A DNA stretch of 64,000 bases, taken from the NCBI GenBank assembly GCA_964654425.1, contig CAZZIN010000003.1, positions 1,812-65,811 on the forward strand. The letters run 5' to 3'. The notes under the pieces were generated by a model. It did no database searches, was not told the origin of the DNA, and saw nothing but the letters and a program-made list of their open reading frames with translations. A program made the translations under genes and the position numbers. Each line of letters starts with the position of its first letter. Within the stretch, counting starts at the first letter, position 1. The stretch comes from an uncultured Clavibacter sp. Lineage in GTDB: Bacteria; Actinomycetota; Actinomycetes; Nanopelagicales; Nanopelagicaceae. Below, piece by piece: positions 1 through 64,000 of the stretch.

Positions 1-357
1 TCCCCCAAATCGATAAGTCGGATAGGCAATTTTCGGTATCAAAATCCGCTTTGCCTCTAACAAGAAGGGCAATAGCGCCACCATCTCTTTAGATCCGATC
101 GTAGGCAAGAGATCAAACTCGCCCGTCGCGCCCAAGATTTTGCCGGCGTAATTTATTATCGCTTCGCGCAACTCTTTACTTCCCGTTGTGACGGGGTAAC
201 TGGGTGAATTAGATGAATCACGAAGTTCTATTTGTATGAATTCGGGAGTGGCATCAACTGGGGTTCCTTGCGAAAGATCAATCGCACCTTGCGGGTGGGA
301 CTTCGCCCGCTGCCCATATGGGGCGAGGGCATCCCAAGGAAAATCAGGGAGTTTCAA
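1..357 (-). CDS. dapC: N-succinyldiaminopimelate aminotransferase (class-I aminotransferase), N-terminal part; runs off the window
   Basis: Not in the ORF track. Manual minus-strand translation from TTG at 357 gives MKLPDFPWDALAPYGQRAKSHPQGAIDLSQGTPVDATPEFIQIELRDSSNSPSYPVTTGSKELREAIINYAGKILGATGEFDLLPTIGSKEMVALLPFLLEAKRILIPKIAYPTYRFGG, open to position 1. The LPxFPWDxL N-terminus and GSKE motif are typical of actinobacterial DapC. It lies directly downstream of the ferredoxin gene, as in mycobacteria. Confidence 0.7.
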   Translation of the reverse strand, partial: MKLPDFPWDALAPYGQRAKSHPQGAIDLSQGTPVDATPEFIQIELRDSSNSPSYPVTTGSKELREAIINYAGKILGATGEFDLLPTIGSKEMVALLPFLLEAKRILIPKIAYPTYRFGG

Positions 358-363
358 AAAGCC

Positions 364-687
364 CTAGTTCTCAGGCTTCTTTTCAATCTGCAGAAGCCTC
401 GGGTGATCCTTGCCGGTTGACCCAACTTTGCTTGCGCCCCCTGGTGAACCCAATTCGTTGAAGAATTCAGAGTTAACTTCTTTGAACTCTCCCCATTGAG
501 AAGGGACATCATCTTCATAGTAAATCGCTTCGACCGGACAGACCGGCTCGCAAGCGCCACAATCAACACATTCATCAGGCTGGATGTAAAGCATCCGATC
601 GCCTTCGTAGATGCAATCAACCGGACACTCCTCGATACAGGACTTGTCTTTGACGTCCACACACGGAAGTGCGATCACATATGTCAC
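364..687 (-). CDS. fdxA: 7Fe ferredoxin (3Fe-4S plus 4Fe-4S)
   Basis: MTYVIALPCVDVKDKSCIEECPVDCIYEG...CVDCGACEPVCPVEAI has two Cys clusters in the classic FdxA arrangement, in a 107-aa protein. Confidence 0.9.
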   Translation of the reverse strand: MTYVIALPCVDVKDKSCIEECPVDCIYEGDRMLYIQPDECVDCGACEPVCPVEAIYYEDDVPSQWGEFKEVNSEFFNELGSPGGASKVGSTGKDHPRLLQIEKKPEN

Positions 688-738
688 GAGCGACTCCTTA
701 CTTGATGAGAGAACCCAATCCTACAGAATCGTAGATAA

Positions 739-2166
739 TTGAGAGGTATGAAGCGCGCTGATGCAGCACCGCTTGCGATTTACGACACCCTATCCCGTGA
801 AGTTAGGGAAGTCGTTGCAAGTGATGGCCAGACTATTCGCATCTATTGCTGCGGCCCAACCGTCTATCGCGATGCCCATGTAGGAAACCTTCGGACATTC
901 CTACTAGCTGACTTGGTGAGAAGAAGACTTGAATTCTCAGGATTAAAGGTGCGACTAGTTCAGAACATAACCGATGTCGGACATATGAGCGAAGATTTTG
1001 AGGAGGACAAGATGCTCGCCGCTTCGAAAGCTGAACGGAGGGATCCCTACTCCATTGCGCGCGAGTACGAGCAGCGTTTCCATGAAGATTGCCGAGCTTT
1101 GAATATCACCCCTGCCGACCTCTACCCGCGTGCAAGTGAATGTATTGATTTAATGATTGATGCCATTAATGAATTAATTGCACAGGGTTTTGCTTATCAA
1201 GGTGAGGATGGTTCGGTTTATTTCGATGCGACAAAATTTGAAAGTTATGGCGCCCTCAGCGGTAATCGTCTAGATGCGCTAAAACCGGGACATCGGTACG
1301 AATTCACAGAGGCAGGAGCAAAACATTTCCATGCAGATTGGGCGCTTTGGAAGGCCGCCGGAGGGCGAAGCGAAATGATTTGGGAAACCCCATGGGGACG
1401 CGGTTTTCCTGGTTGGCATATTGAATGCTCTGCTATGTCACTTAAATATTTAGATAGCAAAGTTGACCTGCATATCGGCGGAATCGATCTTCGCTTCCCA
1501 CATCATGAAAATGAAAGAGCACAATCAAATCCTCTTATCAAAGGAGCACGAGACGAAGAAGCCGTAACCCTCTGGTTGCATGGTGAGCATCTTCTCTTTG
1601 AGGGTCGAAAGATGTCGAAGAGCTCTGGAAATGTCGTACTTATCAGAGATGTAATGGACCGAGGAATAGATCCATTAGCGGTGCGCTTCTGCTTTATGGA
1701 GAATCGATATCGAAGTCAGATGGATCTCTCGTGGAGCTCGATTCAAGCAGCACATTCACTCCTTGAAAGATGGCGAAAGCTTTATCAAGAGTGGTTAGTA
1801 GAGGCACCCAATAAATCTCCGTCGGTTCTAACGATTATTGCCGAGATTGCTCGACATTTCAGCGATGATTTAGATACACCTCAAGCCATTTTAAAATTAC
1901 GCGCGATTGAAAAATCCTCTCTTTCATCTAGTGAGAAACGCGCTCTATTCGAGGGAATTGATAGTTTATTCGGACTTGATTTGCTCACTTTGAGAGTTGC
2001 AAGATCGCTCCCAGATGGTGCAGCTAACTTGATTGAAGCAAGAGCCACGGCAAGAACAAACCGGGACTTCAAAAAAAGTGATGAGTTGCGTGACCAATTG
2101 GCCCAGCTTGGCATCGAAGTTAGGGATACAGCAGATGGTCAAGAGTGGAGTTGGAAGATCAACTAA
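739..2166 (+). CDS. cysS: cysteine--tRNA ligase (start may be the ATG at 748)
   Basis: Class-I signatures CGPTVYRDAHVGNLRT (HIGH-like), GWHIECSAM, FPHHENE and KMSKSSGN. The C-terminal LIEARATARTNRDFKKSDELRDQLAQLGIEVRDTADGQEWSW resembles the CysRS anticodon-binding tail that MshC lacks. Confidence 0.8.
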   Translation: MRGMKRADAAPLAIYDTLSREVREVVASDGQTIRIYCCGPTVYRDAHVGNLRTFLLADLVRRRLEFSGLKVRLVQNITDVGHMSEDFEEDKMLAASKAERRDPYSIAREYEQRFHEDCRALNITPADLYPRASECIDLMIDAINELIAQGFAYQGEDGSVYFDATKFESYGALSGNRLDALKPGHRYEFTEAGAKHFHADWALWKAAGGRSEMIWETPWGRGFPGWHIECSAMSLKYLDSKVDLHIGGIDLRFPHHENERAQSNPLIKGARDEEAVTLWLHGEHLLFEGRKMSKSSGNVVLIRDVMDRGIDPLAVRFCFMENRYRSQMDLSWSSIQAAHSLLERWRKLYQEWLVEAPNKSPSVLTIIAEIARHFSDDLDTPQAILKLRAIEKSSLSSSEKRALFEGIDSLFGLDLLTLRVARSLPDGAANLIEARATARTNRDFKKSDELRDQLAQLGIEVRDTADGQEWSWKIN

Positions 2167-2180
2167 ATTTAGTAAAGTTT

Positions 2181-2498
2181 TTACTTCTTGGCACGAAGCG
2201 TAAAAATCACAATCAGCCCAGCCCCACAAAGTACAAAGACATTTCCATATAGATTCGCCTCGATTAAAAGCTCACCACCGTTTCCAACCGTTGATCCCCG
2301 TACGACTATCAGCGACCAACCGATAAGAAATAGCCAAGAGCTCAAAGTAGAGCGATACATCTCTTTAACCAAATGCACACCAAAGAGGATTGCAGTCAAC
2401 GAGATAATTACTCCAAAGGGCCGGTAACTGTTGTGGAGAAATACTCCCGAAATGCCGACTGCTACGCCAAAGACAAGCGCGACTAAGTTCTTGATCAT
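2181..2498 (-). CDS. small integral membrane protein (about 3 TM helices), function unknown
   Basis: Hydrophobic 105-aa ORF. Its start overlaps the mshB stop in an ATGA, suggesting translational coupling. Confidence 0.5.
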   Translation of the reverse strand: MIKNLVALVFGVAVGISGVFLHNSYRPFGVIISLTAILFGVHLVKEMYRSTLSSWLFLIGWSLIVVRGSTVGNGGELLIEANLYGNVFVLCGAGLIVIFTLRAKK

Positions 2499-3370
2499 TT
2501 CAACTCCACACCAGCGAAGAGATCAAGCTCGCGGCCGGCATCATCAAAGGGGGCGGACTTCTCTCCTCTAACAAGGCGATAGAACTCTCTCCCCCAAACT
2601 TTGAAACCAAGATTGTCAGAAAGGGCGAAGAATGGTCCATCTACTGCAATCTGCGTCGGATGTGCTTTCATCGCGGCCATCTTTCGCTCGACAAACTCAT
2701 CACCATTGAAAACAGTTGTAACTAAATGATCCGGCGCTGCAAAGGGAAAGTCTTCTGCTTTCTCGACTCCGAAGAAATCAACCCCTGTGCCCTTCATCGC
2801 TGCGATTCCCTCCTCAATTACGGAGACTGGGATTGTGTTCCAATAGATTTTCTGTATTTCCCAGCCATTCACTTGAGCTAACTCGGCAGCTCGCATGGCT
2901 ACTTGGTGTGCCTTAATGTGGTCCGGGTGACCATAACCGCCATTCTCATCGTAAGTGATTAATACATGAGGTTTGATCTCAAGGATTATCTTCTCCAAAT
3001 GGCGAGCCGCATCATCTAAATCGCAATTCCAAAACACATCAGCACGTTCGTTTTGGGGCGTACCAATCATTCCGCTATCGCGCCAGGAATTTGTAGGCGC
3101 TCCTAAGAACCTAAAGTCTCTAACTCCGAGTTCGCGCATCGCAGCTGCTAGTTCAATTTCACGATGAGCACCAAGTCCATCTTCTTTATCACTTGCTAGA
3201 TGTGCTAATTCTGGGACTAAGATTTCGCCCTCTTCACCGCGAGTACAAGTAACTAGAGTTACATGTGCTCCACGAGCAACGTAAGCAGCCATGGTTGCCC
3301 CGTTATTGATGGATTCATCATCGGGATGCGCATGAACGAGAAGAAGTCTTGGTTGAATTGACGAAATCAT
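2495..3370 (-). CDS. mshB: LmbE/PIG-L family deacetylase, MshB-like (GlcNAc-Ins deacetylase of mycothiol synthesis)
   Basis: N-terminal LLLVHAHPDDESINNGATMAAY and HPDH motifs, 291 aa. Length and motifs match MshB/Mca-type enzymes. Confidence 0.75.
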   Translation of the reverse strand: MISSIQPRLLLVHAHPDDESINNGATMAAYVARGAHVTLVTCTRGEEGEILVPELAHLASDKEDGLGAHREIELAAAMRELGVRDFRFLGAPTNSWRDSGMIGTPQNERADVFWNCDLDDAARHLEKIILEIKPHVLITYDENGGYGHPDHIKAHQVAMRAAELAQVNGWEIQKIYWNTIPVSVIEEGIAAMKGTGVDFFGVEKAEDFPFAAPDHLVTTVFNGDEFVERKMAAMKAHPTQIAVDGPFFALSDNLGFKVWGREFYRLVRGEKSAPFDDAGRELDLFAGVELK

Positions 3371-3396
3371 TTCGAGGCAAGCGTACCGGCTTACTT

Positions 3397-3411
3397 TTGA
3401 CTACTAGTTAA
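3397..3411. promoter_or_regulatory. imperfect palindrome TTGACTA-C-TAGTTAA, candidate TetR operator / -35 region in the mshB-tetR divergent spacer
   Basis: Read directly; 6 of 7 arm positions are complementary. It sits in the 61-bp divergent intergenic region upstream of the TetR gene. Confidence 0.25.
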
Positions 3412-3431
3412 TTCTCCTTATTAGGCCTAAT

Positions 3432-4061
3432 ATGCGCGTGATGAGTAGCACAGAAATCAAGAGCGAACCTAAGTCTCGACTTCCGCGAGACGAGCGGAGA
3501 GCGCAACTTCTTGTCGCTGCGCTCGAGATATTCACCGCTTCTGGTTACCACGCTGCTTCGATGGATGAGATCGCCGAGCGCGCTAGCGTAAGTAAGCCTG
3601 TTCTCTATCAGCACTTTCCATCAAAGTTAGATCTTTATCTCGCTGTACTTGATTTGCATATTGACTCGCTTGTATTTGCGATCCAAAAAGCGATCGCCTC
3701 CACTCGAGATAATAGAAATCGCGTTAAGGCAACGATTGAGGCCTACTTTGGATTCATCGAGGGTGAGGGCGAAGCGTTTCGACTCCTCTTTGAGAGTGAT
3801 ATGAGTGTTGAGCCGCAAGTTCGCGAACGCCTTGAACGCATGAGCTACGACTGTGCGGTCGCAGTGAGCGCTGTCATTTCAGCGGATACTGGCCTGCCGA
3901 AAGATGAGTCGATGATTCTTGCAATTGGCCTAATTGGTTGCGCGCAAATCACGGCACGGCATTGGTTAGAAAAGGGTGGCAAGATCGATAGAACTCAAGC
4001 CAGCACATTGATTTCAAGTCTTCTCTGGCGAGGAATCTCAGGTTTCCCTCTCAATAAGTAA
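3432..4061 (+). CDS. TetR/AcrR family transcriptional regulator
   Basis: N-terminal HTH RRAQLLVAALEIFTASGYHAASMDEIAERASVSKPVLYQHFPSK, 209 aa. Confidence 0.85.
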   Translation: MRVMSSTEIKSEPKSRLPRDERRAQLLVAALEIFTASGYHAASMDEIAERASVSKPVLYQHFPSKLDLYLAVLDLHIDSLVFAIQKAIASTRDNRNRVKATIEAYFGFIEGEGEAFRLLFESDMSVEPQVRERLERMSYDCAVAVSAVISADTGLPKDESMILAIGLIGCAQITARHWLEKGGKIDRTQASTLISSLLWRGISGFPLNK

Positions 4062-4108
4062 CTTTTCTTCCAAGTAGCAGTTCTATTGGTTTTGAATAGA
4101 ATCGCCAT

Positions 4109-4372
4109 ATGACAACTAAGAAAAGCGCCAAAAGCGATAGCGCAAAGAGTGAAGTAAGACTTGCGATATCCGATCAAGCTCGTGAGATAACTATCGAAGT
4201 CTCACTCGACCGCGAAGAGGTTCTTAGCCTGATAAAGAAGTCAATCGCTTCGAATGAGCCGCTAGTTCTCTCGGATGTCCGAGGTCGAAATTATCTGATT
4301 CCTTCGGCAAAGATCAGTTCGGTTGAAATCGGCGATAGCGCTGAACGGCGCGTTGGATTTGCTGGACTTTAA
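4109..4372 (+). CDS. DUF3107 family protein (TB9.4-like)
   Basis: 87 aa. The pattern ...VRLAISDQAREITIEV...LVLSDVRGRNYLIPSAKISSVEIGDSAERRVGF matches the conserved actinobacterial DUF3107 pattern. It sits next to a TetR gene, as in mycobacteria. Confidence 0.7.
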   Translation: MTTKKSAKSDSAKSEVRLAISDQAREITIEVSLDREEVLSLIKKSIASNEPLVLSDVRGRNYLIPSAKISSVEIGDSAERRVGFAGL

Positions 4373-5067
4373 AGCAGGCCGACTTCTTCAAGTAGTGAAT
4401 ACCCGAGCTCTCTAAAGTCAGACGCCATCTCTGAATGAGGAAACTCGCTTAATACCGAGCGAGTCGACAGTTGGGATGAAAGAATCGATGGATCACGACG
4501 GATTGCAATATCAAAAAATTTGAAATCCTCACTAACTGCTTTGTGTAACTCCTCGTCCCAAGGATTCATACGGTTTTCTAATAGGCGAATTACAGGCTGC
4601 TTCGTGCTCTTGGAGACAAAATCGCGAAGGTTTAGAGCGCCGCGAATCGAAAGCATGCTGCCATCTATCGGAGTGATGATTTCATCGGCAAAATCAACGA
4701 GAGGGGCTGTTAGAACATGCGGACCTGTCGGGCTATCTACAAGCACAATGTCATAATCCTTAAGTTGTAGTTCTAATCGATCCATCCCTTTAAACTCTGT
4801 ATGAAATAACCTGCTTGCACTTGGAATGAGTGAAAAGCGATCTGTGGTCTTTACGATCGCATTTTCGAGTTTTACTTCGCCATCGAATAGCTCTCGAGTC
4901 GAATATCTTGGATTCTCAACGCCACAGAGAAACGTGAGTGCTGCACCCGGGTCCGCGTCTATCACAAGCGCCCGCTTTCCATATTCGGCGATTGCAGTTG
5001 CTAGAGAATGCACCGTTGTTGTCTTTCCAGTTCCGCCAGCAAGGTTTGCGACTAAAAATTTCTTCAT
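4369..5067 (-). CDS. ParA/MinD-like P-loop ATPase (orphan)
   Basis: Deviant Walker A VANLAGGTGKTTT, then VIDADPG and LVDSP motifs, 232 aa. Confidence 0.8.
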   Translation of the reverse strand: MKKFLVANLAGGTGKTTTVHSLATAIAEYGKRALVIDADPGAALTFLCGVENPRYSTRELFDGEVKLENAIVKTTDRFSLIPSASRLFHTEFKGMDRLELQLKDYDIVLVDSPTGPHVLTAPLVDFADEIITPIDGSMLSIRGALNLRDFVSKSTKQPVIRLLENRMNPWDEELHKAVSEDFKFFDIAIRRDPSILSSQLSTRSVLSEFPHSEMASDFRELGYSLLEEVGLL

Positions 5068-5843
5068 GAAGCCTGGCCCATTCGCGTCTTTGCTTCTCGA
5101 AGTTGTGGGCTCTCTCTAAACCAACTAGGAAGTGCTGATAGTGCAGTACGAGTTGCTTTTAACGCTAGGTCGGTCGGCACTTCTTGACCGGGAAGATTTG
5201 GCCAACCATAAAGCTTGCGAGCCCACCTTGGAAGCGCTGCTGCGGCTAGCGATGCAATACCGCCCCAAAGTGGTGCAATCGGAGTTCCAAATCGCAAGAT
5301 TGGTGGAAGTGGAGGGAGCGCAATAAAAAGTGCAGCGCGCTTCGCATCATCACTTGCTTCAAGTTCTGGTTGGATATTTCGGAAGTAATCTTCAAGTTCG
5401 CTCTTGTTCTTAGGTGTGTTGGCCGGATCAATCCCAACAAGTTCTGCGAATTTCACCATCTCCAGTAGATATTGATCAACTTCAGCGGCAGTTAACTTCA
5501 AGCCGGAACGAATTGCTGTATCTAAGAATGCATCGACCATAGCCATGTGAACCCAGAGCAGAAGGTGTGGATCATTAAGCTTCAACTTTGAATGAATCAT
5601 CCGAACTCGCGCAGCTAGTTTCTCTGCATCTTCTTTCTTTGAGAATGTCAGAGTTCCAACATAATCCCCAGTTCGCTGCAACCGTCCCCATGCATCTTCA
5701 CGAAAGTTCGAGTGGGCAGCCACACCAGACATCGCCCCGGGGTGTAGCGCTTGTTCCAGAAGCGCCCTGATTCCACCTATCAACATCGAAGGATCGGAGT
5801 GAATCTTCCAAGTGACGCTATCTGGGGCGAAGAAACCATCCAT
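5064..5843 (-). CDS. DUF2236 (MpaB-like oxygenase) family protein
   Basis: FAPDSVTWKIHSDPSMLIGGIRALLEQALHPGAMSGVAAHS is the typical DUF2236 N-terminal signature. ATGA overlap with the ParA-like gene. Confidence 0.7.
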   Translation of the reverse strand: MDGFFAPDSVTWKIHSDPSMLIGGIRALLEQALHPGAMSGVAAHSNFREDAWGRLQRTGDYVGTLTFSKKEDAEKLAARVRMIHSKLKLNDPHLLLWVHMAMVDAFLDTAIRSGLKLTAAEVDQYLLEMVKFAELVGIDPANTPKNKSELEDYFRNIQPELEASDDAKRAALFIALPPLPPILRFGTPIAPLWGGIASLAAAALPRWARKLYGWPNLPGQEVPTDLALKATRTALSALPSWFRESPQLREAKTRMGQAS

Positions 5844-6448
5844 CAGAGCAGACCCTTAACTCCGGTCATCACCATTTCAAATGCAATCGCAGCCGTAAGT
5901 AAACCGGCAACTTTTGCAAGAAGAGCGACTCCGGTCTCTTTTATCACCGAGATGATTCGAGTTGAGAACATCAGGGTAAGCCCGATGACGATGTGCGCTC
6001 CGATAACCGCGCCTGCTAAACCGAGCGCTGTTTGGGCTCCTTCAACCTTTGAGGCAAAAAGCATGATGGTGACGATCGCACCTGGACCGGCGAGCAGCGG
6101 AGTTCCGAGTGGGACTAGCGCGACATTCTTCTCACCACTCTTTTCTGGGTCATTATCAATTCCTTTTAGTAAATCAAGTGAGATAAGAAGGAGCAATAGT
6201 CCGCCCGCGCCTTGAAGTGCAGATATGGAAATCTCTAAGTAGTCCACTATGAATTGACCGAAAATCGCAAAAATCGTGATTATGAGTAATGAAGTTGCGG
6301 CTGCCAGCCAAGCCATCCTTACTTGTTCGCGCCTCTCCTTACCGCCGACCAATGATAGAAATAGCGGCGCTGCACCCGGCGGATCGAGAATTACAAGCAG
6401 AGTTACAAAGGCCTGTAGTCCAAAGGTAAGGGCGGTTAATTCATTCAT
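5843..6448 (-). CDS. MarC (UPF0056) family integral membrane protein
   Basis: Multi-TM protein with ILDPPGAAPLFLSL and LGTPLLAGPGAI motifs. I chose the start at MNEL (6448), directly after the upstream PHP stop. The longer ORF to 6496 overlaps the PHP gene. Confidence 0.75.
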   Translation of the reverse strand: MNELTALTFGLQAFVTLLVILDPPGAAPLFLSLVGGKERREQVRMAWLAAATSLLIITIFAIFGQFIVDYLEISISALQGAGGLLLLLISLDLLKGIDNDPEKSGEKNVALVPLGTPLLAGPGAIVTIMLFASKVEGAQTALGLAGAVIGAHIVIGLTLMFSTRIISVIKETGVALLAKVAGLLTAAIAFEMVMTGVKGLL

Positions 6449-7308
6449 CGCCGTACCACTCTTCTTCTCATTGCCTTCGCCTCTAACCTCTCCCATTGCT
6501 CCGGATGGGTGGTGAATTCTGCAAGTTGATTCAGCTTTCCTGTGCCGTGATAATCGCTACTGCCAGTCACGACAAGTTCATGTTCTATTGCAAGTCTTAG
6601 AAGCGCCGCCCGTTCTATCTCGTTGTGATCTCGATGATCTACTTCAATGCCATCTAATCCTGCTCCGATTAACTTTGTAAGTGTCTCTGGCTTGATAGTC
6701 CTGCCACTTCTCGAGGCTAATGGATGGGCAATCACAGCAACTCCTCCTGCCTCCTTGATTAGCTGGATTGCGCGTTCTGGGGTTGGTGAATAGTGGTTTA
6801 TATAGAACTTCGAGCCGTTGTGGAGGAAAATCTTGAAAGCTTCGTCGCGACTAGCAACATGGCCTTTCGCGACTAAAGCATCAGCTAGGTGAGGTCGACC
6901 AAGAGTTGCGTCGTCTCGTTTCTGGGCATGGACTTCTTCAAGGGTGATGTCGATTCCTGCATCATTTAATCTTGCGATTATCCGAGACATTCTCGTCACT
7001 CTATGTTCACGAGTCTTTTCAAATTCTTCAATCAGCGGGGCGTACTCGGGATCAAATAACAGGCCCAGCATATGAATGCTGGTGCCATCTTCATCTTGGC
7101 ACGAGACTTCAGAACCAAGTACCAGCTCCATATTTGAGCCAGATGGATGCTCTTTTAGCGCGGTGATTGCTTCGCTCCATCCTCCAACGGTGTCGTGATC
7201 TGTTAGAGCCAAGAGATCAATACCACGCGAAATCGCCTTATCAATCAGCGCATGGGGTGAGTCAGTTCCATCGCTTGCGATTGAGTGGGTATGAAGATCA
7301 ATTAACAC
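6445..7308 (-). CDS. PHP-domain metal-dependent phosphoesterase (TrpH/YciV-like)
   Basis: MLIDLHTHSIASDGTDSP, LALTDHDT and AHP motifs, 287 aa. Confidence 0.85.
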   Translation of the reverse strand: MLIDLHTHSIASDGTDSPHALIDKAISRGIDLLALTDHDTVGGWSEAITALKEHPSGSNMELVLGSEVSCQDEDGTSIHMLGLLFDPEYAPLIEEFEKTREHRVTRMSRIIARLNDAGIDITLEEVHAQKRDDATLGRPHLADALVAKGHVASRDEAFKIFLHNGSKFYINHYSPTPERAIQLIKEAGGVAVIAHPLASRSGRTIKPETLTKLIGAGLDGIEVDHRDHNEIERAALLRLAIEHELVVTGSSDYHGTGKLNQLAEFTTHPEQWERLEAKAMRRRVVRR

Positions 7309-7328
7309 TCGGGAAGTTTACCGGTTGA

Positions 7329-8219
7329 TTAACTTTCTCTCTTACCTTTAGAAACGAAGACGGCGCAACCCAAGAGGATCAATACCAGGCCGGGCACTGT
7401 TCCTAGTGGTGGTAATTGCCCTAACCACCAGAACGCAAGTAATGCGCTCACCGGAACTTCAAAGAAAACAACTAGAGAGACGACTGCAGGAGATAGATTC
7501 TTCAATGTGAAATTTAAAATCGTATGACCCAGAATCTGGGCGCCCGCAATCAGAGCAAGAAGCAATAACCATTCACGAGCGGAGAAATCAATCAATTCCG
7601 ATCCATTGATGAGCGCAAAGAAGAGAGAGATAAATGCGCAAGTTAAGTAGGCAATTGAAGTATAAGTGGGTGTAGAAACTGTCTCCCTCGCTTTAGCGCC
7701 AACAACTACATAAGTGGCTGATAGCGCTGCGCACGCAATTGCTGCCAAATCACCAATGAATGCGCGGGTTGAGATCTGTAAGTCAACGCCCGTAATTATT
7801 AGCACGCCGATAAATGCCAGCGCCATTCCAGTCCAGGCGCGACGCGGAATCTCACCCCCCAAGCGCTTTACAAAGTAGGTCGCAAATAACGGTTGTAACG
7901 CAGTCAACGCTGTTCCAGTAGCAACGCTTGTGTAACGCATTGCGATGAAGAATCCGATGAAGTGAAGTGCGAGTGCTACTCCCGATAAAAATGAATATTT
8001 CAATCCTGTCTTTATCTTCGGATCGCGCCGATCAAGGTTACGAAAGGCCCAGGGAAGAACTAAGAGGAATCCGCCCATGTTTCGCCAGAAGATGAGTGTG
8101 AGGATGGGCATCGCACTCAAGGCGATTACCGGACCTGATGTACCAATCCCAATGATTACGAGAGTCAATAGTCCAATTTCGCGACCAGATGGCAAGGTTG
8201 CATGATCTCGTTCGCGCAC
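7329..8219 (-). CDS. EamA/DMT superfamily transporter
   Basis: About 10 TM segments in two repeated halves, 296 aa. Confidence 0.8.
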   Translation of the reverse strand: MRERDHATLPSGREIGLLTLVIIGIGTSGPVIALSAMPILTLIFWRNMGGFLLVLPWAFRNLDRRDPKIKTGLKYSFLSGVALALHFIGFFIAMRYTSVATGTALTALQPLFATYFVKRLGGEIPRRAWTGMALAFIGVLIITGVDLQISTRAFIGDLAAIACAALSATYVVVGAKARETVSTPTYTSIAYLTCAFISLFFALINGSELIDFSAREWLLLLALIAGAQILGHTILNFTLKNLSPAVVSLVVFFEVPVSALLAFWWLGQLPPLGTVPGLVLILLGCAVFVSKGKRES

Positions 8220-8264
8220 GGCTCAACCGTACTATCCGATAGCCTTTCGCCATGGAGGTGCCCG

Positions 8265-9506
8265 ATGCTAAAAGAACAAATCAAATTGATTTTTCTCGCA
8301 AAGCTCGCTGGTACCCCGGTATTTGATCCAAACGGCGATCGAGTAGGGAAAATTCGCGACGCTGTCGCAACTAATCCATCACAGAGTCCAAATCCACGAA
8401 TACTCGGATATGTCGTAGAGATTCCACAACGGCGCAGAATCTTTATACCCGCAACTCGAGTTACTTCAATCAACGAGAGCGGCGTATTCATGAATGGCTC
8501 GTTAAATATTCGTCGATACCAACCTGGACGAGACGAAATCTCACTTCTCGAAGAACTATTAGACCGTGAAGTCCTTCTGCGTAATCAAGGCAAAGTCGTA
8601 GTTGTTGAAGATTTAGGGATGGAGTTTTCTGACTCCGGAGATTGGCGTTTGACTCTGGTTCATGTAAAGCAACGAGAAAGAGGTTTGAGAAAGAATCAAA
8701 CTTCTACGATAAGTTGGCAGGAAATTGAATTTGAGTCGCGCCTAACTTCACTTCCCGTGAAGCCTGAGAGCGATGAAATAAACGAGATGACTGCCCAAGA
8801 AATTGCTGCCAGATTGAGCGAATTGGAACTTCGCGACCAAGAGGAGATTGCAAGAGGACTAAACGATGACAAGCTCGCTGAGGTTTTAGAAGAGATGAAT
8901 GATTCGGATCGAGTTGCTTTGGTTAAGAGTCTTGAGGAGCAACGGGTAGCGGATGTCTTGGGTGAGATGGAACCTGATGATGTTGCTGACGTCTTGAAAG
9001 AAGTCGGTGGAACTACTGCTGAAGAATTGTTGAGTCTTATGGAAGAGACCGATGCAGAAGATATCCGGCGCTTGATGAAATATGAAGATTACTCAGCTGG
9101 AGGAATGATGACTACTGATCCAGTTATCTTGAATGTTGATGCAACTGTGGCTGATGCAATTGCAGCTGTTAGACGTAAAGAACTCGCGCCCGCTCTCTCT
9201 TCCCAAGTTTTCGTCTGCCGCGCTCCACTAGAGACGCCAACCGGGCGACTAATAGGTGTAATTCATCTACAACAACTATTGCGCGAGCCACCCACTTTAA
9301 ATCTCGGCCTGATTGTTGATGCCGCCCCTATAACGCTCTCGCCTGAGAGTGCTCTCAATGAAGTAGTTAGGCACCTTGCAAATTACAACTTGATAGCGCT
9401 TCCCATCGTAGATGAGAACGAACGCTTACTCGGCGCTGTGACTGTTGATGATGTGCTCGATCACTTGTTGCCTGAGAATTGGCGTAATCGCGAAGGGATG
9501 AAATAG
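8265..9506 (+). CDS. soluble MgtE-N / CBS-pair domain protein (no membrane domain)
   Basis: Acidic MgtE_N-like repeats (DKLAEVLEEMNDSDRVALVKSLEEQRVADVLGEMEPDDVADVL) followed by a CBS pair (GGMMTTDPVIL...LPIVDENERLLGAVTVDDVL). I chose the ATG at 8265, preceded by a GGAGGTG Shine-Dalgarno. The track ORF from 8202 would overlap the divergent EamA start. Confidence 0.75.
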   Translation: MLKEQIKLIFLAKLAGTPVFDPNGDRVGKIRDAVATNPSQSPNPRILGYVVEIPQRRRIFIPATRVTSINESGVFMNGSLNIRRYQPGRDEISLLEELLDREVLLRNQGKVVVVEDLGMEFSDSGDWRLTLVHVKQRERGLRKNQTSTISWQEIEFESRLTSLPVKPESDEINEMTAQEIAARLSELELRDQEEIARGLNDDKLAEVLEEMNDSDRVALVKSLEEQRVADVLGEMEPDDVADVLKEVGGTTAEELLSLMEETDAEDIRRLMKYEDYSAGGMMTTDPVILNVDATVADAIAAVRRKELAPALSSQVFVCRAPLETPTGRLIGVIHLQQLLREPPTLNLGLIVDAAPITLSPESALNEVVRHLANYNLIALPIVDENERLLGAVTVDDVLDHLLPENWRNREGMK

Positions 9507-9508
9507 GC

Positions 9509-9967
9509 ATGAAAGAAAAATCTAGGCTGTCAATTCCGCGCGAATCACGGCGCAGCATCAAGCCAAATTACGATCCAGAGACTCTAGGTCGCCTCTCCGA
9601 AAGGTTCGCAAGATTTATCGGAACGGCACGCTTCCTTGTTTACATGACAGTATTTGTGTTCTCTTGGGTAATTTGGAATAGCGTTGGGCCCCTTCAATAT
9701 CGTTTCGATGAATACCCATTCATTTTCTTAACTCTCTTGCTATCGCTTCAAGCTTCTTACGCTGCTCCCCTTATTTTGCTAGCCCAGAATCGACAGGCTG
9801 ATCGAGATCGCGTCACCTCACAAGATGATCGAAATCGGGATGAACGAAATCTTGCTGTTACCGAGTATATGGTCCGCGAACTTGCCGCAATGCGCAAAGA
9901 CTTGGTGGATGAAATCTCTAAACTAAAAGAAGAACTAGGTACTAAGCCCAAGCCGGACACCAAGTAA
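9509..9967 (+). CDS. DUF1003 membrane protein
   Basis: FDEYPFIFLTLLLSLQASYAAPLILLAQNRQADRDR is the DUF1003 signature. It pairs with the MgtE-N/CBS gene, as in other Actinobacteria. Confidence 0.75.
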   Translation: MKEKSRLSIPRESRRSIKPNYDPETLGRLSERFARFIGTARFLVYMTVFVFSWVIWNSVGPLQYRFDEYPFIFLTLLLSLQASYAAPLILLAQNRQADRDRVTSQDDRNRDERNLAVTEYMVRELAAMRKDLVDEISKLKEELGTKPKPDTK

Positions 9968-11062
9968 GGACTTCTTACGTGGCGCTAATTGATCGATAAT
10001 TGATTCGAATTCAAGCGCGGCTGACGATTCGGGCTTTGTAACGACTACTGGTTTACCCGAGTCGCCGCCCTCTCTTAGCGCAATATCGAAAGGAATCTTT
10101 CCTAATAGCGGTACCTCTGCTCCGACCAAATTAGAGAGACGCTTAGCGGTCTCCTCTCCTCCGCCTTCGCCAAACAGAGCAACCGGTTGTGTTGCGCCAT
10201 CAGGAATATAGGCCGACATATTCTCAATCACACCGATTATCTGTTGCTTGAGCTGGTGCGCAATTCTTCCGGCACGTTCAGCGACTTCGGCAGCTGCGAT
10301 CTGGGGGGTTGTGACAACCAAGATCTCAGAGCCAGGTATCAATTGGCCGAGCGAGATAGCAATATCTCCCGTTCCCGGTGGAAGATCTAGTAAAAGAAAA
10401 TCAAGGTCGCCCCAATACGCATCACTTAGTAGCTGCTCTAATACTCGATGTAATAATGGTCCTCTATAGGCGACAGGGTCTGCTCGATCAGGTTTAAACA
10501 TCTCAATCGAAACAGTCTTAACTCCGAATGACTCCAATGGAATGAAGGTTTGATCGATTGCGGTTGGTCGCTTTCCTTCAATTCCGAGCGCTCTAGGAAT
10601 TGAGTGCCCGTACACATCTGCATCAAGCAAACCAACTTTGAAGCCACGCTTTGCTAGGGCGACGGCAAGATTTACGGTGACGCTGCTCTTTCCAACTCCA
10701 CCTTTGCCCGAGGAAACCCCAATTACTCTCGTAAGAGATTCTGGTTGAGCAAACGGAATGAATTTCTCTCGTCCACCCCGAAGCAGTTTCTTAACTCGAT
10801 CTCTTTGTTCATCATTCATTACGCCGAAATTGACCTTCACGGATTTCACTTCACTGACCTTGAGAGCAGCTGCAGTCACATCTTTCTCAAGTCGATCGCG
10901 CATAGGGCAGCCTGTGATTGTTAGCAGGATTGAGATATCAGCTTTGCCTGCTTCAAAGATGATTCGCTCCACCATACCGAGCTCAGTTATGGGTCGGTGA
11001 AGTTCTGGGTCGGAAACTTTTGCTAGCTCAGCATTGATTGCTGAGATGATTTCTTCGCTCAT
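9935..11062 (-). CDS. mrp: Mrp/ApbC Fe-S cluster carrier ATPase
   Basis: N-terminal DUF59-like region (PELHRPITELGMV), Walker A SGKGGVGKSS, and LLLDLPPGTGD. Confidence 0.9.
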   Translation of the reverse strand: MSEEIISAINAELAKVSDPELHRPITELGMVERIIFEAGKADISILLTITGCPMRDRLEKDVTAAALKVSEVKSVKVNFGVMNDEQRDRVKKLLRGGREKFIPFAQPESLTRVIGVSSGKGGVGKSSVTVNLAVALAKRGFKVGLLDADVYGHSIPRALGIEGKRPTAIDQTFIPLESFGVKTVSIEMFKPDRADPVAYRGPLLHRVLEQLLSDAYWGDLDFLLLDLPPGTGDIAISLGQLIPGSEILVVTTPQIAAAEVAERAGRIAHQLKQQIIGVIENMSAYIPDGATQPVALFGEGGGEETAKRLSNLVGAEVPLLGKIPFDIALREGGDSGKPVVVTKPESSAALEFESIIDQLAPRKKSLLGVRLGLST

Positions 11063-11385
11063 AGTAGATCGGGATCGATCTTTGCGACATCTTTAAGTTC
11101 CTTAGTGCGTTGACGCATCTCTTTGATTACAGGCTTAGTATCATCAAGAGCATCTCCAATAACCTTCTTTGCCAGGTTCTTGGGGGTCAAATCTTTTACA
11201 TCGAGATCCTCAAAACCTGGACCAAGATTCTTCTTCAATTCCCGAGATGCATCGGAGGTAAAGTTGCGAACTCTATGAATGATGCGGGCGAAATCTTTAG
11301 CAGCGGTTGGTAACTTATCGGGGCCAACTAGAAACAGACCTAGAACGACGAGTCCTAGGAATTCCCCCATCCCGATTCCAAACAT
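11059..11385 (-). CDS. tatB: twin-arginine translocase subunit TatB (TatA/B family)
   Basis: MFGIGMGEFLGLVVLGLFLVGPDKLP N-terminus, amphipathic helix, 108 aa. ATGA overlap with mrp. Confidence 0.8.
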   Translation of the reverse strand: MFGIGMGEFLGLVVLGLFLVGPDKLPTAAKDFARIIHRVRNFTSDASRELKKNLGPGFEDLDVKDLTPKNLAKKVIGDALDDTKPVIKEMRQRTKELKDVAKIDPDLL

Positions 11386-11402
11386 AAAGTAATCCTAAAT
11401 CC

Positions 11403-12059
11403 CTATATCTTCGTTGCAACTAATACGCCATCGCCTACTGGCAGGAGCATCGGAAGCCAGCGCTCTCGCGCCTCGCGAATGAGTTTTATGGCATCTCTAA
11501 AGGCAACCGTTTCTTCATCGCGCTGAGTTGGATCAGCAACTTTTCCTCCCATGAGAGCTCGATCTATCACGAGCACGCCACCTGGACGAAGTGATCTATG
11601 TGCGCTTTCTACATTATCGAAGATATCTCGACTCTTTCTCAGGATGAAGATGTCATAAAGACTATCGGCGAGCTTTCCGACTATCTCAGTGCTATTCCCA
11701 GTAATCAAGCGATACCTAGATGTTGGAATTGCCGCCTCTTCAAATGCTTGTTTTGCAAGTCGCGCATTTTCAACTTCATCATCTATCGAAGTAAATAGTC
11801 CCTTATCAATCATGGCTGGAATCATCCAGAGCCCGCTAACCCCAGAGCCCGTTCCTACTTCGACAATTGATGATGCTCCAATCAAGTTAGTCAGGTAACG
11901 AAGTAATGAACCGACCGCTTGAGTGGTTTCGTATGCGCCAATCTCGGCGCCACGCTGTCGAGCGCGTTGCATAATCTCAGTCTCGGGAATGAAGTTATTT
12001 GAGAATGCCTTCATATCTCCGCGATCCGAGAAAGGTGACTTCAAAGACTTGCCATCCAT
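11403..12059 (-). CDS. class-I SAM-dependent O-methyltransferase (family 3)
   Basis: SAM motif VEVGTGSGVSGLW and GGVLVIDRAL. Conserved partner of tatB/mrp in Actinobacteria. Confidence 0.8.
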   Translation of the reverse strand: MDGKSLKSPFSDRGDMKAFSNNFIPETEIMQRARQRGAEIGAYETTQAVGSLLRYLTNLIGASSIVEVGTGSGVSGLWMIPAMIDKGLFTSIDDEVENARLAKQAFEEAAIPTSRYRLITGNSTEIVGKLADSLYDIFILRKSRDIFDNVESAHRSLRPGGVLVIDRALMGGKVADPTQRDEETVAFRDAIKLIREARERWLPMLLPVGDGVLVATKI

Positions 12060-13540
12060 TCAGTCAACAACCTTACGCCAAAACCAGTTCCGCCTTTTGG
12101 ATTCTCGCCGGCATCTGCGTCAGAGCGCGCTGGGCCAGCAATGTCCATATGAACCCATCTTCTCTTTCCAACAAACTTTTCGAGGAATAGAGCTGCGGTT
12201 ACTGAGCCAGCTTGGAATTTATATTTGTCAGCAGTGTGGTTGTAGTCAGCAACGTTGCTCTCAAGTGCAATGGTGTAATCGTCAACAAGGGGCATATGCC
12301 AGATTCGATCACCGATGTACTCTCCGATTTCGTTGAACTTTCGCGCTAATTTCGTGTCGCGCGTGTACATCGCTCCATAAAGTCGGCTCAGGCCAAGCGT
12401 TGCTGCGCCGGTCAAAGTAGCGATATCAATTAGATAATCTGGTTCTAGATTCTTATCGGCGTAGGCAAGGCCATCTGCAAGTACCAACCGACCCTCAGCA
12501 TCTGTATTAATAACTTCAACCGTGGTTCCACCATAATGCGTGATCACATCCGAAGGGCGCTGTGCTGTTCCAGATAAGGCATTTTCAGCCAGCATCAAAA
12601 GTCCAGTAACGCGGACTTTCAACTTCAATTCTGCGGCAGCTACCACCGATTCCAATACGACCGCGGCACCTGTCATATCGCTTTTCATCGGCGCCATAAC
12701 ATCGTATGGCCGCTTCAGCCAAGCTCCGCCAGTGTCGAAAGTGATTCCTTTACCGACAAGTACTACATGCGGTTTGCGAGAAGAGCCGGCTGGATTGTAG
12801 GAAATTTCCACAAATCTCGGTGGATTCTTCTTGCTTGAATTTCCGACCGCTCTAAGGCCACCAAATTCGGCTAAGTCACGCCCGGAACTAACTTTGATCT
12901 TTAATTTCATCCGTTTCGCTTCAGATCTCGCCTTACTCGCAATCCATTCCGGCGACTTAATATTTGAAGGCGTGTGAATCAAATCGCGGGCTCGCCATGT
13001 TGCCCCAACCAAGATTTCACTCTTTGTGACTACATCGGTGAAGTCGCCACCTATCAAGAAGCTTGGTGTATCGAACTTACTTTTCCTATCGCTCGCTCCT
13101 TTCGTACTCCATAAGTAGGTCGAGAGTGCAAGCGCATTTAGATGAACTAGAGCGCCGCTCTTTTCAGCTGCACATAGTGAGAGCAGCGTTGAATTAGTCG
13201 ACTTAACTTTTCGACCAAGAATTGTGCCTATTTTTCTCAAATCATTTGGTTTGCGCTCGCCAACCCCGATCAAGTAAATTCGAGATAGCGAATTATTTCT
13301 TATCAGTAACGGAATCTCAATGATTTCGCCTAAGTTGGCTGTAAAACCTGAGCCCGCTTTTTCAATCTCATTTTGAAAATTTAATCCAAATTCATTCTCA
13401 AGATAGCTGTGCCACTTATCGGATATCGATAATTCGCCAGTGGGAAGAACGGGAATACCTAGATGAGTAACGCCTTTTAGCGATTCTCCCGAAGGGCTTG
13501 TTGTCTTTCGCGTGCCCAACTTCGGGACGGGGCGATTCAC
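12041..13540 (-). CDS. pepA: leucyl aminopeptidase (M17); GTG start
   Basis: VGKGITFDTGG, NTDAEGRLVLAD and HMDIAGP motifs, 499 aa. Confidence 0.9.
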   Translation of the reverse strand: MNRPVPKLGTRKTTSPSGESLKGVTHLGIPVLPTGELSISDKWHSYLENEFGLNFQNEIEKAGSGFTANLGEIIEIPLLIRNNSLSRIYLIGVGERKPNDLRKIGTILGRKVKSTNSTLLSLCAAEKSGALVHLNALALSTYLWSTKGASDRKSKFDTPSFLIGGDFTDVVTKSEILVGATWRARDLIHTPSNIKSPEWIASKARSEAKRMKLKIKVSSGRDLAEFGGLRAVGNSSKKNPPRFVEISYNPAGSSRKPHVVLVGKGITFDTGGAWLKRPYDVMAPMKSDMTGAAVVLESVVAAAELKLKVRVTGLLMLAENALSGTAQRPSDVITHYGGTTVEVINTDAEGRLVLADGLAYADKNLEPDYLIDIATLTGAATLGLSRLYGAMYTRDTKLARKFNEIGEYIGDRIWHMPLVDDYTIALESNVADYNHTADKYKFQAGSVTAALFLEKFVGKRRWVHMDIAGPARSDADAGENPKGGTGFGVRLLTEWMASL

Positions 13541-13716
13541 TTCTTAATTAGCGAGACCGCTGTGTTCAAGACATCCGCGAGATTGCGTGCTTCCTCTTGA
13601 TTGAGTTCCACAACTAATCGGCCGCCACCCTCCAAAGGAATACGCATTACAAGGCTGCGCGCCTCCTTTGTTACCTCCATAGGTCCGTCGCCAGTGCGGG
13701 GTTTCATGGCTGCCAT
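13537..13716 (-). CDS. DUF3117 small conserved actinobacterial protein (59 aa, below the ORF-track cutoff)
   Basis: Manual translation: MAAMKPRTGDGPMEVTKEARSLVMRIPLEGGGRLVVELNQEEARNLADVLNTAVSLIKK. SD AGAGAGAGG lies upstream. The stop overlaps the pepA GTG (GTGA). Confidence 0.75.
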   Translation of the reverse strand: MAAMKPRTGDGPMEVTKEARSLVMRIPLEGGGRLVVELNQEEARNLADVLNTAVSLIKK

Positions 13717-13777
13717 TTCGACCTCTCTCTAAAAGCTAAGTCCGGGTCAGATCAATCCGGGTTTACTTAAGAACCAG

Positions 13778-13793
13778 GGGCGAATTATCGCCC
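13778..13793 (-). terminator. short hairpin GGGCGA-UAAU-UCGCCC directly after the sigma-r4 ORF stop; weak U tract
   Basis: Read directly. The trailing sequence is CUGGUUCUU, so this is at best a weak terminator or attenuator. Confidence 0.3.
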
Positions 13794-13795
13794 AT

Positions 13796-14005
13796 TCAGT
13801 CATGAGAGGGGAAATCGAAGGTTGAGCGCAATCGAGCACGACCGGAGGCTAAGACTGCAGCAACTGAACGCTCGGGAACCCCTATCTTGGCAGCGATGTC
13901 CGCCACCGTCAGGTTCTTAGCAAAATAGAGCAGGAGAACGACGCGCTCTTCTTCTGGCAGAGACTCAATCAGCTCCGCGAGAGTTTGTGCTTTGCGCTCA
14001 TTCAC
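13796..14005 (-). CDS. stand-alone sigma-70 region-4 / GerE-like HTH protein (69 aa)
   Basis: LPEEERVVLLLYFAKNLTVADIAAKIGVPERSVAAVLASGRARL matches the region 4.2 pattern (LPxxxRxVxxL...IAxxLGxxxxxVxxxxxRARxxL). There is no room upstream for region 2. Confidence 0.6.
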   Translation of the reverse strand: MNERKAQTLAELIESLPEEERVVLLLYFAKNLTVADIAAKIGVPERSVAAVLASGRARLRSTFDFPSHD

Positions 14006-14047
14006 ATACCAAGGCTACAAGGCGTACTGCTTAATACACCTCAAGTT

Positions 14048-14473
14048 CTACTTGAACGAGCGCGCAAATTTCCTGAGAGAAATGTTTACCGCAATCAAGA
14101 TGAAAGGTTTTAGTAGAAGTAGCATGAAAGCGGGCGCTTTGATCTCTTCATACCAATCAAACTTAGTGCCACCATCTATATCTGTGAGTCTAAATTCCCC
14201 AATGCCTTTGATTATCTTCCCGTAGTGATCGACTCTGCAAAAAATTGGTGGCTCCCAAGTTACAACTCTCATCTTGTCTAATATTCCAAATAAACCTATT
14301 CCTGTAAATGCATCAATAGTCGTTCCAACTCCACTGTCGTCTGCTCCTTGATCCGATGCCGTAACTTTTGTAAAAGCCATCCAGTCACCTTGTTGCTCCC
14401 AATTAACTAGAGCACGCCAAACCTCAAGCTGTGGGGCTGCTATAAAAACTTGGGCGTAAAAATCTTTAAGCAC
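14048..14473 (-). CDS. SRPBCC (polyketide cyclase/dehydrase-like) family protein
   Basis: N-terminal IAAPQLEVWRALVNWEQQGDWM pattern, 141 aa. Confidence 0.65.
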   Translation of the reverse strand: MLKDFYAQVFIAAPQLEVWRALVNWEQQGDWMAFTKVTASDQGADDSGVGTTIDAFTGIGLFGILDKMRVVTWEPPIFCRVDHYGKIIKGIGEFRLTDIDGGTKFDWYEEIKAPAFMLLLLKPFILIAVNISLRKFARSFK

Positions 14474-15011
14474 TTGGTTGCTTCTCCATGTGTTTTATCG
14501 AATCTTCTATTGCGTCACACCAAAGGACTAACTCATGCAAACCAGGTTTCAAGAATTTCTGCTCTGTTAAGTCGCCGAGCGCGCTACGGAGTGAGTTATA
14601 GACACCGTATGGATCCAAGACGGCAATCGGCTTATTGTGAAAGCCAAGATATCTCCCAACCCAGATTTCAAAGAGCTCTTCCAGAGTTCCGAGGCCACCT
14701 GGCAAGGCAATAAAGCCATCAGAGATTTTCTCAATTAGGCCTTTACGCTCTCTCATATCTGCTACGACATGCATCTTCGATGCCTCTTTATCTATAAACT
14801 CAACATTTGTTAATTTTTCTGGGATTACACCGATAGTTGCACCGCCTTGGGCTCTTGCACCACGAGCGACTTCGCCCATAACTGAGATTGCCCCGCCACC
14901 CCAAACTAATTCGTGGCCCCGTTTTGCAATCTCTGCTCCTAGATCAAATCCGAGTTTCAATGCCTCTGGAGGAACTGCATTGGAAGAGGCGCAATAGACG
15001 GCAATCTTCAC
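14466..15011 (-). CDS. LOG family nucleotide 5'-monophosphate phosphoribohydrolase
   Basis: GGGAISVMGEVARGA and PGGLGTLEELFE motifs, 181 aa. Confidence 0.85.
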   Translation of the reverse strand: MKIAVYCASSNAVPPEALKLGFDLGAEIAKRGHELVWGGGAISVMGEVARGARAQGGATIGVIPEKLTNVEFIDKEASKMHVVADMRERKGLIEKISDGFIALPGGLGTLEELFEIWVGRYLGFHNKPIAVLDPYGVYNSLRSALGDLTEQKFLKPGLHELVLWCDAIEDSIKHMEKQPSA

Positions 15012-15051
15012 GAGCGCACTCTAGAGCAATTGATATTGGTACCTTTAGCGA

Positions 15052-15969
15052 ATGACCAGTGCATTCGGATACGGCATCGCAACAATCTCCGATGCTGGCC
15101 AAGTACTCGACGCTAAATACAAGACTTTAGGTTTAGGAACGCTAATTGGCTCCAAGGAGCCGGATTTATCTGGGTTGCTACGACGCGATGAAATTAGAAA
15201 AGTAAAGCAAGAAGTAGTGGCTAGAGAGATTGAATTGAGTTCTCCACCAAAGGATGTTGCAGATGCCTTCTTGAGGCTGCAACTCCTCTCACATCGAATC
15301 ATCCAGCCCCATGGTGCATCGCTAGATGGGATTTTCTCAATCCTTAACAATGTGGTTTGGACTTCGCATGGCCCTTGTCTTATCGAGGGCTTTGATTCTG
15401 TTGCAGATGCTTTGAGGAGTAGAGATGGTTTCTTAGTCATATATGGGGTCGATAAATTCCCGCGGATGATCGATTATGTGATTCCAGATGGCGTGCGAAT
15501 CGCCGATGGAGATCGAGTTCGCCTTGGTGCCCATCTTGCACCAGGCACGACTGTTATGCATGAGGGATTTGTTAATTTCAATGCGGGAACTCTCGGAGCT
15601 TCTATGGTCGAGGGGCGTATCTCTGCAGGAGTTGTCGTTGGTGATGGAAGTGATATCGGTGGTGGCGCTTCGATTATGGGAACTTTAAGTGGCGGCGGTA
15701 AAGAAGTAATCTCGATTGGGAAGAAAACCCTGCTTGGTGCTAACTCTGGAATTGGAATCTCACTCGGTGATAATTGTGTCGTGGAAGCGGGTGTTTATAT
15801 AACTGCCGGTTCGAAGGTGAAGCTACCTGATGGCAAAGTAGTGAAAGCCCGAGAACTATCTGGAGCAAATGGGATTTTGTTGCGCCGTAATTCCGAGAGC
15901 GGAGCGCTTGAAGCTCTCCCCAGAAGCGGATCTTGGGGCGGTCTGAATAGCGTGCTGCACTCTAATTAG
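15052..15969 (+). CDS. dapD: 2,3,4,5-tetrahydropyridine-2,6-dicarboxylate N-succinyltransferase
   Basis: Long actinobacterial DapD form with hexapeptide repeats: RVRLGAHLAPGTTVMHEGFVNFNAGTLGASMVEGRIS... Confidence 0.85.
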   Translation: MTSAFGYGIATISDAGQVLDAKYKTLGLGTLIGSKEPDLSGLLRRDEIRKVKQEVVAREIELSSPPKDVADAFLRLQLLSHRIIQPHGASLDGIFSILNNVVWTSHGPCLIEGFDSVADALRSRDGFLVIYGVDKFPRMIDYVIPDGVRIADGDRVRLGAHLAPGTTVMHEGFVNFNAGTLGASMVEGRISAGVVVGDGSDIGGGASIMGTLSGGGKEVISIGKKTLLGANSGIGISLGDNCVVEAGVYITAGSKVKLPDGKVVKARELSGANGILLRRNSESGALEALPRSGSWGGLNSVLHSN

Positions 15970-15972
15970 TTA

Positions 15973-17301
15973 TTAAATTACGCAGAGTGCTCTTTTGAAG
16001 AATGGATTGGTTTGACACTCACGCACTACAGCTAGAACTACAACTGCTTGAAAGTTGTTCCGTATCCAAGTAGATGGCAACTTGGTCCTGGAGCGAAAAA
16101 CTTCCCCCGTTAGCGTGCTAGTTCTTCCATCTGATGAATATGCCGTTATGGAGAGCACGCTGTTTGTCTGGGATACCGAATCGACTGTGTACGAAACGAC
16201 ATCCGGGAGGACAAAGGCTTGTGCCATGGTCGATTGGGTTACCACACGATTCCACGAGTAATAGCGAGGGTTTATTTTCGGATCAAGGCTCCAGGGATCG
16301 GGAACTCCAAGGAGGTATGGGAATTCTGATCCCCAAACCTCTTTGATGTTCTGGGTCTTGCCTGCGCTAGATGAGAAGTAAAAAGCATTAATTGGCTTGC
16401 CCGCTATTGTTATTACGAGCGCAGTTTCAGTATCTACAAAAGTTCGATTTACCGCTGACTTCCATAGTATTCCGTAGTCAATTCGATTAACTTTCTCATC
16501 TTCCTTGGCGAAGCCAACAAAGTTCTGATCAATTGTGGTGCTGTAGATATTGCAATCACATTCAGGCCTAATTCGATTGACCTTGTTCAACGCGTAAGTT
16601 CGAGCAGCTATCGCCTGTGCTTCTAGCGCGGCTGGTGGCCATGAAGAAGGTACTTCACCAATTCCATAAAGGTATTCATCATGTAAGCGCAGCGTTGTAG
16701 TTACCGCAAGATAAGAGGTAACAGAAGTCTTGATACTCTTAAAGCTTATTTGACCATATTTGTATCTACCACTCATCTCGCCACTCTTCAATGAAATCAC
16801 GGTGCTCGTATCCCAACGGATGGTCCAGGACTCATTTGCGGCAATAGGTGCGAACTTCGCAGTTGGTGATGTTAGAAAGGGAACAACTTGTCCAGAGAAA
16901 TTTGTGAAAGTTGCCGTTACGGTTCCGTCATAACGACCAAATGGTTCTGGATTCTCATTAGCCGGAATATCCCCTTTATAGAGTGCAAATCCCCCGATTG
17001 ATTTCTCCAAACTTATAGTTGTAGCTGTGGTCTGGTTGGCGATATTCACTCTTATCAATTGATTATCTGGAAATGGCGTGACGCTCGAGCCCGGGTAGTA
17101 ATAACTAAGTATTTCTAAGGCGCTCTTTCCTTCGAGCGCCTGACCACGCGCACCGATCTGACTCATCCCGACCCCGTGTCCATAGCCCGCTCCAACAAAT
17201 TGAAATTCGGTTGGAATCTTGGTCTCCGCACCTGCATAGGGTGGGTTGAAGCCAAGGATCAAGGAGGAGATCAGAATCGAGTGAAGAATGTAACGGCGCA
17301 T
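15973..17301 (-). CDS. secreted SpoIID/LytB domain protein
   Basis: Signal peptide, GYGHGVGMSQIGA motif and a SpoIID-like core (AQAIAARTYAL). Confidence 0.8.
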   Translation of the reverse strand: MRRYILHSILISSLILGFNPPYAGAETKIPTEFQFVGAGYGHGVGMSQIGARGQALEGKSALEILSYYYPGSSVTPFPDNQLIRVNIANQTTATTISLEKSIGGFALYKGDIPANENPEPFGRYDGTVTATFTNFSGQVVPFLTSPTAKFAPIAANESWTIRWDTSTVISLKSGEMSGRYKYGQISFKSIKTSVTSYLAVTTTLRLHDEYLYGIGEVPSSWPPAALEAQAIAARTYALNKVNRIRPECDCNIYSTTIDQNFVGFAKEDEKVNRIDYGILWKSAVNRTFVDTETALVITIAGKPINAFYFSSSAGKTQNIKEVWGSEFPYLLGVPDPWSLDPKINPRYYSWNRVVTQSTMAQAFVLPDVVSYTVDSVSQTNSVLSITAYSSDGRTSTLTGEVFRSRTKLPSTWIRNNFQAVVVLAVVRECQTNPFFKRALCVI

Positions 17302-17331
17302 CAGGATTATTAGGGTACCTGAGCACGCTGC

Positions 17332-18348
17332 TTAAGAATTGGAAATAAGACCTCGTGGTGATGTGATGAAACCAAATCCCCAGCAAAAATGCATAATTAT
17401 CAGAACTATCGGAAGCCTAATGCGCTCTGACCAATTTCTCCCAATCCCCAACGAAGCAACTTTAATACTTATTAAATATCCGAATGGAAGAATCAGAAAC
17501 CAGGGAGAGATAGTGAGCGAGAGAATTACGGCAAGTACCTGGGCTACCAAGTTGATTGGTGCAGCTAGGTAACGAAGATTCGCAGTTCCCTTGTGATAGC
17601 GCGTTACTGCGGCACGCCATTTTCCATATTCAAAATATTGTTTCGCAAGAGAGCGCATAGAGCTACGTGGGCGATAAGTTACTTGTAGTTTCGGATCAAA
17701 CCAGACTTTTCCGCCCGCTTTACGTAATCTGTAATTTAATTCCCAATCTTGCGCGCGAGTAAATCTAGGGTCATATCCACCGACATCAATCAATGCACTT
17801 CTTCGAAAGACCCCGAGGTAAACAGTGTCAACGCTGCCAGCACTTCCACCTGTGTGAAATCTCGAACCTCCTACCCCAATCGGCGATCGCATCGCTCGTG
17901 CAACCGCTCGTTCAAAGGGAGTAACTCCCTCAGCTGCCATAACACCGCCTACATTTACAGCGCCCGTTTCATTCAAGATTCGTACCGCTTCTCGGATGTA
18001 ATTGGAATCTATTGCAGAGTGGCCATCGATTCTTACGATGATTTCGTGGCTAGTTGCTTTGATTGCAGCGTTCAAACCATCGGGAGTTCGGCCAGAAGGG
18101 TTTGAAATTATTTGTACGCGCTTATCTCTAAGCGCGAGCTGCTTTGCAATCTCTTCCGTATTATCTTTTGAGGGACCAACGGAGATCACAATCTCGAGAG
18201 GTCCTCCGTAGTTAGAATTGAGAATCGCTTCAATTGCTTCACTTAAATGTGTGGCTTCATTTACCACGGTTAAAATCACAGAAACGGCTGGCTCATTCGG
18301 AGTGTGGGAGGGATTACTCGTCATTTTCTCAGCGAACATAACGGTCAA
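17332..18348 (-). CDS. family-2 glycosyltransferase with C-terminal TM segments
   Basis: VSVILTVVNEA..., RIDGHS (DxH-like) and the typical GT2 fold pattern. The start may be an internal Met (18339 or 18324). Confidence 0.85.
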   Translation of the reverse strand: MTVMFAEKMTSNPSHTPNEPAVSVILTVVNEATHLSEAIEAILNSNYGGPLEIVISVGPSKDNTEEIAKQLALRDKRVQIISNPSGRTPDGLNAAIKATSHEIIVRIDGHSAIDSNYIREAVRILNETGAVNVGGVMAAEGVTPFERAVARAMRSPIGVGGSRFHTGGSAGSVDTVYLGVFRRSALIDVGGYDPRFTRAQDWELNYRLRKAGGKVWFDPKLQVTYRPRSSMRSLAKQYFEYGKWRAAVTRYHKGTANLRYLAAPINLVAQVLAVILSLTISPWFLILPFGYLISIKVASLGIGRNWSERIRLPIVLIIMHFCWGFGFITSPRGLISNS

Positions 18349-18375
18349 ACGCTATCGCTTGATTACTCTTGCACA

Positions 18376-19473
18376 GTGAAATCACCACGTGCGATTCGAT
18401 TCTTCACCATACTCTCGGTCTCAATCGTCGCACTCTCCGGCATAACCTGGCTCGGCCTCGGTCGAATAACTTCAGCAATCCCGAAGTTAGATGTATTTGC
18501 TGGTCTCGAGAATCGCCCCAAAAAAGAGTCATCAGCGGTCAATTACCTAATCGTCGGATCTGATACTCGCGAAGGTCTATCACGTGAAGAAATAAAGAGA
18601 TTAAAAGTTGGGGGTACCGAAGTCGCCGCTGGTAAGAGATCGGACACCATGCTATTGGTGCACATCTCAAAGAAACGAGATAAGGCCGCAATAATCTCGA
18701 TTCCGCGCGATTCGTATGCACTAATACCAGGACATAAATCAATAAATACCGGAAAAGATGTTGGGCCAGTCCACTCAAAGATCAATTCAGCTTATAACTG
18801 GGGTGGTGCTCCACTCTTAATCCAGACTTTCGAATCTATGTCAGGGCTTCGAATAGATCACTATGTAGAAATAAATTTTGTCGGATTCGTAAGGATGGTT
18901 GATGCTCTGGGTGGAGTAGAGATTTGCACGAAGCGAGATATCAACGACCCGAAAAGTCATCTCTCCCTTCCCGCTGGAAGGCATGTCTTGGATGGAGTCG
19001 ACTCACTTAAATATGTTCGCTCCAGGACTTTTGATGGCCTTGGGGATCTAGGCAGAATGAAACGGCAGCAAGAATTCGCAGGAGCAATGCTACGAAAAGC
19101 GACAAGCGCTGGAGTACTACTAAATCCAATCAAGTTAGTCGACTTCGTAAACTCAGCTCTCGCAAGCGTCACGACCGATAGCAATCTTTCTCAAGGAGAT
19201 CTTTTGACTCTGGGAAAACAGCTTAGAAATCTTTCTGCTTCAAGCGTGCGTACGCTCACAATTCCACTTAAGTATTACAACTACAGCAAAAATGGAGTAT
19301 CGGCTGCAGTCTTGTGGGATCCAGAACTCTCTGCTGAGCTTTTTGATCGGATCAAGAATGATGAGGCACTCATCGACAAAGTGAAACCAGATCCATCGGC
19401 CTCGCCGACTACAGTCGATAAATTCGCAACCAACGCCGCAAGTGATAATCCCTGTAAGCAAAGCAAGGAATAG
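18376..19473 (+). CDS. LytR-CpsA-Psr (LCP) family cell-wall glycopolymer transferase
   Basis: N-terminal TM, NYLIVGSDTR, RSDTMLLVHI and ISIPRDS motifs. I chose the GTG at 18376 to avoid the overlap with the divergent GT2 start. Confidence 0.85.
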   Translation: MKSPRAIRFFTILSVSIVALSGITWLGLGRITSAIPKLDVFAGLENRPKKESSAVNYLIVGSDTREGLSREEIKRLKVGGTEVAAGKRSDTMLLVHISKKRDKAAIISIPRDSYALIPGHKSINTGKDVGPVHSKINSAYNWGGAPLLIQTFESMSGLRIDHYVEINFVGFVRMVDALGGVEICTKRDINDPKSHLSLPAGRHVLDGVDSLKYVRSRTFDGLGDLGRMKRQQEFAGAMLRKATSAGVLLNPIKLVDFVNSALASVTTDSNLSQGDLLTLGKQLRNLSASSVRTLTIPLKYYNYSKNGVSAAVLWDPELSAELFDRIKNDEALIDKVKPDPSASPTTVDKFATNAASDNPCKQSKE

Positions 19474-19485
19474 TAAGGTTCACGC

Positions 19486-20793
19486 GTGAAGTTATCAGTA
19501 ATAGGAACTGGCTATCTTGGGGCAACTCACGCAGCAGCCATGTCTTCTCTTGGCTTCGAAGTAATTGGAATTGATGTAGATCTAAAGAAGATTGAGTTGC
19601 TTCGGGAAGGGAACGTCCCCTTCTTCGAACCTGGGCTCGAAGAATTACTTCTCCAAGAGGTAAAAGGTGGGCGACTAAAATTCTCTACTGATTTCGCTGA
19701 TGCTAAAGATTGCGAAATACATTTCATCTGCGTGGGTACACCTCAACAAAAGGGAAGCCTCGCCGCCGATATGAAATACGTGGATTCAGCGTTGGATGCA
19801 ATCGCACCACATGCAAAAGCTGGGTCACTGGTTGTTGGAAAATCTACTGTTCCCGTTGGAACTGCTGCGAGATTAGCGCAACGATTAATTGACCTTGGTT
19901 CATTGGCTGAACTTGCTTGGAATCCAGAATTCCTTCGTGAAGGTTTTGCAGTTGAAGATACATTACGACCTAATCGTCTAGTCATAGGCGTCACATCTGA
20001 TCGAGCAGAAGATCTACTAAAGATCGCATACAAGCCACTTCTAGATAATGGAGTTCCCTGGATTAGAGCAGACCTTCCAACGGCTGAACTAGTGAAAGTT
20101 GCTGCCAATTCGTTCTTGGCCACCAAAATCTCATTTATAAATGCGATGGCGGAGATTTGTGAGGCTACGGGCGGAGATGTCACAGTGCTTGCCAAAGCAA
20201 TTGGTTATGACCCGAGAATTGGCTCTCGTTTCTTGCAAGCGGGTATCGGATTTGGTGGTGGATGCCTACCGAAAGATATTCGAGCGTTTATGGCTCGCTC
20301 AGAAGAGCTAGGAGCTCAACAATCCCTTGAATTCCTCCGTGAGATCGATTCGATCAACTTGAGAGCGCGGCAGCGGATGATTGACCTAGTTCGCTTAGAT
20401 CTTGATGCAGATTTGAAGGGTCGCAAGATCGCAGTCCTTGGAGCTGCCTTCAAGCCTGATAGTGATGATGTGCGCGACTCCCCTGCGCTTGATATCTCAG
20501 ACCAAATCTCGAAGGCTGGCGCAAAGGTAACAATCTTTGATCCAAAAGCAAACAAGAATGCCCATGGACGTTTTCCTAATTTAAATTATGCCGAATCGAT
20601 TGAGGCATGTTTGAAAGATGCTGAGATTGTCTTGCATCTAACGGAGTGGAAAGAGTTCCGCACCTTGGATCCAGTTCGAGCGAAAGTTCTTGTTGCTCGC
20701 CCGAACATAATCGATGGTCGCAATGCACTTGATCGTGAAGCATGGGAAAAGGCTGGTTGGCACTTCCGTGCGCTCGGACGCGCTACTCGTTGA
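19486..20793 (+). CDS. ugd: UDP-glucose 6-dehydrogenase
   Basis: MKLSVIGTGYLGATHA Rossmann N-terminus, GFGGGCLPKD catalytic Cys motif, 435 aa. Confidence 0.9.
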   Translation: MKLSVIGTGYLGATHAAAMSSLGFEVIGIDVDLKKIELLREGNVPFFEPGLEELLLQEVKGGRLKFSTDFADAKDCEIHFICVGTPQQKGSLAADMKYVDSALDAIAPHAKAGSLVVGKSTVPVGTAARLAQRLIDLGSLAELAWNPEFLREGFAVEDTLRPNRLVIGVTSDRAEDLLKIAYKPLLDNGVPWIRADLPTAELVKVAANSFLATKISFINAMAEICEATGGDVTVLAKAIGYDPRIGSRFLQAGIGFGGGCLPKDIRAFMARSEELGAQQSLEFLREIDSINLRARQRMIDLVRLDLDADLKGRKIAVLGAAFKPDSDDVRDSPALDISDQISKAGAKVTIFDPKANKNAHGRFPNLNYAESIEACLKDAEIVLHLTEWKEFRTLDPVRAKVLVARPNIIDGRNALDREAWEKAGWHFRALGRATR

Positions 20794-21460
20794 TTACGCC
20801 TTCTAAATAATCGACTGCGTGAATTACTTTCTCCTTTAGGTTCGAAGTTCCACTTAAGGCTACATAACCACCATGCGAAGTTAATTTGCATATTCGGTAT
20901 CTAGGTTCGTGGGCAAATAGATGCAAGTATGGATGAGTCATGTCAAGGCTTAAGGGCGCATCAAAGCGCGCAACCAACCAATCTGATTCAGTCATTTGAC
21001 TTGACCCAAAAGGTAATCCATATGCTTCCCGAACTGCATTCTCAAAAAATGATGTGAGCGCGAAAGTTTCACTCCAGAGAGAATCTGACGTAACTCCTTC
21101 CTGAGTTTTTAGATGGTCACCAGAAAGATTGAATTGGAATACAGCTGGCCCGAATATTCCACGGATCTTCAGTTCTTCGATCACTTTCTCTTGCATTTTC
21201 ACAGCAGCATTGAACCTTTCGGTTAATGGCAAGGTTATAAGACGTCCTCGGTGATATTCATGGCGGGTAATTGGATAAGTAACAACTTGTCCCTGTTTGC
21301 TTCTTATTGCAGAGATTGAAAGATGTTCACTCATGGCAATCTTTGGATCTCTCACCTCAGCTTCGATAGCTAGACCGAGGCGCCGTGCGGCATCATTGAT
21401 AAGTTGGACTAAATCGGCCTCAGCCCAAATCCCTGACGACATAATGTGAAGATACCCCAA
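20783..21460 (-). CDS. PurK-like ATP-grasp C-terminal remnant (probably non-catalytic)
   Basis: The 225-aa ORF aligns by eye only with the C-terminal half of N5-CAIR synthetase. See the finding for details. Confidence 0.5.
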   Translation of the reverse strand: MGYLHIMSSGIWAEADLVQLINDAARRLGLAIEAEVRDPKIAMSEHLSISAIRSKQGQVVTYPITRHEYHRGRLITLPLTERFNAAVKMQEKVIEELKIRGIFGPAVFQFNLSGDHLKTQEGVTSDSLWSETFALTSFFENAVREAYGLPFGSSQMTESDWLVARFDAPLSLDMTHPYLHLFAHEPRYRICKLTSHGGYVALSGTSNLKEKVIHAVDYLEGVINE

Positions 21461-21478
21461 GATAGAATCATTACTTCT

Positions 21479-22087
21479 ATGTTGCCCAAAATAGTGCTTG
21501 CCTCAGCTTCACCTTCTCGCAAGGGATTGCTAGAGCGAAGTGGAATTAACGCCGAAGTCTTAGTTAGTGGCATCGATGAGGAAGATCCTCGATACTCTGA
21601 GCTATCTGCCCGAGAACTTGTAGTTGCGCTAGCGATCGTTAAGGCACATACCGTACGAGAGAAGATTAATTACCCTGCTCTCATCATTGCCTGTGACTCG
21701 ACTTTTGAATTTCAAGGTGAATCTTTAGGAAAGCCCCTCACAAAAGAGGTAGCGATTGCGCGGGCGCGACGATTGAGCGGGAACTCGGGAATTCTCTATA
21801 CCGGACATTGCCTGATTGACACCACCAAAGAAATAGAAGTTAGTGATGTGGTGGCAACTCGCGTTCACTTCGCCGAGTTAAGTCAAAACGAGATTGATTC
21901 ATATGTGGAAACAAAAGAACCACTTAATGTTGCGGGCGGATTTACGCTCGATGGAATCAGCGCGCCGTTCATCAAGGGAATCGAAGGTGAGAGTTCGAAT
22001 GTTATTGGCTTATCTCTTCCTTGGATTAGAGGGGCGTTTAATTCGCTTGGGTATAACTGGTTTGACTTTGTTACGGTAAAACAATGA
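21479..22087 (+). CDS. maf: Maf-like nucleoside-triphosphate pyrophosphatase
   Basis: MLPKIVLASASPSRKGLL N-terminus and the ACDS and GGFTLDG motifs. The track start at 21446 (GTG) would overlap the divergent gene. Confidence 0.85.
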   Translation: MLPKIVLASASPSRKGLLERSGINAEVLVSGIDEEDPRYSELSARELVVALAIVKAHTVREKINYPALIIACDSTFEFQGESLGKPLTKEVAIARARRLSGNSGILYTGHCLIDTTKEIEVSDVVATRVHFAELSQNEIDSYVETKEPLNVAGGFTLDGISAPFIKGIEGESSNVIGLSLPWIRGAFNSLGYNWFDFVTVKQ

Positions 22088-22524
22088 CGCTCTACGCTGC
22101 ATATGGATCTAATCTTGATCCGCGCCAGATGCTGCAGCGTGCTCCTCATTCACCACATCTAGGAACTGGTTGGCTGCGTGGTTGGCGCCTCACATTCGGA
22201 GGCGAAGAGATTGGCTGGGAGGGCGCAGTCGCTACTTTGGCTGAAGACTCTTCAGCATCTGTCTTTGTTTCCATCTATGACTTAACTAAGCAAGATGAAT
22301 CAGCTCTTGATGAATGGGAGGGCGTAACCACGGATTTATATCGAAAAATCCGAGTTCGCGTTGAGACTATGACCGGCGCCCAAACATGTTATGTATATGT
22401 ATTGAATTCATTTGAGGGTGGAGCGCCTTCATCTCGTTACCTTGAGATCATGGTTGCCGCAGCAATTGAAGCTGGAGCGCCCGATGACTACATTGCCGAG
22501 ATAAGAAACCGCGGGGTACGTTAG
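22084..22524 (+). CDS. gamma-glutamylcyclotransferase / AIG2-like family protein
   Basis: LYAAYGSNLDPRQM N-terminal signature, 146 aa. ATGA coupling to maf. Confidence 0.7.
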   Translation: MTLYAAYGSNLDPRQMLQRAPHSPHLGTGWLRGWRLTFGGEEIGWEGAVATLAEDSSASVFVSIYDLTKQDESALDEWEGVTTDLYRKIRVRVETMTGAQTCYVYVLNSFEGGAPSSRYLEIMVAAAIEAGAPDDYIAEIRNRGVR

Positions 22525-22528
22525 ATAC

Positions 22529-24154
22529 GTGATTCCAGAGTCTTTGCTGAAAGAAGTTGAATCTTGGATAGCCGATGATCCAGATCCGAAAACCAGAGCG
22601 CAACTTCAAGATTGGTTGAAGCAAGGTGCAGTCCAAGAATTAACTTCCTGCTTCCAAGGATTCCTCGAGTTCGGAACTGCAGGTCTGCGCGGAGCACTTG
22701 GCCCAGGGCCTTCTCGAATGAATCGCTCCGTAGTTTCAAAGACCGCCTACGGTCTATCAAGATTCATGTCTAACTCGGGCTTGAAATCTATCGTGATTGG
22801 AAGGGATGCCCGTTATGGTTCTGAAGACTTCACTCGTGACACCGCAGAAATAATGAGTGGAGCAGGTTTTGAAGTCTTCGTCTTACCACGACCGCTACCG
22901 ACTCCAGTCTTGGCATATGCCGTTCGAAAATTGGGATGTGATGTCGGCGTCATGGTGACTGCTAGCCATAACCCACCGCAAGATAACGGTTACAAGGTCT
23001 ATCTAGGTGGCACGGTGAATGGGATTCGTTATGACGGATCGCAGATCATCTCGCCAACTGATGGCGAGATTTCAAAAGAGATAGCTGCTTCACCAAATTT
23101 GAATACGGTCAAGCGGGCGAAAGATTGGACTGTATTAAGTGATGAGATCGTGAATGAATACGTTGCAACAACTGCCAAACTTGCGGCTGATCCGATAGAT
23201 CTCAAAGTCGTATACACGGCGATGCATGGAGTAGGAACCGAAACGCTACTCAAGGTCTTTGAAAAAGCTGGCTTTTCAAAACCGATACTTGTTAAAGAAC
23301 AAGCCGATCCTGATCCTGATTTCCCGACTGTCGCATTTCCCAACCCAGAAGAACCGGGAGCGATAGATCTATCCTTGAAATTGGCACGGGAAGTTAATGC
23401 AGATCTAGTCATTGCTAACGATCCGGATGCCGATAGATGCGCTGCTGCTATTAATGATGGTGGCTGGCGGATGCTAAGGGGCGATGAAGTTGGCGCGATT
23501 CTGGGCGAATATCTCGCCCGAACTGGGCCTGATTCACGAGTTGTACTGGCGAACTCAATCGTCTCATCCTCAATTCTCAAAAAGATTGCCGATTCATATG
23601 GCTTACCTTTTGTTGAGACATTAACTGGTTTCAAATATCTGGCAAAAGTCGAAGACTTGCGGTTTGGATATGAAGAGGCGCTTGGCTACGCAGTCGATCC
23701 TGACACAGTCAACGATAAAGATGGAATGAGTGCCGCGTTGATGCTGGTTCAACTAGCAGCTGATTTGAAGCGTGAGGGCCGAACCATCGCAGACTTTCTT
23801 AAAGAGATTTGGGGTAAGTATGGTTTTCACGGCACTAGGCAGATATCGGTTAGAACCAAGGATCTAAGTGATATCGAAAAAGTGATGGGTAAGTTGCGCA
23901 AGGCGCTACCTGCGAAACTTGCAGATTTCACCGTTACAAAGGTCGATGATTTGGAGAAACCTAAGGATGGACTTCCTCCCACGAATGGGGTCCGAATCTG
24001 GCTCGACGATAAATATCGCGTAATCGTAAGACCAAGCGGAACTGAGCCGAAGATTAAGTGCTACATCGAAGTAGTTACTGAACTAGCCAACGAGGCAACT
24101 ACTATCCTTGATGCCGTGGAGCGAGAATTTAGAGAATTGATGGCGGTCGAGTAG
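22529..24154 (+). CDS. phospho-sugar mutase (alpha-D-phosphohexomutase family; likely phosphopentomutase/phosphomannomutase role)
   Basis: Active-site TASHNPPQDNGYKVY, ANDPDADR metal loop, and GTEPKIK. It sits directly upstream of deoC. Confidence 0.85.
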   Translation: MIPESLLKEVESWIADDPDPKTRAQLQDWLKQGAVQELTSCFQGFLEFGTAGLRGALGPGPSRMNRSVVSKTAYGLSRFMSNSGLKSIVIGRDARYGSEDFTRDTAEIMSGAGFEVFVLPRPLPTPVLAYAVRKLGCDVGVMVTASHNPPQDNGYKVYLGGTVNGIRYDGSQIISPTDGEISKEIAASPNLNTVKRAKDWTVLSDEIVNEYVATTAKLAADPIDLKVVYTAMHGVGTETLLKVFEKAGFSKPILVKEQADPDPDFPTVAFPNPEEPGAIDLSLKLAREVNADLVIANDPDADRCAAAINDGGWRMLRGDEVGAILGEYLARTGPDSRVVLANSIVSSSILKKIADSYGLPFVETLTGFKYLAKVEDLRFGYEEALGYAVDPDTVNDKDGMSAALMLVQLAADLKREGRTIADFLKEIWGKYGFHGTRQISVRTKDLSDIEKVMGKLRKALPAKLADFTVTKVDDLEKPKDGLPPTNGVRIWLDDKYRVIVRPSGTEPKIKCYIEVVTELANEATTILDAVEREFRELMAVE

Positions 24155-25099
24155 ATGCTTAACAACCTAATCGATGGGAGTGAAAGTTCGCTCCGCGCTT
24201 TTCTTGATAATTTGCCAGGCGTAGACAAAGTCGGTGCTGAAGGAAGAGCTGCGATGTTGGCAACGCGCAGCATAAAGACCACGAGTAAGGCCAAAGCGAT
24301 TGATCTTGCAATCCGAATGGTTGATCTCACTACTTTGGAGGGCGCTGATACGCCCGGAAAAGTTCGCTCCTTGTGCGCGAAAGGTTTTCGCCCTGATCCA
24401 ACGGATTTAACGGTGCCCCATGTCGGAGCAATCTGCGTGTATAACGATATGGTCGGAATTGCCCGTAAACACCTGGATTTGATTGGCGGAGAAGAAATTC
24501 CAGTCGCCGCGGTTTCCACCGCATTCCCCTCAGGTCGAGCATCTATGGAAGTTAAAGTCAGAGATACCAAAGATGCGATAGATGCTGGTGCAGGTGAGAT
24601 CGATATGGTTATTGATCGAGGCGCTTTCTTATCGGGTCGACTTGGCGAGGTTTTCGACGAGATCCGTGAAATCAAAGCGATTTGTGGCGATAAGGCGCAT
24701 CTAAAAGTAATCCTTGAAACTGGCGAACTTGCTACCTATGACAATGTACGAAAAGCCTCTTACCTTGCAATGCTTGCCGGAGCAGATTTCATCAAGACAA
24801 GTACTGGGAAGGTCACACCGGCAGCAACTCCTCCCGTTGTTCTAGTTATGCTCGAGGCTGTTAGAGATTTTTATAAGTTAACGGGAGAGCGCATCGGCGT
24901 AAAGCCAGCCGGAGGAATTCGCACCACTAAAGATGCCATTAAGCAGTTAGTCCTCGTAAATGAGACGACCGGACCAGAATGGTTGACCCCCGATCTATTT
25001 AGGATCGGAGCGAGCGCCTTGCTCAATGATCTACTAATGCAGCGGATGAAATTACGTGATGGCAGATATTCCGGTTCTAACTATGTTACGGTGGATTAA
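24155..25099 (+). CDS. deoC: deoxyribose-phosphate aldolase (long actinobacterial form)
   Basis: DMVID, FIKTSTGK (Schiff-base Lys) and KPAGGIR motifs. Confidence 0.9.
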   Translation: MLNNLIDGSESSLRAFLDNLPGVDKVGAEGRAAMLATRSIKTTSKAKAIDLAIRMVDLTTLEGADTPGKVRSLCAKGFRPDPTDLTVPHVGAICVYNDMVGIARKHLDLIGGEEIPVAAVSTAFPSGRASMEVKVRDTKDAIDAGAGEIDMVIDRGAFLSGRLGEVFDEIREIKAICGDKAHLKVILETGELATYDNVRKASYLAMLAGADFIKTSTGKVTPAATPPVVLVMLEAVRDFYKLTGERIGVKPAGGIRTTKDAIKQLVLVNETTGPEWLTPDLFRIGASALLNDLLMQRMKLRDGRYSGSNYVTVD

Positions 25100-25101
25100 T
25101 A

Positions 25102-26550
25102 ATGAGCGCTGAGATTTTCGAGTATTCACCAGCACCCGAATCGCGAGCGATTGTTAATATAGAAAGTGAGTATGGCCTTTATATAAATGGTAAGTGGGTA
25201 GCTCCGCACTCCAAAAAACGGTTCGCAAGCATAAATCCAGCAAATGAAGAAGTGCTTTCGAAAGTCTCCCAAGCCGATGCAGTGGATATAGATAAAGCTG
25301 TTAAGGCTGCAAGGGCTGCCTATAACAAGACCTGGGCAAAAATGCCTCCTAAAGAGCGCGCCAAGTACCTCTTTAGAATCGCGCGCCTTCTGCAAGAGCG
25401 AGCCCGTGAATTCGCTGTATTGGAAGCGCTTGATAATGGAAAGCCCATCCGTGAAACGAGAGATGTGGATGTTCCGCTATCTGCAGCACATTTCTTCTAT
25501 CACGCCGGCTGGGCTGACAAACTTGAGCACGCTGGCTACGGCGCGAATCCAAAGCCACATGGAGTCGTTGGACAGATAATTCCGTGGAACTTCCCGCTCT
25601 TGATGCTCTCGTGGAAAGTCGCGCCGGCGCTCGCTACGGGCAATGCCGTCGTCTTGAAGCCTGCAGAAACAACACCTTTGAGCGCCCTTCTATTCGCAGA
25701 AATTTGCGAGCAGGCAGAACTACCTGCTGGAGTTGTAAATATCGTGACAGGAGATGGAAGTACTGGCGCCTCCCTTGTAAATCATAAAGATATAGACAAG
25801 ATCGCATTTACTGGATCAACTGAGGTTGGAAAGTTAATCGCTAGAGCAATCTCAGATCGAGGAATTCCCGCGACCTTAGAACTTGGTGGCAAGGGTGCAA
25901 ATATTGTCTTTGATGATGCTCCGATAGATGAAGCAGTAGAAGGAATTATCAACGGAATCTTCTTCAATCAAGGTCATGTCTGCTGTGCCGGTTCAAGATT
26001 GTTGCTGCAAGAGAGCATTGTTGAAGAGTTCGTCGAGAAACTTAAATCGCGTATGGCAAAGATTCGAGTCGGAGATCCGCTAGATAAGAACACCGACCTT
26101 GGTGCAATCAACTCCAGCGCACAACTTGCGAAGATCAAAGAGATGTCTGAATCCGGAAGTAGAGAAGGGGCGGAGATTTGGAGCGCTCCTTGCGCACTTC
26201 CGAATAAGGGGTATTGGTTTGCGCCCACAATCTTTACGGGAGTAACCGGCGCTCACCGAATCGCTCGCGAAGAGATATTCGGACCTGTGCTTTCGGTGCT
26301 CACTTTCCGAACTCCCCAAGAGGCGATGGAGAAGGCAAATAACACTCCATTTGGGCTCTCTGCCGGAATCTGGACTGAGAAAGGGTCAAAGATTCTTTGG
26401 GCGGCGAATGAATTGAAAGCCGGCGTGATTTGGGCAAATACCTTCAATAAATTTGATGCCGCAAGTCCCTTCGGTGGCTATAAAGAGTCTGGTTGGGGAC
26501 GCGAAGGCGGTCGCCACGGATTAGCCGCCTACATCAAGGGGGCCAAATAA
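25102..26550 (+). CDS. NAD(P)-dependent aldehyde dehydrogenase (full length)
   Basis: IIPWNFPLLM, LELGGKG, FFNQGHVCCAGSR (catalytic Cys) and EEIFGPV motifs, 482 aa. Confidence 0.9.
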   Translation: MSAEIFEYSPAPESRAIVNIESEYGLYINGKWVAPHSKKRFASINPANEEVLSKVSQADAVDIDKAVKAARAAYNKTWAKMPPKERAKYLFRIARLLQERAREFAVLEALDNGKPIRETRDVDVPLSAAHFFYHAGWADKLEHAGYGANPKPHGVVGQIIPWNFPLLMLSWKVAPALATGNAVVLKPAETTPLSALLFAEICEQAELPAGVVNIVTGDGSTGASLVNHKDIDKIAFTGSTEVGKLIARAISDRGIPATLELGGKGANIVFDDAPIDEAVEGIINGIFFNQGHVCCAGSRLLLQESIVEEFVEKLKSRMAKIRVGDPLDKNTDLGAINSSAQLAKIKEMSESGSREGAEIWSAPCALPNKGYWFAPTIFTGVTGAHRIAREEIFGPVLSVLTFRTPQEAMEKANNTPFGLSAGIWTEKGSKILWAANELKAGVIWANTFNKFDAASPFGGYKESGWGREGGRHGLAAYIKGAK

Positions 26551-27389
26551 TGCGCCTTGATGTCATGAAGACTTACAAGCTCTATATCGGTGGAGCATTT
26601 CCAAGAAGTGAGTCGGGTCGCTCTTATCAATTGAAAGATAAGAAAGGCGTATTTGTCGCGAACCCAGCGCTGGCTTCCCGAAAAGACTTGAGGGAGGCAG
26701 TTGTTGCGGCTCGCGCGGCTTTCAACGGCTGGTCACACGCAACAGCATTCAATCGCGGTCAGATCCTTTATCGCATAGCCGAGATGATGGAGGGACGGAC
26801 TTCCCAATTCATCGCAGAGATTTCTGCATTGGAAGGTGTAAGTGAAGTTGCTGCACGAAAGCAAGTTGAGGCAGCAATTGATCTATGGGTTTGGTACGCC
26901 GGTTGGTGCGACAAAATTTCATCCGCAGCTGGTGGAACGAATCCGATTGCTGGTCCCTATTACAACTTCACAATACCTGAACCACTTGGCGTTGTCGGAA
27001 TCATCGCCGAAGAGAAGGACTCTCTTCTTGGCCTAACTAGAGGACTAGCTCCCGTTATCGCTGGCGGAAATACATCGGTCTTGATCGCGAGTGAATCTGC
27101 ACCTCTTCCTGCCATCACAGTAGCTGAAGTTCTTGCTACTAGTGATCTTCCTGGTGGTGTTGTAAACATCCTCACTGGAAAACGTTCTGAGTTACTCTCT
27201 TGGATTGCAGGGCACATGGAGATTGATGGATTAGATATCTCAGGTGCTGCAAAGTCACTTGATGGAGAAATCAAGCGAGCTGGAAGCGAGAATCTAAAGC
27301 GAATTCACCGGTTTGATAAGGATGTTTCGCCAGAACGGATGCTCTCCTTTATGGAGTACAAGACGGTCTGGCACCCAATTGGAATTTAG
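26550..27389 (+). CDS. aldehyde-dehydrogenase-like protein lacking the catalytic domain (279 aa)
   Basis: ALDH N-terminal/NAD-domain similarity (YKLYIGGAFPRS..., GVVGII..., PGGVVNILTG), but the catalytic-Cys segment is absent. The start ATG overlaps the upstream stop (TAATG). See the finding. Confidence 0.65.
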   Translation: MRLDVMKTYKLYIGGAFPRSESGRSYQLKDKKGVFVANPALASRKDLREAVVAARAAFNGWSHATAFNRGQILYRIAEMMEGRTSQFIAEISALEGVSEVAARKQVEAAIDLWVWYAGWCDKISSAAGGTNPIAGPYYNFTIPEPLGVVGIIAEEKDSLLGLTRGLAPVIAGGNTSVLIASESAPLPAITVAEVLATSDLPGGVVNILTGKRSELLSWIAGHMEIDGLDISGAAKSLDGEIKRAGSENLKRIHRFDKDVSPERMLSFMEYKTVWHPIGI

Positions 27390-27392
27390 GCT

Positions 27393-28328
27393 CTAGCGAA
27401 CTTGTGAGAGAAGCTCTTTAGCCTCATCGCGACTGGGGTAAGAAGATTGAGTTCCTTTTCTAGTAACGCTCAAAGAGGCGGAATTACAGCCAAGGCGGAC
27501 AGCATCTTCTGGTTTCAAACCCATCCCCAACCCAACTGCGAAGGCTCCAACGAAGGAATCTCCGGCGCCGGTCGTATCAATTGCAGTTACTTTTGGAGCA
27601 GGCACCCGGACCACATTCCAACTTTGATCTACATAAGCCGCCCCTTTCTCTCCAAGGGTGACTACTAACTTGCAACCGAGTTCTCGCGCAACTTCGGTAA
27701 TTACAGCATCGCTATCAGGGGCTCTACCTAACTTATCCAAACCAGAGAACTCAGTCTCATTTGGAATTATCCAATCCGCACTCTTCAGTAATTCCGATGT
27801 AAGCGGAGCAAATGGCGCTGGGTTAAGGATTGTGGTGATTCCGCGGGAGCGCGCAATAGCAAAAGCCGCTGCTGTTACTTCCTGATGAATTTCGAGTTGT
27901 CCGACCATGACATCAATTTCAGAAATTTCTGAGAGCGCGCTTTGCACTTGTGGAATGGTCATCGCAAAATTTGCCCCCGGAACACAGATGATGCGATTTG
28001 AGCCATCAGCTTCAACCCAAATTGGTGCAACTCCGCTTGCCCCAGGAACTCGGTTCACATAAGTGATGTCGATTCCTTGCTCTTCAAAATTCTTCAAGGT
28101 GGTATCCCCAAAGACATCATCGCCCAAGGTATTTATCATCTTCACCCGTGCTCCGAAGCGACTGGACATGACAGCTTGATTAGCACCCTTTCCACCGAAT
28201 CCAAGTGAAAATGAGTCGCCAATCACAGTTTCGCCTGAGTTGGGCGCCCGCTTTACGTAGGCGATCATGTCGATCATCGTGCTTCCTACAACGACTATCT
28301 CTGGGAGCTTTCCACCAAGCGCTGCCAC
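27393..28328 (-). CDS. rbsK: ribokinase (PfkB family)
   Basis: IVVVGSTMIDM, GGKGANQA, and C-terminal DTTGAGDSFVGAF. The ORF is open to 28421, but the GTG at 28328 (SD GAAAGGGG upstream) gives the canonical N-terminus. Confidence 0.8.
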   Translation of the reverse strand: MAALGGKLPEIVVVGSTMIDMIAYVKRAPNSGETVIGDSFSLGFGGKGANQAVMSSRFGARVKMINTLGDDVFGDTTLKNFEEQGIDITYVNRVPGASGVAPIWVEADGSNRIICVPGANFAMTIPQVQSALSEISEIDVMVGQLEIHQEVTAAAFAIARSRGITTILNPAPFAPLTSELLKSADWIIPNETEFSGLDKLGRAPDSDAVITEVARELGCKLVVTLGEKGAAYVDQSWNVVRVPAPKVTAIDTTGAGDSFVGAFAVGLGMGLKPEDAVRLGCNSASLSVTRKGTQSSYPSRDEAKELLSQVR

Positions 28329-28386
28329 TATTGCGAAACCCCTTTCGGCTGGGTCCCTGAGGTTCTGGACTAGAAGATACTCCAAG

Positions 28387-28399
28387 CGATAAGTTATCG
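28387..28399. promoter_or_regulatory. perfect palindrome CGATAA-G-TTATCG in the rbsK / bmp divergent region (candidate operator)
   Basis: Read directly. It lies 59 nt upstream of the proposed rbsK GTG and 154 nt upstream of the bmp ATG. Confidence 0.3.
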
Positions 28400-28552
28400 G
28401 AATTCCCCCTAAGAAGCTCAATCTGGATGCGGTTTAGAAGGAGGCCGGCTCCTGTGGCCCGACATGTCGTCACAGCGATACGAACTCTGCAAAACACATC
28501 TTCTTCTGAGCAACTAGTTCCGCAGTTCAACAACTACTAAGGAGATAACTGA

Positions 28553-29590
28553 ATGCAGAAGAAAACTCTTCGCAGGCTCGGTGCTTCAATTTTCGCAAGC
28601 GCAGTAGCGCTATCGGGATTGATGGCGATTGCTCCTGCTCAAGCAGCAACCAAGACAATTGGTATTGCTTATAGCTTGGGTGGACGCGATGTTCCGGGCT
28701 TCAACCAACTTGCCTATATCGGCGTCAAGCCAATATTGGATAAGAACAAGGCTCTAAAGCTGATCGAATCACAGGACAATCCAACCGCTACTGACGACCA
28801 GCGCGCAGAGCGTCTTCGCTTGATGGCGAAGCGCGGTGCGAATCCAATCGTTGTAGTTGGATTTACCTATGCTTCAGCGCTTGCAAAGGTCTCAAAGGAA
28901 TTCCCTAAAGTTCAATGGGGAATCGTGGATGACTCAAGCGTCCAGGCACCAAACGTTCAAGGCATCGTCTTCAAGGAAGAAGAAGGCTCATACCTTGTAG
29001 GTCTTGCTGCTGCTATGACCACAAAGACCGGACGTATCGGATTCATTGGTGGCGTAAATACTCCGCTCATCAAGAAGTTCGAAGCTGGATACATTGCTGG
29101 CGCAAAGGCAATCAATCCAAAGATCAAAGTCCAATCCACATACATCTCTAACTTCCCAGATTTCTCTGGCTTCAATGATCCTGCAAAGGGTTACGAAGCA
29201 GCGAAGGGTATGTACCAGAATGGCGCAGACGTCGTCTACGCCGCTGCTGGTGGAACTGGAACTGGTATGCACAAGGCTGCTTCAGAGTTGAAGAAGTGGT
29301 CAATCGGTGTTGATGCTGATGAGGCTCTCTTCCCAGCACACGCTGCATACAAGTCAACAATTCTTACTTCGATGTTGAAGCGAGTCGACCTTGGCGTTCG
29401 CGCCTTCGTAAATGACTCACTTGCTGGCAAGAAGACTGCAGGAATTCGTACCTGGGGCTTCAAGCAAGGTGGCGTTGGTTATACGACAACAGGTGGATAT
29501 CTCAAAGATATTACTGCTGTTATCGATAACTACGGCTCAGATATCGCTAGTGGCGAGGTAGTAGTACCAACCGATCCAACTAAGGCATAA
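28553..29590 (+). CDS. BMP-family (PnrA/Med-like) nucleoside ABC transporter substrate-binding protein
   Basis: Signal peptide ending AIAPAQA, GFIGG and VDAD-type BMP motifs, strong SD AAGGAG. Confidence 0.9.
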   Translation: MQKKTLRRLGASIFASAVALSGLMAIAPAQAATKTIGIAYSLGGRDVPGFNQLAYIGVKPILDKNKALKLIESQDNPTATDDQRAERLRLMAKRGANPIVVVGFTYASALAKVSKEFPKVQWGIVDDSSVQAPNVQGIVFKEEEGSYLVGLAAAMTTKTGRIGFIGGVNTPLIKKFEAGYIAGAKAINPKIKVQSTYISNFPDFSGFNDPAKGYEAAKGMYQNGADVVYAAAGGTGTGMHKAASELKKWSIGVDADEALFPAHAAYKSTILTSMLKRVDLGVRAFVNDSLAGKKTAGIRTWGFKQGGVGYTTTGGYLKDITAVIDNYGSDIASGEVVVPTDPTKA

Positions 29591-29610
29591 AGTAAGAGAA
29601 TGAAGTAAGC

Positions 29611-29641
29611 GAAGCGCGCCATGCTCAACATGGCGCGCTTC
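29611..29641 (+). promoter_or_regulatory. perfect 13-bp stem-loop between the SBP and ATPase genes (mRNA stabiliser or partial terminator)
   Basis: GAAGCGCGCCATG-ctcaa-CATGGCGCGCTTC, read directly. No U tract follows. Confidence 0.5.
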
Positions 29642-29669
29642 GTCTCATATTCGGCGTGAGTACAGGAGC

Positions 29670-31187
29670 GTGATGGATAACGTCCTTGAAGTCGTTGGTA
29701 TCGAGAAGAAATACCCAGGCGTCGTAGCAAATCGTGATGTCTCTTTAAAGGTAAAAACGGGTTCGATCCACGCGATTATTGGCGAAAACGGCGCTGGAAA
29801 ATCTACCTTGATGAAGATCCTCTACGGACTCATCCGCCCAGATTCCGGAAATATAAAGGCTTTTGGCAAAGATGTAACACTTAAGTCTCCCCAAGACGCA
29901 ATCGCGCTCGGGATTGGTATGGTCCATCAACATTTTAAGTTAGCCGACAATGCGACAGTCCTTGAAAATGTGATTCTTGGAAGTGAGCCCACTCGCATGG
30001 GCTTCATAATCAACTTCGATCAAGCTCGCAAAAAGTTAGTTGCGATTGCTGAGCATTATGGTCTTGATATCGACCCCGATGAATCCCTTGCGAATCTCGG
30101 CGTGGGCGAACGCCAGAGAGTTGAGATTGCCAAAGTCCTCTTTCGGGGAGCAAAAATCCTGATTCTCGATGAGCCAACTGCCGTTTTGGTTCCACAAGAA
30201 GTAGACGAACTCTTCACAAATCTTCGAGAACTCGTCAAGAAAGGACTCACAGTCCTTTTCATCTCTCATAAACTCGATGAAGTTCTTTCCATCGCAGATG
30301 AAATAACAATCATGCGGCAAGGAACGACCGTCGCTTCTCGCACACCTAAGAGCACTAACAAGGTTGAGTTGGCCGAGTTAATGGTCGGTGGAGAATTGCC
30401 TAAGCCAAGAGCTGGTGTAACTAAGTCAACGGTCGAGAGTTTGATTTCAATTAAGGGCGCTTCATATGTACGGCAAGATGGCCGACAGATTCTCAACAAT
30501 TTAAGCCTGGAACTGAAGGGCGCAGAGATTCTTGGGCTAGCTGGAGTTGAAGGTAATGGCCAAAGTGAATTAATTGAGCTGATTATGGGGCTGGTTAAAC
30601 CAAGCAGCGGCAGCGTTGAAATTCTTGGACTTGATGCAACTAAGACTCCAACCAAAGAAATAAGAAACGCCGGCGTCGCGTATATCCCCCAGGATCGACA
30701 ACGAGATGGCTTATTGATGTCAGCTCCACTTTGGGAGAATCGAGTTCTTGGTCACCAGTTCGCCTCACCAATGGCAACCAATATCTGGGTAAATAAGGGT
30801 GAAGCAATCTTGGACTCGAAACGAGTTGTAGATGAATTTGATGTACGAACTCCTGGAATAAATGTGCTTGCGAGCGCACTTTCGGGGGGAAACCAGCAGA
30901 AGTTCATCGTTGGGCGAGAATTAAGTGGAAACCCGAAAGTAATAGTTGCCGCCCAGCCAACTCGCGGAGTGGATGTGGGAGCACAAGCAATCATTTGGGA
31001 TCACCTAATGAAGGCTCGGACCGCGGGTGCTGGCATCCTGCTGATTTCGGCCGACCTTGATGAACTCTTCTCGCTATCGGACCGAATAGCAGTCATCTAC
31101 AACGGGGCAATTGTCTCGACTCTAAATCCAAATAAGACCACTCCAGAACAGCTAGGACTAGCTATGACAGGGGTGAAGAGCGCATGA
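29670..31187 (+). CDS. ABC transporter ATP-binding protein with duplicated NBD (nucleoside/sugar CUT2 type)
   Basis: Two Walker A / signature sets (GENGAGKST, LGVGERQR, ... LSGGNQQK), 505 aa. Confidence 0.9.
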   Translation: MMDNVLEVVGIEKKYPGVVANRDVSLKVKTGSIHAIIGENGAGKSTLMKILYGLIRPDSGNIKAFGKDVTLKSPQDAIALGIGMVHQHFKLADNATVLENVILGSEPTRMGFIINFDQARKKLVAIAEHYGLDIDPDESLANLGVGERQRVEIAKVLFRGAKILILDEPTAVLVPQEVDELFTNLRELVKKGLTVLFISHKLDEVLSIADEITIMRQGTTVASRTPKSTNKVELAELMVGGELPKPRAGVTKSTVESLISIKGASYVRQDGRQILNNLSLELKGAEILGLAGVEGNGQSELIELIMGLVKPSSGSVEILGLDATKTPTKEIRNAGVAYIPQDRQRDGLLMSAPLWENRVLGHQFASPMATNIWVNKGEAILDSKRVVDEFDVRTPGINVLASALSGGNQQKFIVGRELSGNPKVIVAAQPTRGVDVGAQAIIWDHLMKARTAGAGILLISADLDELFSLSDRIAVIYNGAIVSTLNPNKTTPEQLGLAMTGVKSA

Positions 31188-32269
31188 TGAAGAGCAAGAT
31201 CTTCTGGGGGATCGTCGCCCCAGTAGCTGCCATCCTCAACTCACTCCTATTTGTCTACATAATCCTCAAGATTCGTGGCGTCGATCCTTTATCTATGTTC
31301 AGTCTGATGATCTCTTATGGATTTGATCCAAGAAATCTTGTCTCAGAGCTAAATCAGACCGTGGCTTATTACATGGCCGGAGTAGCAGCTGCAATCGGTT
31401 TTAAGATGTTGCTATTCAATATTGGTATTGATGGCCAATACCGCATGGGTGCATTCTTTGGAGCGGTAGTTGGTGGAGCGATTGCGCTGCCTCCAGTTCT
31501 GCACGTCCTAGTGATAGTTATTACCGCCATGATTGCCGGCGGACTTTGGGCTGCAATTGCTGGTTACTTGAAAGTCCGTCGCGGGGTAAATGAAGTCATA
31601 AGCAACATCATGCTTAATTTCATCGCTGCGGCAATAATCTCTTATCTCATAACGCCTTCTATGTTAGGAACGCTTCCCGAAGGCTCTCAAAACGCACAGA
31701 CTTTCCCAATTCCGGCAAGTGGTCAGATGCCGACGATCAAAGCATTTGATGGCGAGATCTACACATTCCTTTTCGTGGCAATATTTGTAGGAATTGCATA
31801 TTGGGTAATGCTCAACAAAACAGTATTTGGCTTCAACTTAAAAGCGACTGGACTCTCCTTCAGAGCTGCTCGGGCAAGTGGAGTTAACGCGCCACGAATG
31901 ATCTTCGTAACGACCGTTCTTTCGGGAGCAATAGCTGGCCTTGTAGGTATGGGAACTCTGCTCTCCGATACTCACAACTTCAGTATGGCCTTCCCCTCTG
32001 GTTACGCATTCACAGGTTTGGCCCTCGCACTCTTGGGGCGCAATCATCCAATCGGAATCTTCTTTGCTGCGTTCTTATGGTCCTTCCTAGAGCGTTCCGC
32101 CCCCGTACTTGAATTCGAAGGAGTCCCGCCCGAGATTGTGATTGTTATGCAGGGAACAATCGTTCTTTCAATCGTGATCGCCTATGAAGTTGTCGCTCGA
32201 ATTAACTTGAGGCAACAGCAACGCGCAGTCGGAAACGTGAGCGCCGATGTGAAGGAGAGCAAGTCATGA
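31184..32269 (+). CDS. ABC transporter permease (BMP/nucleoside system)
   Basis: Polytopic membrane protein. ATGA overlap with the ATPase gene. Confidence 0.85.
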   Translation: MMKSKIFWGIVAPVAAILNSLLFVYIILKIRGVDPLSMFSLMISYGFDPRNLVSELNQTVAYYMAGVAAAIGFKMLLFNIGIDGQYRMGAFFGAVVGGAIALPPVLHVLVIVITAMIAGGLWAAIAGYLKVRRGVNEVISNIMLNFIAAAIISYLITPSMLGTLPEGSQNAQTFPIPASGQMPTIKAFDGEIYTFLFVAIFVGIAYWVMLNKTVFGFNLKATGLSFRAARASGVNAPRMIFVTTVLSGAIAGLVGMGTLLSDTHNFSMAFPSGYAFTGLALALLGRNHPIGIFFAAFLWSFLERSAPVLEFEGVPPEIVIVMQGTIVLSIVIAYEVVARINLRQQQRAVGNVSADVKESKS

Positions 32270-33513
32270 GTGGCAAGACCTCTTCTTCGATAAAGTCCGA
32301 AAAAGCAAAGTCTTTCTTTAAATCTCCAGCACGGATAACTATTTTGATAGCAATCGTTTTCTTCATAATTTCAATGGTCGAGAGCATCACGGGCTCGATT
32401 GATATTTCATCACCCGGTACATCAGGAGCAACGCTTCGATTCGCAATTCCGCTTTTAATGGCAGGACTTGGGGGGCTTTGGGCCGAGCGTGTTGGAGTTA
32501 TAAATATCGGTCTTGAGGGAATGATGATTGTCGGCACATGGACTGCTGCTTGGTTTGGTTACTTACATGGTCCTTGGGTGGGATTGTTGGCAGCTGCCAT
32601 ATTTGGTCTACTTTCTGGGTTATTCCATGCAATCTTGACGGTAAAGATCGGTATCGATCAAGCAGTTAGTGGCCTTGCCATTAATCTGATTGCGGCGGGT
32701 GCGGCGCGCTATCTCTCCGGAATCTTCTTCCCAGCAGTCGGCGGCGATAGAACTGTCTCTCCCCCAGTCGAGACACTTCCTTCTTTCACAGTCCCGATTG
32801 TTGCGCCGTTCTTCCAGAGTATCGATGAGAAAAATATCTTCTTAGTCTCCAATATTTCTGGATTGATCTATGGGCTCACATCAGATCTATCGGTAGTGAC
32901 TGTTGGACTTCTGCTATTCGTACCATTGACGTCATGGATCTTGTGGCGAAGTAAATTCGGATTACGTATGCGTTTTTCAGGTGAGAATCCAATGGCCGCA
33001 GAGTCACTTGGCATCAACGTCTATATGACGCGCTACATTGCAATATCTGTTTCGGGAATGCTTGCCTCACTCGGTGGTGCATATCTAGCGCTGGTAGCTT
33101 CATCGGTCTATCGAGAAGGCCAAACCGCAGGACGCGGTTTTATTGGTCTAGCTACCGTCATCTTCGGAAATTGGCGACCAAGTGGAGTCTTTGCTGGATC
33201 TATTCTCTTTGGATTCACAGATGCGCTTCGAGTTCGCCAGAGTGATTCAGTGATGGCGATGATCATGGCAGCTGGAATTCTCGCTGGGCTATTAAGCCTT
33301 TATTACGCCTTCTCTCGTAAATGGAAGCCATGCGCGGTATCGGGTGGACTTGCTCTCTTTGCACTCTGGATGAACTTAAGAGTCACCAATATTCCGCAAG
33401 AATTCATAACAGCTTTCCCAAATCTTGCTACCTTGATTGTTCTTACCTTCCTCGCGCAACGGCTTACTCCGCCAGCCATGGCGGGCATGCCGTATCGACG
33501 AGGGTCTGAGTAG
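32266..33513 (+). CDS. ABC transporter permease (BMP/nucleoside system), second subunit
   Basis: Polytopic membrane protein. ATGA overlap with the preceding permease. Confidence 0.85.
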   Translation: MSGKTSSSIKSEKAKSFFKSPARITILIAIVFFIISMVESITGSIDISSPGTSGATLRFAIPLLMAGLGGLWAERVGVINIGLEGMMIVGTWTAAWFGYLHGPWVGLLAAAIFGLLSGLFHAILTVKIGIDQAVSGLAINLIAAGAARYLSGIFFPAVGGDRTVSPPVETLPSFTVPIVAPFFQSIDEKNIFLVSNISGLIYGLTSDLSVVTVGLLLFVPLTSWILWRSKFGLRMRFSGENPMAAESLGINVYMTRYIAISVSGMLASLGGAYLALVASSVYREGQTAGRGFIGLATVIFGNWRPSGVFAGSILFGFTDALRVRQSDSVMAMIMAAGILAGLLSLYYAFSRKWKPCAVSGGLALFALWMNLRVTNIPQEFITAFPNLATLIVLTFLAQRLTPPAMAGMPYRRGSE

Positions 33514-33525
33514 TTTTTTAATCTC

Positions 33526-34518
33526 TTGAACTCCGTCCGCTGGAACTCTCCCGTGCTCTCGAGCCTGAGGCCGGTAATTGAGCAATCTACTTTGGTTCGA
33601 ATCAACAAAGAGCAATTGATTCAAGTAGCAAATTGGATGGCTTACGAGGAGTTTGCCAAACCCGATGGCTCTATGCTCTTTGACTTTGGAGATGATCCAG
33701 ATCAATTGATGGACTTCACGATGGTTGTTAATACTATGAACTTCGCTTTTACCGACTTCAAAACCGGTATCAAATTTGAAACGGATTACCTAGGTCGAAG
33801 ATGGTGCGACAGCGAGGCGATGCTTGCCTGCATTCATCGCGCAATAAATGCTGAGACACCGCTATTTAATGGTGATTATCTTGCAAACCTGACAGAAGAG
33901 GAATTTGCCCGAGTATTCAAGGGCACCATCGAGATGCCCATGATTTCGGAGCGCGTGAAGATATTCAACGAGGTTGGTAAAGTGCTTGTAGAAAAGTACA
34001 ACGGCAGTTATCACAATTTTGTGAAATCCTGTCCACCCCGTCTCTATTCAAACGGCGAAGGTCTGCTCGAGCGTCTAGTGATCGAATTCCCACGCTTTCA
34101 AGATGTCAGCCAATACAAGGGCTCCTCAATTCAAATCTACAAGCTCGCTCAGCTTGGAATTTGGGGTATGCATTTGACTCTCTCACCACGGGGGCATTGG
34201 AAGTTAGAAGATGCCAGTGATCTAACTGCATTTGCCGATTACATCGTTCCAGTGGGACTCCGAGTGATGGGAATCTTCGAATACGCTCCGGAATTAGAGG
34301 AAAGGATAAATGCCCTCGAAGAGATAAAGCGGGATAGCGAGGCGGAGATTGAATTGAGAGCCAGCTCAATTCATGCGATTGCGCTTCTTACAGAAGAGAT
34401 AAATAAACGCCGACCAGGCCTTGAGCCGCTCTTAATGCCTCAAGTAGATTTCAGATTTTGGAAGAGTTATCACGCTACCCATTGGCCTCACCATTTAACG
34501 CGAACCATCATGTACTAG
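33526..34518 (+). CDS. queuosine-salvage family protein (DUF2419 / Qng1-like nucleotide N-glycosylase)
   Basis: Colinear similarity to eukaryotic QNG1 recalled from memory: [51 protein letters not shown] and C-terminal [9 protein letters not shown]. TTG start 13 nt after the permease stop; the exact start is uncertain. Confidence 0.8.
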   Translation: [330 protein letters not shown]

Positions 34519-34972
34519 AAACAGAAAGCTCCGAACGCCACTTTCTCAAAGTAGGTAGCGCTTTTTCAAAAGTATCGACTACTTCGCCCACATCTTCAAC
34601 GCAACCCCTTACAAAGAGATTAATCCCTTTACCATCGATCATGTTGCGATCTCGGATCACTCGAGTATCCGTTACTAATCCAATGATTCCTTTCTTGGTT
34701 GAGTCGGTTTGCATCGCAGCCCAGAAGATTCCAATCTCAGAGGCAGTTCCATCATCAACCATCGGACCATCGAGAAGCGCCAATACGGCATTAGCACGCA
34801 ATACTTCTTTTGAATCAACATCAAATATAAATCTTGCTGTGACTGGATTTGGAAGCTCGATTTCGTGTGGAACAAAGACTTCAAAGCCTTCAGCTCTCAG
34901 CTTTGCAGCGCACGTATCGATAAAACTTCTTTCGTATGGAGTGAAGAGTGGTCCCGCAAAATAAATCCGCAT
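34508..34972 (-). CDS. nucleoside 2-deoxyribosyltransferase family protein (NDT / nucleotide N-glycosidase-like)
   Basis: MRIYFAGPLF N-terminus and DDGTASEIG (catalytic Glu context), 154 aa. SD AGGAG lies 9 nt upstream. Confidence 0.75.
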   Translation of the reverse strand: MRIYFAGPLFTPYERSFIDTCAAKLRAEGFEVFVPHEIELPNPVTARFIFDVDSKEVLRANAVLALLDGPMVDDGTASEIGIFWAAMQTDSTKKGIIGLVTDTRVIRDRNMIDGKGINLFVRGCVEDVGEVVDTFEKALPTLRKWRSELSVSST

Positions 34973-35020
34973 CTTGAGAAACTCCTAGTTTGTGTTGGAC
35001 GAGAGTATGCCTCTCAAGAT
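34971..35020 (-). promoter_or_regulatory. 9-bp perfect inverted repeat (ATCTTGAGA ... TCTCAAGAT, 32-nt spacer) covering the NDT start codon, with an alternative local hairpin at 35001-35015
   Basis: Read directly. The SD (34982-34986) lies in the loop, and the 3' arm includes the AU of the AUG. Confidence 0.35.
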
Positions 35021-35064
35021 AGGTTAAAGCAATCAACTTCTCCTTACTTTAGAAATGAGGCTAA

Positions 35065-36252
35065 TTGCTTGGGTCCTATCGGGAGGTAATTCGGCATAGT
35101 CACGCCGCACCGACCTTTGGATTCGGAATGATTGGCAGAATCCCAGTAGCGATGAATACTGTCGCGCTAGTCTTTTTAGTCTCATCTGTACGTGACTCCT
35201 TTCTTCTCGCCGGAATTGCATCATCTTTCTACACGCTTTCCGGAGCGATAGCTGGACCTCGAATCGGCAAACTTGCCGATCGCCACGGCACAAGAGTCGT
35301 TTTAATTCCCATCTCGGTCATAAATGCATTATCAATTCTTGCAATCCTTTTTTTCAGCGAGCGGTCTGTTCCGCTGCTACTACTTTTCTCAGCACTTGCG
35401 GGTGCAACCATGCCTGGATTTGGAAGTTACACACGTACCCGCTGGAGCCGAACAATTTCCGATAAGAAAGACCTTGACACCGCGCTCTCCCTTGAATCAG
35501 TCTTTGATGAAACTGCATTTGTAATAGGTCCCGCCCTGGCTGGCTTTCTCTTCTCACTTTATGGCTCTAATTCACCACTTCTCGCTGGCGTTGTTTTTAC
35601 TGTTATAGGAGCGCTCGGGCTTGCAATCACATCATTTGATCATGGTGGCCAAGGTCAACATGAAGAAGTGCATGGAGGTCTCCTGCGAATCCCCCAGATA
35701 AAGAGTCTGCTCGCTTCACTCGTTGCGATGGGGCTTCTCTTTGGCTCAAACTTTGTCGTAATACTCGCAGTCGCAAAAGAGTACGGCCGGGCAGCAGAAG
35801 GCGGATTGTGGGTCGGTCTCTATCCACTTGGCAGCATAGTTGCTGGCCTTCTCTATGGATTCATCCATTGGAAGTCGAGCAACGCCATTAGATACACGTT
35901 TGCACTCGGATTCATGACTTTAGCTACAAGCTCAATTTTGGTTTTCCAAGATATAGATACTCTTGTTTTTCTTCTTGTGCTGTCAGGAGTTGCAATTGCC
36001 CCAGCTCTAATCGCAGCAAATGCACTTATGAAAGAGTTAGTACCGCTACGAAGACTAACCGAGGCCTTTGCTCTTGTTGGCGCTGCCCTCTCAATTGGCA
36101 TAACACTTGGAAGCAGCCTTAGTGGGTTAATAGTTGACGAATTTGGCGGTTGGAGCGGTTTCTACTTCATGACTGGTGCCATGATCCTCGCTACTTTTCT
36201 CTCTATGCTATTAATCAAATCTGATGATGTAGGTGAAAGAATAGGCAGATGA
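35065..36252 (+). CDS. MFS transporter (TTG start preceded by a GAGG SD)
   Basis: About 12 TM segments, with a G-x-x-A-D-R-x-G-T-R loop (GPRIGKLADRHGTR) typical of MFS loop 2-3. Confidence 0.8.
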   Translation: MLGSYREVIRHSHAAPTFGFGMIGRIPVAMNTVALVFLVSSVRDSFLLAGIASSFYTLSGAIAGPRIGKLADRHGTRVVLIPISVINALSILAILFFSERSVPLLLLFSALAGATMPGFGSYTRTRWSRTISDKKDLDTALSLESVFDETAFVIGPALAGFLFSLYGSNSPLLAGVVFTVIGALGLAITSFDHGGQGQHEEVHGGLLRIPQIKSLLASLVAMGLLFGSNFVVILAVAKEYGRAAEGGLWVGLYPLGSIVAGLLYGFIHWKSSNAIRYTFALGFMTLATSSILVFQDIDTLVFLLVLSGVAIAPALIAANALMKELVPLRRLTEAFALVGAALSIGITLGSSLSGLIVDEFGGWSGFYFMTGAMILATFLSMLLIKSDDVGERIGR

Positions 36253-37184
36253 CCAGAAAAGTAATCTTCGATACCGACCCGGGGATTGATGATGCACTTG
36301 CTCTGCTCTTCCTCGCGGTCTCTCCTGAAATCGAATTGTTGGGAGTTACTGTCACGCATGGAAATACTTCGCAAGATAAGTGTCTTCGAAACGCTCTGAG
36401 TCTCGTCGAGCTAGCTGGTATCCCAAAGATTGATGTCTCCCAGGGAGCCTTTGAGCCTTTAGTAAAAGAGTTGTCTGTAGCTGAAGAGACTCATGGTGAT
36501 GGTGGACTTGGATACGCGGTTCTGCCTATTGCAAAGAAATTGCCAATCGATATTCCTGCATATGACTTCATCATCAGAGAAGTTGAGAAGTACCCGGGCG
36601 AGGTAACGGTTCTTGCCGTAGGCCCGATGACAAATGTCGCTCTTGCGCTCTTAAAACGCCCGGAAATCGCCCCAAAGATCCACTCAATAATCGCTATGGG
36701 CGGAGCGATTCACTATCCGGGTAATGCAACTCCGCAAGCAGAGTACAACGTCTTTTGTGATCCAGAAGCCTTCGATATCGTGCTCCGCTCAGGAATTGAT
36801 TTCACACTAGTTCCGTTAGATGTAACTTACAAATGTATTTTTACCAAAAGGCACATCGAAGCAATTAATAGAGCTCGCCCTGAAATCAAGGAATTCATAG
36901 CTGATTCCACTCGCTTCTACATGGAGTTCCATGTGAAGCATCAATCTATTGAGGGCTGTGCGATAAACGATCCGCTTGCGGCCGCGCTACTTATTGATCC
37001 ATCGCTAGTTAAGTATGAGGACTACTTTGTTCGAGTCGATCTAACGGGGCCGACTTCTAAGGCAAAGACGATTGCTGACTATTACGGAGCTTTGAAACAG
37101 AAGGCGAATGCACATGTCGCAATGGAGGTTGAGGTTGAACGCTTCATGAAATTATTTATCGAGCGAATGAATCGATTCCAGTAA
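36249..37184 (+). CDS. nucleoside hydrolase (IUNH family)
   Basis: VIFDTDPGIDDALAL aspartate cluster, 311 aa. ATGA overlap with the MFS gene. Confidence 0.9.
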   Translation: MTRKVIFDTDPGIDDALALLFLAVSPEIELLGVTVTHGNTSQDKCLRNALSLVELAGIPKIDVSQGAFEPLVKELSVAEETHGDGGLGYAVLPIAKKLPIDIPAYDFIIREVEKYPGEVTVLAVGPMTNVALALLKRPEIAPKIHSIIAMGGAIHYPGNATPQAEYNVFCDPEAFDIVLRSGIDFTLVPLDVTYKCIFTKRHIEAINRARPEIKEFIADSTRFYMEFHVKHQSIEGCAINDPLAAALLIDPSLVKYEDYFVRVDLTGPTSKAKTIADYYGALKQKANAHVAMEVEVERFMKLFIERMNRFQ

Positions 37185-37912
37185 TGAAGCAGCACCACAC
37201 TCATACTTCTACGGGTGATGTGGGCAGATATGTATTGATGCCCGGAGACCCGGGTCGAGTACCGATTATTGCGGCACATCTAGACGAAGCCACGCATGTG
37301 GCCACGAACCGAGAATACGTGACCTACACAGGAACCCTTGAAGGAATTAAAGTCTCCGTAACTTCTACCGGGATTGGTTGTCCATCGAGTGCTATAGCAG
37401 TTGAAGAGTTATTTCGCTCCGGCGCCGACACTTTTATAAGAGTTGGGACTTCTGGGGGAATCCAACCTGGTACTAAATCAAATGAAATCGCTATTGCAAC
37501 CGGAGCAATCCGCCATGAAGGAACTTCGCTTCACTACATCCCAATCGAATTTCCCGCAGTCTGCGACTTTGAAGTAGTGAGAAGCATGAGAGCCGCCCTT
37601 GAAAAGTTGGGGCTACCTCATCGTGTCGGTATTTCACATTCAAAAGACTCCTTCTATGGCGAGGTGGAACCAGAACGCTCCGCAAACTCGGATGAGTTGA
37701 TTGAATATTGGCGGGCTTGGCGTGAGGGTGGCGCTATCTGTTCGGAGATGGAACTCTCTACCATTTGTATCGTCGCGCAGCTCTTAGGTGCAAGGGCTGG
37801 CGGAATCATGGCGATGCATGGTGAAGGGGAATTCGGACCACTGGATAATTTGATCAAAGCAGCTATCGAATCGGTTCGAGAATTAATAAAGATTGATAAA
37901 TCTAAGGAGTGA
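37184..37912 (+). CDS. uridine phosphorylase-like nucleoside phosphorylase (PNP/UDP-1 family), paralog A
   Basis: VLMPGDPGRV, SVTSTGIGCPSSAIAVEEL, FIRVGTSGG and EMELST motifs parallel E. coli Udp. Confidence 0.85.
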   Translation: MKQHHTHTSTGDVGRYVLMPGDPGRVPIIAAHLDEATHVATNREYVTYTGTLEGIKVSVTSTGIGCPSSAIAVEELFRSGADTFIRVGTSGGIQPGTKSNEIAIATGAIRHEGTSLHYIPIEFPAVCDFEVVRSMRAALEKLGLPHRVGISHSKDSFYGEVEPERSANSDELIEYWRAWREGGAICSEMELSTICIVAQLLGARAGGIMAMHGEGEFGPLDNLIKAAIESVRELIKIDKSKE

Positions 37913-38670
37913 TGATGGAGACAGACGGGAAGCAGTATCACATCCAACTTAAGCGCGGTGATGTCGGAAAATATGTCCTTCTGCCTGGAGACCCCGGTAG
38001 ATGCGAACCCATCTCTCGACTCTTTGATAATCCCAAACATATTGCTACCAATCGCGAATACGTCACTTATACCGGAACGCTTGATGGAGTACCGGTCTCG
38101 GTAACTTCAACTGGTATTGGTTGCCCGTCAGCTGCGATTGCATTAGAGGAATTAGTTCGTTGCGGAGCTGACACTTTTATAAGAGTTGGTACTTCTGGTC
38201 ATATCCAACGCGATATAAAGTCGGGCGAGTTGGCAATAATCACTGCCGCAATCCGTGATGAGGGAACTTCTCGCCAGTACATGCCCATTGAATTCCCTGC
38301 TATCGCAGATATCGATCTAGTGTTAGCGCTCCAGGCTTCTGCCAAGAAGACGGGCGCAACTTTCAGAACCGGTATCACCCAATCAAAAGATTCTTTCTAT
38401 GGTCAGCATGAACCTGAGCGGATGGGTGTTGCGAAAGATTTGCTGGAGAGATGGCGGGCTTGGGAATTGGGCGGCGCGCTCTGTTCTGAGATGGAGGCTG
38501 CTGCACTATTCGTGATTGCCTCAATGCTACGAGTACGTGCGGGTGGTGTGATGATGGTTCACGGCAAAGAGCCGATGCCACTACTTGATATCTTGCTGGA
38601 GACCGCTGTAGGTGGGCTGCGCGAGATTATTGCCGTAGACAAAGCAAAGGGGCGCCCAGTTACTTTGTAA
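37909..38670 (+). CDS. uridine phosphorylase-like nucleoside phosphorylase (PNP/UDP-1 family), paralog B
   Basis: Same motif set (VLLPGDPGRC, SVTSTGIGCPSAAIALEEL, FIRVGTSGH, EMEAAA). 4-bp overlap with paralog A. Confidence 0.85.
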   Translation: MMMETDGKQYHIQLKRGDVGKYVLLPGDPGRCEPISRLFDNPKHIATNREYVTYTGTLDGVPVSVTSTGIGCPSAAIALEELVRCGADTFIRVGTSGHIQRDIKSGELAIITAAIRDEGTSRQYMPIEFPAIADIDLVLALQASAKKTGATFRTGITQSKDSFYGQHEPERMGVAKDLLERWRAWELGGALCSEMEAAALFVIASMLRVRAGGVMMVHGKEPMPLLDILLETAVGGLREIIAVDKAKGRPVTL

Positions 38671-39601
38671 TCGAAGCCTTTTCGATCGCTTCCAGCATCA
38701 TGCTCCAGAAGCGCTCAAAATCTAACTCAAGAGCGACTTCACAATTCGCCTTCTCTCCAAGCCGATTATGAAGATCAACCACGGTTGCACCCCTTGTAAG
38801 TGAACCGGTGAGTTCTACCTGAACATTTACTTTCCTAGTCTTAACCACGCTGCGATCGATAAGTAGTGCGACCGCGACTGGATCATGAAGCGGTGGGTCG
38901 GGCATCTCAAATACTTCATCATAAGTTTTGGCAAAGAACTTCAATAATCCAATGATGGTCTTACTCACATCCGTACCCATACTCGCTAGCCGATTGAATA
39001 TCTCTTTAGTTACCAATGCTTGATGGGTAACATCCAAACCACACATTGTTAACGGTAAATCACTTCTAAGTACGACATCAGCCGCTTCTGGATCCATCCA
39101 GATATTGAATTCAGCATAAGGTGTTTTATTACCCCTGCCAGCGCTCCCACCCATGAAAACGATTTCATTTACTTTATTCTTAAGGTGCGGATACATCTTT
39201 AGGAAAAGCGCGACATTTGTTAGCGGGCCAGTCGCAACAATCGTAACTTTTTCCGAGGACTCCCTTAGCAGCTTTGCAATCAAGTCCACCGCGTGCAGCG
39301 GGGATAGTGCGATCTTTGGTTCTGGGAGTTCTGCGCCATCTAGAGCAGATTCGCCATGGATATCGGTCGCCTCATCTACTTCTCCCAAAATCGATTTCCC
39401 TGCACCTTCAGCAATCGGCAAATCAAGGTTTGCTAGTGTTGCAACTCTTCGGGCGTTTAGAGTTACTTTCCCTATTCCTCCATTACCTGAAACAGTGGTG
39501 ATTCCGAGTAGATGAAGTGCAGGATTATGCGCGGCAAGAATTATTGCAAGCGCATCATCATGTCCCGGATCGCAATCAAGAATTATTGGAGTTGGTGTCA
39601 T
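38660..39601 (-). CDS. nucleoside hydrolase (IUNH family), second copy
   Basis: IILDCDPGHDDALAI aspartate cluster, 313 aa. Confidence 0.9.
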   Translation of the reverse strand: MTPTPIILDCDPGHDDALAIILAAHNPALHLLGITTVSGNGGIGKVTLNARRVATLANLDLPIAEGAGKSILGEVDEATDIHGESALDGAELPEPKIALSPLHAVDLIAKLLRESSEKVTIVATGPLTNVALFLKMYPHLKNKVNEIVFMGGSAGRGNKTPYAEFNIWMDPEAADVVLRSDLPLTMCGLDVTHQALVTKEIFNRLASMGTDVSKTIIGLLKFFAKTYDEVFEMPDPPLHDPVAVALLIDRSVVKTRKVNVQVELTGSLTRGATVVDLHNRLGEKANCEVALELDFERFWSMMLEAIEKASITK

Positions 39602-39611
39602 AGCGTTAAGC

Positions 39612-40787
39612 CTAAGCCTTAACCATCACACGCTTATAGCCACGTAATGAGAATGCCGGGCGTCGTTCCGGCTCTTGGGCGAGGTCTAAATTGGGAAAAC
39701 GCTGGATGAGCAAGGGCAGTGAAATTGACATCTCTAGCCTTGCAAGTGGGGCTCCGACACAGAAGTGAATGCCAGCACCAAATCCGATATGCGGATTTGG
39801 TTGACGCGAAACATCGAATTCGTCCGCTTTTGCAAAAACAGTTTTGTCACGATTTGCCGAACCCAGCAAACTTACGATTTTCTGGCCTTGCTTGATACTT
39901 ATTCCTCCGATTTCGCATTCGGTTATTGCAGTTCGCTCAAAGTATTGCAGAGGCGAGTCGAAGCGAAGAAATTCTTCGACAGCGCTAGCAGAGAGAGTTA
40001 ATGGTTCACCAAATAATTTTGCTCGCTCCTCTTCGTTGCGAAGTAGCGCCACCATCCCATTTCCAAACCCATTGACGCTAGCCTCATGGCCAGCGTTTAA
40101 TAAGAGGATGCAAGTTGCAATCAACTCGTTTGTGGAGAGCTTTTCCCCTTCTTCATGCACTTGAGATAAGTCGGTAATCAAATCTTCTCTTGGCTCATTT
40201 TTCCGCTCTAACATCAGGGAGTGCACATAATCTGCAAATTCGGTCGCCGCTTTCTGGGCCGCCAGTTGATGCTCTCTAGGAGGATTTACTTCATACATCT
40301 TCACAATGGCTTGAGACCAAGGTCGAAGGAGATGCTCATCTTCTGGTGGAAATCCGAGTAAAAGCGCAATAACTTTTACTGGAAGTGGCTCGGCATAATC
40401 CGCAATCAAATCGAAATTGCCACCCTTTTTTGCAATCTCATCCAATAGTCCGGATGCAATCTCCTCTACTTTAGAGCGCATCCCCTCCATTCGACTTCGA
40501 TTGAATGCTTTGAGAACAAGACCTCGAAGTCGAGTGTGTTTCGGAGGTTCGCTATCTAGAATCGAATCTGAGTGAAGCCAATTAAAAACACCCCATTCTG
40601 ATTCAGGTTTCTTATCAATATAGATTCTCCCCAAATTCTTATTGCGCAGTACTTCATTTGCATCTCGATGTGTAGCCGCAAGATATACATTCAATTCAGG
40701 GTGCCAGACCGGTTTATCGAGTTTTCGTAACTCCTGAAGATGCGGATAGGGATTACTTATGACCTCAGAATCTCGAAAATCAATCAT
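39612..40787 (-). CDS. cytochrome P450
   Basis: Heme-ligand loop FGAGIHFCVGAPLAR, ExxR (EEFLR), I-helix LLLNAGHEASVNG, 391 aa. Confidence 0.9.
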   Translation of the reverse strand: MIDFRDSEVISNPYPHLQELRKLDKPVWHPELNVYLAATHRDANEVLRNKNLGRIYIDKKPESEWGVFNWLHSDSILDSEPPKHTRLRGLVLKAFNRSRMEGMRSKVEEIASGLLDEIAKKGGNFDLIADYAEPLPVKVIALLLGFPPEDEHLLRPWSQAIVKMYEVNPPREHQLAAQKAATEFADYVHSLMLERKNEPREDLITDLSQVHEEGEKLSTNELIATCILLLNAGHEASVNGFGNGMVALLRNEEERAKLFGEPLTLSASAVEEFLRFDSPLQYFERTAITECEIGGISIKQGQKIVSLLGSANRDKTVFAKADEFDVSRQPNPHIGFGAGIHFCVGAPLARLEMSISLPLLIQRFPNLDLAQEPERRPAFSLRGYKRVMVKA

Positions 40788-40818
40788 GGTTGCTCATCTT
40801 ATCCGGTAAGAAATTGGG

Positions 40819-41823
40819 TTAACCAAATGCGGCCGAAAGTGCCTTTGCATTCATCTCCTTGATGACATCTTCTCCCCATCCGTGTGCACCAGACATATGA
40901 AAATACTCCGCTGAAAGCGATGTCGAGCTCATTAATCGATTATCGGTATTGAGCGCAACATTAAAGCCAAGTCGATGCAAAAGTGATGCCGGATGCTCAT
41001 TGTAATTTTTAGCTAGACCAGTCTGTAAGTTGGAAGTTGGCGCCATCTCTATATGTACCTGCGAATCTCTTAGGAACTTTGCGCGATCTGAGAGAAAGAC
41101 TGACCCTTCTTTGATCACAATCTCGTCAATTAATCGATAGCCATGCCCTATTCGCTTTGCTTTGAACTCACTTATCGCTTCTTCTATGTATTCAAAAGGT
41201 CCGGCTTCACCTGCGTGGATAGTAAATGGGAAATCTGCATTGATTAAGAGTTTGAAAGCGGCACGATGATTTGCGGCCGGAAAACCCCGCTCTGGGCCAG
41301 CGATATCAAACCCTACGACACCCTTATCGCGATACTTGAGCGCTTCGGTCGCCACCTCCAAACTTCTATTTTCATGTCGCATTGCACAGAGAATTGCTCG
41401 AACTTCTATTTCGCCTCCGGATGAGCGGACACTCTGCATTCCCTCTTCATATCCAAGAAGAGTAGCTTCGATTACGCCCGAGATACTCAAACCGCCTCGA
41501 GTAAACAATTCGGGAGCCCCACGAACTTCTGCATATCTGATCCCGTCTTTTGCAAGATCTTCTACACATTCACGAGCAATCCGAATTATGTGATCCCGAG
41601 TTTGCATAGCAGCGATCGTGTAATCAAAGTTCTTAAGATACTTTTCTAGATTCCCCTCATTGCAGGCTTCAAAGATGCTTTCTTGAAGCTCTTCTGGTTC
41701 AAAGGAAGGTAACTCAATTCCAATTTCCTTCGCAATATCGATGAGAGTGTTGGTCCTTAAGCCACCATCTAAGTGATCGTGCAGAAGCGTTTTCGGTAAG
41801 GACCTGATTTGAGCAAGATCCAC
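40819..41823 (-). CDS. add: adenosine deaminase
   Basis: LPKTLLHDHLDGGLR, HAGE, and SLNTDN-like (ALNTDNRL) motifs. Confidence 0.9.
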   Translation of the reverse strand: MDLAQIRSLPKTLLHDHLDGGLRTNTLIDIAKEIGIELPSFEPEELQESIFEACNEGNLEKYLKNFDYTIAAMQTRDHIIRIARECVEDLAKDGIRYAEVRGAPELFTRGGLSISGVIEATLLGYEEGMQSVRSSGGEIEVRAILCAMRHENRSLEVATEALKYRDKGVVGFDIAGPERGFPAANHRAAFKLLINADFPFTIHAGEAGPFEYIEEAISEFKAKRIGHGYRLIDEIVIKEGSVFLSDRAKFLRDSQVHIEMAPTSNLQTGLAKNYNEHPASLLHRLGFNVALNTDNRLMSSTSLSAEYFHMSGAHGWGEDVIKEMNAKALSAAFG

Positions 41824-41836
41824 TTCGGTATAAGTT

Positions 41837-42223
41837 TTAGAGGTTCTCAGGTCCGAATGCCCAAGGCAAAAGCGACGAGAGTGGCGCAGGGCCTTCTGGG
41901 GTCATGAACTGGGTATCAGGTGTGCTGTGTTCCCAGAGAAGTTGGCGACAACGACCACACGGGGAAAGCGCATTTCCATTCGCATCCACACAGTAAATCG
42001 CTCTAATGATGGATCGACCACCAAGTACCAAGTTGGAAACTAGACCGCACTCTGCGCAGAGTCCGAGACCGTAACTCGCATTCTCGACATTACATCCAGT
42101 AACTATCCGACCATCATCGGTCTTGGCTGCTACTCCTACAGGGAATTTTGAGTATGGTGCATATGCCCGCTTCATAGCGCTAATTGCTTCTGTTCTAAGT
42201 TGATCCCAATCGATGTTTGCCAT
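41837..42223 (-). CDS. cdd: cytidine deaminase (homotetrameric type)
   Basis: CAECG and PCGRCRQ zinc motifs, 128 aa. Confidence 0.9.
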   Translation of the reverse strand: MANIDWDQLRTEAISAMKRAYAPYSKFPVGVAAKTDDGRIVTGCNVENASYGLGLCAECGLVSNLVLGGRSIIRAIYCVDANGNALSPCGRCRQLLWEHSTPDTQFMTPEGPAPLSSLLPWAFGPENL

Positions 42224-42295
42224 ACCCAGAGTCTATTGCGAATCTAAGAAAGTTCTATCTTTGGCAAAATCCTTAAAATACTTCAGAAATTAACT

Positions 42296-43306
42296 TTAGC
42301 GTCGGAATTGTTTGCCGGGAACTAAACCAAGCGCGTCATAAGCGTTCTTTAGAGTCTTAGCGGCTACTTCCCGTGCCTTCTCGCTTCCCTCTTCCAGGAT
42401 TGCAATTAGTCCAGCTTCATCTTTTAATAACTCCTCAGTGCGAGATTTCACCGGCGCGAAGAAGTTTGTCACAACCTCAGCAACAGCGCCTTTAAAATCA
42501 CCATAGCCTTTTCCGGCAAATTCATCTTCCAGGCTTGAAATGCTCTTGCCCGATAGGGCTGAATGGATAGTCAAAAGATTTGAAACGCCGGGCTTATTCT
42601 TCTCGTCAAACTTAATCTCTTTACCGGTATCAGTAACAGCGCTCTTAATCTTCTTGGCATTCACTTCTGTACTATCCAAAATGTCAATTACACCCGAGTT
42701 TGATGCAGCAGATTTGCTCATCTTCGCATTTGGGTCTTGCAGATCATTGATTTTGGCAGATGTTTTGATGATGTGTGCATCTGGGACGGTAAAGACTTGA
42801 CCATACTTTGAATTGAAACGTTGCGCTAAATCCCGAGTCAGCTCGATGTGCTGTCGTTGATCTTCACCAACCGGGACGCTATTGGCTTGATAAAGCAAGA
42901 TGTCTGCGGCCTGCAGCATCGGATAAGTAAAAAGTCCCACTACGGTTCTATCTGAGCCCGACTTTGCTGATTTATCTTTGAATTGCGTCATACGACTTGC
43001 TTCACCAAATCCAGTAATACATTCAAAGATCCAACCTAGTTGATTGTGTTCACTTAAGTGCGACTGAATGAAGAGGGTGCATTTCTTAGGATCCAGGCCA
43101 AGTGCGATTAGTTGAGCGGCGGCAGCAAGAGTCCTACGGCGAAGTGTGGCTGGATCGGTTTCTATAGTTAAAGCATGTAAATCGACAATGCAGTAGAAAG
43201 CATCATTTCCTTCTTGGAGTTCGACCCATTGCTTAACCGCGCCTAGATAGTTACCAAGATGTAGCGACTCCGCAGTGGGCTGAATTCCGGAGAGTATTCG
43301 TTTCAC
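42296..43306 (-). CDS. trpS: tryptophan--tRNA ligase
   Basis: [14 protein letters not shown] (HIGH) and KMSKS motifs, 336 aa. Confidence 0.95.
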
Positions 43307-43328
43307 TTGGGCATTCTCTCAGTAAAGG

Positions 43329-44630
43329 TCAATTTGCGGTTCGAGTAAGCAATAGCGAGCCGACGCGTTTACCTTCCATAGTAAGGACCTTTATCTGTGC
43401 ACCAGATATATCCAGAACATCACTGACCTCCGGGATGCGGCCCAATTCATGCATAACAAAGCCGCTCAAAGTCTCGTATGGTCCTTCGGGGACTTCGACG
43501 CCAGTCTGTTCAGCTAAGTCATCAAGGGCGATCAAACCATCAATCTCAAAGACGCCAGTTCTATGGGTATTAGCGACTTCTTGAGAATGATCGTCATACT
43601 CATCGTGAATTTCACCGATTAGAGTCTCCACAAGATCTTCCATCGTCACTATTCCATCAGTTCCACCATATTCATCAAGAACGATTGCGATTTGCTGTCG
43701 CTTGGAACGCATCTCAGTCAGCGCCGGAAGAACGCCCTTGGTCCCAGGCAAGAAGATAATCGGACGCACTAGATCCATTACCGTTTTGCTGTTATCAGGG
43801 CGCTCTAATAAATCACGAGCATGGATAAAACCGATTACTTCATCGCTATTGCCACGAACTACTGGGTAGCGAGAATGTGCCTTCTCGATCGCAATTGCAG
43901 TTGCTTGATTCAAAGTCAAACCGGCATCCATGAAATCGACTTCGGTTCTTGGAACCATGACTTCATGTACTGAGCGCTCGCTAGCGTTAAAGACCTCTTC
44001 AACGATGTCACGCTCTTCTTCCGTAAGTGCCTTGTGGCCAGTAACGAGGTCAACCAACTCCTCCTCGCTTATCTCTTCCCGTGAAGCTTTAGGGTCTATA
44101 CCAAATGCGCGTAGGACGAGATCAGAGGAGTGCGCCAACAGCCAGATCAAGGGACGAAAGACAACGCTGACGATTGAAACTGGGGCGGCAACTGCAAGTG
44201 CGATCTTCTCAGTTTTATGGAGCGCGACTCGTTTAGGTACCAACTCCCCAAGCACCAAAGAGAAGTAGGCGATAACTATCGTTAAAAATATGAGCGATAC
44301 GACTCCAGCCAGGTTCTCACTAAGGCCCCAATCAATTAGGAGTGGGATCAAATAGTCGCCGAGCTGATCAGCGCCGAAGGCAGCCGATAGAAAACCGGAG
44401 AGCGTCACGCCGACCTGAACGGCGGCTAGGAAGTTCTTGGGATGACTTGCGAGGTAGGCGACTCGACGCCCACGACGGCCTTGTTCGCTCAAGACCTTTA
44501 GCTGGCCCTCCCGAAGGGAAATGAGCGCGATCTCCGCTGCTACGAAGATTGAGCCTAGGAGGATGAAAATCAGTACGACGAATAGGTCGCCGGCGAGGCC
44601 AGCAACCGAGAAGGCACCATCGGGGTCCAT
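43329..44630 (-). CDS. CNNM/CorC-type hemolysin family protein (DUF21 + CBS pair + CorC_HlyC)
   Basis: DUF21 TM region, CBS pair (VMVPRTEV...), and a C-terminal transporter-associated domain. I chose the start at MDPDG (44630). The upstream 31 codons of the track ORF are Arg/Gly-rich, non-protein-like sequence. Confidence 0.85.
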   Translation of the reverse strand: MDPDGAFSVAGLAGDLFVVLIFILLGSIFVAAEIALISLREGQLKVLSEQGRRGRRVAYLASHPKNFLAAVQVGVTLSGFLSAAFGADQLGDYLIPLLIDWGLSENLAGVVSLIFLTIVIAYFSLVLGELVPKRVALHKTEKIALAVAAPVSIVSVVFRPLIWLLAHSSDLVLRAFGIDPKASREEISEEELVDLVTGHKALTEEERDIVEEVFNASERSVHEVMVPRTEVDFMDAGLTLNQATAIAIEKAHSRYPVVRGNSDEVIGFIHARDLLERPDNSKTVMDLVRPIIFLPGTKGVLPALTEMRSKRQQIAIVLDEYGGTDGIVTMEDLVETLIGEIHDEYDDHSQEVANTHRTGVFEIDGLIALDDLAEQTGVEVPEGPYETLSGFVMHELGRIPEVSDVLDISGAQIKVLTMEGKRVGSLLLTRTAN

Positions 44631-44634
44631 AGGG

Positions 44635-44766
44635 CGGCTAAGGGTAGCCGAGCAGCAAGAAACCTGGCGAAGACCCCTTCCCTCACGCTCACCTCTCGCA
44701 TAATCTTCGCCCGTTCCCCGCAAAACCTTGCTTCATCCAACGGACCGTCGGGCACGTACCTGCCCG
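44635..44766. promoter_or_regulatory. GC-rich divergent intergenic region with three hairpins (possible structured leader or small RNA)
   Basis: The hairpins are CGGCTA-AGGG-TAGCCG (44635-44650), GGCGAAGA-30 nt pyrimidine-rich loop-TCTTCGCC (44666-44711) and CGGGCA-CGTACC-TGCCCG (44749-44766), all read directly. Confidence 0.3.
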
Positions 44767-44783
44767 GAGAAGGAAGAGAAAAA

Positions 44784-45863
44784 ATGGCATCAGTCGTCTT
44801 TAAAGATGCATCTCGCATCTATCCCGGAACTGCGGCACCTGCAGTCGATAAATTAAATCTAACAGTCAATGATGGCGAGTTCTTAGTGCTCGTCGGACCA
44901 TCTGGTTGCGGAAAGTCAACATCACTTCGCATGCTTGCTGGGTTGGAAGAGATTGATAATGGTGCGATCTTCATCGGAGATCGCGATGTAACAAATGTGG
45001 CGCCAAAGGATCGAGATATCGCGATGGTATTCCAGTCATACGCGCTCTATCCTCATATGACAGTTGCGGAGAATATGGGATTCGCGCTAAAAATCGCGGG
45101 CGTTGCAAAAGAAGAACGCGAACGGCGAGTGTTGGAAGCTGCAAAACTTCTTGATCTTGAACCATACTTAGAGCGTAAGCCGAAGGCGCTTTCAGGCGGT
45201 CAGCGTCAGCGCGTAGCTATGGGCCGCGCGATTGTGCGTGAACCACAAGTCTTCTTGATGGATGAGCCACTCTCAAACCTTGATGCAAAACTTCGCGTTG
45301 CAACTCGTACCCAAATCGCCGCGCTGCAGCGCCGTTTGGGAATCACAACGGTTTATGTGACCCACGACCAAGTTGAGGCTATGACAATGGGTGACCGTGT
45401 TGCTGTGTTAAAAGATGGCTTGCTACAACAAGTTGATACGCCTAGAAATCTTTATGACACTCCAGCAAATGCTTTCGTCGCCGGCTTCATTGGCTCACCT
45501 GCTATGAATCTTCTGATTGCTCCGGTATCTGGTGGCAAGGCAAAGCTGGGTCATCTTGATGTTGATGTTCCTGCTTCTGCAGGAAGCTCGGTAATCGTAG
45601 GAGTTCGACCTGAAGGATTTGAGCCGGCGTCAAAGGGATTCGAAGTTCAAGTAGAAGTTGTCGAAGAACTTGGTGCAGATGCATTCGTCTATGGAAAGCC
45701 GCTTGATTCAGCGGTGAAGTTCAACAATGCAAGCGATGAAGGCGCTCAAGTCATCGTCCGCTGGGATCCAAAGAATCCACCAAAAGCTGGCCAATCAGTC
45801 ACAGTTGCAGCTAAGAAAGATGCAGTCCACTTGTTTGATGCCCAGTCCGGAGTTCGAATCTAG
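44784..45863 (+). CDS. msiK: orphan carbohydrate ABC transporter ATP-binding protein (MsiK/UgpC/MalK type)
   Basis: GPSGCGKST, LSGGQRQR, FLMDEPLSNLDA, and a C-terminal TOBE-like domain. There are no adjacent permease genes. Confidence 0.85.
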   Translation: MASVVFKDASRIYPGTAAPAVDKLNLTVNDGEFLVLVGPSGCGKSTSLRMLAGLEEIDNGAIFIGDRDVTNVAPKDRDIAMVFQSYALYPHMTVAENMGFALKIAGVAKEERERRVLEAAKLLDLEPYLERKPKALSGGQRQRVAMGRAIVREPQVFLMDEPLSNLDAKLRVATRTQIAALQRRLGITTVYVTHDQVEAMTMGDRVAVLKDGLLQQVDTPRNLYDTPANAFVAGFIGSPAMNLLIAPVSGGKAKLGHLDVDVPASAGSSVIVGVRPEGFEPASKGFEVQVEVVEELGADAFVYGKPLDSAVKFNNASDEGAQVIVRWDPKNPPKAGQSVTVAAKKDAVHLFDAQSGVRI

Positions 45864-45877
45864 GCATTGCAGAATGC

Positions 45878-45907
45878 AAAAAGCCCCCGATAATCGGGGG
45901 CTTTTTT
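45878..45907. terminator. bidirectional rho-independent terminator between msiK and icd
   Basis: AAAAA-GCCCCCG-ATAAT-CGGGGGC-TTTTTT, read directly. Confidence 0.85.
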
Positions 45908-45924
45908 GCTTTTACGGTTATCTT

Positions 45925-47139
45925 CTACTTCATCGCTTTTTTTAGATTCTCATCGATTGCTGCCAAGAACTCTTGGGTGTTTAGCCAGGGCGCATCCTTG
46001 CTGATCAATAGCGCAAGATCCTTAGTCATCTTGCCGCTCTCGACCGTCTCAATACATACGCGCTCAAGAGTCGAGGCAAAGTTTGCTAGTTCTGGGGTGT
46101 TATCCAACTTGGCGCGATGTTGTAGACCTTGAGTCCACGCGAAGATCGAGGCAATCGGATTTGTTGAAGTTGCCTTTCCGGCTTGATGGTCACGGTAGTG
46201 ACGTGTAACAGTTCCGTGAGCAGCCTCAGCTTCGACAGTCTTGCCATCTGGTGTCATAAGAACTGAGGTCATCAAACCAAGTGAGCCATAACCTTGGGCG
46301 ACGGTATCGCTCTGGACATCGCCATCGTAATTCTTACAAGCCCAGATATAACCACCCTCCCAGCGAAGTGAGGTAGCGACCATGTCATCGATTAAGCGAT
46401 GGTCATACTCAAGTCCATGCTTTGCAAACTCATCTTTAAATTCACTTTCGAATATCTCAGCAAAGATATCTTTGAATCGTCCATCGTATGCCTTCAAGAT
46501 CGTATTCTTAGTAGATAAGAAGACTGGATACTTTCGTACCAAACCGTAATTGAATGAAGCACGTGCAAAGTCACGGATAGATTCATCTAAGTTATACATA
46601 GTCATGGCAACACCAGAACCAGGGAAATCAAAGACATTGAACTCCATCGGCTTTGATCCATCAGTAGGCGTAAATGTGACGGTGAGTTTTCCTGGGCCAG
46701 GAACCTTGAAATCTGTGGCGCGGTATTGGTCACCAAATGCGTGGCGGCCAATGACTATCGGCTTGCTCCAGTGAGGAATCAACCTAGGGACATTCTTGAT
46801 GATGATTGGTTCACGGAAAATTACACCGCCGAGAATGTTGCGAATAGTTCCATTCGGTGACTTCCACATCTGCTTGAGATTAAACTCCTTAACGCGGGCT
46901 TCATCAGGAGTGATGGTCGCGCATTTAACGCCTACACCGTGCTTCTTGATTGCATTTGCGCAATCGATAGTTACCTGGTCATTAGTGGCGTCTCGGTACT
47001 CGATTCCGAGGTCGTAGTACTCAAGGTTTATGTCTAGATAAGGAAGTATCAATTGCATCTTGATGAAGTCCCAGATTATGCGGGTCATCTCATCGCCATC
47101 AAGCTCGACTACTGTTCCTTGTACTTTGATCTTTGACAT
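45925..47139 (-). CDS. icd: NADP-dependent isocitrate dehydrogenase (eukaryote-like subfamily II, about 404 aa)
   Basis: [24 protein letters not shown]-terminus and GTVTRHYR, typical of IDH1-like / mycobacterial ICD1 enzymes. Confidence 0.95.
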
Positions 47140-47149
47140 AACTTCCTCT

Positions 47150-48106
47150 CTAGAGATCCTTCACATCTGCTTGTTTGGAACGGACTGCTTCTGCGGCTTT
47201 TTTTAACTCTTCTAACTCTTGAGCTGAAAGCGCACCTTCCACAACCTTATTTACGCCGGCTCTTCCAATCTCAGCTTCAACACCTAGATAAACACCGCTA
47301 ATTCCGTATTCACCAGTCACCCAAGCACATACCGGCATAACTTCGCGAGAGTCAGTTATGACTGCGCGCGCCATTCTTGCAGCAGCTGCAGAGGGAGCGT
47401 AATAAGCAGAACCGGTCTTGAGTAGTGCAACGATTTCTGCTCCGCCATTTCTCGTACGAGTCACTAACTCGTCAATCTCTGCTCCACTCAATAGTTCGCT
47501 TAGTTGCTTTCCATTAACAGTGCAACGACTCGGGACCGGGACCATCGTTTCGCCATGAGAGCCAAGAGTTAGCGTCTTAACAGATGCGACGGGTACATTT
47601 AACTTCTCAGCAACGAAGTGGGTGAACCGCGCAGTGTCAAGCATTCCTGCCTGACCCATTACTCGATTATGTGGAAACTTTGAGGCGATTTGAGCAAGAG
47701 CTGTCATCTCATCTAGCGGATTTGAAACGACAATCAAGACCGCATTCGGAGAATGTTTTGCAATGTTCTCAGCAACACCACGAACTATGCCCGCATTCAC
47801 TCCAATCAAATCCATCCTACTCATGCCTGGTTTGCGCGGAAGTCCTGCGGTAATTACTACGACATCCGAATTTGCTGTCGCTTCATATCCGGCGCCCTCT
47901 GCGGTGGTGGACTTGCCAACTAACTTGGTCTCAAAACCTTCGATGGAGCGAGATTGATTTATATCAAGTGCAATGCCTTCAGGCTTACCTTCGACGATAT
48001 CGGTCAATACAACAGTCTCAAAGATGTCGTACTCGGCTAAGCGCAGCGCTGTGGTTGAACCATAAAAACCTGCGCCAACAACAGTGACTTTCCCAGTTCT
48101 ACTCAT
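47150..48106 (-). CDS. mdh: malate dehydrogenase (LDH-like type)
   Basis: VVGAGFYGS Rossmann fold, [14 protein letters not shown] (Arg specificity residue) and GSHGE. Confidence 0.9.
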
Positions 48107-48124
48107 AGCGGGAGAACCTACCGG

Positions 48125-48331
48125 CTACCTCCGTGGGAGCGCCAATGCAACTGTAATCAGCGACACAATGAGAAGTATCGGCACGATTAGATCCATCTTT
48201 CGTTGATTTCGCACCATTGGAAATGAGTAGATGGCTAGCGCGGCTGCCAAGGTTATAGCGCCAATGCGAACTGAATTGATTGCCGCTATCGCAACCGATA
48301 AGAGAGCGATTAATAGGGCGATGCGTTTCAA
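48125..48331 (-). CDS. small 2-TM membrane protein (DUF3017-like)
   Basis: 68-aa hydrophobic ORF. ATGA overlap with the folD stop; this position downstream of folD is conserved in Actinobacteria. Confidence 0.55.
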   Translation of the reverse strand: MKRIALLIALLSVAIAAINSVRIGAITLAAALAIYSFPMVRNQRKMDLIVPILLIVSLITVALALPRR

Positions 48332-49161
48332 GCCCGCAAGCCAATCTCAAGAACATTTTGAAGCAACATTGCGCGCGTAAGCGGGCCAACACCCCCGGGG
48401 ACTGGTGAATAGGCTGCCACAAATTCATGAACTTCAGGACTCACATCACCAAGTAATTTCTCGCCCACTCTTGTTAGACCAACATCAATAACTGTTGTCT
48501 TAGGTGAGACCATCTCTTTCTTTAAGAAATGTGCTTTACCAATTGCTGCAATCACTATATGTGCACGTTTTGTAAGTTCAGAGAGATTCTTAGTACCTGT
48601 ATGAGTAAGAGTCACAGTTGAGTTAACACTTCTTTGGGTTAGCAATAAACCAAGCGGGCGACCCACAGTTGTACCTCGTCCGATCACTACGACTTCTTTC
48701 CCCTCCCAGGAAATTGCATTTTTTGAGACCAATTCGATTATCGCCTTCGGAGTGCAGGGGAAAATTGATTTTTGATTTAATACCAACTTGCCTAGATTTA
48801 ATGGGTGAAGGCCATCAGCATCTTTCTTTGGATCAATAGCTTCAAGAACTCTTTCTAAATTAACATTGCTAGGGAGCGGTAGTTGAACGATAAATCCGGT
48901 GCACTTCGGATCTCTATTCAAGGTATCGATTGAATTGAGAATTTCTGATTCACTAGCCGTGATTGGAAGATCAATTCTTATCGAGTTGATACCTACGTCG
49001 GCGCAATCTCTATGTTTTCCAGCAACATAAGCGCGCGAGCCAGGGTCCTCGCCTACAAGTATCGTCCCTAGTCCTAGTTGTAAACCTTTTTCTTTGACCT
49101 GCTTTGAGATTTCTACCTTGATCTCACTCGCCGCTTTGCGACCATCAAGGATTATTGCCAT
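48328..49161 (-). CDS. folD: bifunctional methylenetetrahydrofolate dehydrogenase/cyclohydrolase
   Basis: ILVGEDPGSRAYV, VQLPLP, GRGTTVGRP and PVPGGVGP motifs. Confidence 0.95.
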   Translation of the reverse strand: MAIILDGRKAASEIKVEISKQVKEKGLQLGLGTILVGEDPGSRAYVAGKHRDCADVGINSIRIDLPITASESEILNSIDTLNRDPKCTGFIVQLPLPSNVNLERVLEAIDPKKDADGLHPLNLGKLVLNQKSIFPCTPKAIIELVSKNAISWEGKEVVVIGRGTTVGRPLGLLLTQRSVNSTVTLTHTGTKNLSELTKRAHIVIAAIGKAHFLKKEMVSPKTTVIDVGLTRVGEKLLGDVSPEVHEFVAAYSPVPGGVGPLTRAMLLQNVLEIGLRA

Positions 49162-49170
49162 GCACGAATT

Positions 49171-50586
49171 CTAGTTATGCGAGAAGTGTCGCTTAGCCGC
49201 GAAGTAAAGCGTAATCTGAAGTTTTTTTGCTGCTGCTATTACTTCCTCATCTCGAATCGAGCCGTCCGGGGCAACTATGGCCTGGACACCAGCTTTTGCG
49301 AGAATCTCAAGGCCATCGGCAAAAGGGAAAAAGCCATCACTTGCCGCAACAGCTCCGTTAGAACGTATCGCCGCCCTTGTGACTGCGTTCTTTGCTGCAG
49401 CTACCCTACTTACTTCTCCCATTCCAATTCCGATAGTTGCAAGATCTCTTGCAATCACTATCGCGTTGCTTCTCGTCCGCGAGACACAACGCCAAGCGAA
49501 CTCTAGGTCAGCTCGAATTTGCGGGATCACTTCTACTCCCGAAACTAATCTCCAAGATTCACTGCCTTCGATTACATCGATATCTTGAAAAAGAAATCCG
49601 CCGTTTATCTCACGGATGGATTGTGATTTCTCTAATCGGCTTTCAAGTTTTAGGGCTCGCAACTTCTTACGCTTGCCGAGTTCCGATAGAGCCTCGCTCG
49701 TGAAATTTGGGGCGACTAGCACTTCATAGAAGCCTGAGCTGATCTTCTTAGCTAACTCCAAGTCAACTTCAAAGTTTGTTGCAATGACCCCTCCAAAAGC
49801 TGAGGACTCATCTGAGGCTAGGGCTTTTTCAAATGACTTGAGCGAATCCGCATCACTGCCAACTCCGCATGGCATACCATGCTTAACAATCACGCTCGTA
49901 TTGAGCGCATGATCTTTTGCGATTAATGTCGCACAATCAATGTCAAGATAATTATTGAACGAAGGCTGTGCGCCTAGAACCAACTTCGCTCCCGCTACTC
50001 CCTTCGATCCCACGATAGAACCATGCTGATGTGGATTCTCGCCGTAACGAAGTGGATTTGAAAGGTCCTGCAATATCGCCAAGTCATAACGAGCAGTAGC
50101 CTCAATAGCCGCAATTGCAAGTTCTCTGCGAGATTCCTCGGTCAGGCCTTCGCTGAGCGAATCTATGAAGGATGGATATTGAGAAGGATCGGTAAGTACA
50201 GCGACGTGCTTATGATTCTTTGCTGCTGCCCTAATAAGGGCTGGACCTCCGATATCGAATTTCACTTGTCCGTAAAGGTTTACCACTACGATCTCAATCG
50301 GCCGAACTCCTAGGCGCTCCGACTCTAATCGGTGGTTAACGTCGTTTCGATCGAAGAGGATTGAGCCATGAATCATTGGATGAAGGGTTTTTACGCGACC
50401 ATCAAAGATTTCATCAGCTCCCGTGAATACACTGATTTGCTCGGACTTAATCCCGCATTCGGTTAGAAACTTGAATGTTCCATCAGACGCCAGAATCTTA
50501 AATCCGAATTTGATTAGAGCTTTTGCAAGATCCTCAATGCCACTCTTATCTGAGACCGAGATTAGCGCCCACTTTTCATTGAGCAT
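49171..50586 (-). CDS. purH: bifunctional AICAR transformylase / IMP cyclohydrolase (shortened form, 471 aa)
   Basis: ALISVSDKSG, GRVKTLHP, DIGGPALIRAAAKN, RYGENPHQ and VKHGMPCG motifs. Confidence 0.9.
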   Translation of the reverse strand: MLNEKWALISVSDKSGIEDLAKALIKFGFKILASDGTFKFLTECGIKSEQISVFTGADEIFDGRVKTLHPMIHGSILFDRNDVNHRLESERLGVRPIEIVVVNLYGQVKFDIGGPALIRAAAKNHKHVAVLTDPSQYPSFIDSLSEGLTEESRRELAIAAIEATARYDLAILQDLSNPLRYGENPHQHGSIVGSKGVAGAKLVLGAQPSFNNYLDIDCATLIAKDHALNTSVIVKHGMPCGVGSDADSLKSFEKALASDESSAFGGVIATNFEVDLELAKKISSGFYEVLVAPNFTSEALSELGKRKKLRALKLESRLEKSQSIREINGGFLFQDIDVIEGSESWRLVSGVEVIPQIRADLEFAWRCVSRTRSNAIVIARDLATIGIGMGEVSRVAAAKNAVTRAAIRSNGAVAASDGFFPFADGLEILAKAGVQAIVAPDGSIRDEEVIAAAKKLQITLYFAAKRHFSHN

Positions 50587-51712
50587 TACGAGACCTGATT
50601 TTTGCTATTGCCCTTGGGGTTGCAATATAAAGAAAACCACCAATAAATATCTCTAAGGTGACCACTATTGGTAGCGCCCACCATATCGGCCCGACTGAGG
50701 CAAGGTTGGAAGATAAGAGTTCGCCGCTACTAATTCGTGCGATAAACATCATAAGCAAAAAGATAAACAGCGCGAAGGAGAGATAGAAACGTTTTACTTC
50801 TATCTCATCTCGATAGGTCCGACCACCGTAGTTAGCCGCAAATGCTCCGAGTGCACATATCGAAAGCACAATTAGGGCTATGAAGAGATGATTTCTGGTT
50901 GGAAGCGCACCAAGAATCGGAATTGCTGGGATTTCATCAATGCGATGAACAAAGGGTGAAAGCAGAGAACCGGCTCCTATACTCAGACCACTTCCTGCAA
51001 CATAGCTAAGCGCCGAGACTGCAATATTTGGAATATAAAGGATCTGGCCTAGTAAAAGGACAACCCCACCAAAGATTCCTGGTTCAACAACTCTTGTAAG
51101 GTTAACAACAACGTTAAAGTGATAAAGAAGTGAGAGTGCAACCACTAGAGAGCCAATTCCTATCATGGCAACAGTCATTATCCAAGCGAGGCGAAGTGCG
51201 CGCTGCCAAGGGAATTGAAGTTTGTGATTCGGGAGCATTCCACTAACTATGAAGATTGAGGTAGCTGAAACAAGAAAAAGTGCTGGGAGAGCAATATAGA
51301 AGGGCGCCTTAACTGTGCCACCCAAGGTGGGAAGAGATAGGAGGTAGGAAATGAGTGAATAACTAATAGCGAGTGCAATTATGTAGCTTCGCTTCTCGCG
51401 ACCTTTGGGAACGCCCAAAGTCTCAATCATTCTCAAATAGCCGCTGCGCAGAGCAAAGAATGGAATAAGTAGCGCACCTATTGGCAGGAAAGTTAGTGAA
51501 CCAGAGGTAGTGCTATCCGAAAGAGATAGTTGAAGCGGAACTTGATGCGCGGCAAGAAAGAACCAGAGGGCTGCTCTTAGTGGGTCTGCTGTATTTCCTG
51601 AGGAACTTCCAGCGGTGGCCCACGCAACGAGAGTAATAAATGAAATTGGAAGGAGAATTAGCGTGATGCTTCGAATCCCTTGTTGAAAACCAACTCGGAG
51701 AATTCGATTCAT
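50576..51712 (-). CDS. polytopic membrane protein, PerM (DUF6350)-like
   Basis: About 10 TM segments. The position between sucD and purH corresponds to the mycobacterial perM locus. Confidence 0.55.
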   Translation of the reverse strand: MNRILRVGFQQGIRSITLILLPISFITLVAWATAGSSSGNTADPLRAALWFFLAAHQVPLQLSLSDSTTSGSLTFLPIGALLIPFFALRSGYLRMIETLGVPKGREKRSYIIALAISYSLISYLLSLPTLGGTVKAPFYIALPALFLVSATSIFIVSGMLPNHKLQFPWQRALRLAWIMTVAMIGIGSLVVALSLLYHFNVVVNLTRVVEPGIFGGVVLLLGQILYIPNIAVSALSYVAGSGLSIGAGSLLSPFVHRIDEIPAIPILGALPTRNHLFIALIVLSICALGAFAANYGGRTYRDEIEVKRFYLSFALFIFLLMMFIARISSGELLSSNLASVGPIWWALPIVVTLEIFIGGFLYIATPRAIAKIRSRNAQ

Positions 51713-51728
51713 TCGATCTCTAATCGAA

Positions 51729-52613
51729 TTACTTGGCGCTTATTAATTCGCGCAGAAGTCTTGCGGTTTCACTTGGGGTCTTACCAACTTTTACACCAGC
51801 GGCTTCGAGCGCCTCTTTCTTAGCTTGTGCTGTCCCTGATGAGCCCGAAACTATCGCGCCAGCGTGACCCATTGTCTTGCCTTCTGGGGCCGTGAAGCCT
51901 GCTACATAACCAACAACAGGCTTTGTCACATACTCCTTGATAAAGGCTGCAGCACGTTCTTCGGCATCGCCACCAATTTCACCAATCATCACTATTGCCT
52001 CAGTTTTGGGATCATCCTGGAAGGCACGTAAACAATCGATATGGGTTGTACCGATTATTGGGTCGCCGCCAATTCCGACTGCGGTGGTGAATCCGATATC
52101 CCTTAATTCATACATCATCTGATATGTGAGAGTTCCTGACTTTGAGACCAATCCAATCTTTCCTGCGCCCGTGATGTCTGCCGGAGTTATGCCTATGTTG
52201 CTCTTTCCCGGAGAAATTAATCCTGGGCAATTTGGGCCAATGATTCGAGTGGTGCCTTTGGATTGGGAGTAAGCAAAGAATGCCGCAGTGTCATGGACTG
52301 GGATACCTTCCGTAATAACAACGACCAGCGGGAGCTGGGCATCAATCGCGTCAATCACAGCAGCTTTGGCAAATTTCGGTGGTACGAATACGACCGAGGC
52401 ATTTGCTCCAGTTGCATCAACCGCTTCGCGGACTGTGTTGAAGACAGGCAGTTGCTTTCCTTCAATCTCGACTACTTGTCCGCCCTTACCAGGCGTTACT
52501 CCCGCAACAATCTTCGTTCCACTAGCAATCATTCGCTTCGTATGTTTCGTTCCTTCTGAGCCCGTCATTCCTTGGACTATTACTTTGGTGCTATCGTCAA
52601 TAAAAATTGTCAT
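51729..52613 (-). CDS. sucD: succinate--CoA ligase subunit alpha
   Basis: [17 protein letters not shown] and MGHAGA (phosphohistidine loop). Confidence 0.95.
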
Positions 52614-53773
52614 CGCTGTGCCGCCAATTCAGCAGCTCGCGCTGCAGCTCCATCCATTGTGTCGAGTTGTTCGACGAGCGGATGCTTCGCTTCATTGAGG
52701 ATTCTTCTTCCTTCAATAACATTATTTCCATCAAGACGAACTACGAGTGGCTTGGTTGCTTTATCACCGAGCATTCCAAGTGCTTGGATGATTCCATTTG
52801 CGACAGCGTCGCATGCTGTGATTCCACCAAAGACATTTACGAATACTGAACGGACGGCTGGGTCGCCCAGAATTATAGAAAGACCATCGGCCATAACTTG
52901 AGCTGAGGCGCCACCGCCAATATCGAGGAAGTTTGCTGGTTTTACGCCGTACTTCTCTCCCGCATAAGCAACTACATCAAGTGTGCTCATGACCAATCCA
53001 GCGCCATTTCCAATCACTCCGACTTCGCCATCAAGCTTTACGTAATTTAGATCCTTTTCTTTTGCGAGCGCTTCGAGTGGATTTGTGGCTGCGTGATCAA
53101 TCAATGCTTCATAATCCGGGTGACGATATGCCGCGTTATCATCTAATGTGACTTTTCCGTCAAGTGCAATTATCTTTCCATCGGAAGTCTTAACGAGTGG
53201 ATTTACTTCTACAAGAGTTGCATCAGATTCTTGGAATGTCTTCCATAACAAAACTAATACATCCGCGACTTTTTCTATTACAACTTCAGGGAATGCTCCC
53301 TTCCGAATTATTTCAATCGCGCTTGCTTTATCTAAACCATTATTTGCGTCGATATGAACTCGAGCAAGTTTTTCTGGGGTCTTATGTGCAACTTCTTCGA
53401 TATCCATTCCACCAGCAACTGAGGCCATTACAAGAAAGGAACGTGCGGCGCGGTCTAGCAATATCGCTAAGTAATACTCACTCTCAATTGGGGCGGCTTG
53501 GGCGATCATCACCTTTCGGACAATGTGACCTTTGATGTCCATTCCCAAAATTGCCTTAGCTTTTTCGAAAGCATCTTCTGGATTTTCGGCAAGCTTTACA
53601 CCACCGGCTTTTCCACGGCCACCAATCTTTACTTGCGCCTTTACAACAACTCTCCCGCCAAGTCGTTGCGCTGCAGATCGCGCTTCTTCTGGGGTTGTGG
53701 CAACTGCTCCACCAAGGACTGGGACGCCTTTTGCTTCAAATAGATCTCGGGCCTGATATTCAAATAGGTCCAT
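52610..53773 (-). CDS. sucC: succinate--CoA ligase subunit beta
   Basis: [13 protein letters not shown]-terminus, ATP-grasp fold, GGITACD motif. ATGA overlap with sucD. Confidence 0.95.
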
Positions 53774-53776
53774 AGG

Positions 53777-55996
53777 TCATAACTTATCTACTGGGGCATA
53801 GCGGAGCAACAATCGCTTCTCGCCATAGCTTCCAAAATTAATGGTTGCTTCGGCCTTTTCTCCCTCACCTGAGACTGCAATCACAGTCCCTAAACCAAAT
53901 GTGTCATGTGAGACGCGATCGCCAATTGAAAGTTGCAGGCTTGAACTCTGCTTGCCAGTTGCTCTTGGTGGCGGAGGTGATGAGAACCGCTTTCGCGTTA
54001 TAGGTGGAGTCGTGAAGCCACTTTCTGACTTATTCCAATCGATGAGATTTTCCGGAATTTCATCTAGAAATCTTGAAGGTGGGTTGTAATTAGGTGCGCC
54101 CCAGGCAGATCGATATTCAGCTCTCGAGAGATAGAGTCGTTCGCGCGCTCTTGTTAGGCCGACATATGCCAATCTTCTCTCTTCCTCGAGTTCATTCTTT
54201 TCACCCAAAGTACGTGAATGTGGGAAAACTCCTTCTTCCATTCCAGTGAGAAATACTGTTGGGAATTCAAGACCTTTGGCAGTATGCAAAGTCATCAGCG
54301 TCACTACACCACCATGATCATCGCCCTCGGGAATCTCATCTGCATCAGCCACAAGTGACACTTCCTCTAAAAATGCGGCAAGTGTAGGAGTCTCTCCTTC
54401 ACTTATCGCTCGCTCCTCGTATTCCTCTATTACAGCAACCATTTCCTCAAGATTCTCAACTCGCACCTCATCTTGGGGATCATGACTTGCGCGCAACTCC
54501 TCGAGTAGCCCTGATTGTTCGAGGATTGCTGCTGCGATTGTTGAGGGTGGGCGATTTGCTTCCACGAGAACCTGGAGCGCCACCAGCATCGAAACAAAAG
54601 CTTGGATAGAGGCATTTGCGCGGGGAGACAATTCGGTAGAAGAGCTCATTGAGAGCGCACTCCAGAACGATATGGAATCGCGCTTTGCCAAGCTATCTAT
54701 CGCATCCAATGCTCTATCCCCTATGCCGCGCTTTGGGGTATTTATGATTCTTCGAAGCGATACTTCATCATTCGGGTTTGCTAGAACGCGTAAATAAGCA
54801 AGTAAATCCTTGATCTCCTTCCGCTCATAGAACCTAACACCACCAACTACTTTGTAGGGAATAGTCGCGCGCATAAAGACTTCTTCGAAGACGCGCGACT
54901 GGGCATTCGTTCGATAGAAAATTGCAGTATCTCCGAACTTTGAAGTTCCGTCATTGCTCAACTTGAATAACTCATCTCGGACATATTCCGCCTCATGATG
55001 TTCGTTCTCAGCAACAAAACCAGTCAACTTCCTTCCGCTACCCGCATCAGACCAGAGATTCTTCTCCTTCCGAGATTCATTCTTTGAAATGACAGCATTA
55101 GCAGCGCTTAAGATATTTTGGGTGGAACGATAATTTTGTTCTAGCAATATGGTTGTGGCGTCTGGGTAATCCTCTTCAAATTGGAGGATATTTCGAATAG
55201 TTGCGCCTCGAAATCCATAGATTGATTGGTCGGCGTCTCCGACTACACATAGTTCGGCGGCCGGGATTCCATCTCTATCTGTTCCAACTAGCTCTCTGAT
55301 CAATATGTATTGAGCGTGGTTTGTGTCTTGGTATTCATCCACCAAGATGTGTTTGAAACGAGAGCGATATCGTGCTCGAGCATCTGGAAATTTCTGGAGG
55401 ACTTCTACAGTTTTCATTATCAAGTCATCGAAATCCATCGCGTTAGAACTAGTTAGTCTCTGTTGGTAAATCGCGTAAACTTCTGCGACAACTTCTTCGA
55501 AGTGATTCGTGGTGGCGTTTCGATAATCAGCAGGACCCAGAAGTTCATTCTTTGCATTTGAGATTAGCGCAGCTACTGCTCTTGGGTTGTAGCGTTTTTG
55601 ATCTAGGTTCAAATCTCGCATAACAAGGGTTACGAGTCGGACGCTATCTGCTTGATCGTAGATTGAGTATGAAGTTGAGAAGCCGAGTCTTGTGGCTTCT
55701 TGCCTAAGTATCCGGACACAGGCAGAGTGAAATGTTGAGACCCAAATCGCTTTTGCTCGCTTGCCGACGAGAGCTGCGACTCTTTCTTTCATCTCACCAG
55801 CAGCTTTATTTGTGAATGTGATGGCAAGAATTTCGAATGGTTCAACGCCACGCTCCGCGAGAAGATATGCGATTCTTCGAGTCAGTACGCGCGTTTTTCC
55901 CGAACCTGCGCCTGCAACGACTAAGAGAGGTCCACCTTGATGAGTGACTGCAGATTCTTGTTCAGGGTTTAACCCTTCAAGCAATCTGTTGGACAT
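53777..55996 (-). CDS. pcrA: ATP-dependent DNA helicase PcrA/UvrD (SF1)
   Basis: AGAGSGKT, VDEYQDTN, TLHTAKGLEF and VGLTRA helicase motifs, 739 aa. Confidence 0.9.
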   Translation of the reverse strand: MSNRLLEGLNPEQESAVTHQGGPLLVVAGAGSGKTRVLTRRIAYLLAERGVEPFEILAITFTNKAAGEMKERVAALVGKRAKAIWVSTFHSACVRILRQEATRLGFSTSYSIYDQADSVRLVTLVMRDLNLDQKRYNPRAVAALISNAKNELLGPADYRNATTNHFEEVVAEVYAIYQQRLTSSNAMDFDDLIMKTVEVLQKFPDARARYRSRFKHILVDEYQDTNHAQYILIRELVGTDRDGIPAAELCVVGDADQSIYGFRGATIRNILQFEEDYPDATTILLEQNYRSTQNILSAANAVISKNESRKEKNLWSDAGSGRKLTGFVAENEHHEAEYVRDELFKLSNDGTSKFGDTAIFYRTNAQSRVFEEVFMRATIPYKVVGGVRFYERKEIKDLLAYLRVLANPNDEVSLRRIINTPKRGIGDRALDAIDSLAKRDSISFWSALSMSSSTELSPRANASIQAFVSMLVALQVLVEANRPPSTIAAAILEQSGLLEELRASHDPQDEVRVENLEEMVAVIEEYEERAISEGETPTLAAFLEEVSLVADADEIPEGDDHGGVVTLMTLHTAKGLEFPTVFLTGMEEGVFPHSRTLGEKNELEEERRLAYVGLTRARERLYLSRAEYRSAWGAPNYNPPSRFLDEIPENLIDWNKSESGFTTPPITRKRFSSPPPPRATGKQSSSLQLSIGDRVSHDTFGLGTVIAVSGEGEKAEATINFGSYGEKRLLLRYAPVDKL

Positions 55997-56019
55997 ATAA
56001 ACAAGTCTAGAATACGGCG

Positions 56020-56742
56020 GTGACTCCGCTATCCGATGATGAAATCAAGCGCATTCTTGTTGTCATGGCTCATCCTGATGATTGTGATTTTGGGGCTGGC
56101 GGCACTATCGCTAAATGGACTTCACAAGGAATCTCGGTCTCTTATTGCATAATCACTAACGGCGATCAAGGTGGCGAAGCATCTGATGTTCCCATAGAAG
56201 AGATGGCTAAAGTTCGACAAGAAGAGCAACGCGAAGCGGGCAAAGCCCTCGGTGTTACCGATATAACTTTCCTAAATCATCGAGATGGTTGGTTGGTTCC
56301 AACAATTGAATTGCGTAAGGAAATAGTGCGAGAGATTCGTAAATCAAAGCCAGATCGCATGGTTATCCAATCCCCGGAACGAAACTATGAACGAATCTTT
56401 GCTAGCCACCCGGATCATCTTGCTGCCGGAGAAGTTGCCATTCAAGCTGTCTATCCTGACGCACGAAATCCCTATGCCTTTACTGATTTGAAAGCGGCCG
56501 GATTTGAGCCTTGGCGAGTAAAGGAAGTTTGGATAACAAGTTCACCGACGCCAAATCACTTCATAGACATCACGGAAACTTTTCCTAAGAAAATAGCAGC
56601 ATTGAAAGCGCATGTAAGTCAGACCGCTCATAATTTAGAATTAGAAGAAATGGTCAAAAGTTGGGGTGAGCGAAACGCAGAAGCTCAAGGGCTTCCTGCT
56701 GGAAGAGTTGCTGAGATTTTTAAGGTGATAAACACCGATTAG
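56020..56742 (+). CDS. PIG-L/LmbE family deacetylase (second copy in the window; GTG start)
   Basis: ILVVMAHPDDCDFGAGG and HPDH motifs, 240 aa. Confidence 0.8.
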   Translation: MTPLSDDEIKRILVVMAHPDDCDFGAGGTIAKWTSQGISVSYCIITNGDQGGEASDVPIEEMAKVRQEEQREAGKALGVTDITFLNHRDGWLVPTIELRKEIVREIRKSKPDRMVIQSPERNYERIFASHPDHLAAGEVAIQAVYPDARNPYAFTDLKAAGFEPWRVKEVWITSSPTPNHFIDITETFPKKIAALKAHVSQTAHNLELEEMVKSWGERNAEAQGLPAGRVAEIFKVINTD

Positions 56743-57440
56743 CGGAGGGTAATCCGTTCAATCACAAGATTTCTAATTGGTGAACCTTCAACACCGCTTC
56801 CCTTTACGCCACCTTCGGCAATATATTCAATGATTTCGATTCCCGAGATAATCTCGCCCCAGATTGTGTAGTTGGGTGAGCGCAAAGTTGTATCGTCATA
56901 GAAGAGAAGGAATTGGCTGCCATTTGAATCAGGGCGCCCAAGATTAGACATCGCGACAGTTCCCTTTGGGTAATTATTCGCAACCGGATCGGGCAAGTTC
57001 TCGTCTTTATAGCTAAACCCTGGATCACCTAGGCCAGTGCCGGTTGGATCACCGCATTGAATCGAATAGATGCCGCTTGTTGATAGCCGGTGGCATTGTG
57101 TGCGTGTGTAGTATCCAGAATTTATTATTGTTGTTAGAGCTGTAATTGTAAGTGGTGCATCACGAAAGAGAGTGCGAATCGCAATAACGCCACAATTGGT
57201 TGAAATTGTTATCAATTTTGGAGCACGCTTTAAAAGAGTCGTCGGTGGACTGACCTTCTTGTTAGCTTGGGAAATAACTTTTGATGTTCGGCACTTTACA
57301 ACCTTTTCGTCCCTATCCTTATCATCCGCTTGTGCTGGGAATGCAGAAAGAAGAATAGAGATTAGGAAGGAGGATGTAAGAACGACTGCGACTTTTCTAG
57401 TGCGCATCTTCGTGACTTCCATTCTTAGCATTACTCCCAC
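56739..57440 (-). CDS. secreted cyclophilin-type peptidyl-prolyl isomerase (start possibly Met12 at 57407)
   Basis: Signal/TM segment, then [22 protein letters not shown] and WGEIISG cyclophilin motifs. Confidence 0.85.
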
Positions 57441-58987
57441 TCGATTGTCCCGGGCGGTTTTGAAGTAACATCCAAAACCACTCGGTTTACTTCCCTAACT
57501 TCATTTGTTATCCGAGTCGAAATGCGTGCTAACACTTCACTCGGTACTCGCGCCCAATCCGCCGTCATCGCATCCTCACTTGTTACGGGCCTTAGAACAA
57601 TGGGGTGGCCGTAAGTTCGACCATCTCCTTGAACTCCTACGCTCCTAACATCTGCAAGAAGGACTACTGGACATTGCCAGATTTGCCGATCAAGTCCTGC
57701 AAATTGTAATTCTTGACGCGCGATAAAGTCGGCTGAGCGCAAAACTCTAAGTCTTTCTTGAGTAACTTCACCGACTATTCGAATCGCTAGGCCGGGACCT
57801 GGGAATGGTTGGCGCCAAACAATCTCAGCTGGGAGACCCAGTTGGATACCTACCTCACGTACTTCATCTTTGAATAAATGGCGAAGCGGTTCAATTAATT
57901 CAAAATTCAAATCTTCAGGGAGCCCTCCTACATTGTGGTGAGACTTAATATTCGCAGCTCCCGAGCCGCCACCGGATTCAACTACATCAGGATAAAGAGT
58001 TCCTTGGACTAGAAATTTAACTTCTGAATCAATTGATATTTCTCGTGCAGCTTCTTCAAAGACTCGGATGAATTCGCGTCCGATGATTTTTCGCTTTTCT
58101 TCTGGATCCACCACGCCTTTAAGAGCTTCTAAAAAGCGCTGCTTGGCGTCTTTAACGATCAACTTAACGCCAGTCGCAGCAACAAAGTCTTTCTCAACTT
58201 GCTCAGCTTCACCCTCTCTCAGCAATCCATGGTCGACAAAGACACAGGTTAGTTTCGCTCCGATAGCGCGTTGCACTAGTGCCGCCGCGACGGCAGAGTC
58301 AACACCTCCAGAGAGCCCACAAATAACGCGATCATTTCCCACCTGAGACTTAATATTTGTAAGTTCATTTTCAATTATGTTCTCAGGGTTCCAAGTGGGT
58401 TTACATTTGACGATATCTATCAGCCATCTACGAAGTATCTCTTGTCCAAAATCTGAGTGAAGAACTTCTGGATGAAATTGCACACCAGCAAATAGCCCAG
58501 TGTCATTTTCAAATGCAGCTACTGGAGTGTGTTCGGTACGACCGATAGTTGCGAATCCAAGTGGAGCATTTGTGACGCTATCGCCATGGCTCATCCAGAC
58601 ATTGAAATTAGATTCGAGGCCAGTAAAGAGCTGTGATGTTATATCTGCACTAAAGTGAGTGCGACCAAATTCCGATACATCATTCTTGGCAACCGCGCCA
58701 CCAAGACTTTCTGCCATGACTTGGAAGCCGTAACAGATTCCAAATATAGGAATACCTAATTCAAATATCTTCGCATCTAGTTTTGGAGCGTCTGCGACAT
58801 AAACAGAGGCTGGACCGCCAGAGAGGACGATTGCCCTCGGATTACGCGCTTGAAGTTCATCCGCAGATAGCGTTGAGGGAACAATTTCGCTGTAGACGCC
58901 GACTTGCCTTATCCGTCTTGCGATTAGTTGTGCGTATTGAGCACCAAAATCGATGACGAGTACGTGGTTGCTCAGCTGCACCATCAA
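57431..58987 (-). CDS. guaA: glutamine-hydrolysing GMP synthase
   Basis: GATase (GICYGFQ) plus the ATP-PPase SGGVDS motif and C-terminal KPPGTIEWE. Confidence 0.95.
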
Positions 58988-60095
58988 CCTTTATTCAGAA
59001 CGATCTCTACCCGCTGAAATTCCTTTAGTTCTGAGTATCCACAAGTGGCCATCGCACGACGAAGCGCACCAAAGAGATTCATAGTCCCATCGGCTGAATG
59101 TGAAGGTCCGATCAAAATCTCTTCAAGGCAACCAGCAGTTCCGACATGCACTCGAGTTCCACGTGGCAGTTCTCCGTGGTGCGCTTCGCTACCCCAATGC
59201 CAACCTCTACCGGGCGCTTCTTCTGCCCGTGCAAGGGGCGATCCCAGCATCACCGCGTCAGCGCCACATGCAATTGCCTTTGCAATATCGCCACTTTTTC
59301 CAATCGAACCATCTGCGATTACATGCACATAACGTCCGCCGGATTCATCCAAGTATTGGCGACGGGCGGCTGCGACATCTGCAACAGCAGTCGCCATCGG
59401 TACCGAAATTCCAAGAACTTGGCGAGTCGTATGTGCAGCGCCACCACCAAATCCAACAAGCACTCCAGCAGCACCTGCGCGCATTAGATGAAGGGCGCTA
59501 GAGGTCGTCGCACAGCCACCAACCACAACTGGCACGTCAAGCTCATAAATAAATTTCTTTAAATTGAGTGGCTCAGTTTTTGTCGATACATGTTCCGCGC
59601 TAACTGTGGTTCCGCGAATCACGAATAGGTCAACGCCGGCATCGACTACAGCCTTATGAAATTCAGCGGTGCGTTGTGGCGAAAGTGCGCCAGCAACTGT
59701 GACTCCAGCTGCACGAATTTCAGCGATTCGCTCTTTGATTAGTTCGGGGCGGATTGGAGCTTTGTAGAGCTCCTGCATCCTTGCCGTTGCTTGTTCGGCT
59801 GGAATAGATGAAATCTCACCTAGCTGAATCTTGGGATTGTCATAGCGTGTCCAAAGTCCTTCGAGATTCAAGATTCCAAGTCCACCAAGTTTTCCAATCG
59901 CAATTGCGGTCTCAGGCGAGACGACTGAGTCCATCGGGGCGGCAAGAAGTGGTAAATCAAAGCGATAGGCATCGATCTGCCAATTCAGGGATACATCTTG
60001 GGGTTCGCGGGTGCGACGTGAAGGCACAATCGATACATCGTCGAAGGAATATGCGACTCGGGCGCGCTTACTTTCAGAGATCTCAATATCGGCCA

Positions 60096-60096
<1 letters not shown>
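58984..60096 (-). CDS. guaB3: GuaB3-type IMP dehydrogenase family protein (lacks the catalytic Cys)
   Basis: IMPDH barrel similarity, but GGGAAHTTR replaces GSICTTR. 370 aa, with the same position as mycobacterial guaB3. Confidence 0.8.
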
Positions 60097-61226
<1,130 letters not shown>

Positions 61227-61242
61227 CTAATGGTTGGAGTCT

Positions 61243-62214
61243 TTAGGCTCCAACTGCTCGCAGGATCTCCTCACAGGCTTCGACCAAATCCTCGACATGA
61301 ACAGCAGGTTTTGGAATCAATTCCCCCCAACCAGGTCCACCGATAACAATTCGCGGTGCAGGTCTAACGTTGGGCAACTGATCAAGAAGGGCTAAGTCAC
61401 CATTCTTGTTTAATTGTGCCCAGAGAAATATAGCTGGTGGTGCAGATCGCTTTACGACTGCGCTGATCGCTTCTACTGGAGTACGCGCACCGAGGAATTG
61501 AGTTTGGATTTTTCGCTCCGAGAGTGCAGCAGCTAGCGCATAGAGAGGAAGGGAATGCATCTCCTCGCCAATACACGCAAGTAGAACTGGGCGCGGATTG
61601 ATTGGGTCGATAATATTTGAATTCCATTCTTGCATGAGTCGCTTGATAATCTCGCTGACCATATGTTCGGTTTCGATTCCTGCTCCAGAATCAGCCCACT
61701 CTTGGCCAATCAAGACCAAAACTGGAACGATGACTTCGCTCCAAGTGTTTGTAACCCCACGCATCTGCATCTCAGAACGAAGAATCTCTTCGACGAAACT
61801 CTTGTCGTAGGCTCGAGCTGCGCGCATTACTGCCTTCACAAGCTCTTCTCGAATCGTTACCTCTTTACTCAAGGTATCTGAGATCAGTTGAGCCGAACTT
61901 GTGCCATCAAAGTCGAGTGCTCTTCTTGCCGCTTCCGCAGGTGATACTCCTGAAATAACTAACTTCCTCATCAAAGTTAGGCGCGAAAGGTCGAGTGCGG
62001 AATAGCGGCGATGTTCGCCGGAGCTGTGATCGCTCGGTCCTAAGCCATAGCGGCGGTCCCAAGTCCGTAATGTGGCCGGAGCCACCCCGAGCCTTCGGGC
62101 GACTGCTGCAACGGTTAGGGATTCACCTTGGCCCTCAATTTGAGCCTGGTTCCCAGTCACTCTTGAGGAAGCTGAGGGCTGGGTCATGGGGTAATGGTGG
62201 GGGTAGGGCGCCAC
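61243..62214 (-). CDS. MerR-family regulator with a CarH/LitR-type B12-binding module
   Basis: MerR HTH (LTVAAVARRLGVAPATLRTWDRRYGL), then a helical bundle with an exact Wx9EH motif (WADSGAGIETEH) and a Rossmann-like B12 domain (LLACIGEEMHSLP..., IGGPGW). Confidence 0.7.
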   Translation of the reverse strand: MAPYPHHYPMTQPSASSRVTGNQAQIEGQGESLTVAAVARRLGVAPATLRTWDRRYGLGPSDHSSGEHRRYSALDLSRLTLMRKLVISGVSPAEAARRALDFDGTSSAQLISDTLSKEVTIREELVKAVMRAARAYDKSFVEEILRSEMQMRGVTNTWSEVIVPVLVLIGQEWADSGAGIETEHMVSEIIKRLMQEWNSNIIDPINPRPVLLACIGEEMHSLPLYALAAALSERKIQTQFLGARTPVEAISAVVKRSAPPAIFLWAQLNKNGDLALLDQLPNVRPAPRIVIGGPGWGELIPKPAVHVEDLVEACEEILRAVGA

Positions 62215-62238
62215 GCCCGCATCTTGAAACGGGGGTAC

Positions 62239-62267
62239 TTGAACAACTTATGGCGCGATTGTATATT
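62239..62267 (+). promoter_or_regulatory. sigma-70-like promoter TTGAAC-17 nt-TATATT placed for leaderless transcription of the whiB gene
   Basis: Read directly. The -10 ends 6 nt before the A of the ATG at 62274, and there is no Shine-Dalgarno. The inverted repeat GGCGCGA (62252-58) / TCGCGCC (62267-73) spans the -10. Confidence 0.4.
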
Positions 62268-62273
62268 CGCGCC

Positions 62274-62576
62274 ATGTCCGAAACGACTCGCTTACCTAAG
62301 CCTGTAGAAGCAAATTGGGAGTGGCAGTATGAGGGTGCTTGCCGATCCCTTCCAACTGAGATGTTCTTTCATCCAGATGGCGAGCGCGGCCCCCGCCGTA
62401 AAGCTCGGGAAGTTGCTGCAAAGGCTGTTTGCGCAAGTTGCCCCGTAATCGCACAGTGCCGAGCGCATGCTTTAGCAGCGCAAGAGCCATATGGGATTTG
62501 GGGCGGCCTTACCGAGGAAGAGCGCTTCGAGATCATCAGTAAAGCACAGCGTCAGTCACGCATCTTTACTGCGTAA
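62274..62576 (+). CDS. whiB3: WhiB-family Fe-S redox-sensing transcription factor, WhiB3/WhiD-like
   Basis: NWEWQYEGACRSLPTEMFFHPDGERG...AKAVCASCPVIAQCRAHAL..EPYGIWGGLTEEER has four Cys plus the GIWGG turn, nearly colinear with M. tuberculosis WhiB3. The track ORF from 61995 overlaps the divergent MerR gene and is rejected. Confidence 0.9.
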   Translation: MSETTRLPKPVEANWEWQYEGACRSLPTEMFFHPDGERGPRRKAREVAAKAVCASCPVIAQCRAHALAAQEPYGIWGGLTEEERFEIISKAQRQSRIFTA

Positions 62577-62590
62577 TTCTCCTCCTTTCC

Positions 62591-62638
62591 AAAAAAGATA
62601 AACGCCTTCGAGCTCATCACTCGGGGGCGTTACTCTTT
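62591..62638. terminator. bidirectional intrinsic terminator between whiB3 (+) and terC (-)
   Basis: A-tract, then a 12-bp stem AACGCCTTCGAG / CTCGGGGGCGTT (two G-U pairs) with a 7-nt loop (62600-62630), then CTCTTTT. Confidence 0.6.
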
Positions 62639-62654
62639 TAGTAGAAGAAATAAC

Positions 62655-63572
62655 TTACTGGAGTTTTGGTTTTTGATTTGCTCGCAAACTGATTACAGTC
62701 GTTGCAGCTAGCGCAGAAACAATCACACCTAGAGAAACCGTGATTGAGATTTCTGGGATCTTAACCCCCGCAATATCGTGAATTCCAATTCCGTGCAGGG
62801 CTTCAATAATCAATTTAACGCCAATAAAACCTAGGACAATTGAAAGGCCCTTAGAAAGATAGATCAATTTTTTGAGGAGAATTCCAATTAAGAAGTAGAG
62901 TTGTCGAAGTCCCATTAAGGCAAAGGCATTAGCCATAAATACGATGTATGGGTCTCGAGTTAATCCGAATATCGCAGGGATTGAATCAAGTGCAAAGAGA
63001 ATATCGGTTGTGCCAACTGCGACAAGTGCAATTGTCACATTTGAATATCCGCGTTTGCGAAGCGCGCTAACGATTCGAGTCTCTTCCCATTCATCATCTT
63101 CGGGATCACCGGAGATGAGCTTGTAGGCGGTCCATAGAAGGATTGCGCCAAAGAAGAAAAAGATCGCTACAAAGCGCTGGACCACGGCCGCACCAAGGAC
63201 GATGAAGAATCCCCTAATAACCAGCGCCATCACAATTCCCAAGAGCAGAACAAGTTGCTCTTTCTCTTTTGGAACCTTTAAGCGCGTAAGGATGATTAGA
63301 AATACAAAGAGATTATCGATTGACAAGGAATATTCGGTGATCCAGCCAGCAAAGAACTCACTACTTGCACTTGTGCTGTCCCAGCTGCGAAGCGAGAAGC
63401 CAAAAATGATTGCAGCCGTGACGTAAATCAGGGTCCAACTAGCGGCTTCCCGCAAGGAAGTTACTTGATTTCGGCGAATCCAAGCCCAGGCCAAATCAGC
63501 CAAGAGAATTACGCCAACGATTGCCAAGGTCGCAACCCAGGCGCTGGTTGAAACATTGAGAGTTTCAGACAT
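62655..63572 (-). CDS. terC: TerC family integral membrane protein
   Basis: Polytopic protein with the EYSLSIDNLFVF and ALDSIPAIFG TerC signature motifs. Confidence 0.9.
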   Translation of the reverse strand: MSETLNVSTSAWVATLAIVGVILLADLAWAWIRRNQVTSLREAASWTLIYVTAAIIFGFSLRSWDSTSASSEFFAGWITEYSLSIDNLFVFLIILTRLKVPKEKEQLVLLLGIVMALVIRGFFIVLGAAVVQRFVAIFFFFGAILLWTAYKLISGDPEDDEWEETRIVSALRKRGYSNVTIALVAVGTTDILFALDSIPAIFGLTRDPYIVFMANAFALMGLRQLYFLIGILLKKLIYLSKGLSIVLGFIGVKLIIEALHGIGIHDIAGVKIPEISITVSLGVIVSALAATTVISLRANQKPKLQ

Positions 63573-63591
63573 TGTGCGAGTGTAATCAGAA

Positions 63592-63616
63592 AGGGCCCCG
63601 ATTAAATCGGAGCCCT
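63592..63616 (-). terminator. hairpin after groEL (AGGGCUCCGAU-UUA-AUCGGGGCCCU, one mismatch), followed by UUCUGAUU
   Basis: Read directly. It lies between the groEL stop (63645) and the terC start (63572). Confidence 0.5.
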
Positions 63617-63644
63617 CTTTGATTACGAGTCTATTTAAGCCTCA

Positions 63645-64000
63645 CTAGTGAGAATGCCCACCCGGTCCGTGGCTATGGCCATGGCCGCCTGGAGCATCCT
63701 TTGGTTCTTCTGGTTTTTCGAAGACGAGCGCTTCGGTCGTTAAGAACATTGCTGCGATCGAGGCTGCGTTTGCAAGAGCAGAACGAGTTACTTTGACAGG
63801 ATCGATTACGCCGACCTTTACAAGATCACCATATTCATCGGTCGCGGCATTGAAGCCTTCGTTTGCCTTCAAATTACGAACCTTCGAGACAACAACATAA
63901 CCTTCTTGTCCAGCATTCTCGGCAATCCAACGAAGTGGTTCTTGGCAGGCCTTTGCTACAAGTCGAACTCCGACAGCAGCGTCGCCTTCATAGCCAAGAT
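63645..64000 (-). CDS. groEL1: chaperonin GroEL, C-terminal part, with a His-rich tail (GroEL1-type); 5' end outside the window
   Basis: Frame open to position 64000: ...[92 protein letters not shown]...[15 protein letters not shown]. Confidence 0.9.

Follow-up and report, generated by a model that had tools for sequence, protein, structure and literature searches.

A divergent DUF2419/Qng1-family gene at the end of a predicted nucleoside importer operon in a Nanopelagicaceae actinobacterium, probably with altered specificity

Introduction

In characterised Qng1, the cyclopentenediol pocket is made up of W48, H53, Y93, W94, W299 and P46, a proton-relay network (D69-N72-D207) contacts the secondary amine of queuosine (Q), and the 5'-phosphate pocket consists of R80, K233 and Q306; alanine substitutions at D69, D207 and K233 compromised Q salvage (PMC9881137). 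The physical clustering of PF02608 and PF02653 with Qng1 was recorded in 2024 (PMC11130926, Table S2), and among the genomes in which a BPD_transp_2 permease adjoins Qng1, 69% are de novo Q makers and 23% are without Tgt (same table).

Here we describe such a gene in a 64,000-nt stretch of DNA, which as a whole is referred to as the window. The organism is a Nanopelagicaceae (acI) actinobacterium (GC 47.6%; best matches named Nanopelagicaceae or Planktophila), and the features of the region are listed in Table 1.

Table 1. Genes of the importer operon and the surrounding island, in window coordinates
Feature	Position	Strand	Evidence and remarks
PGM-family phosphomutase, DeoC, aldehyde dehydrogenase, short Aldedh-like ORF	22529..27389	+	pentose end of the island
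Ribokinase RbsK, divergent from importer operon	27393..28421	-	TIGR02152 308 bits, above cutoff 299.65
Bmp/PnrA-like substrate-binding lipoprotein, first operon gene, AGGAG Shine-Dalgarno	28553..29590	+	PF02608 E 7e-54
Duplicated ABC ATPase (two ABC_tran domains)	29670..31187	+	PF00005, 2 stretches; CUT2-type relatives RbsA/MglA/AraG
Permease 1 (BPD_transp_2)	31184..32269	+	PF02653 E 9e-35
Permease 2 (BPD_transp_2), stop codon 12 nt before DUF2419 start	32266..33513	+	PF02653 E 1.5e-32
Clade-C DUF2419/Qng1-family N-glycosidase (predicted), last gene of importer operon	33526..34518	+	330 aa, TTG start; PF10343, StQng1, AF2
Nucleoside 2-deoxyribosyltransferase (NDT)-family gene, convergent with DUF2419, 11-nt overlap	34508..34972	-	PF05014 E 1.5e-17
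MFS transporter (MFS_1/MFS_3)	35065..36252	+	PF07690 E 3e-33
IUNH-family nucleoside hydrolase (RihA-like)	36249..37184	+	PF01156 E 1e-93; NCBIfam RihA 253 bits, below cutoff
Uridine-phosphorylase-like PNP_UDP_1 paralogue a	37184..37912	+	PF01048; TIGR01718 245 bits, cutoff 280
Uridine-phosphorylase-like PNP_UDP_1 paralogue b	37909..38670	+	PF01048; TIGR01718 276 bits, cutoff 280
Second IUNH-family nucleoside hydrolase (UriH/RihA-like)	38660..39601	-	PF01156 E 3e-103; NCBIfam UriH 356 bits, below cutoff
Cytochrome P450 within the island	39612..40787	-	PF00067
Adenosine deaminase	40819..41823	-	PF00962
Cytidine deaminase	41837..42223	-	PF00383

Fold and catalytic core

The DUF2419 ORF is a genuine relative of the queuosine-salvage enzyme Qng1. 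Its extent and length are those given in the earlier, sequence-only reading, and the family assignment made there is borne out by a significant full-length match to the Pfam queuosine-salvage (DUF2419) model (PF10343 Q_salvage; E 9e-60, a score of 203 bits where the cutoff is 25, and coverage of profile positions 6-285 of 285). The ORF also aligns over its full length with Sphaerobacter thermophilus Qng1 (StQng1; chains 7u07/7uk3, E 1e-42) and with human QNG1 (7ugk, E 3e-29). Its AF2 model (pLDDT 88.7, pTM 0.88) is a two-lobe HhH fold that superposes with Foldseek TM values of 0.85-0.89 on 7u07/7u1o/7u91 and 0.83-0.86 on human 7ugk, with the pocket loop (residues 41-60) reaching a pLDDT of only 63-78. 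The superposition agrees with the expectation of a Qng1-like fold; in the sequence alignment the catalytic Asp is kept and most residues of the queuine pocket are replaced. Two of the three sequence blocks that had been matched to the human protein ([25 protein letters not shown] and FADYRLPQ) are seen in the HMMER alignment; the third, C-terminal block lies outside the aligned region, and the C-terminal Tyr is nevertheless present.

The glycosidase core is kept. The catalytic Asp (StQng1 D231) is D238 of the window ORF, located in the FADY motif as had been proposed, and the HhH Lys (K199) is K206; the ribose contacts F75/Y232 are F75/Y239, and the C-terminal Tyr carboxylate, together with St E267 and H316, corresponds to Y330, E274 and H323. 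Qng1 loses its activity when a tag is added at the C-terminus. Recognition of the guanine edge is likewise kept, with D308, W312 and L210 standing for St D298, W302 and the aliphatic residue at 203. All of these are invariant in the branch of the family to which the ORF belongs (clade C, described below): in StQng1 numbering, K199, L203, D231, Y232, E267, D298, W302, H316 and the C-terminal Tyr are found in 85/85 sequences, and F75 is also conserved throughout. From the family, the fold and this core we infer catalytic activity, and the protein is very probably active, as a glycosidase whose substrate is a guanine-like nucleoside or nucleotide.

That the HhH scaffold serves here for something other than a small-molecule nucleosidase appears very improbable, whether the protein were a glycosylase of nucleic acids, had a role in binding or regulation, or were a relic without activity. 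HhH DNA glycosylases share the fold, with distant matches only (NTHL1, AGOG and MagIII, E above 0.01), whereas the features that serve a free nucleoside (the arrangement of the C-terminal Tyr carboxylate, E267, H316, K199 and F75/Y232) are invariant, every one of the 85 sequences is full length, and the operon context is that of an importer with sugar or nucleoside enzymes. Moreover, StQng1 and HsQNG1 are inactive on tRNA (PMC9881137).

Specificity residues

Judged by residue roles carried over from the homologue of PMC9881137, which is 30-35% identical to the window ORF, the protein appears to lack the residues on which the specificity of Qng1 for queuosine phosphate depends. The aromatic residues of the cyclopentenediol pocket are replaced: around the 7-substituent, the changes in St numbering are W48G, H53D, Y93S and W94E (G48, D53, S96 and E97 in the window, with F309), and only P46 is retained. 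The proton-relay Asp pair is gone (D69N and D207G; N69, N72 and G214 in the window), these positions being read from a gap-free local alignment that is anchored by NF.F and YK.AQ. In the phosphate pocket, the Lys is replaced (K233I), and Ile occupies this position in 85/85 clade-C sequences. Thus, at the three positions where alanine compromised Q salvage, the ORF naturally carries N, G and I. The replacements are not peculiar to the window: S93 is found in 82/85 clade members, D53 in 75/85, E94 in 70/85 and G48 in 66/85, with small residues at position 207 and N, T, A, S or G at 69. The implicit equation of the ORF with characterised Qng1 in the sequence-only reading is therefore not upheld. 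Because the specificity residues are replaced, the protein probably cleaves a different imported nucleoside than queuosine phosphate.

In the phosphate site, one basic residue is retained (R80, as Lys), and the alignment around Q306 is ambiguous (H or K), which leaves room for a nucleotide substrate; on the whole we lean towards a nucleoside rather than a 5'-phosphate. A separate observation concerns the size of the pocket, since its enlarged and polar character (W to G, Y to S) is unexpected for a plain guanosine hydrolase and to this extent counts against the main explanation put forward in the Discussion.

The importer operon

The genes upstream of DUF2419 form a Bmp/PnrA-type system, a single operon for a PF02608 binding protein, a duplicated ATPase and a pair of PF02653 permeases, with gaps of 79, -4, -4 and 12 nt in gene order, the last separating permease 2 from DUF2419. 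Among the homologues of the binding protein are PnrA, BmpA and BmpD, which bind purine nucleosides (PDB matches 7x0r, 3.6e-42, and TmpC/PnrA 2fqw, 2.4e-33, as well as BmpA and BmpD), and from this homology the importer is predicted to be a nucleoside transporter.

The linkage to the importer had been proposed from the short gap and the lack of a terminator, and both points hold: there is no terminator-like site in the 12-nt gap, and no room for one. Conserved synteny extends the argument, with a permease directly upstream of DUF2419 in 32/33 Nanopelagicales-like loci and in 9/13 Acidimicrobiia loci. In the relatives, an ATG is found one codon downstream of the window's TTG, either 8-14 nt past the permease stop codon or abutting it. 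Given the shared strand, the 12-nt gap and the conserved adjacency, the gene is very probably co-transcribed with the importer. The novelty that had been seen in a Bmp-Qng1 link is partly pre-empted by the clustering in Table S2 (PMC11130926).

A scan of 27300-36400 for a riboswitch (preQ1 or purine) upstream of the operon gave no match up to E 1, and across the window an unrelated msiK motif is the sole match that reaches the gathering score. A search for operator-like inverted repeats common to the two intergenic regions gave just a weak palindrome (28506-28525).

The nucleoside-catabolic island

The operon is embedded in a set of genes for nucleoside and pentose breakdown (Table 1), and the genes of its pentose end are found in the islands of relatives as well. 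Across phyla, RbsK accompanies clade-C DUF2419 more constantly than any other neighbour does. Its presence is also explained by the IUNH hydrolases in the same island. This PfkB kinase was also considered as the missing queuosine kinase, and was ruled out by its above-cutoff match to the ribokinase equivalog TIGR02152.

Downstream, the NDT-family gene, two IUNH hydrolases and two phosphorylases that had been reported are all present, but the NDT gene and the second IUNH gene lie on the minus strand, and the MFS transporter had been left out. The NDT-family gene adjoins DUF2419 at 31 loci of acI; the two genes share a strand in 20 of these and lie on opposite strands in 11. MFS homologues directly follow DUF2419 in Acidimicrobiia and some Limnocylindria, and a P450 homologue is also found beside clade-C DUF2419 in Limnocylindria.

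Clade distribution and gene neighborhoods

In an NJ tree, clade C stands apart from the canonical WHDYWDK group, which includes StQng1, and by sequence it appears to be a large, well-separated branch of the DUF2419/Qng1 family with remodelled specificity. Its members come from Limnocylindria and from Actinomycetota of fresh and marine waters, the carriers being Nanopelagicales, freshwater and sponge-associated Acidimicrobiia, and Limnocylindria. Genes for ribokinase, IUNH hydrolases, uridine-phosphorylase-like proteins and an MFS transporter neighbour it there; ribokinase adjoins the gene in three lineages, and some Limnocylindria loci show only a phosphorylase and RbsK.

In 10/24 Limnocylindria loci, the gene directly downstream of DUF2419 encodes a divergent QPTR-family transporter (24% identity to YhhQ; 48.6 bits on TIGR00697, where the cutoff is 50.95), with a gap of ~10-20 nt. 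This QPTR-like neighbour of the Chloroflexota orthologues keeps a link to 7-deazaguanines alive. It points to queuosine-precursor metabolism rather than bulk catabolism, and in this respect counts against the main explanation.

Queuosine-pathway genes

With E. coli Tgt, E. coli QueA and a Bipolaricaulia Tgt as tblastn queries, no Tgt or QueA homologue turned up, either across the 64-kb window or up to 10 kb away from 84 related loci. Several ORFs at 50-63 kb have the sizes of a ruv-tgt-sec cluster, and proved to be guaB, guaA, pcrA and sucCD. One freshwater Acidimicrobiia genome carries queA-tgt, i.e., a preQ1-type route. A literature search that combined Nanopelagicales and queuosine found no paper. 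Two readings had been offered for the gene, namely that it feeds a Tgt or that it was recruited to cleave scavenged modified nucleosides, and the second fits the local evidence better because the gene lies in a nucleoside-catabolic island with a ribokinase and has no tgt nearby.

We consider the first of these readings unlikely, namely that the protein is a true hydrolase of Q (or Q-5'-phosphate) with a differently built pocket, in which case Bmp would import Q, and queuine would pass to a Tgt elsewhere and then to tRNA. This proposal has to accommodate not only the 84 loci without tgt within 10 kb, but also the preQ1 type of the Acidimicrobiia route and the replacement of D69, D207, K233 and the whole aromatic pocket, although family membership and the catalytic core are conserved, canonical members can adjoin TGT (locus L089), and a QPTR-like transporter follows the Limnocylindria orthologue. 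7-Deazapurine nucleosides resist ordinary nucleosidases, which would explain why a dedicated enzyme is kept in a streamlined genome. The only characterised members of the family do act on Q or Q-5'MP (PMC9881137), but direct queuine salvagers are predicted for only 6% of the BPD_transp_2-Qng1 genomes (PMC11130926, Table S2).

The QPTR-like pairs in Limnocylindria and the queA-tgt genome also fit a hydrolase of 7-deazaguanine nucleosides other than Q (preQ0-, preQ1- or archaeosine-type ribosides), which could derive from foreign tRNA and 7-deazaguanine-modified phage DNA. Here the freed base would join the pool that is imported by QPTR-type transporters and used by a preQ1-type Tgt/QueA pathway, and the enzyme would be paired with the importer of each lineage (Bmp ABC in Actinomycetota, QPTR-like or MFS in Limnocylindria). 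The pocket is in keeping with this, having lost the site for the cyclopentenediol and the Asp pair that holds the amine and gained polar or acidic residues; yet the amine to which the lost Asp pair would bind is present in preQ1 too. Transporters of the E. coli YhhQ type carry preQ0 and preQ1, and a transporter beside an Acidobacteriota qng1 carried preQ0/preQ1 and not Q, a published puzzle (PMC11130926). Considering in addition the divergence of the QPTR-like protein, which scores below the TIGR00697 cutoff, and the absence of queF, tgt and preQ1 riboswitches from the neighbourhood, we hold this function to be improbable, for the window gene and for clade C in general.

Discussion

The explanation that we put forward, with about even confidence, is that the DUF2419 protein is a nucleoside hydrolase of altered specificity that works for the nucleoside-scavenging island of a freshwater actinobacterium with a streamlined genome, and is not a canonical queuosine-5'-phosphate hydrolase. 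Its gene would be transcribed, and probably translationally coupled, with the PnrA/Bmp-type nucleoside ABC importer, and the enzyme would cleave an imported ribonucleoside with a guanine-like Watson-Crick edge, acting on the nucleoside and not on the 5'-monophosphate. As to the nature of the base and the fate of the products, we infer that a guanosine of the 7-substituted or 7-deaza kind is the most likely substrate, beyond the reach of the island's IUNH hydrolases and phosphorylases, that the released ribose may go to the adjacent ribokinase, and that the base may be salvaged or exported by the linked MFS transporter. That the substrate is Q itself seems doubtful.

Databases label Qng1 as "queuosine salvage" or "queuosine 5'-phosphate N-glycosylase", and since clade C appears to be without the residues behind that specificity, function transfer is unsafe for some of the most abundant lake bacteria. 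Nanopelagicus is without de novo purine synthesis, and abundant Planktophila have a distinct RbsK and no oxidative pentose-phosphate pathway (PMC12817590). As the carriers are genome-streamlined, and some are purine auxotrophs or without this pathway, the retained island genes likely matter for growth and for cultivation media. The identity of the substrate would either show that the HhH scaffold supports a new chemistry of nucleoside hydrolysis, or provide the first evidence of an exchange of queuosine-family compounds in freshwater plankton, together with a ligand for a Bmp-type importer. If the substrates were 7-deazaguanine nucleosides other than Q, a previously unrecognised route would feed the canonical preQ1-type Tgt in the most abundant freshwater bacterioplankton, and queuosine precursors would be a traded micronutrient in lakes.

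Comparison with known systems

The closest relative in sequence and structure is Qng1/QNG1 itself (S. thermophilus Qng1 and human C9orf64, a queuosine-5'-phosphate N-glycosylase/hydrolase), with which the window protein shares PF10343, the fold, the FADY Asp, the HhH Lys, the F75/Y232 ribose stacking, the base anchors D298/W302, and the C-terminal Tyr with E267/H316. It differs in its low identity and separate clade, in the seven substitutions at positions 48, 53, 69, 93, 94, 207 and 233, and in its partners, which are a nucleoside importer, ribokinase, IUNH hydrolases and phosphorylases, whereas canonical genes are found with TGT or in isolation.

QueK of Clostridioides difficile, an IUNH-family queuosine hydrolase that works with the ECF-QrtT importer, is similar in that a transporter-coupled hydrolase frees a modified base inside the cell (PMC11130926), and IUNH genes are also part of the window island. 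However, its fold is unrelated to DUF2419, and in C. difficile the product is passed first to QueL, a queuine lyase, and afterwards to Tgt (PMC11130926), while no such genes were seen near the window locus.

The importer resembles PnrA/TmpC-type (Bmp, CUT2) systems such as PnrA of T. pallidum and BmpA/BmpD of Borrelia, in having a homologous binding protein (E 1e-33 to 1e-42) and the same set of one binding protein, one duplicated ATPase and two BPD_transp_2 permeases. The guanosine transporter NupNOPQ of B. subtilis is of this Bmp/CUT2 type. Unlike the window operon, none of the established systems is known to have a DUF2419 gene after it, and the ligand of the window importer is a predicted one.

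Finally, the island can be compared with Rv3307-Rv3315 of Mycobacterium tuberculosis, an actinobacterial nucleoside-salvage cluster (add, cdd, deoA/deoD, pmmB and deoC). Adenosine and cytidine deaminases, a PGM-family mutase, DeoC and phosphorylases surround the ORF in the window too, and to these the window adds the Bmp importer, DUF2419, the NDT-family gene, the MFS transporter, two IUNH hydrolases and a P450.

Family membership, fold and active site

The 330-aa ORF that ends the Bmp-type importer operon was called a Qng1 homolog in the sequence-only reading, and this assignment holds. It covers nearly the entire profile of Pfam PF10343 (Q_salvage/DUF2419; E 9e-60), and aligns along its entire length with Qng1 of Sphaerobacter thermophilus, known from crystal structures (StQng1; 7u07, 7uk3; E about 1e-42), and also with human QNG1 (7ugk; E 3e-29), where two of the three sequence blocks earlier given for the human protein are found verbatim. 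The AlphaFold2 model (pLDDT 88.7, pTM 0.88) superposes on Qng1 structures with TM scores of 0.85-0.89, and on human QNG1 with 0.83-0.86; the next structural matches, HhH DNA glycosylases, appear only at E > 0.01. It is very hard to believe that the product is not a small-molecule enzyme. Known Qng1 is a hydrolase that prefers Q-5'MP and has no activity on AMP, UMP, CMP or GMP (PMC9881137). Three family proteins carry fusions, namely GNAT acetyltransferase-DUF2419 (P0124, 500 aa), SAM methyltransferase-DUF2419 (P0229, 544 aa), and a DUF2419 fragment with a cytidine-deaminase domain (P0154), which hint at more functional diversity.

Residue roles were taken from the structural paper (PMC9881137) and transferred via pairwise and multiple alignments; positions without a window number follow StQng1. 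The nucleophile is kept as window D238 (D231), the aspartate earlier placed in FADYRLPQ, together with K206 (K199), Y239 (Y232), W312 (W302) and the guanine-edge reader D308 (D298). The aliphatic position 203 is kept as L210, and F75, N72, E274, H323 and the C-terminal Y330 of the window ORF are also conserved. The aromatic pocket for the cyclopentenediol is changed (W48 to G, H53 to D, Y93 to S96, W94 to E97, W299 to F), as are D69 (to N) and D207 (to G214), the two Asp residues in a proton relay that touches Q at its secondary amine (PMC9881137). The phosphate-binding K233 is I240 and R80 is Lys, while the alignment is ambiguous around Q306; around 69, 93/94, 207 and 233 the alignments are gap-free, with invariant residues on either side. 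Alanine at D69, D207 or K233 compromised queuosine salvage (PMC9881137). With the Q-pocket, the relay pair and the phosphate-binding lysine all replaced, equating the ORF with the characterised Qng1 is not supported. The missing aromatic pocket and the missing Asp residues that would bind the amine speak against recognition of queuosine in the canonical manner. We consider true queuosine salvage by this protein improbable.

Clade C within the family

A search of 1.84 billion proteins gave 2302 matches at E up to 0.001, and an NJ tree of 100 full-length representatives of these, canonical sequences and genome-derived relatives contains three groups. At positions 48/53/69/93/94/207/233, the canonical group, with StQng1, has the signature W-H-D-Y-W-D-K; a second, large group has W-F-N-A-F-M-x; and the window ORF's own subgroup, clade C, has G-D-N-S-E-G-I. 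Within clade C, I233 is found in 85/85 sequences, S93 in 82, D53 in 75, E94 in 70 (Leu in Acidimicrobiia) and G48 in 66, and the entire catalytic core is invariant. Because the replacements are conserved around an invariant core, we read them from these alignments as a fixed alternative design, not decay.

The importer operon and its surroundings

Features of the window
Feature	Position	Strand	Remarks
Maf-like nucleotide pyrophosphatase, AIG2/GGACT-like protein, PGM-family mutase	21446-24154	+	island edge, ahead of DeoC
Short aldehyde-dehydrogenase-like ORF	26493-27389	+	298 aa; N-terminal half of profile only; after full-length Aldedh gene
RbsK ribokinase	27393-28421	-	divergent from operon; above curated cutoff of TIGR02152
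Bmp/PnrA-like binding protein	28553-29590	+	
Duplicated ABC ATPase	29670-31187	+	
BPD_transp_2 permease, first	31184-32269	+	
BPD_transp_2 permease, second	32266-33513	+	
DUF2419/Qng1-family ORF	33526-34518	+	330 aa; TTG start
NDT-family gene (nucleoside 2-deoxyribosyltransferase)	34508-34972	-	convergent with DUF2419 ORF; 11-nt overlap of its 3' end
MFS transporter	35065-36252	+	opens separate plus-strand unit
Cytochrome P450	39612-40787	-	in nucleoside island
msiK RNA motif	44723-44782	+	Rfam RF01747; 62.8 bits; E 5e-13
MsiK/UgpC-like ABC ATPase	44784-45863		directly 3' of msiK motif
Tandem IMPDH-family genes, then GMP synthase	57431-61217	-	60096-61217 full match; 58984-60096 partial
MerR-family regulator fused to B12-binding domains	61243-62214	-	CarH/LitR-like architecture

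The gaps along the Bmp-ATPase-permease-permease-DUF2419 series are 79, -4, -4 and 12 nt, and the last of these holds no terminator-like site. The proposed operon link to the importer is thus upheld by shared strand, close spacing and an adjacency that is kept in relatives. The NDT gene, two IUNH hydrolases and two phosphorylases noted 3' of the ORF are present, but NDT and the second IUNH lie on the minus strand, and the MFS transporter had been omitted. This transporter is followed by an IUNH hydrolase and two uridine-phosphorylase-like genes, and beyond them lies a minus-strand set of the second IUNH, P450, adenosine deaminase and cytidine deaminase. PGM-family mutase, aldehyde dehydrogenase and DeoC genes precede the ribokinase in window coordinates. 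Flanked in this way by importer, sugar-processing and nucleoside-cleaving genes and deaminases, the ORF is inside an island for nucleoside uptake and catabolism.

A P450 homologue (about 34% identity) also lies beside clade-C DUF2419 genes in Limnocylindria (loci L016-L024). The substrates of Maf enzymes are modified nucleotides, and the Maf-like gene at the edge would fit an island for modified nucleosides. The short Aldedh-like ORF is not a local pseudogene, since the pair is kept in relatives (481 aa + 279 aa).

Window GC is 47.6%, and the nearest proteins (75-87% identical) belong to metagenome bins labelled Candidatus Nanopelagicaceae or Planktophila, which places the host, earlier called an actinobacterium, more exactly in the acI lineage. 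De novo purine synthesis is absent from all Nanopelagicus, and the oxidative pentose-phosphate pathway is missing from abundant Planktophila, which have a distinct RbsK (PMC12817590). Given its IMPDH and GMP synthase genes, the host could convert salvaged IMP to GMP. The neighbouring MerR-B12 fusion suggests a light- or cobalamin-responsive regulator.

Conservation of the setting in other lineages

Scanning GTDB genomes, one for each species, gave at least 588 relatives; the top 80 are mainly from Nanopelagicales, Acidimicrobiia (including sponge-associated Spongiisociaceae) and the Chloroflexota class Limnocylindria; related loci were probed by tblastn with the window's own island proteins. 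Nanopelagicales-like loci have the order RbsK(-) / Bmp-ABC-perm-perm-DUF2419 / NDT / MFS-IUNH-UP-UP, with a permease directly 5' of DUF2419 in 32 of 33 informative cases. The order in Acidimicrobiia is RbsK(-) / Bmp-ABC-perm-perm-DUF2419-MFS-IUNH (permease upstream 9/13, MFS downstream 10/13). In relatives the DUF2419 start codon abuts the permease stop codon or lies 8-14 nt past it, and precomputed Pfam calls show the same island, together with a LacI-type regulator, in one relative of 80% identity. Among acI, the NDT gene beside DUF2419 is on the same strand in 20/31 loci and on the opposite strand in 11/31.

Limnocylindria loci have no Bmp importer. RbsK(-) lies upstream (15/24), a divergent Vut_1/QPTR transporter (10/24) or an MFS homologue (9/24) lies downstream, and an ECF A/A'/T module is often a few kb away. 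The QPTR/Vut_1 gene follows DUF2419 at about 10-20 nt (L005-L014; the gene pair in L012 spans 9998-11584), scores 52 bits with PF02592 and 48.6 bits with TIGR00697 (cutoff 50.95), and its product shares 24% identity with E. coli YhhQ. This neighbour leaves room for a reading in which the ORF would hydrolyse non-Q 7-deazaguanine nucleosides feeding a preQ1-type Tgt, which we consider unlikely. One bin, JBCLDV01, has two clade-C copies (L020, L047).

Proposed substrate and the possible queuosine link

No Tgt or QueA homologue was found in the 64-kb window or in the 10-kb flanks of 84 related loci. Transporters encoded near Q-salvage genes were surveyed in 2024, and Table S2 of that survey has two relevant rows. 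One records PF02608 as physically clustered with Qng1, and the other lists PF02653 "clustering with Qng1" in 35 sequences; the genomes in the PF02653 row are 69% de novo Q makers, 23% without Tgt and 6% predicted direct queuine salvagers, and these candidates were neither prioritised nor tested (PMC11130926). The Bmp-Qng1 linkage, earlier thought new, is therefore already tabulated, although not discussed there. The same survey found, as a surprise, that the transporter beside an Acidobacteriota qng1 carried preQ0/preQ1, not Q, and its Table S3 gives ruvCAB-queA-tgt-yajC-secDF in a freshwater Acidimicrobiia genome (PMC11130926). Our literature search found no published account of a non-canonical DUF2419 clade, or of queuosine in Nanopelagicales/Limnocylindria.

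The conserved core argues for a putative active N-glycosidase whose substrate would be a free ribonucleoside or nucleotide bearing a guanine-like base. Three features lead us to infer a nucleoside rather than a 5'-phosphate: Ile replaces the phosphate-binding Lys without exception, the gene is coupled to a nucleoside importer, and ribokinase is its constant partner, also in Limnocylindria loci flanked only by phosphorylase and RbsK. The Asp/Glu gained in the pocket would fit a different 7-substituent or, as in purine N-glycosidase mechanisms, activation of the leaving group of a true purine at N7. Our first-ranked reading, to which we give about an even chance, is a nucleoside hydrolase of altered specificity serving the scavenging island.

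Comparison with canonical Qng1

The DUF2419/Qng1 family and the tabulated gene arrangement were already known. What appears to be new is that the ORF belongs to a separate and widespread clade, in which the specificity pocket, the proton relay and the phosphate site have all been rebuilt, and that its setting with ribokinase, MFS transporter and nucleoside-cleaving enzymes is conserved across two phyla. Whereas the window ORF lies with importer, ribokinase and nucleoside-enzyme genes, canonical Qng1 is isolated in Nitrolancea and Sphaerobacter, is found in one genome beside adenosine deaminase and MFS genes, and lies immediately 5' of TGT in a Bipolaricaulia bin.
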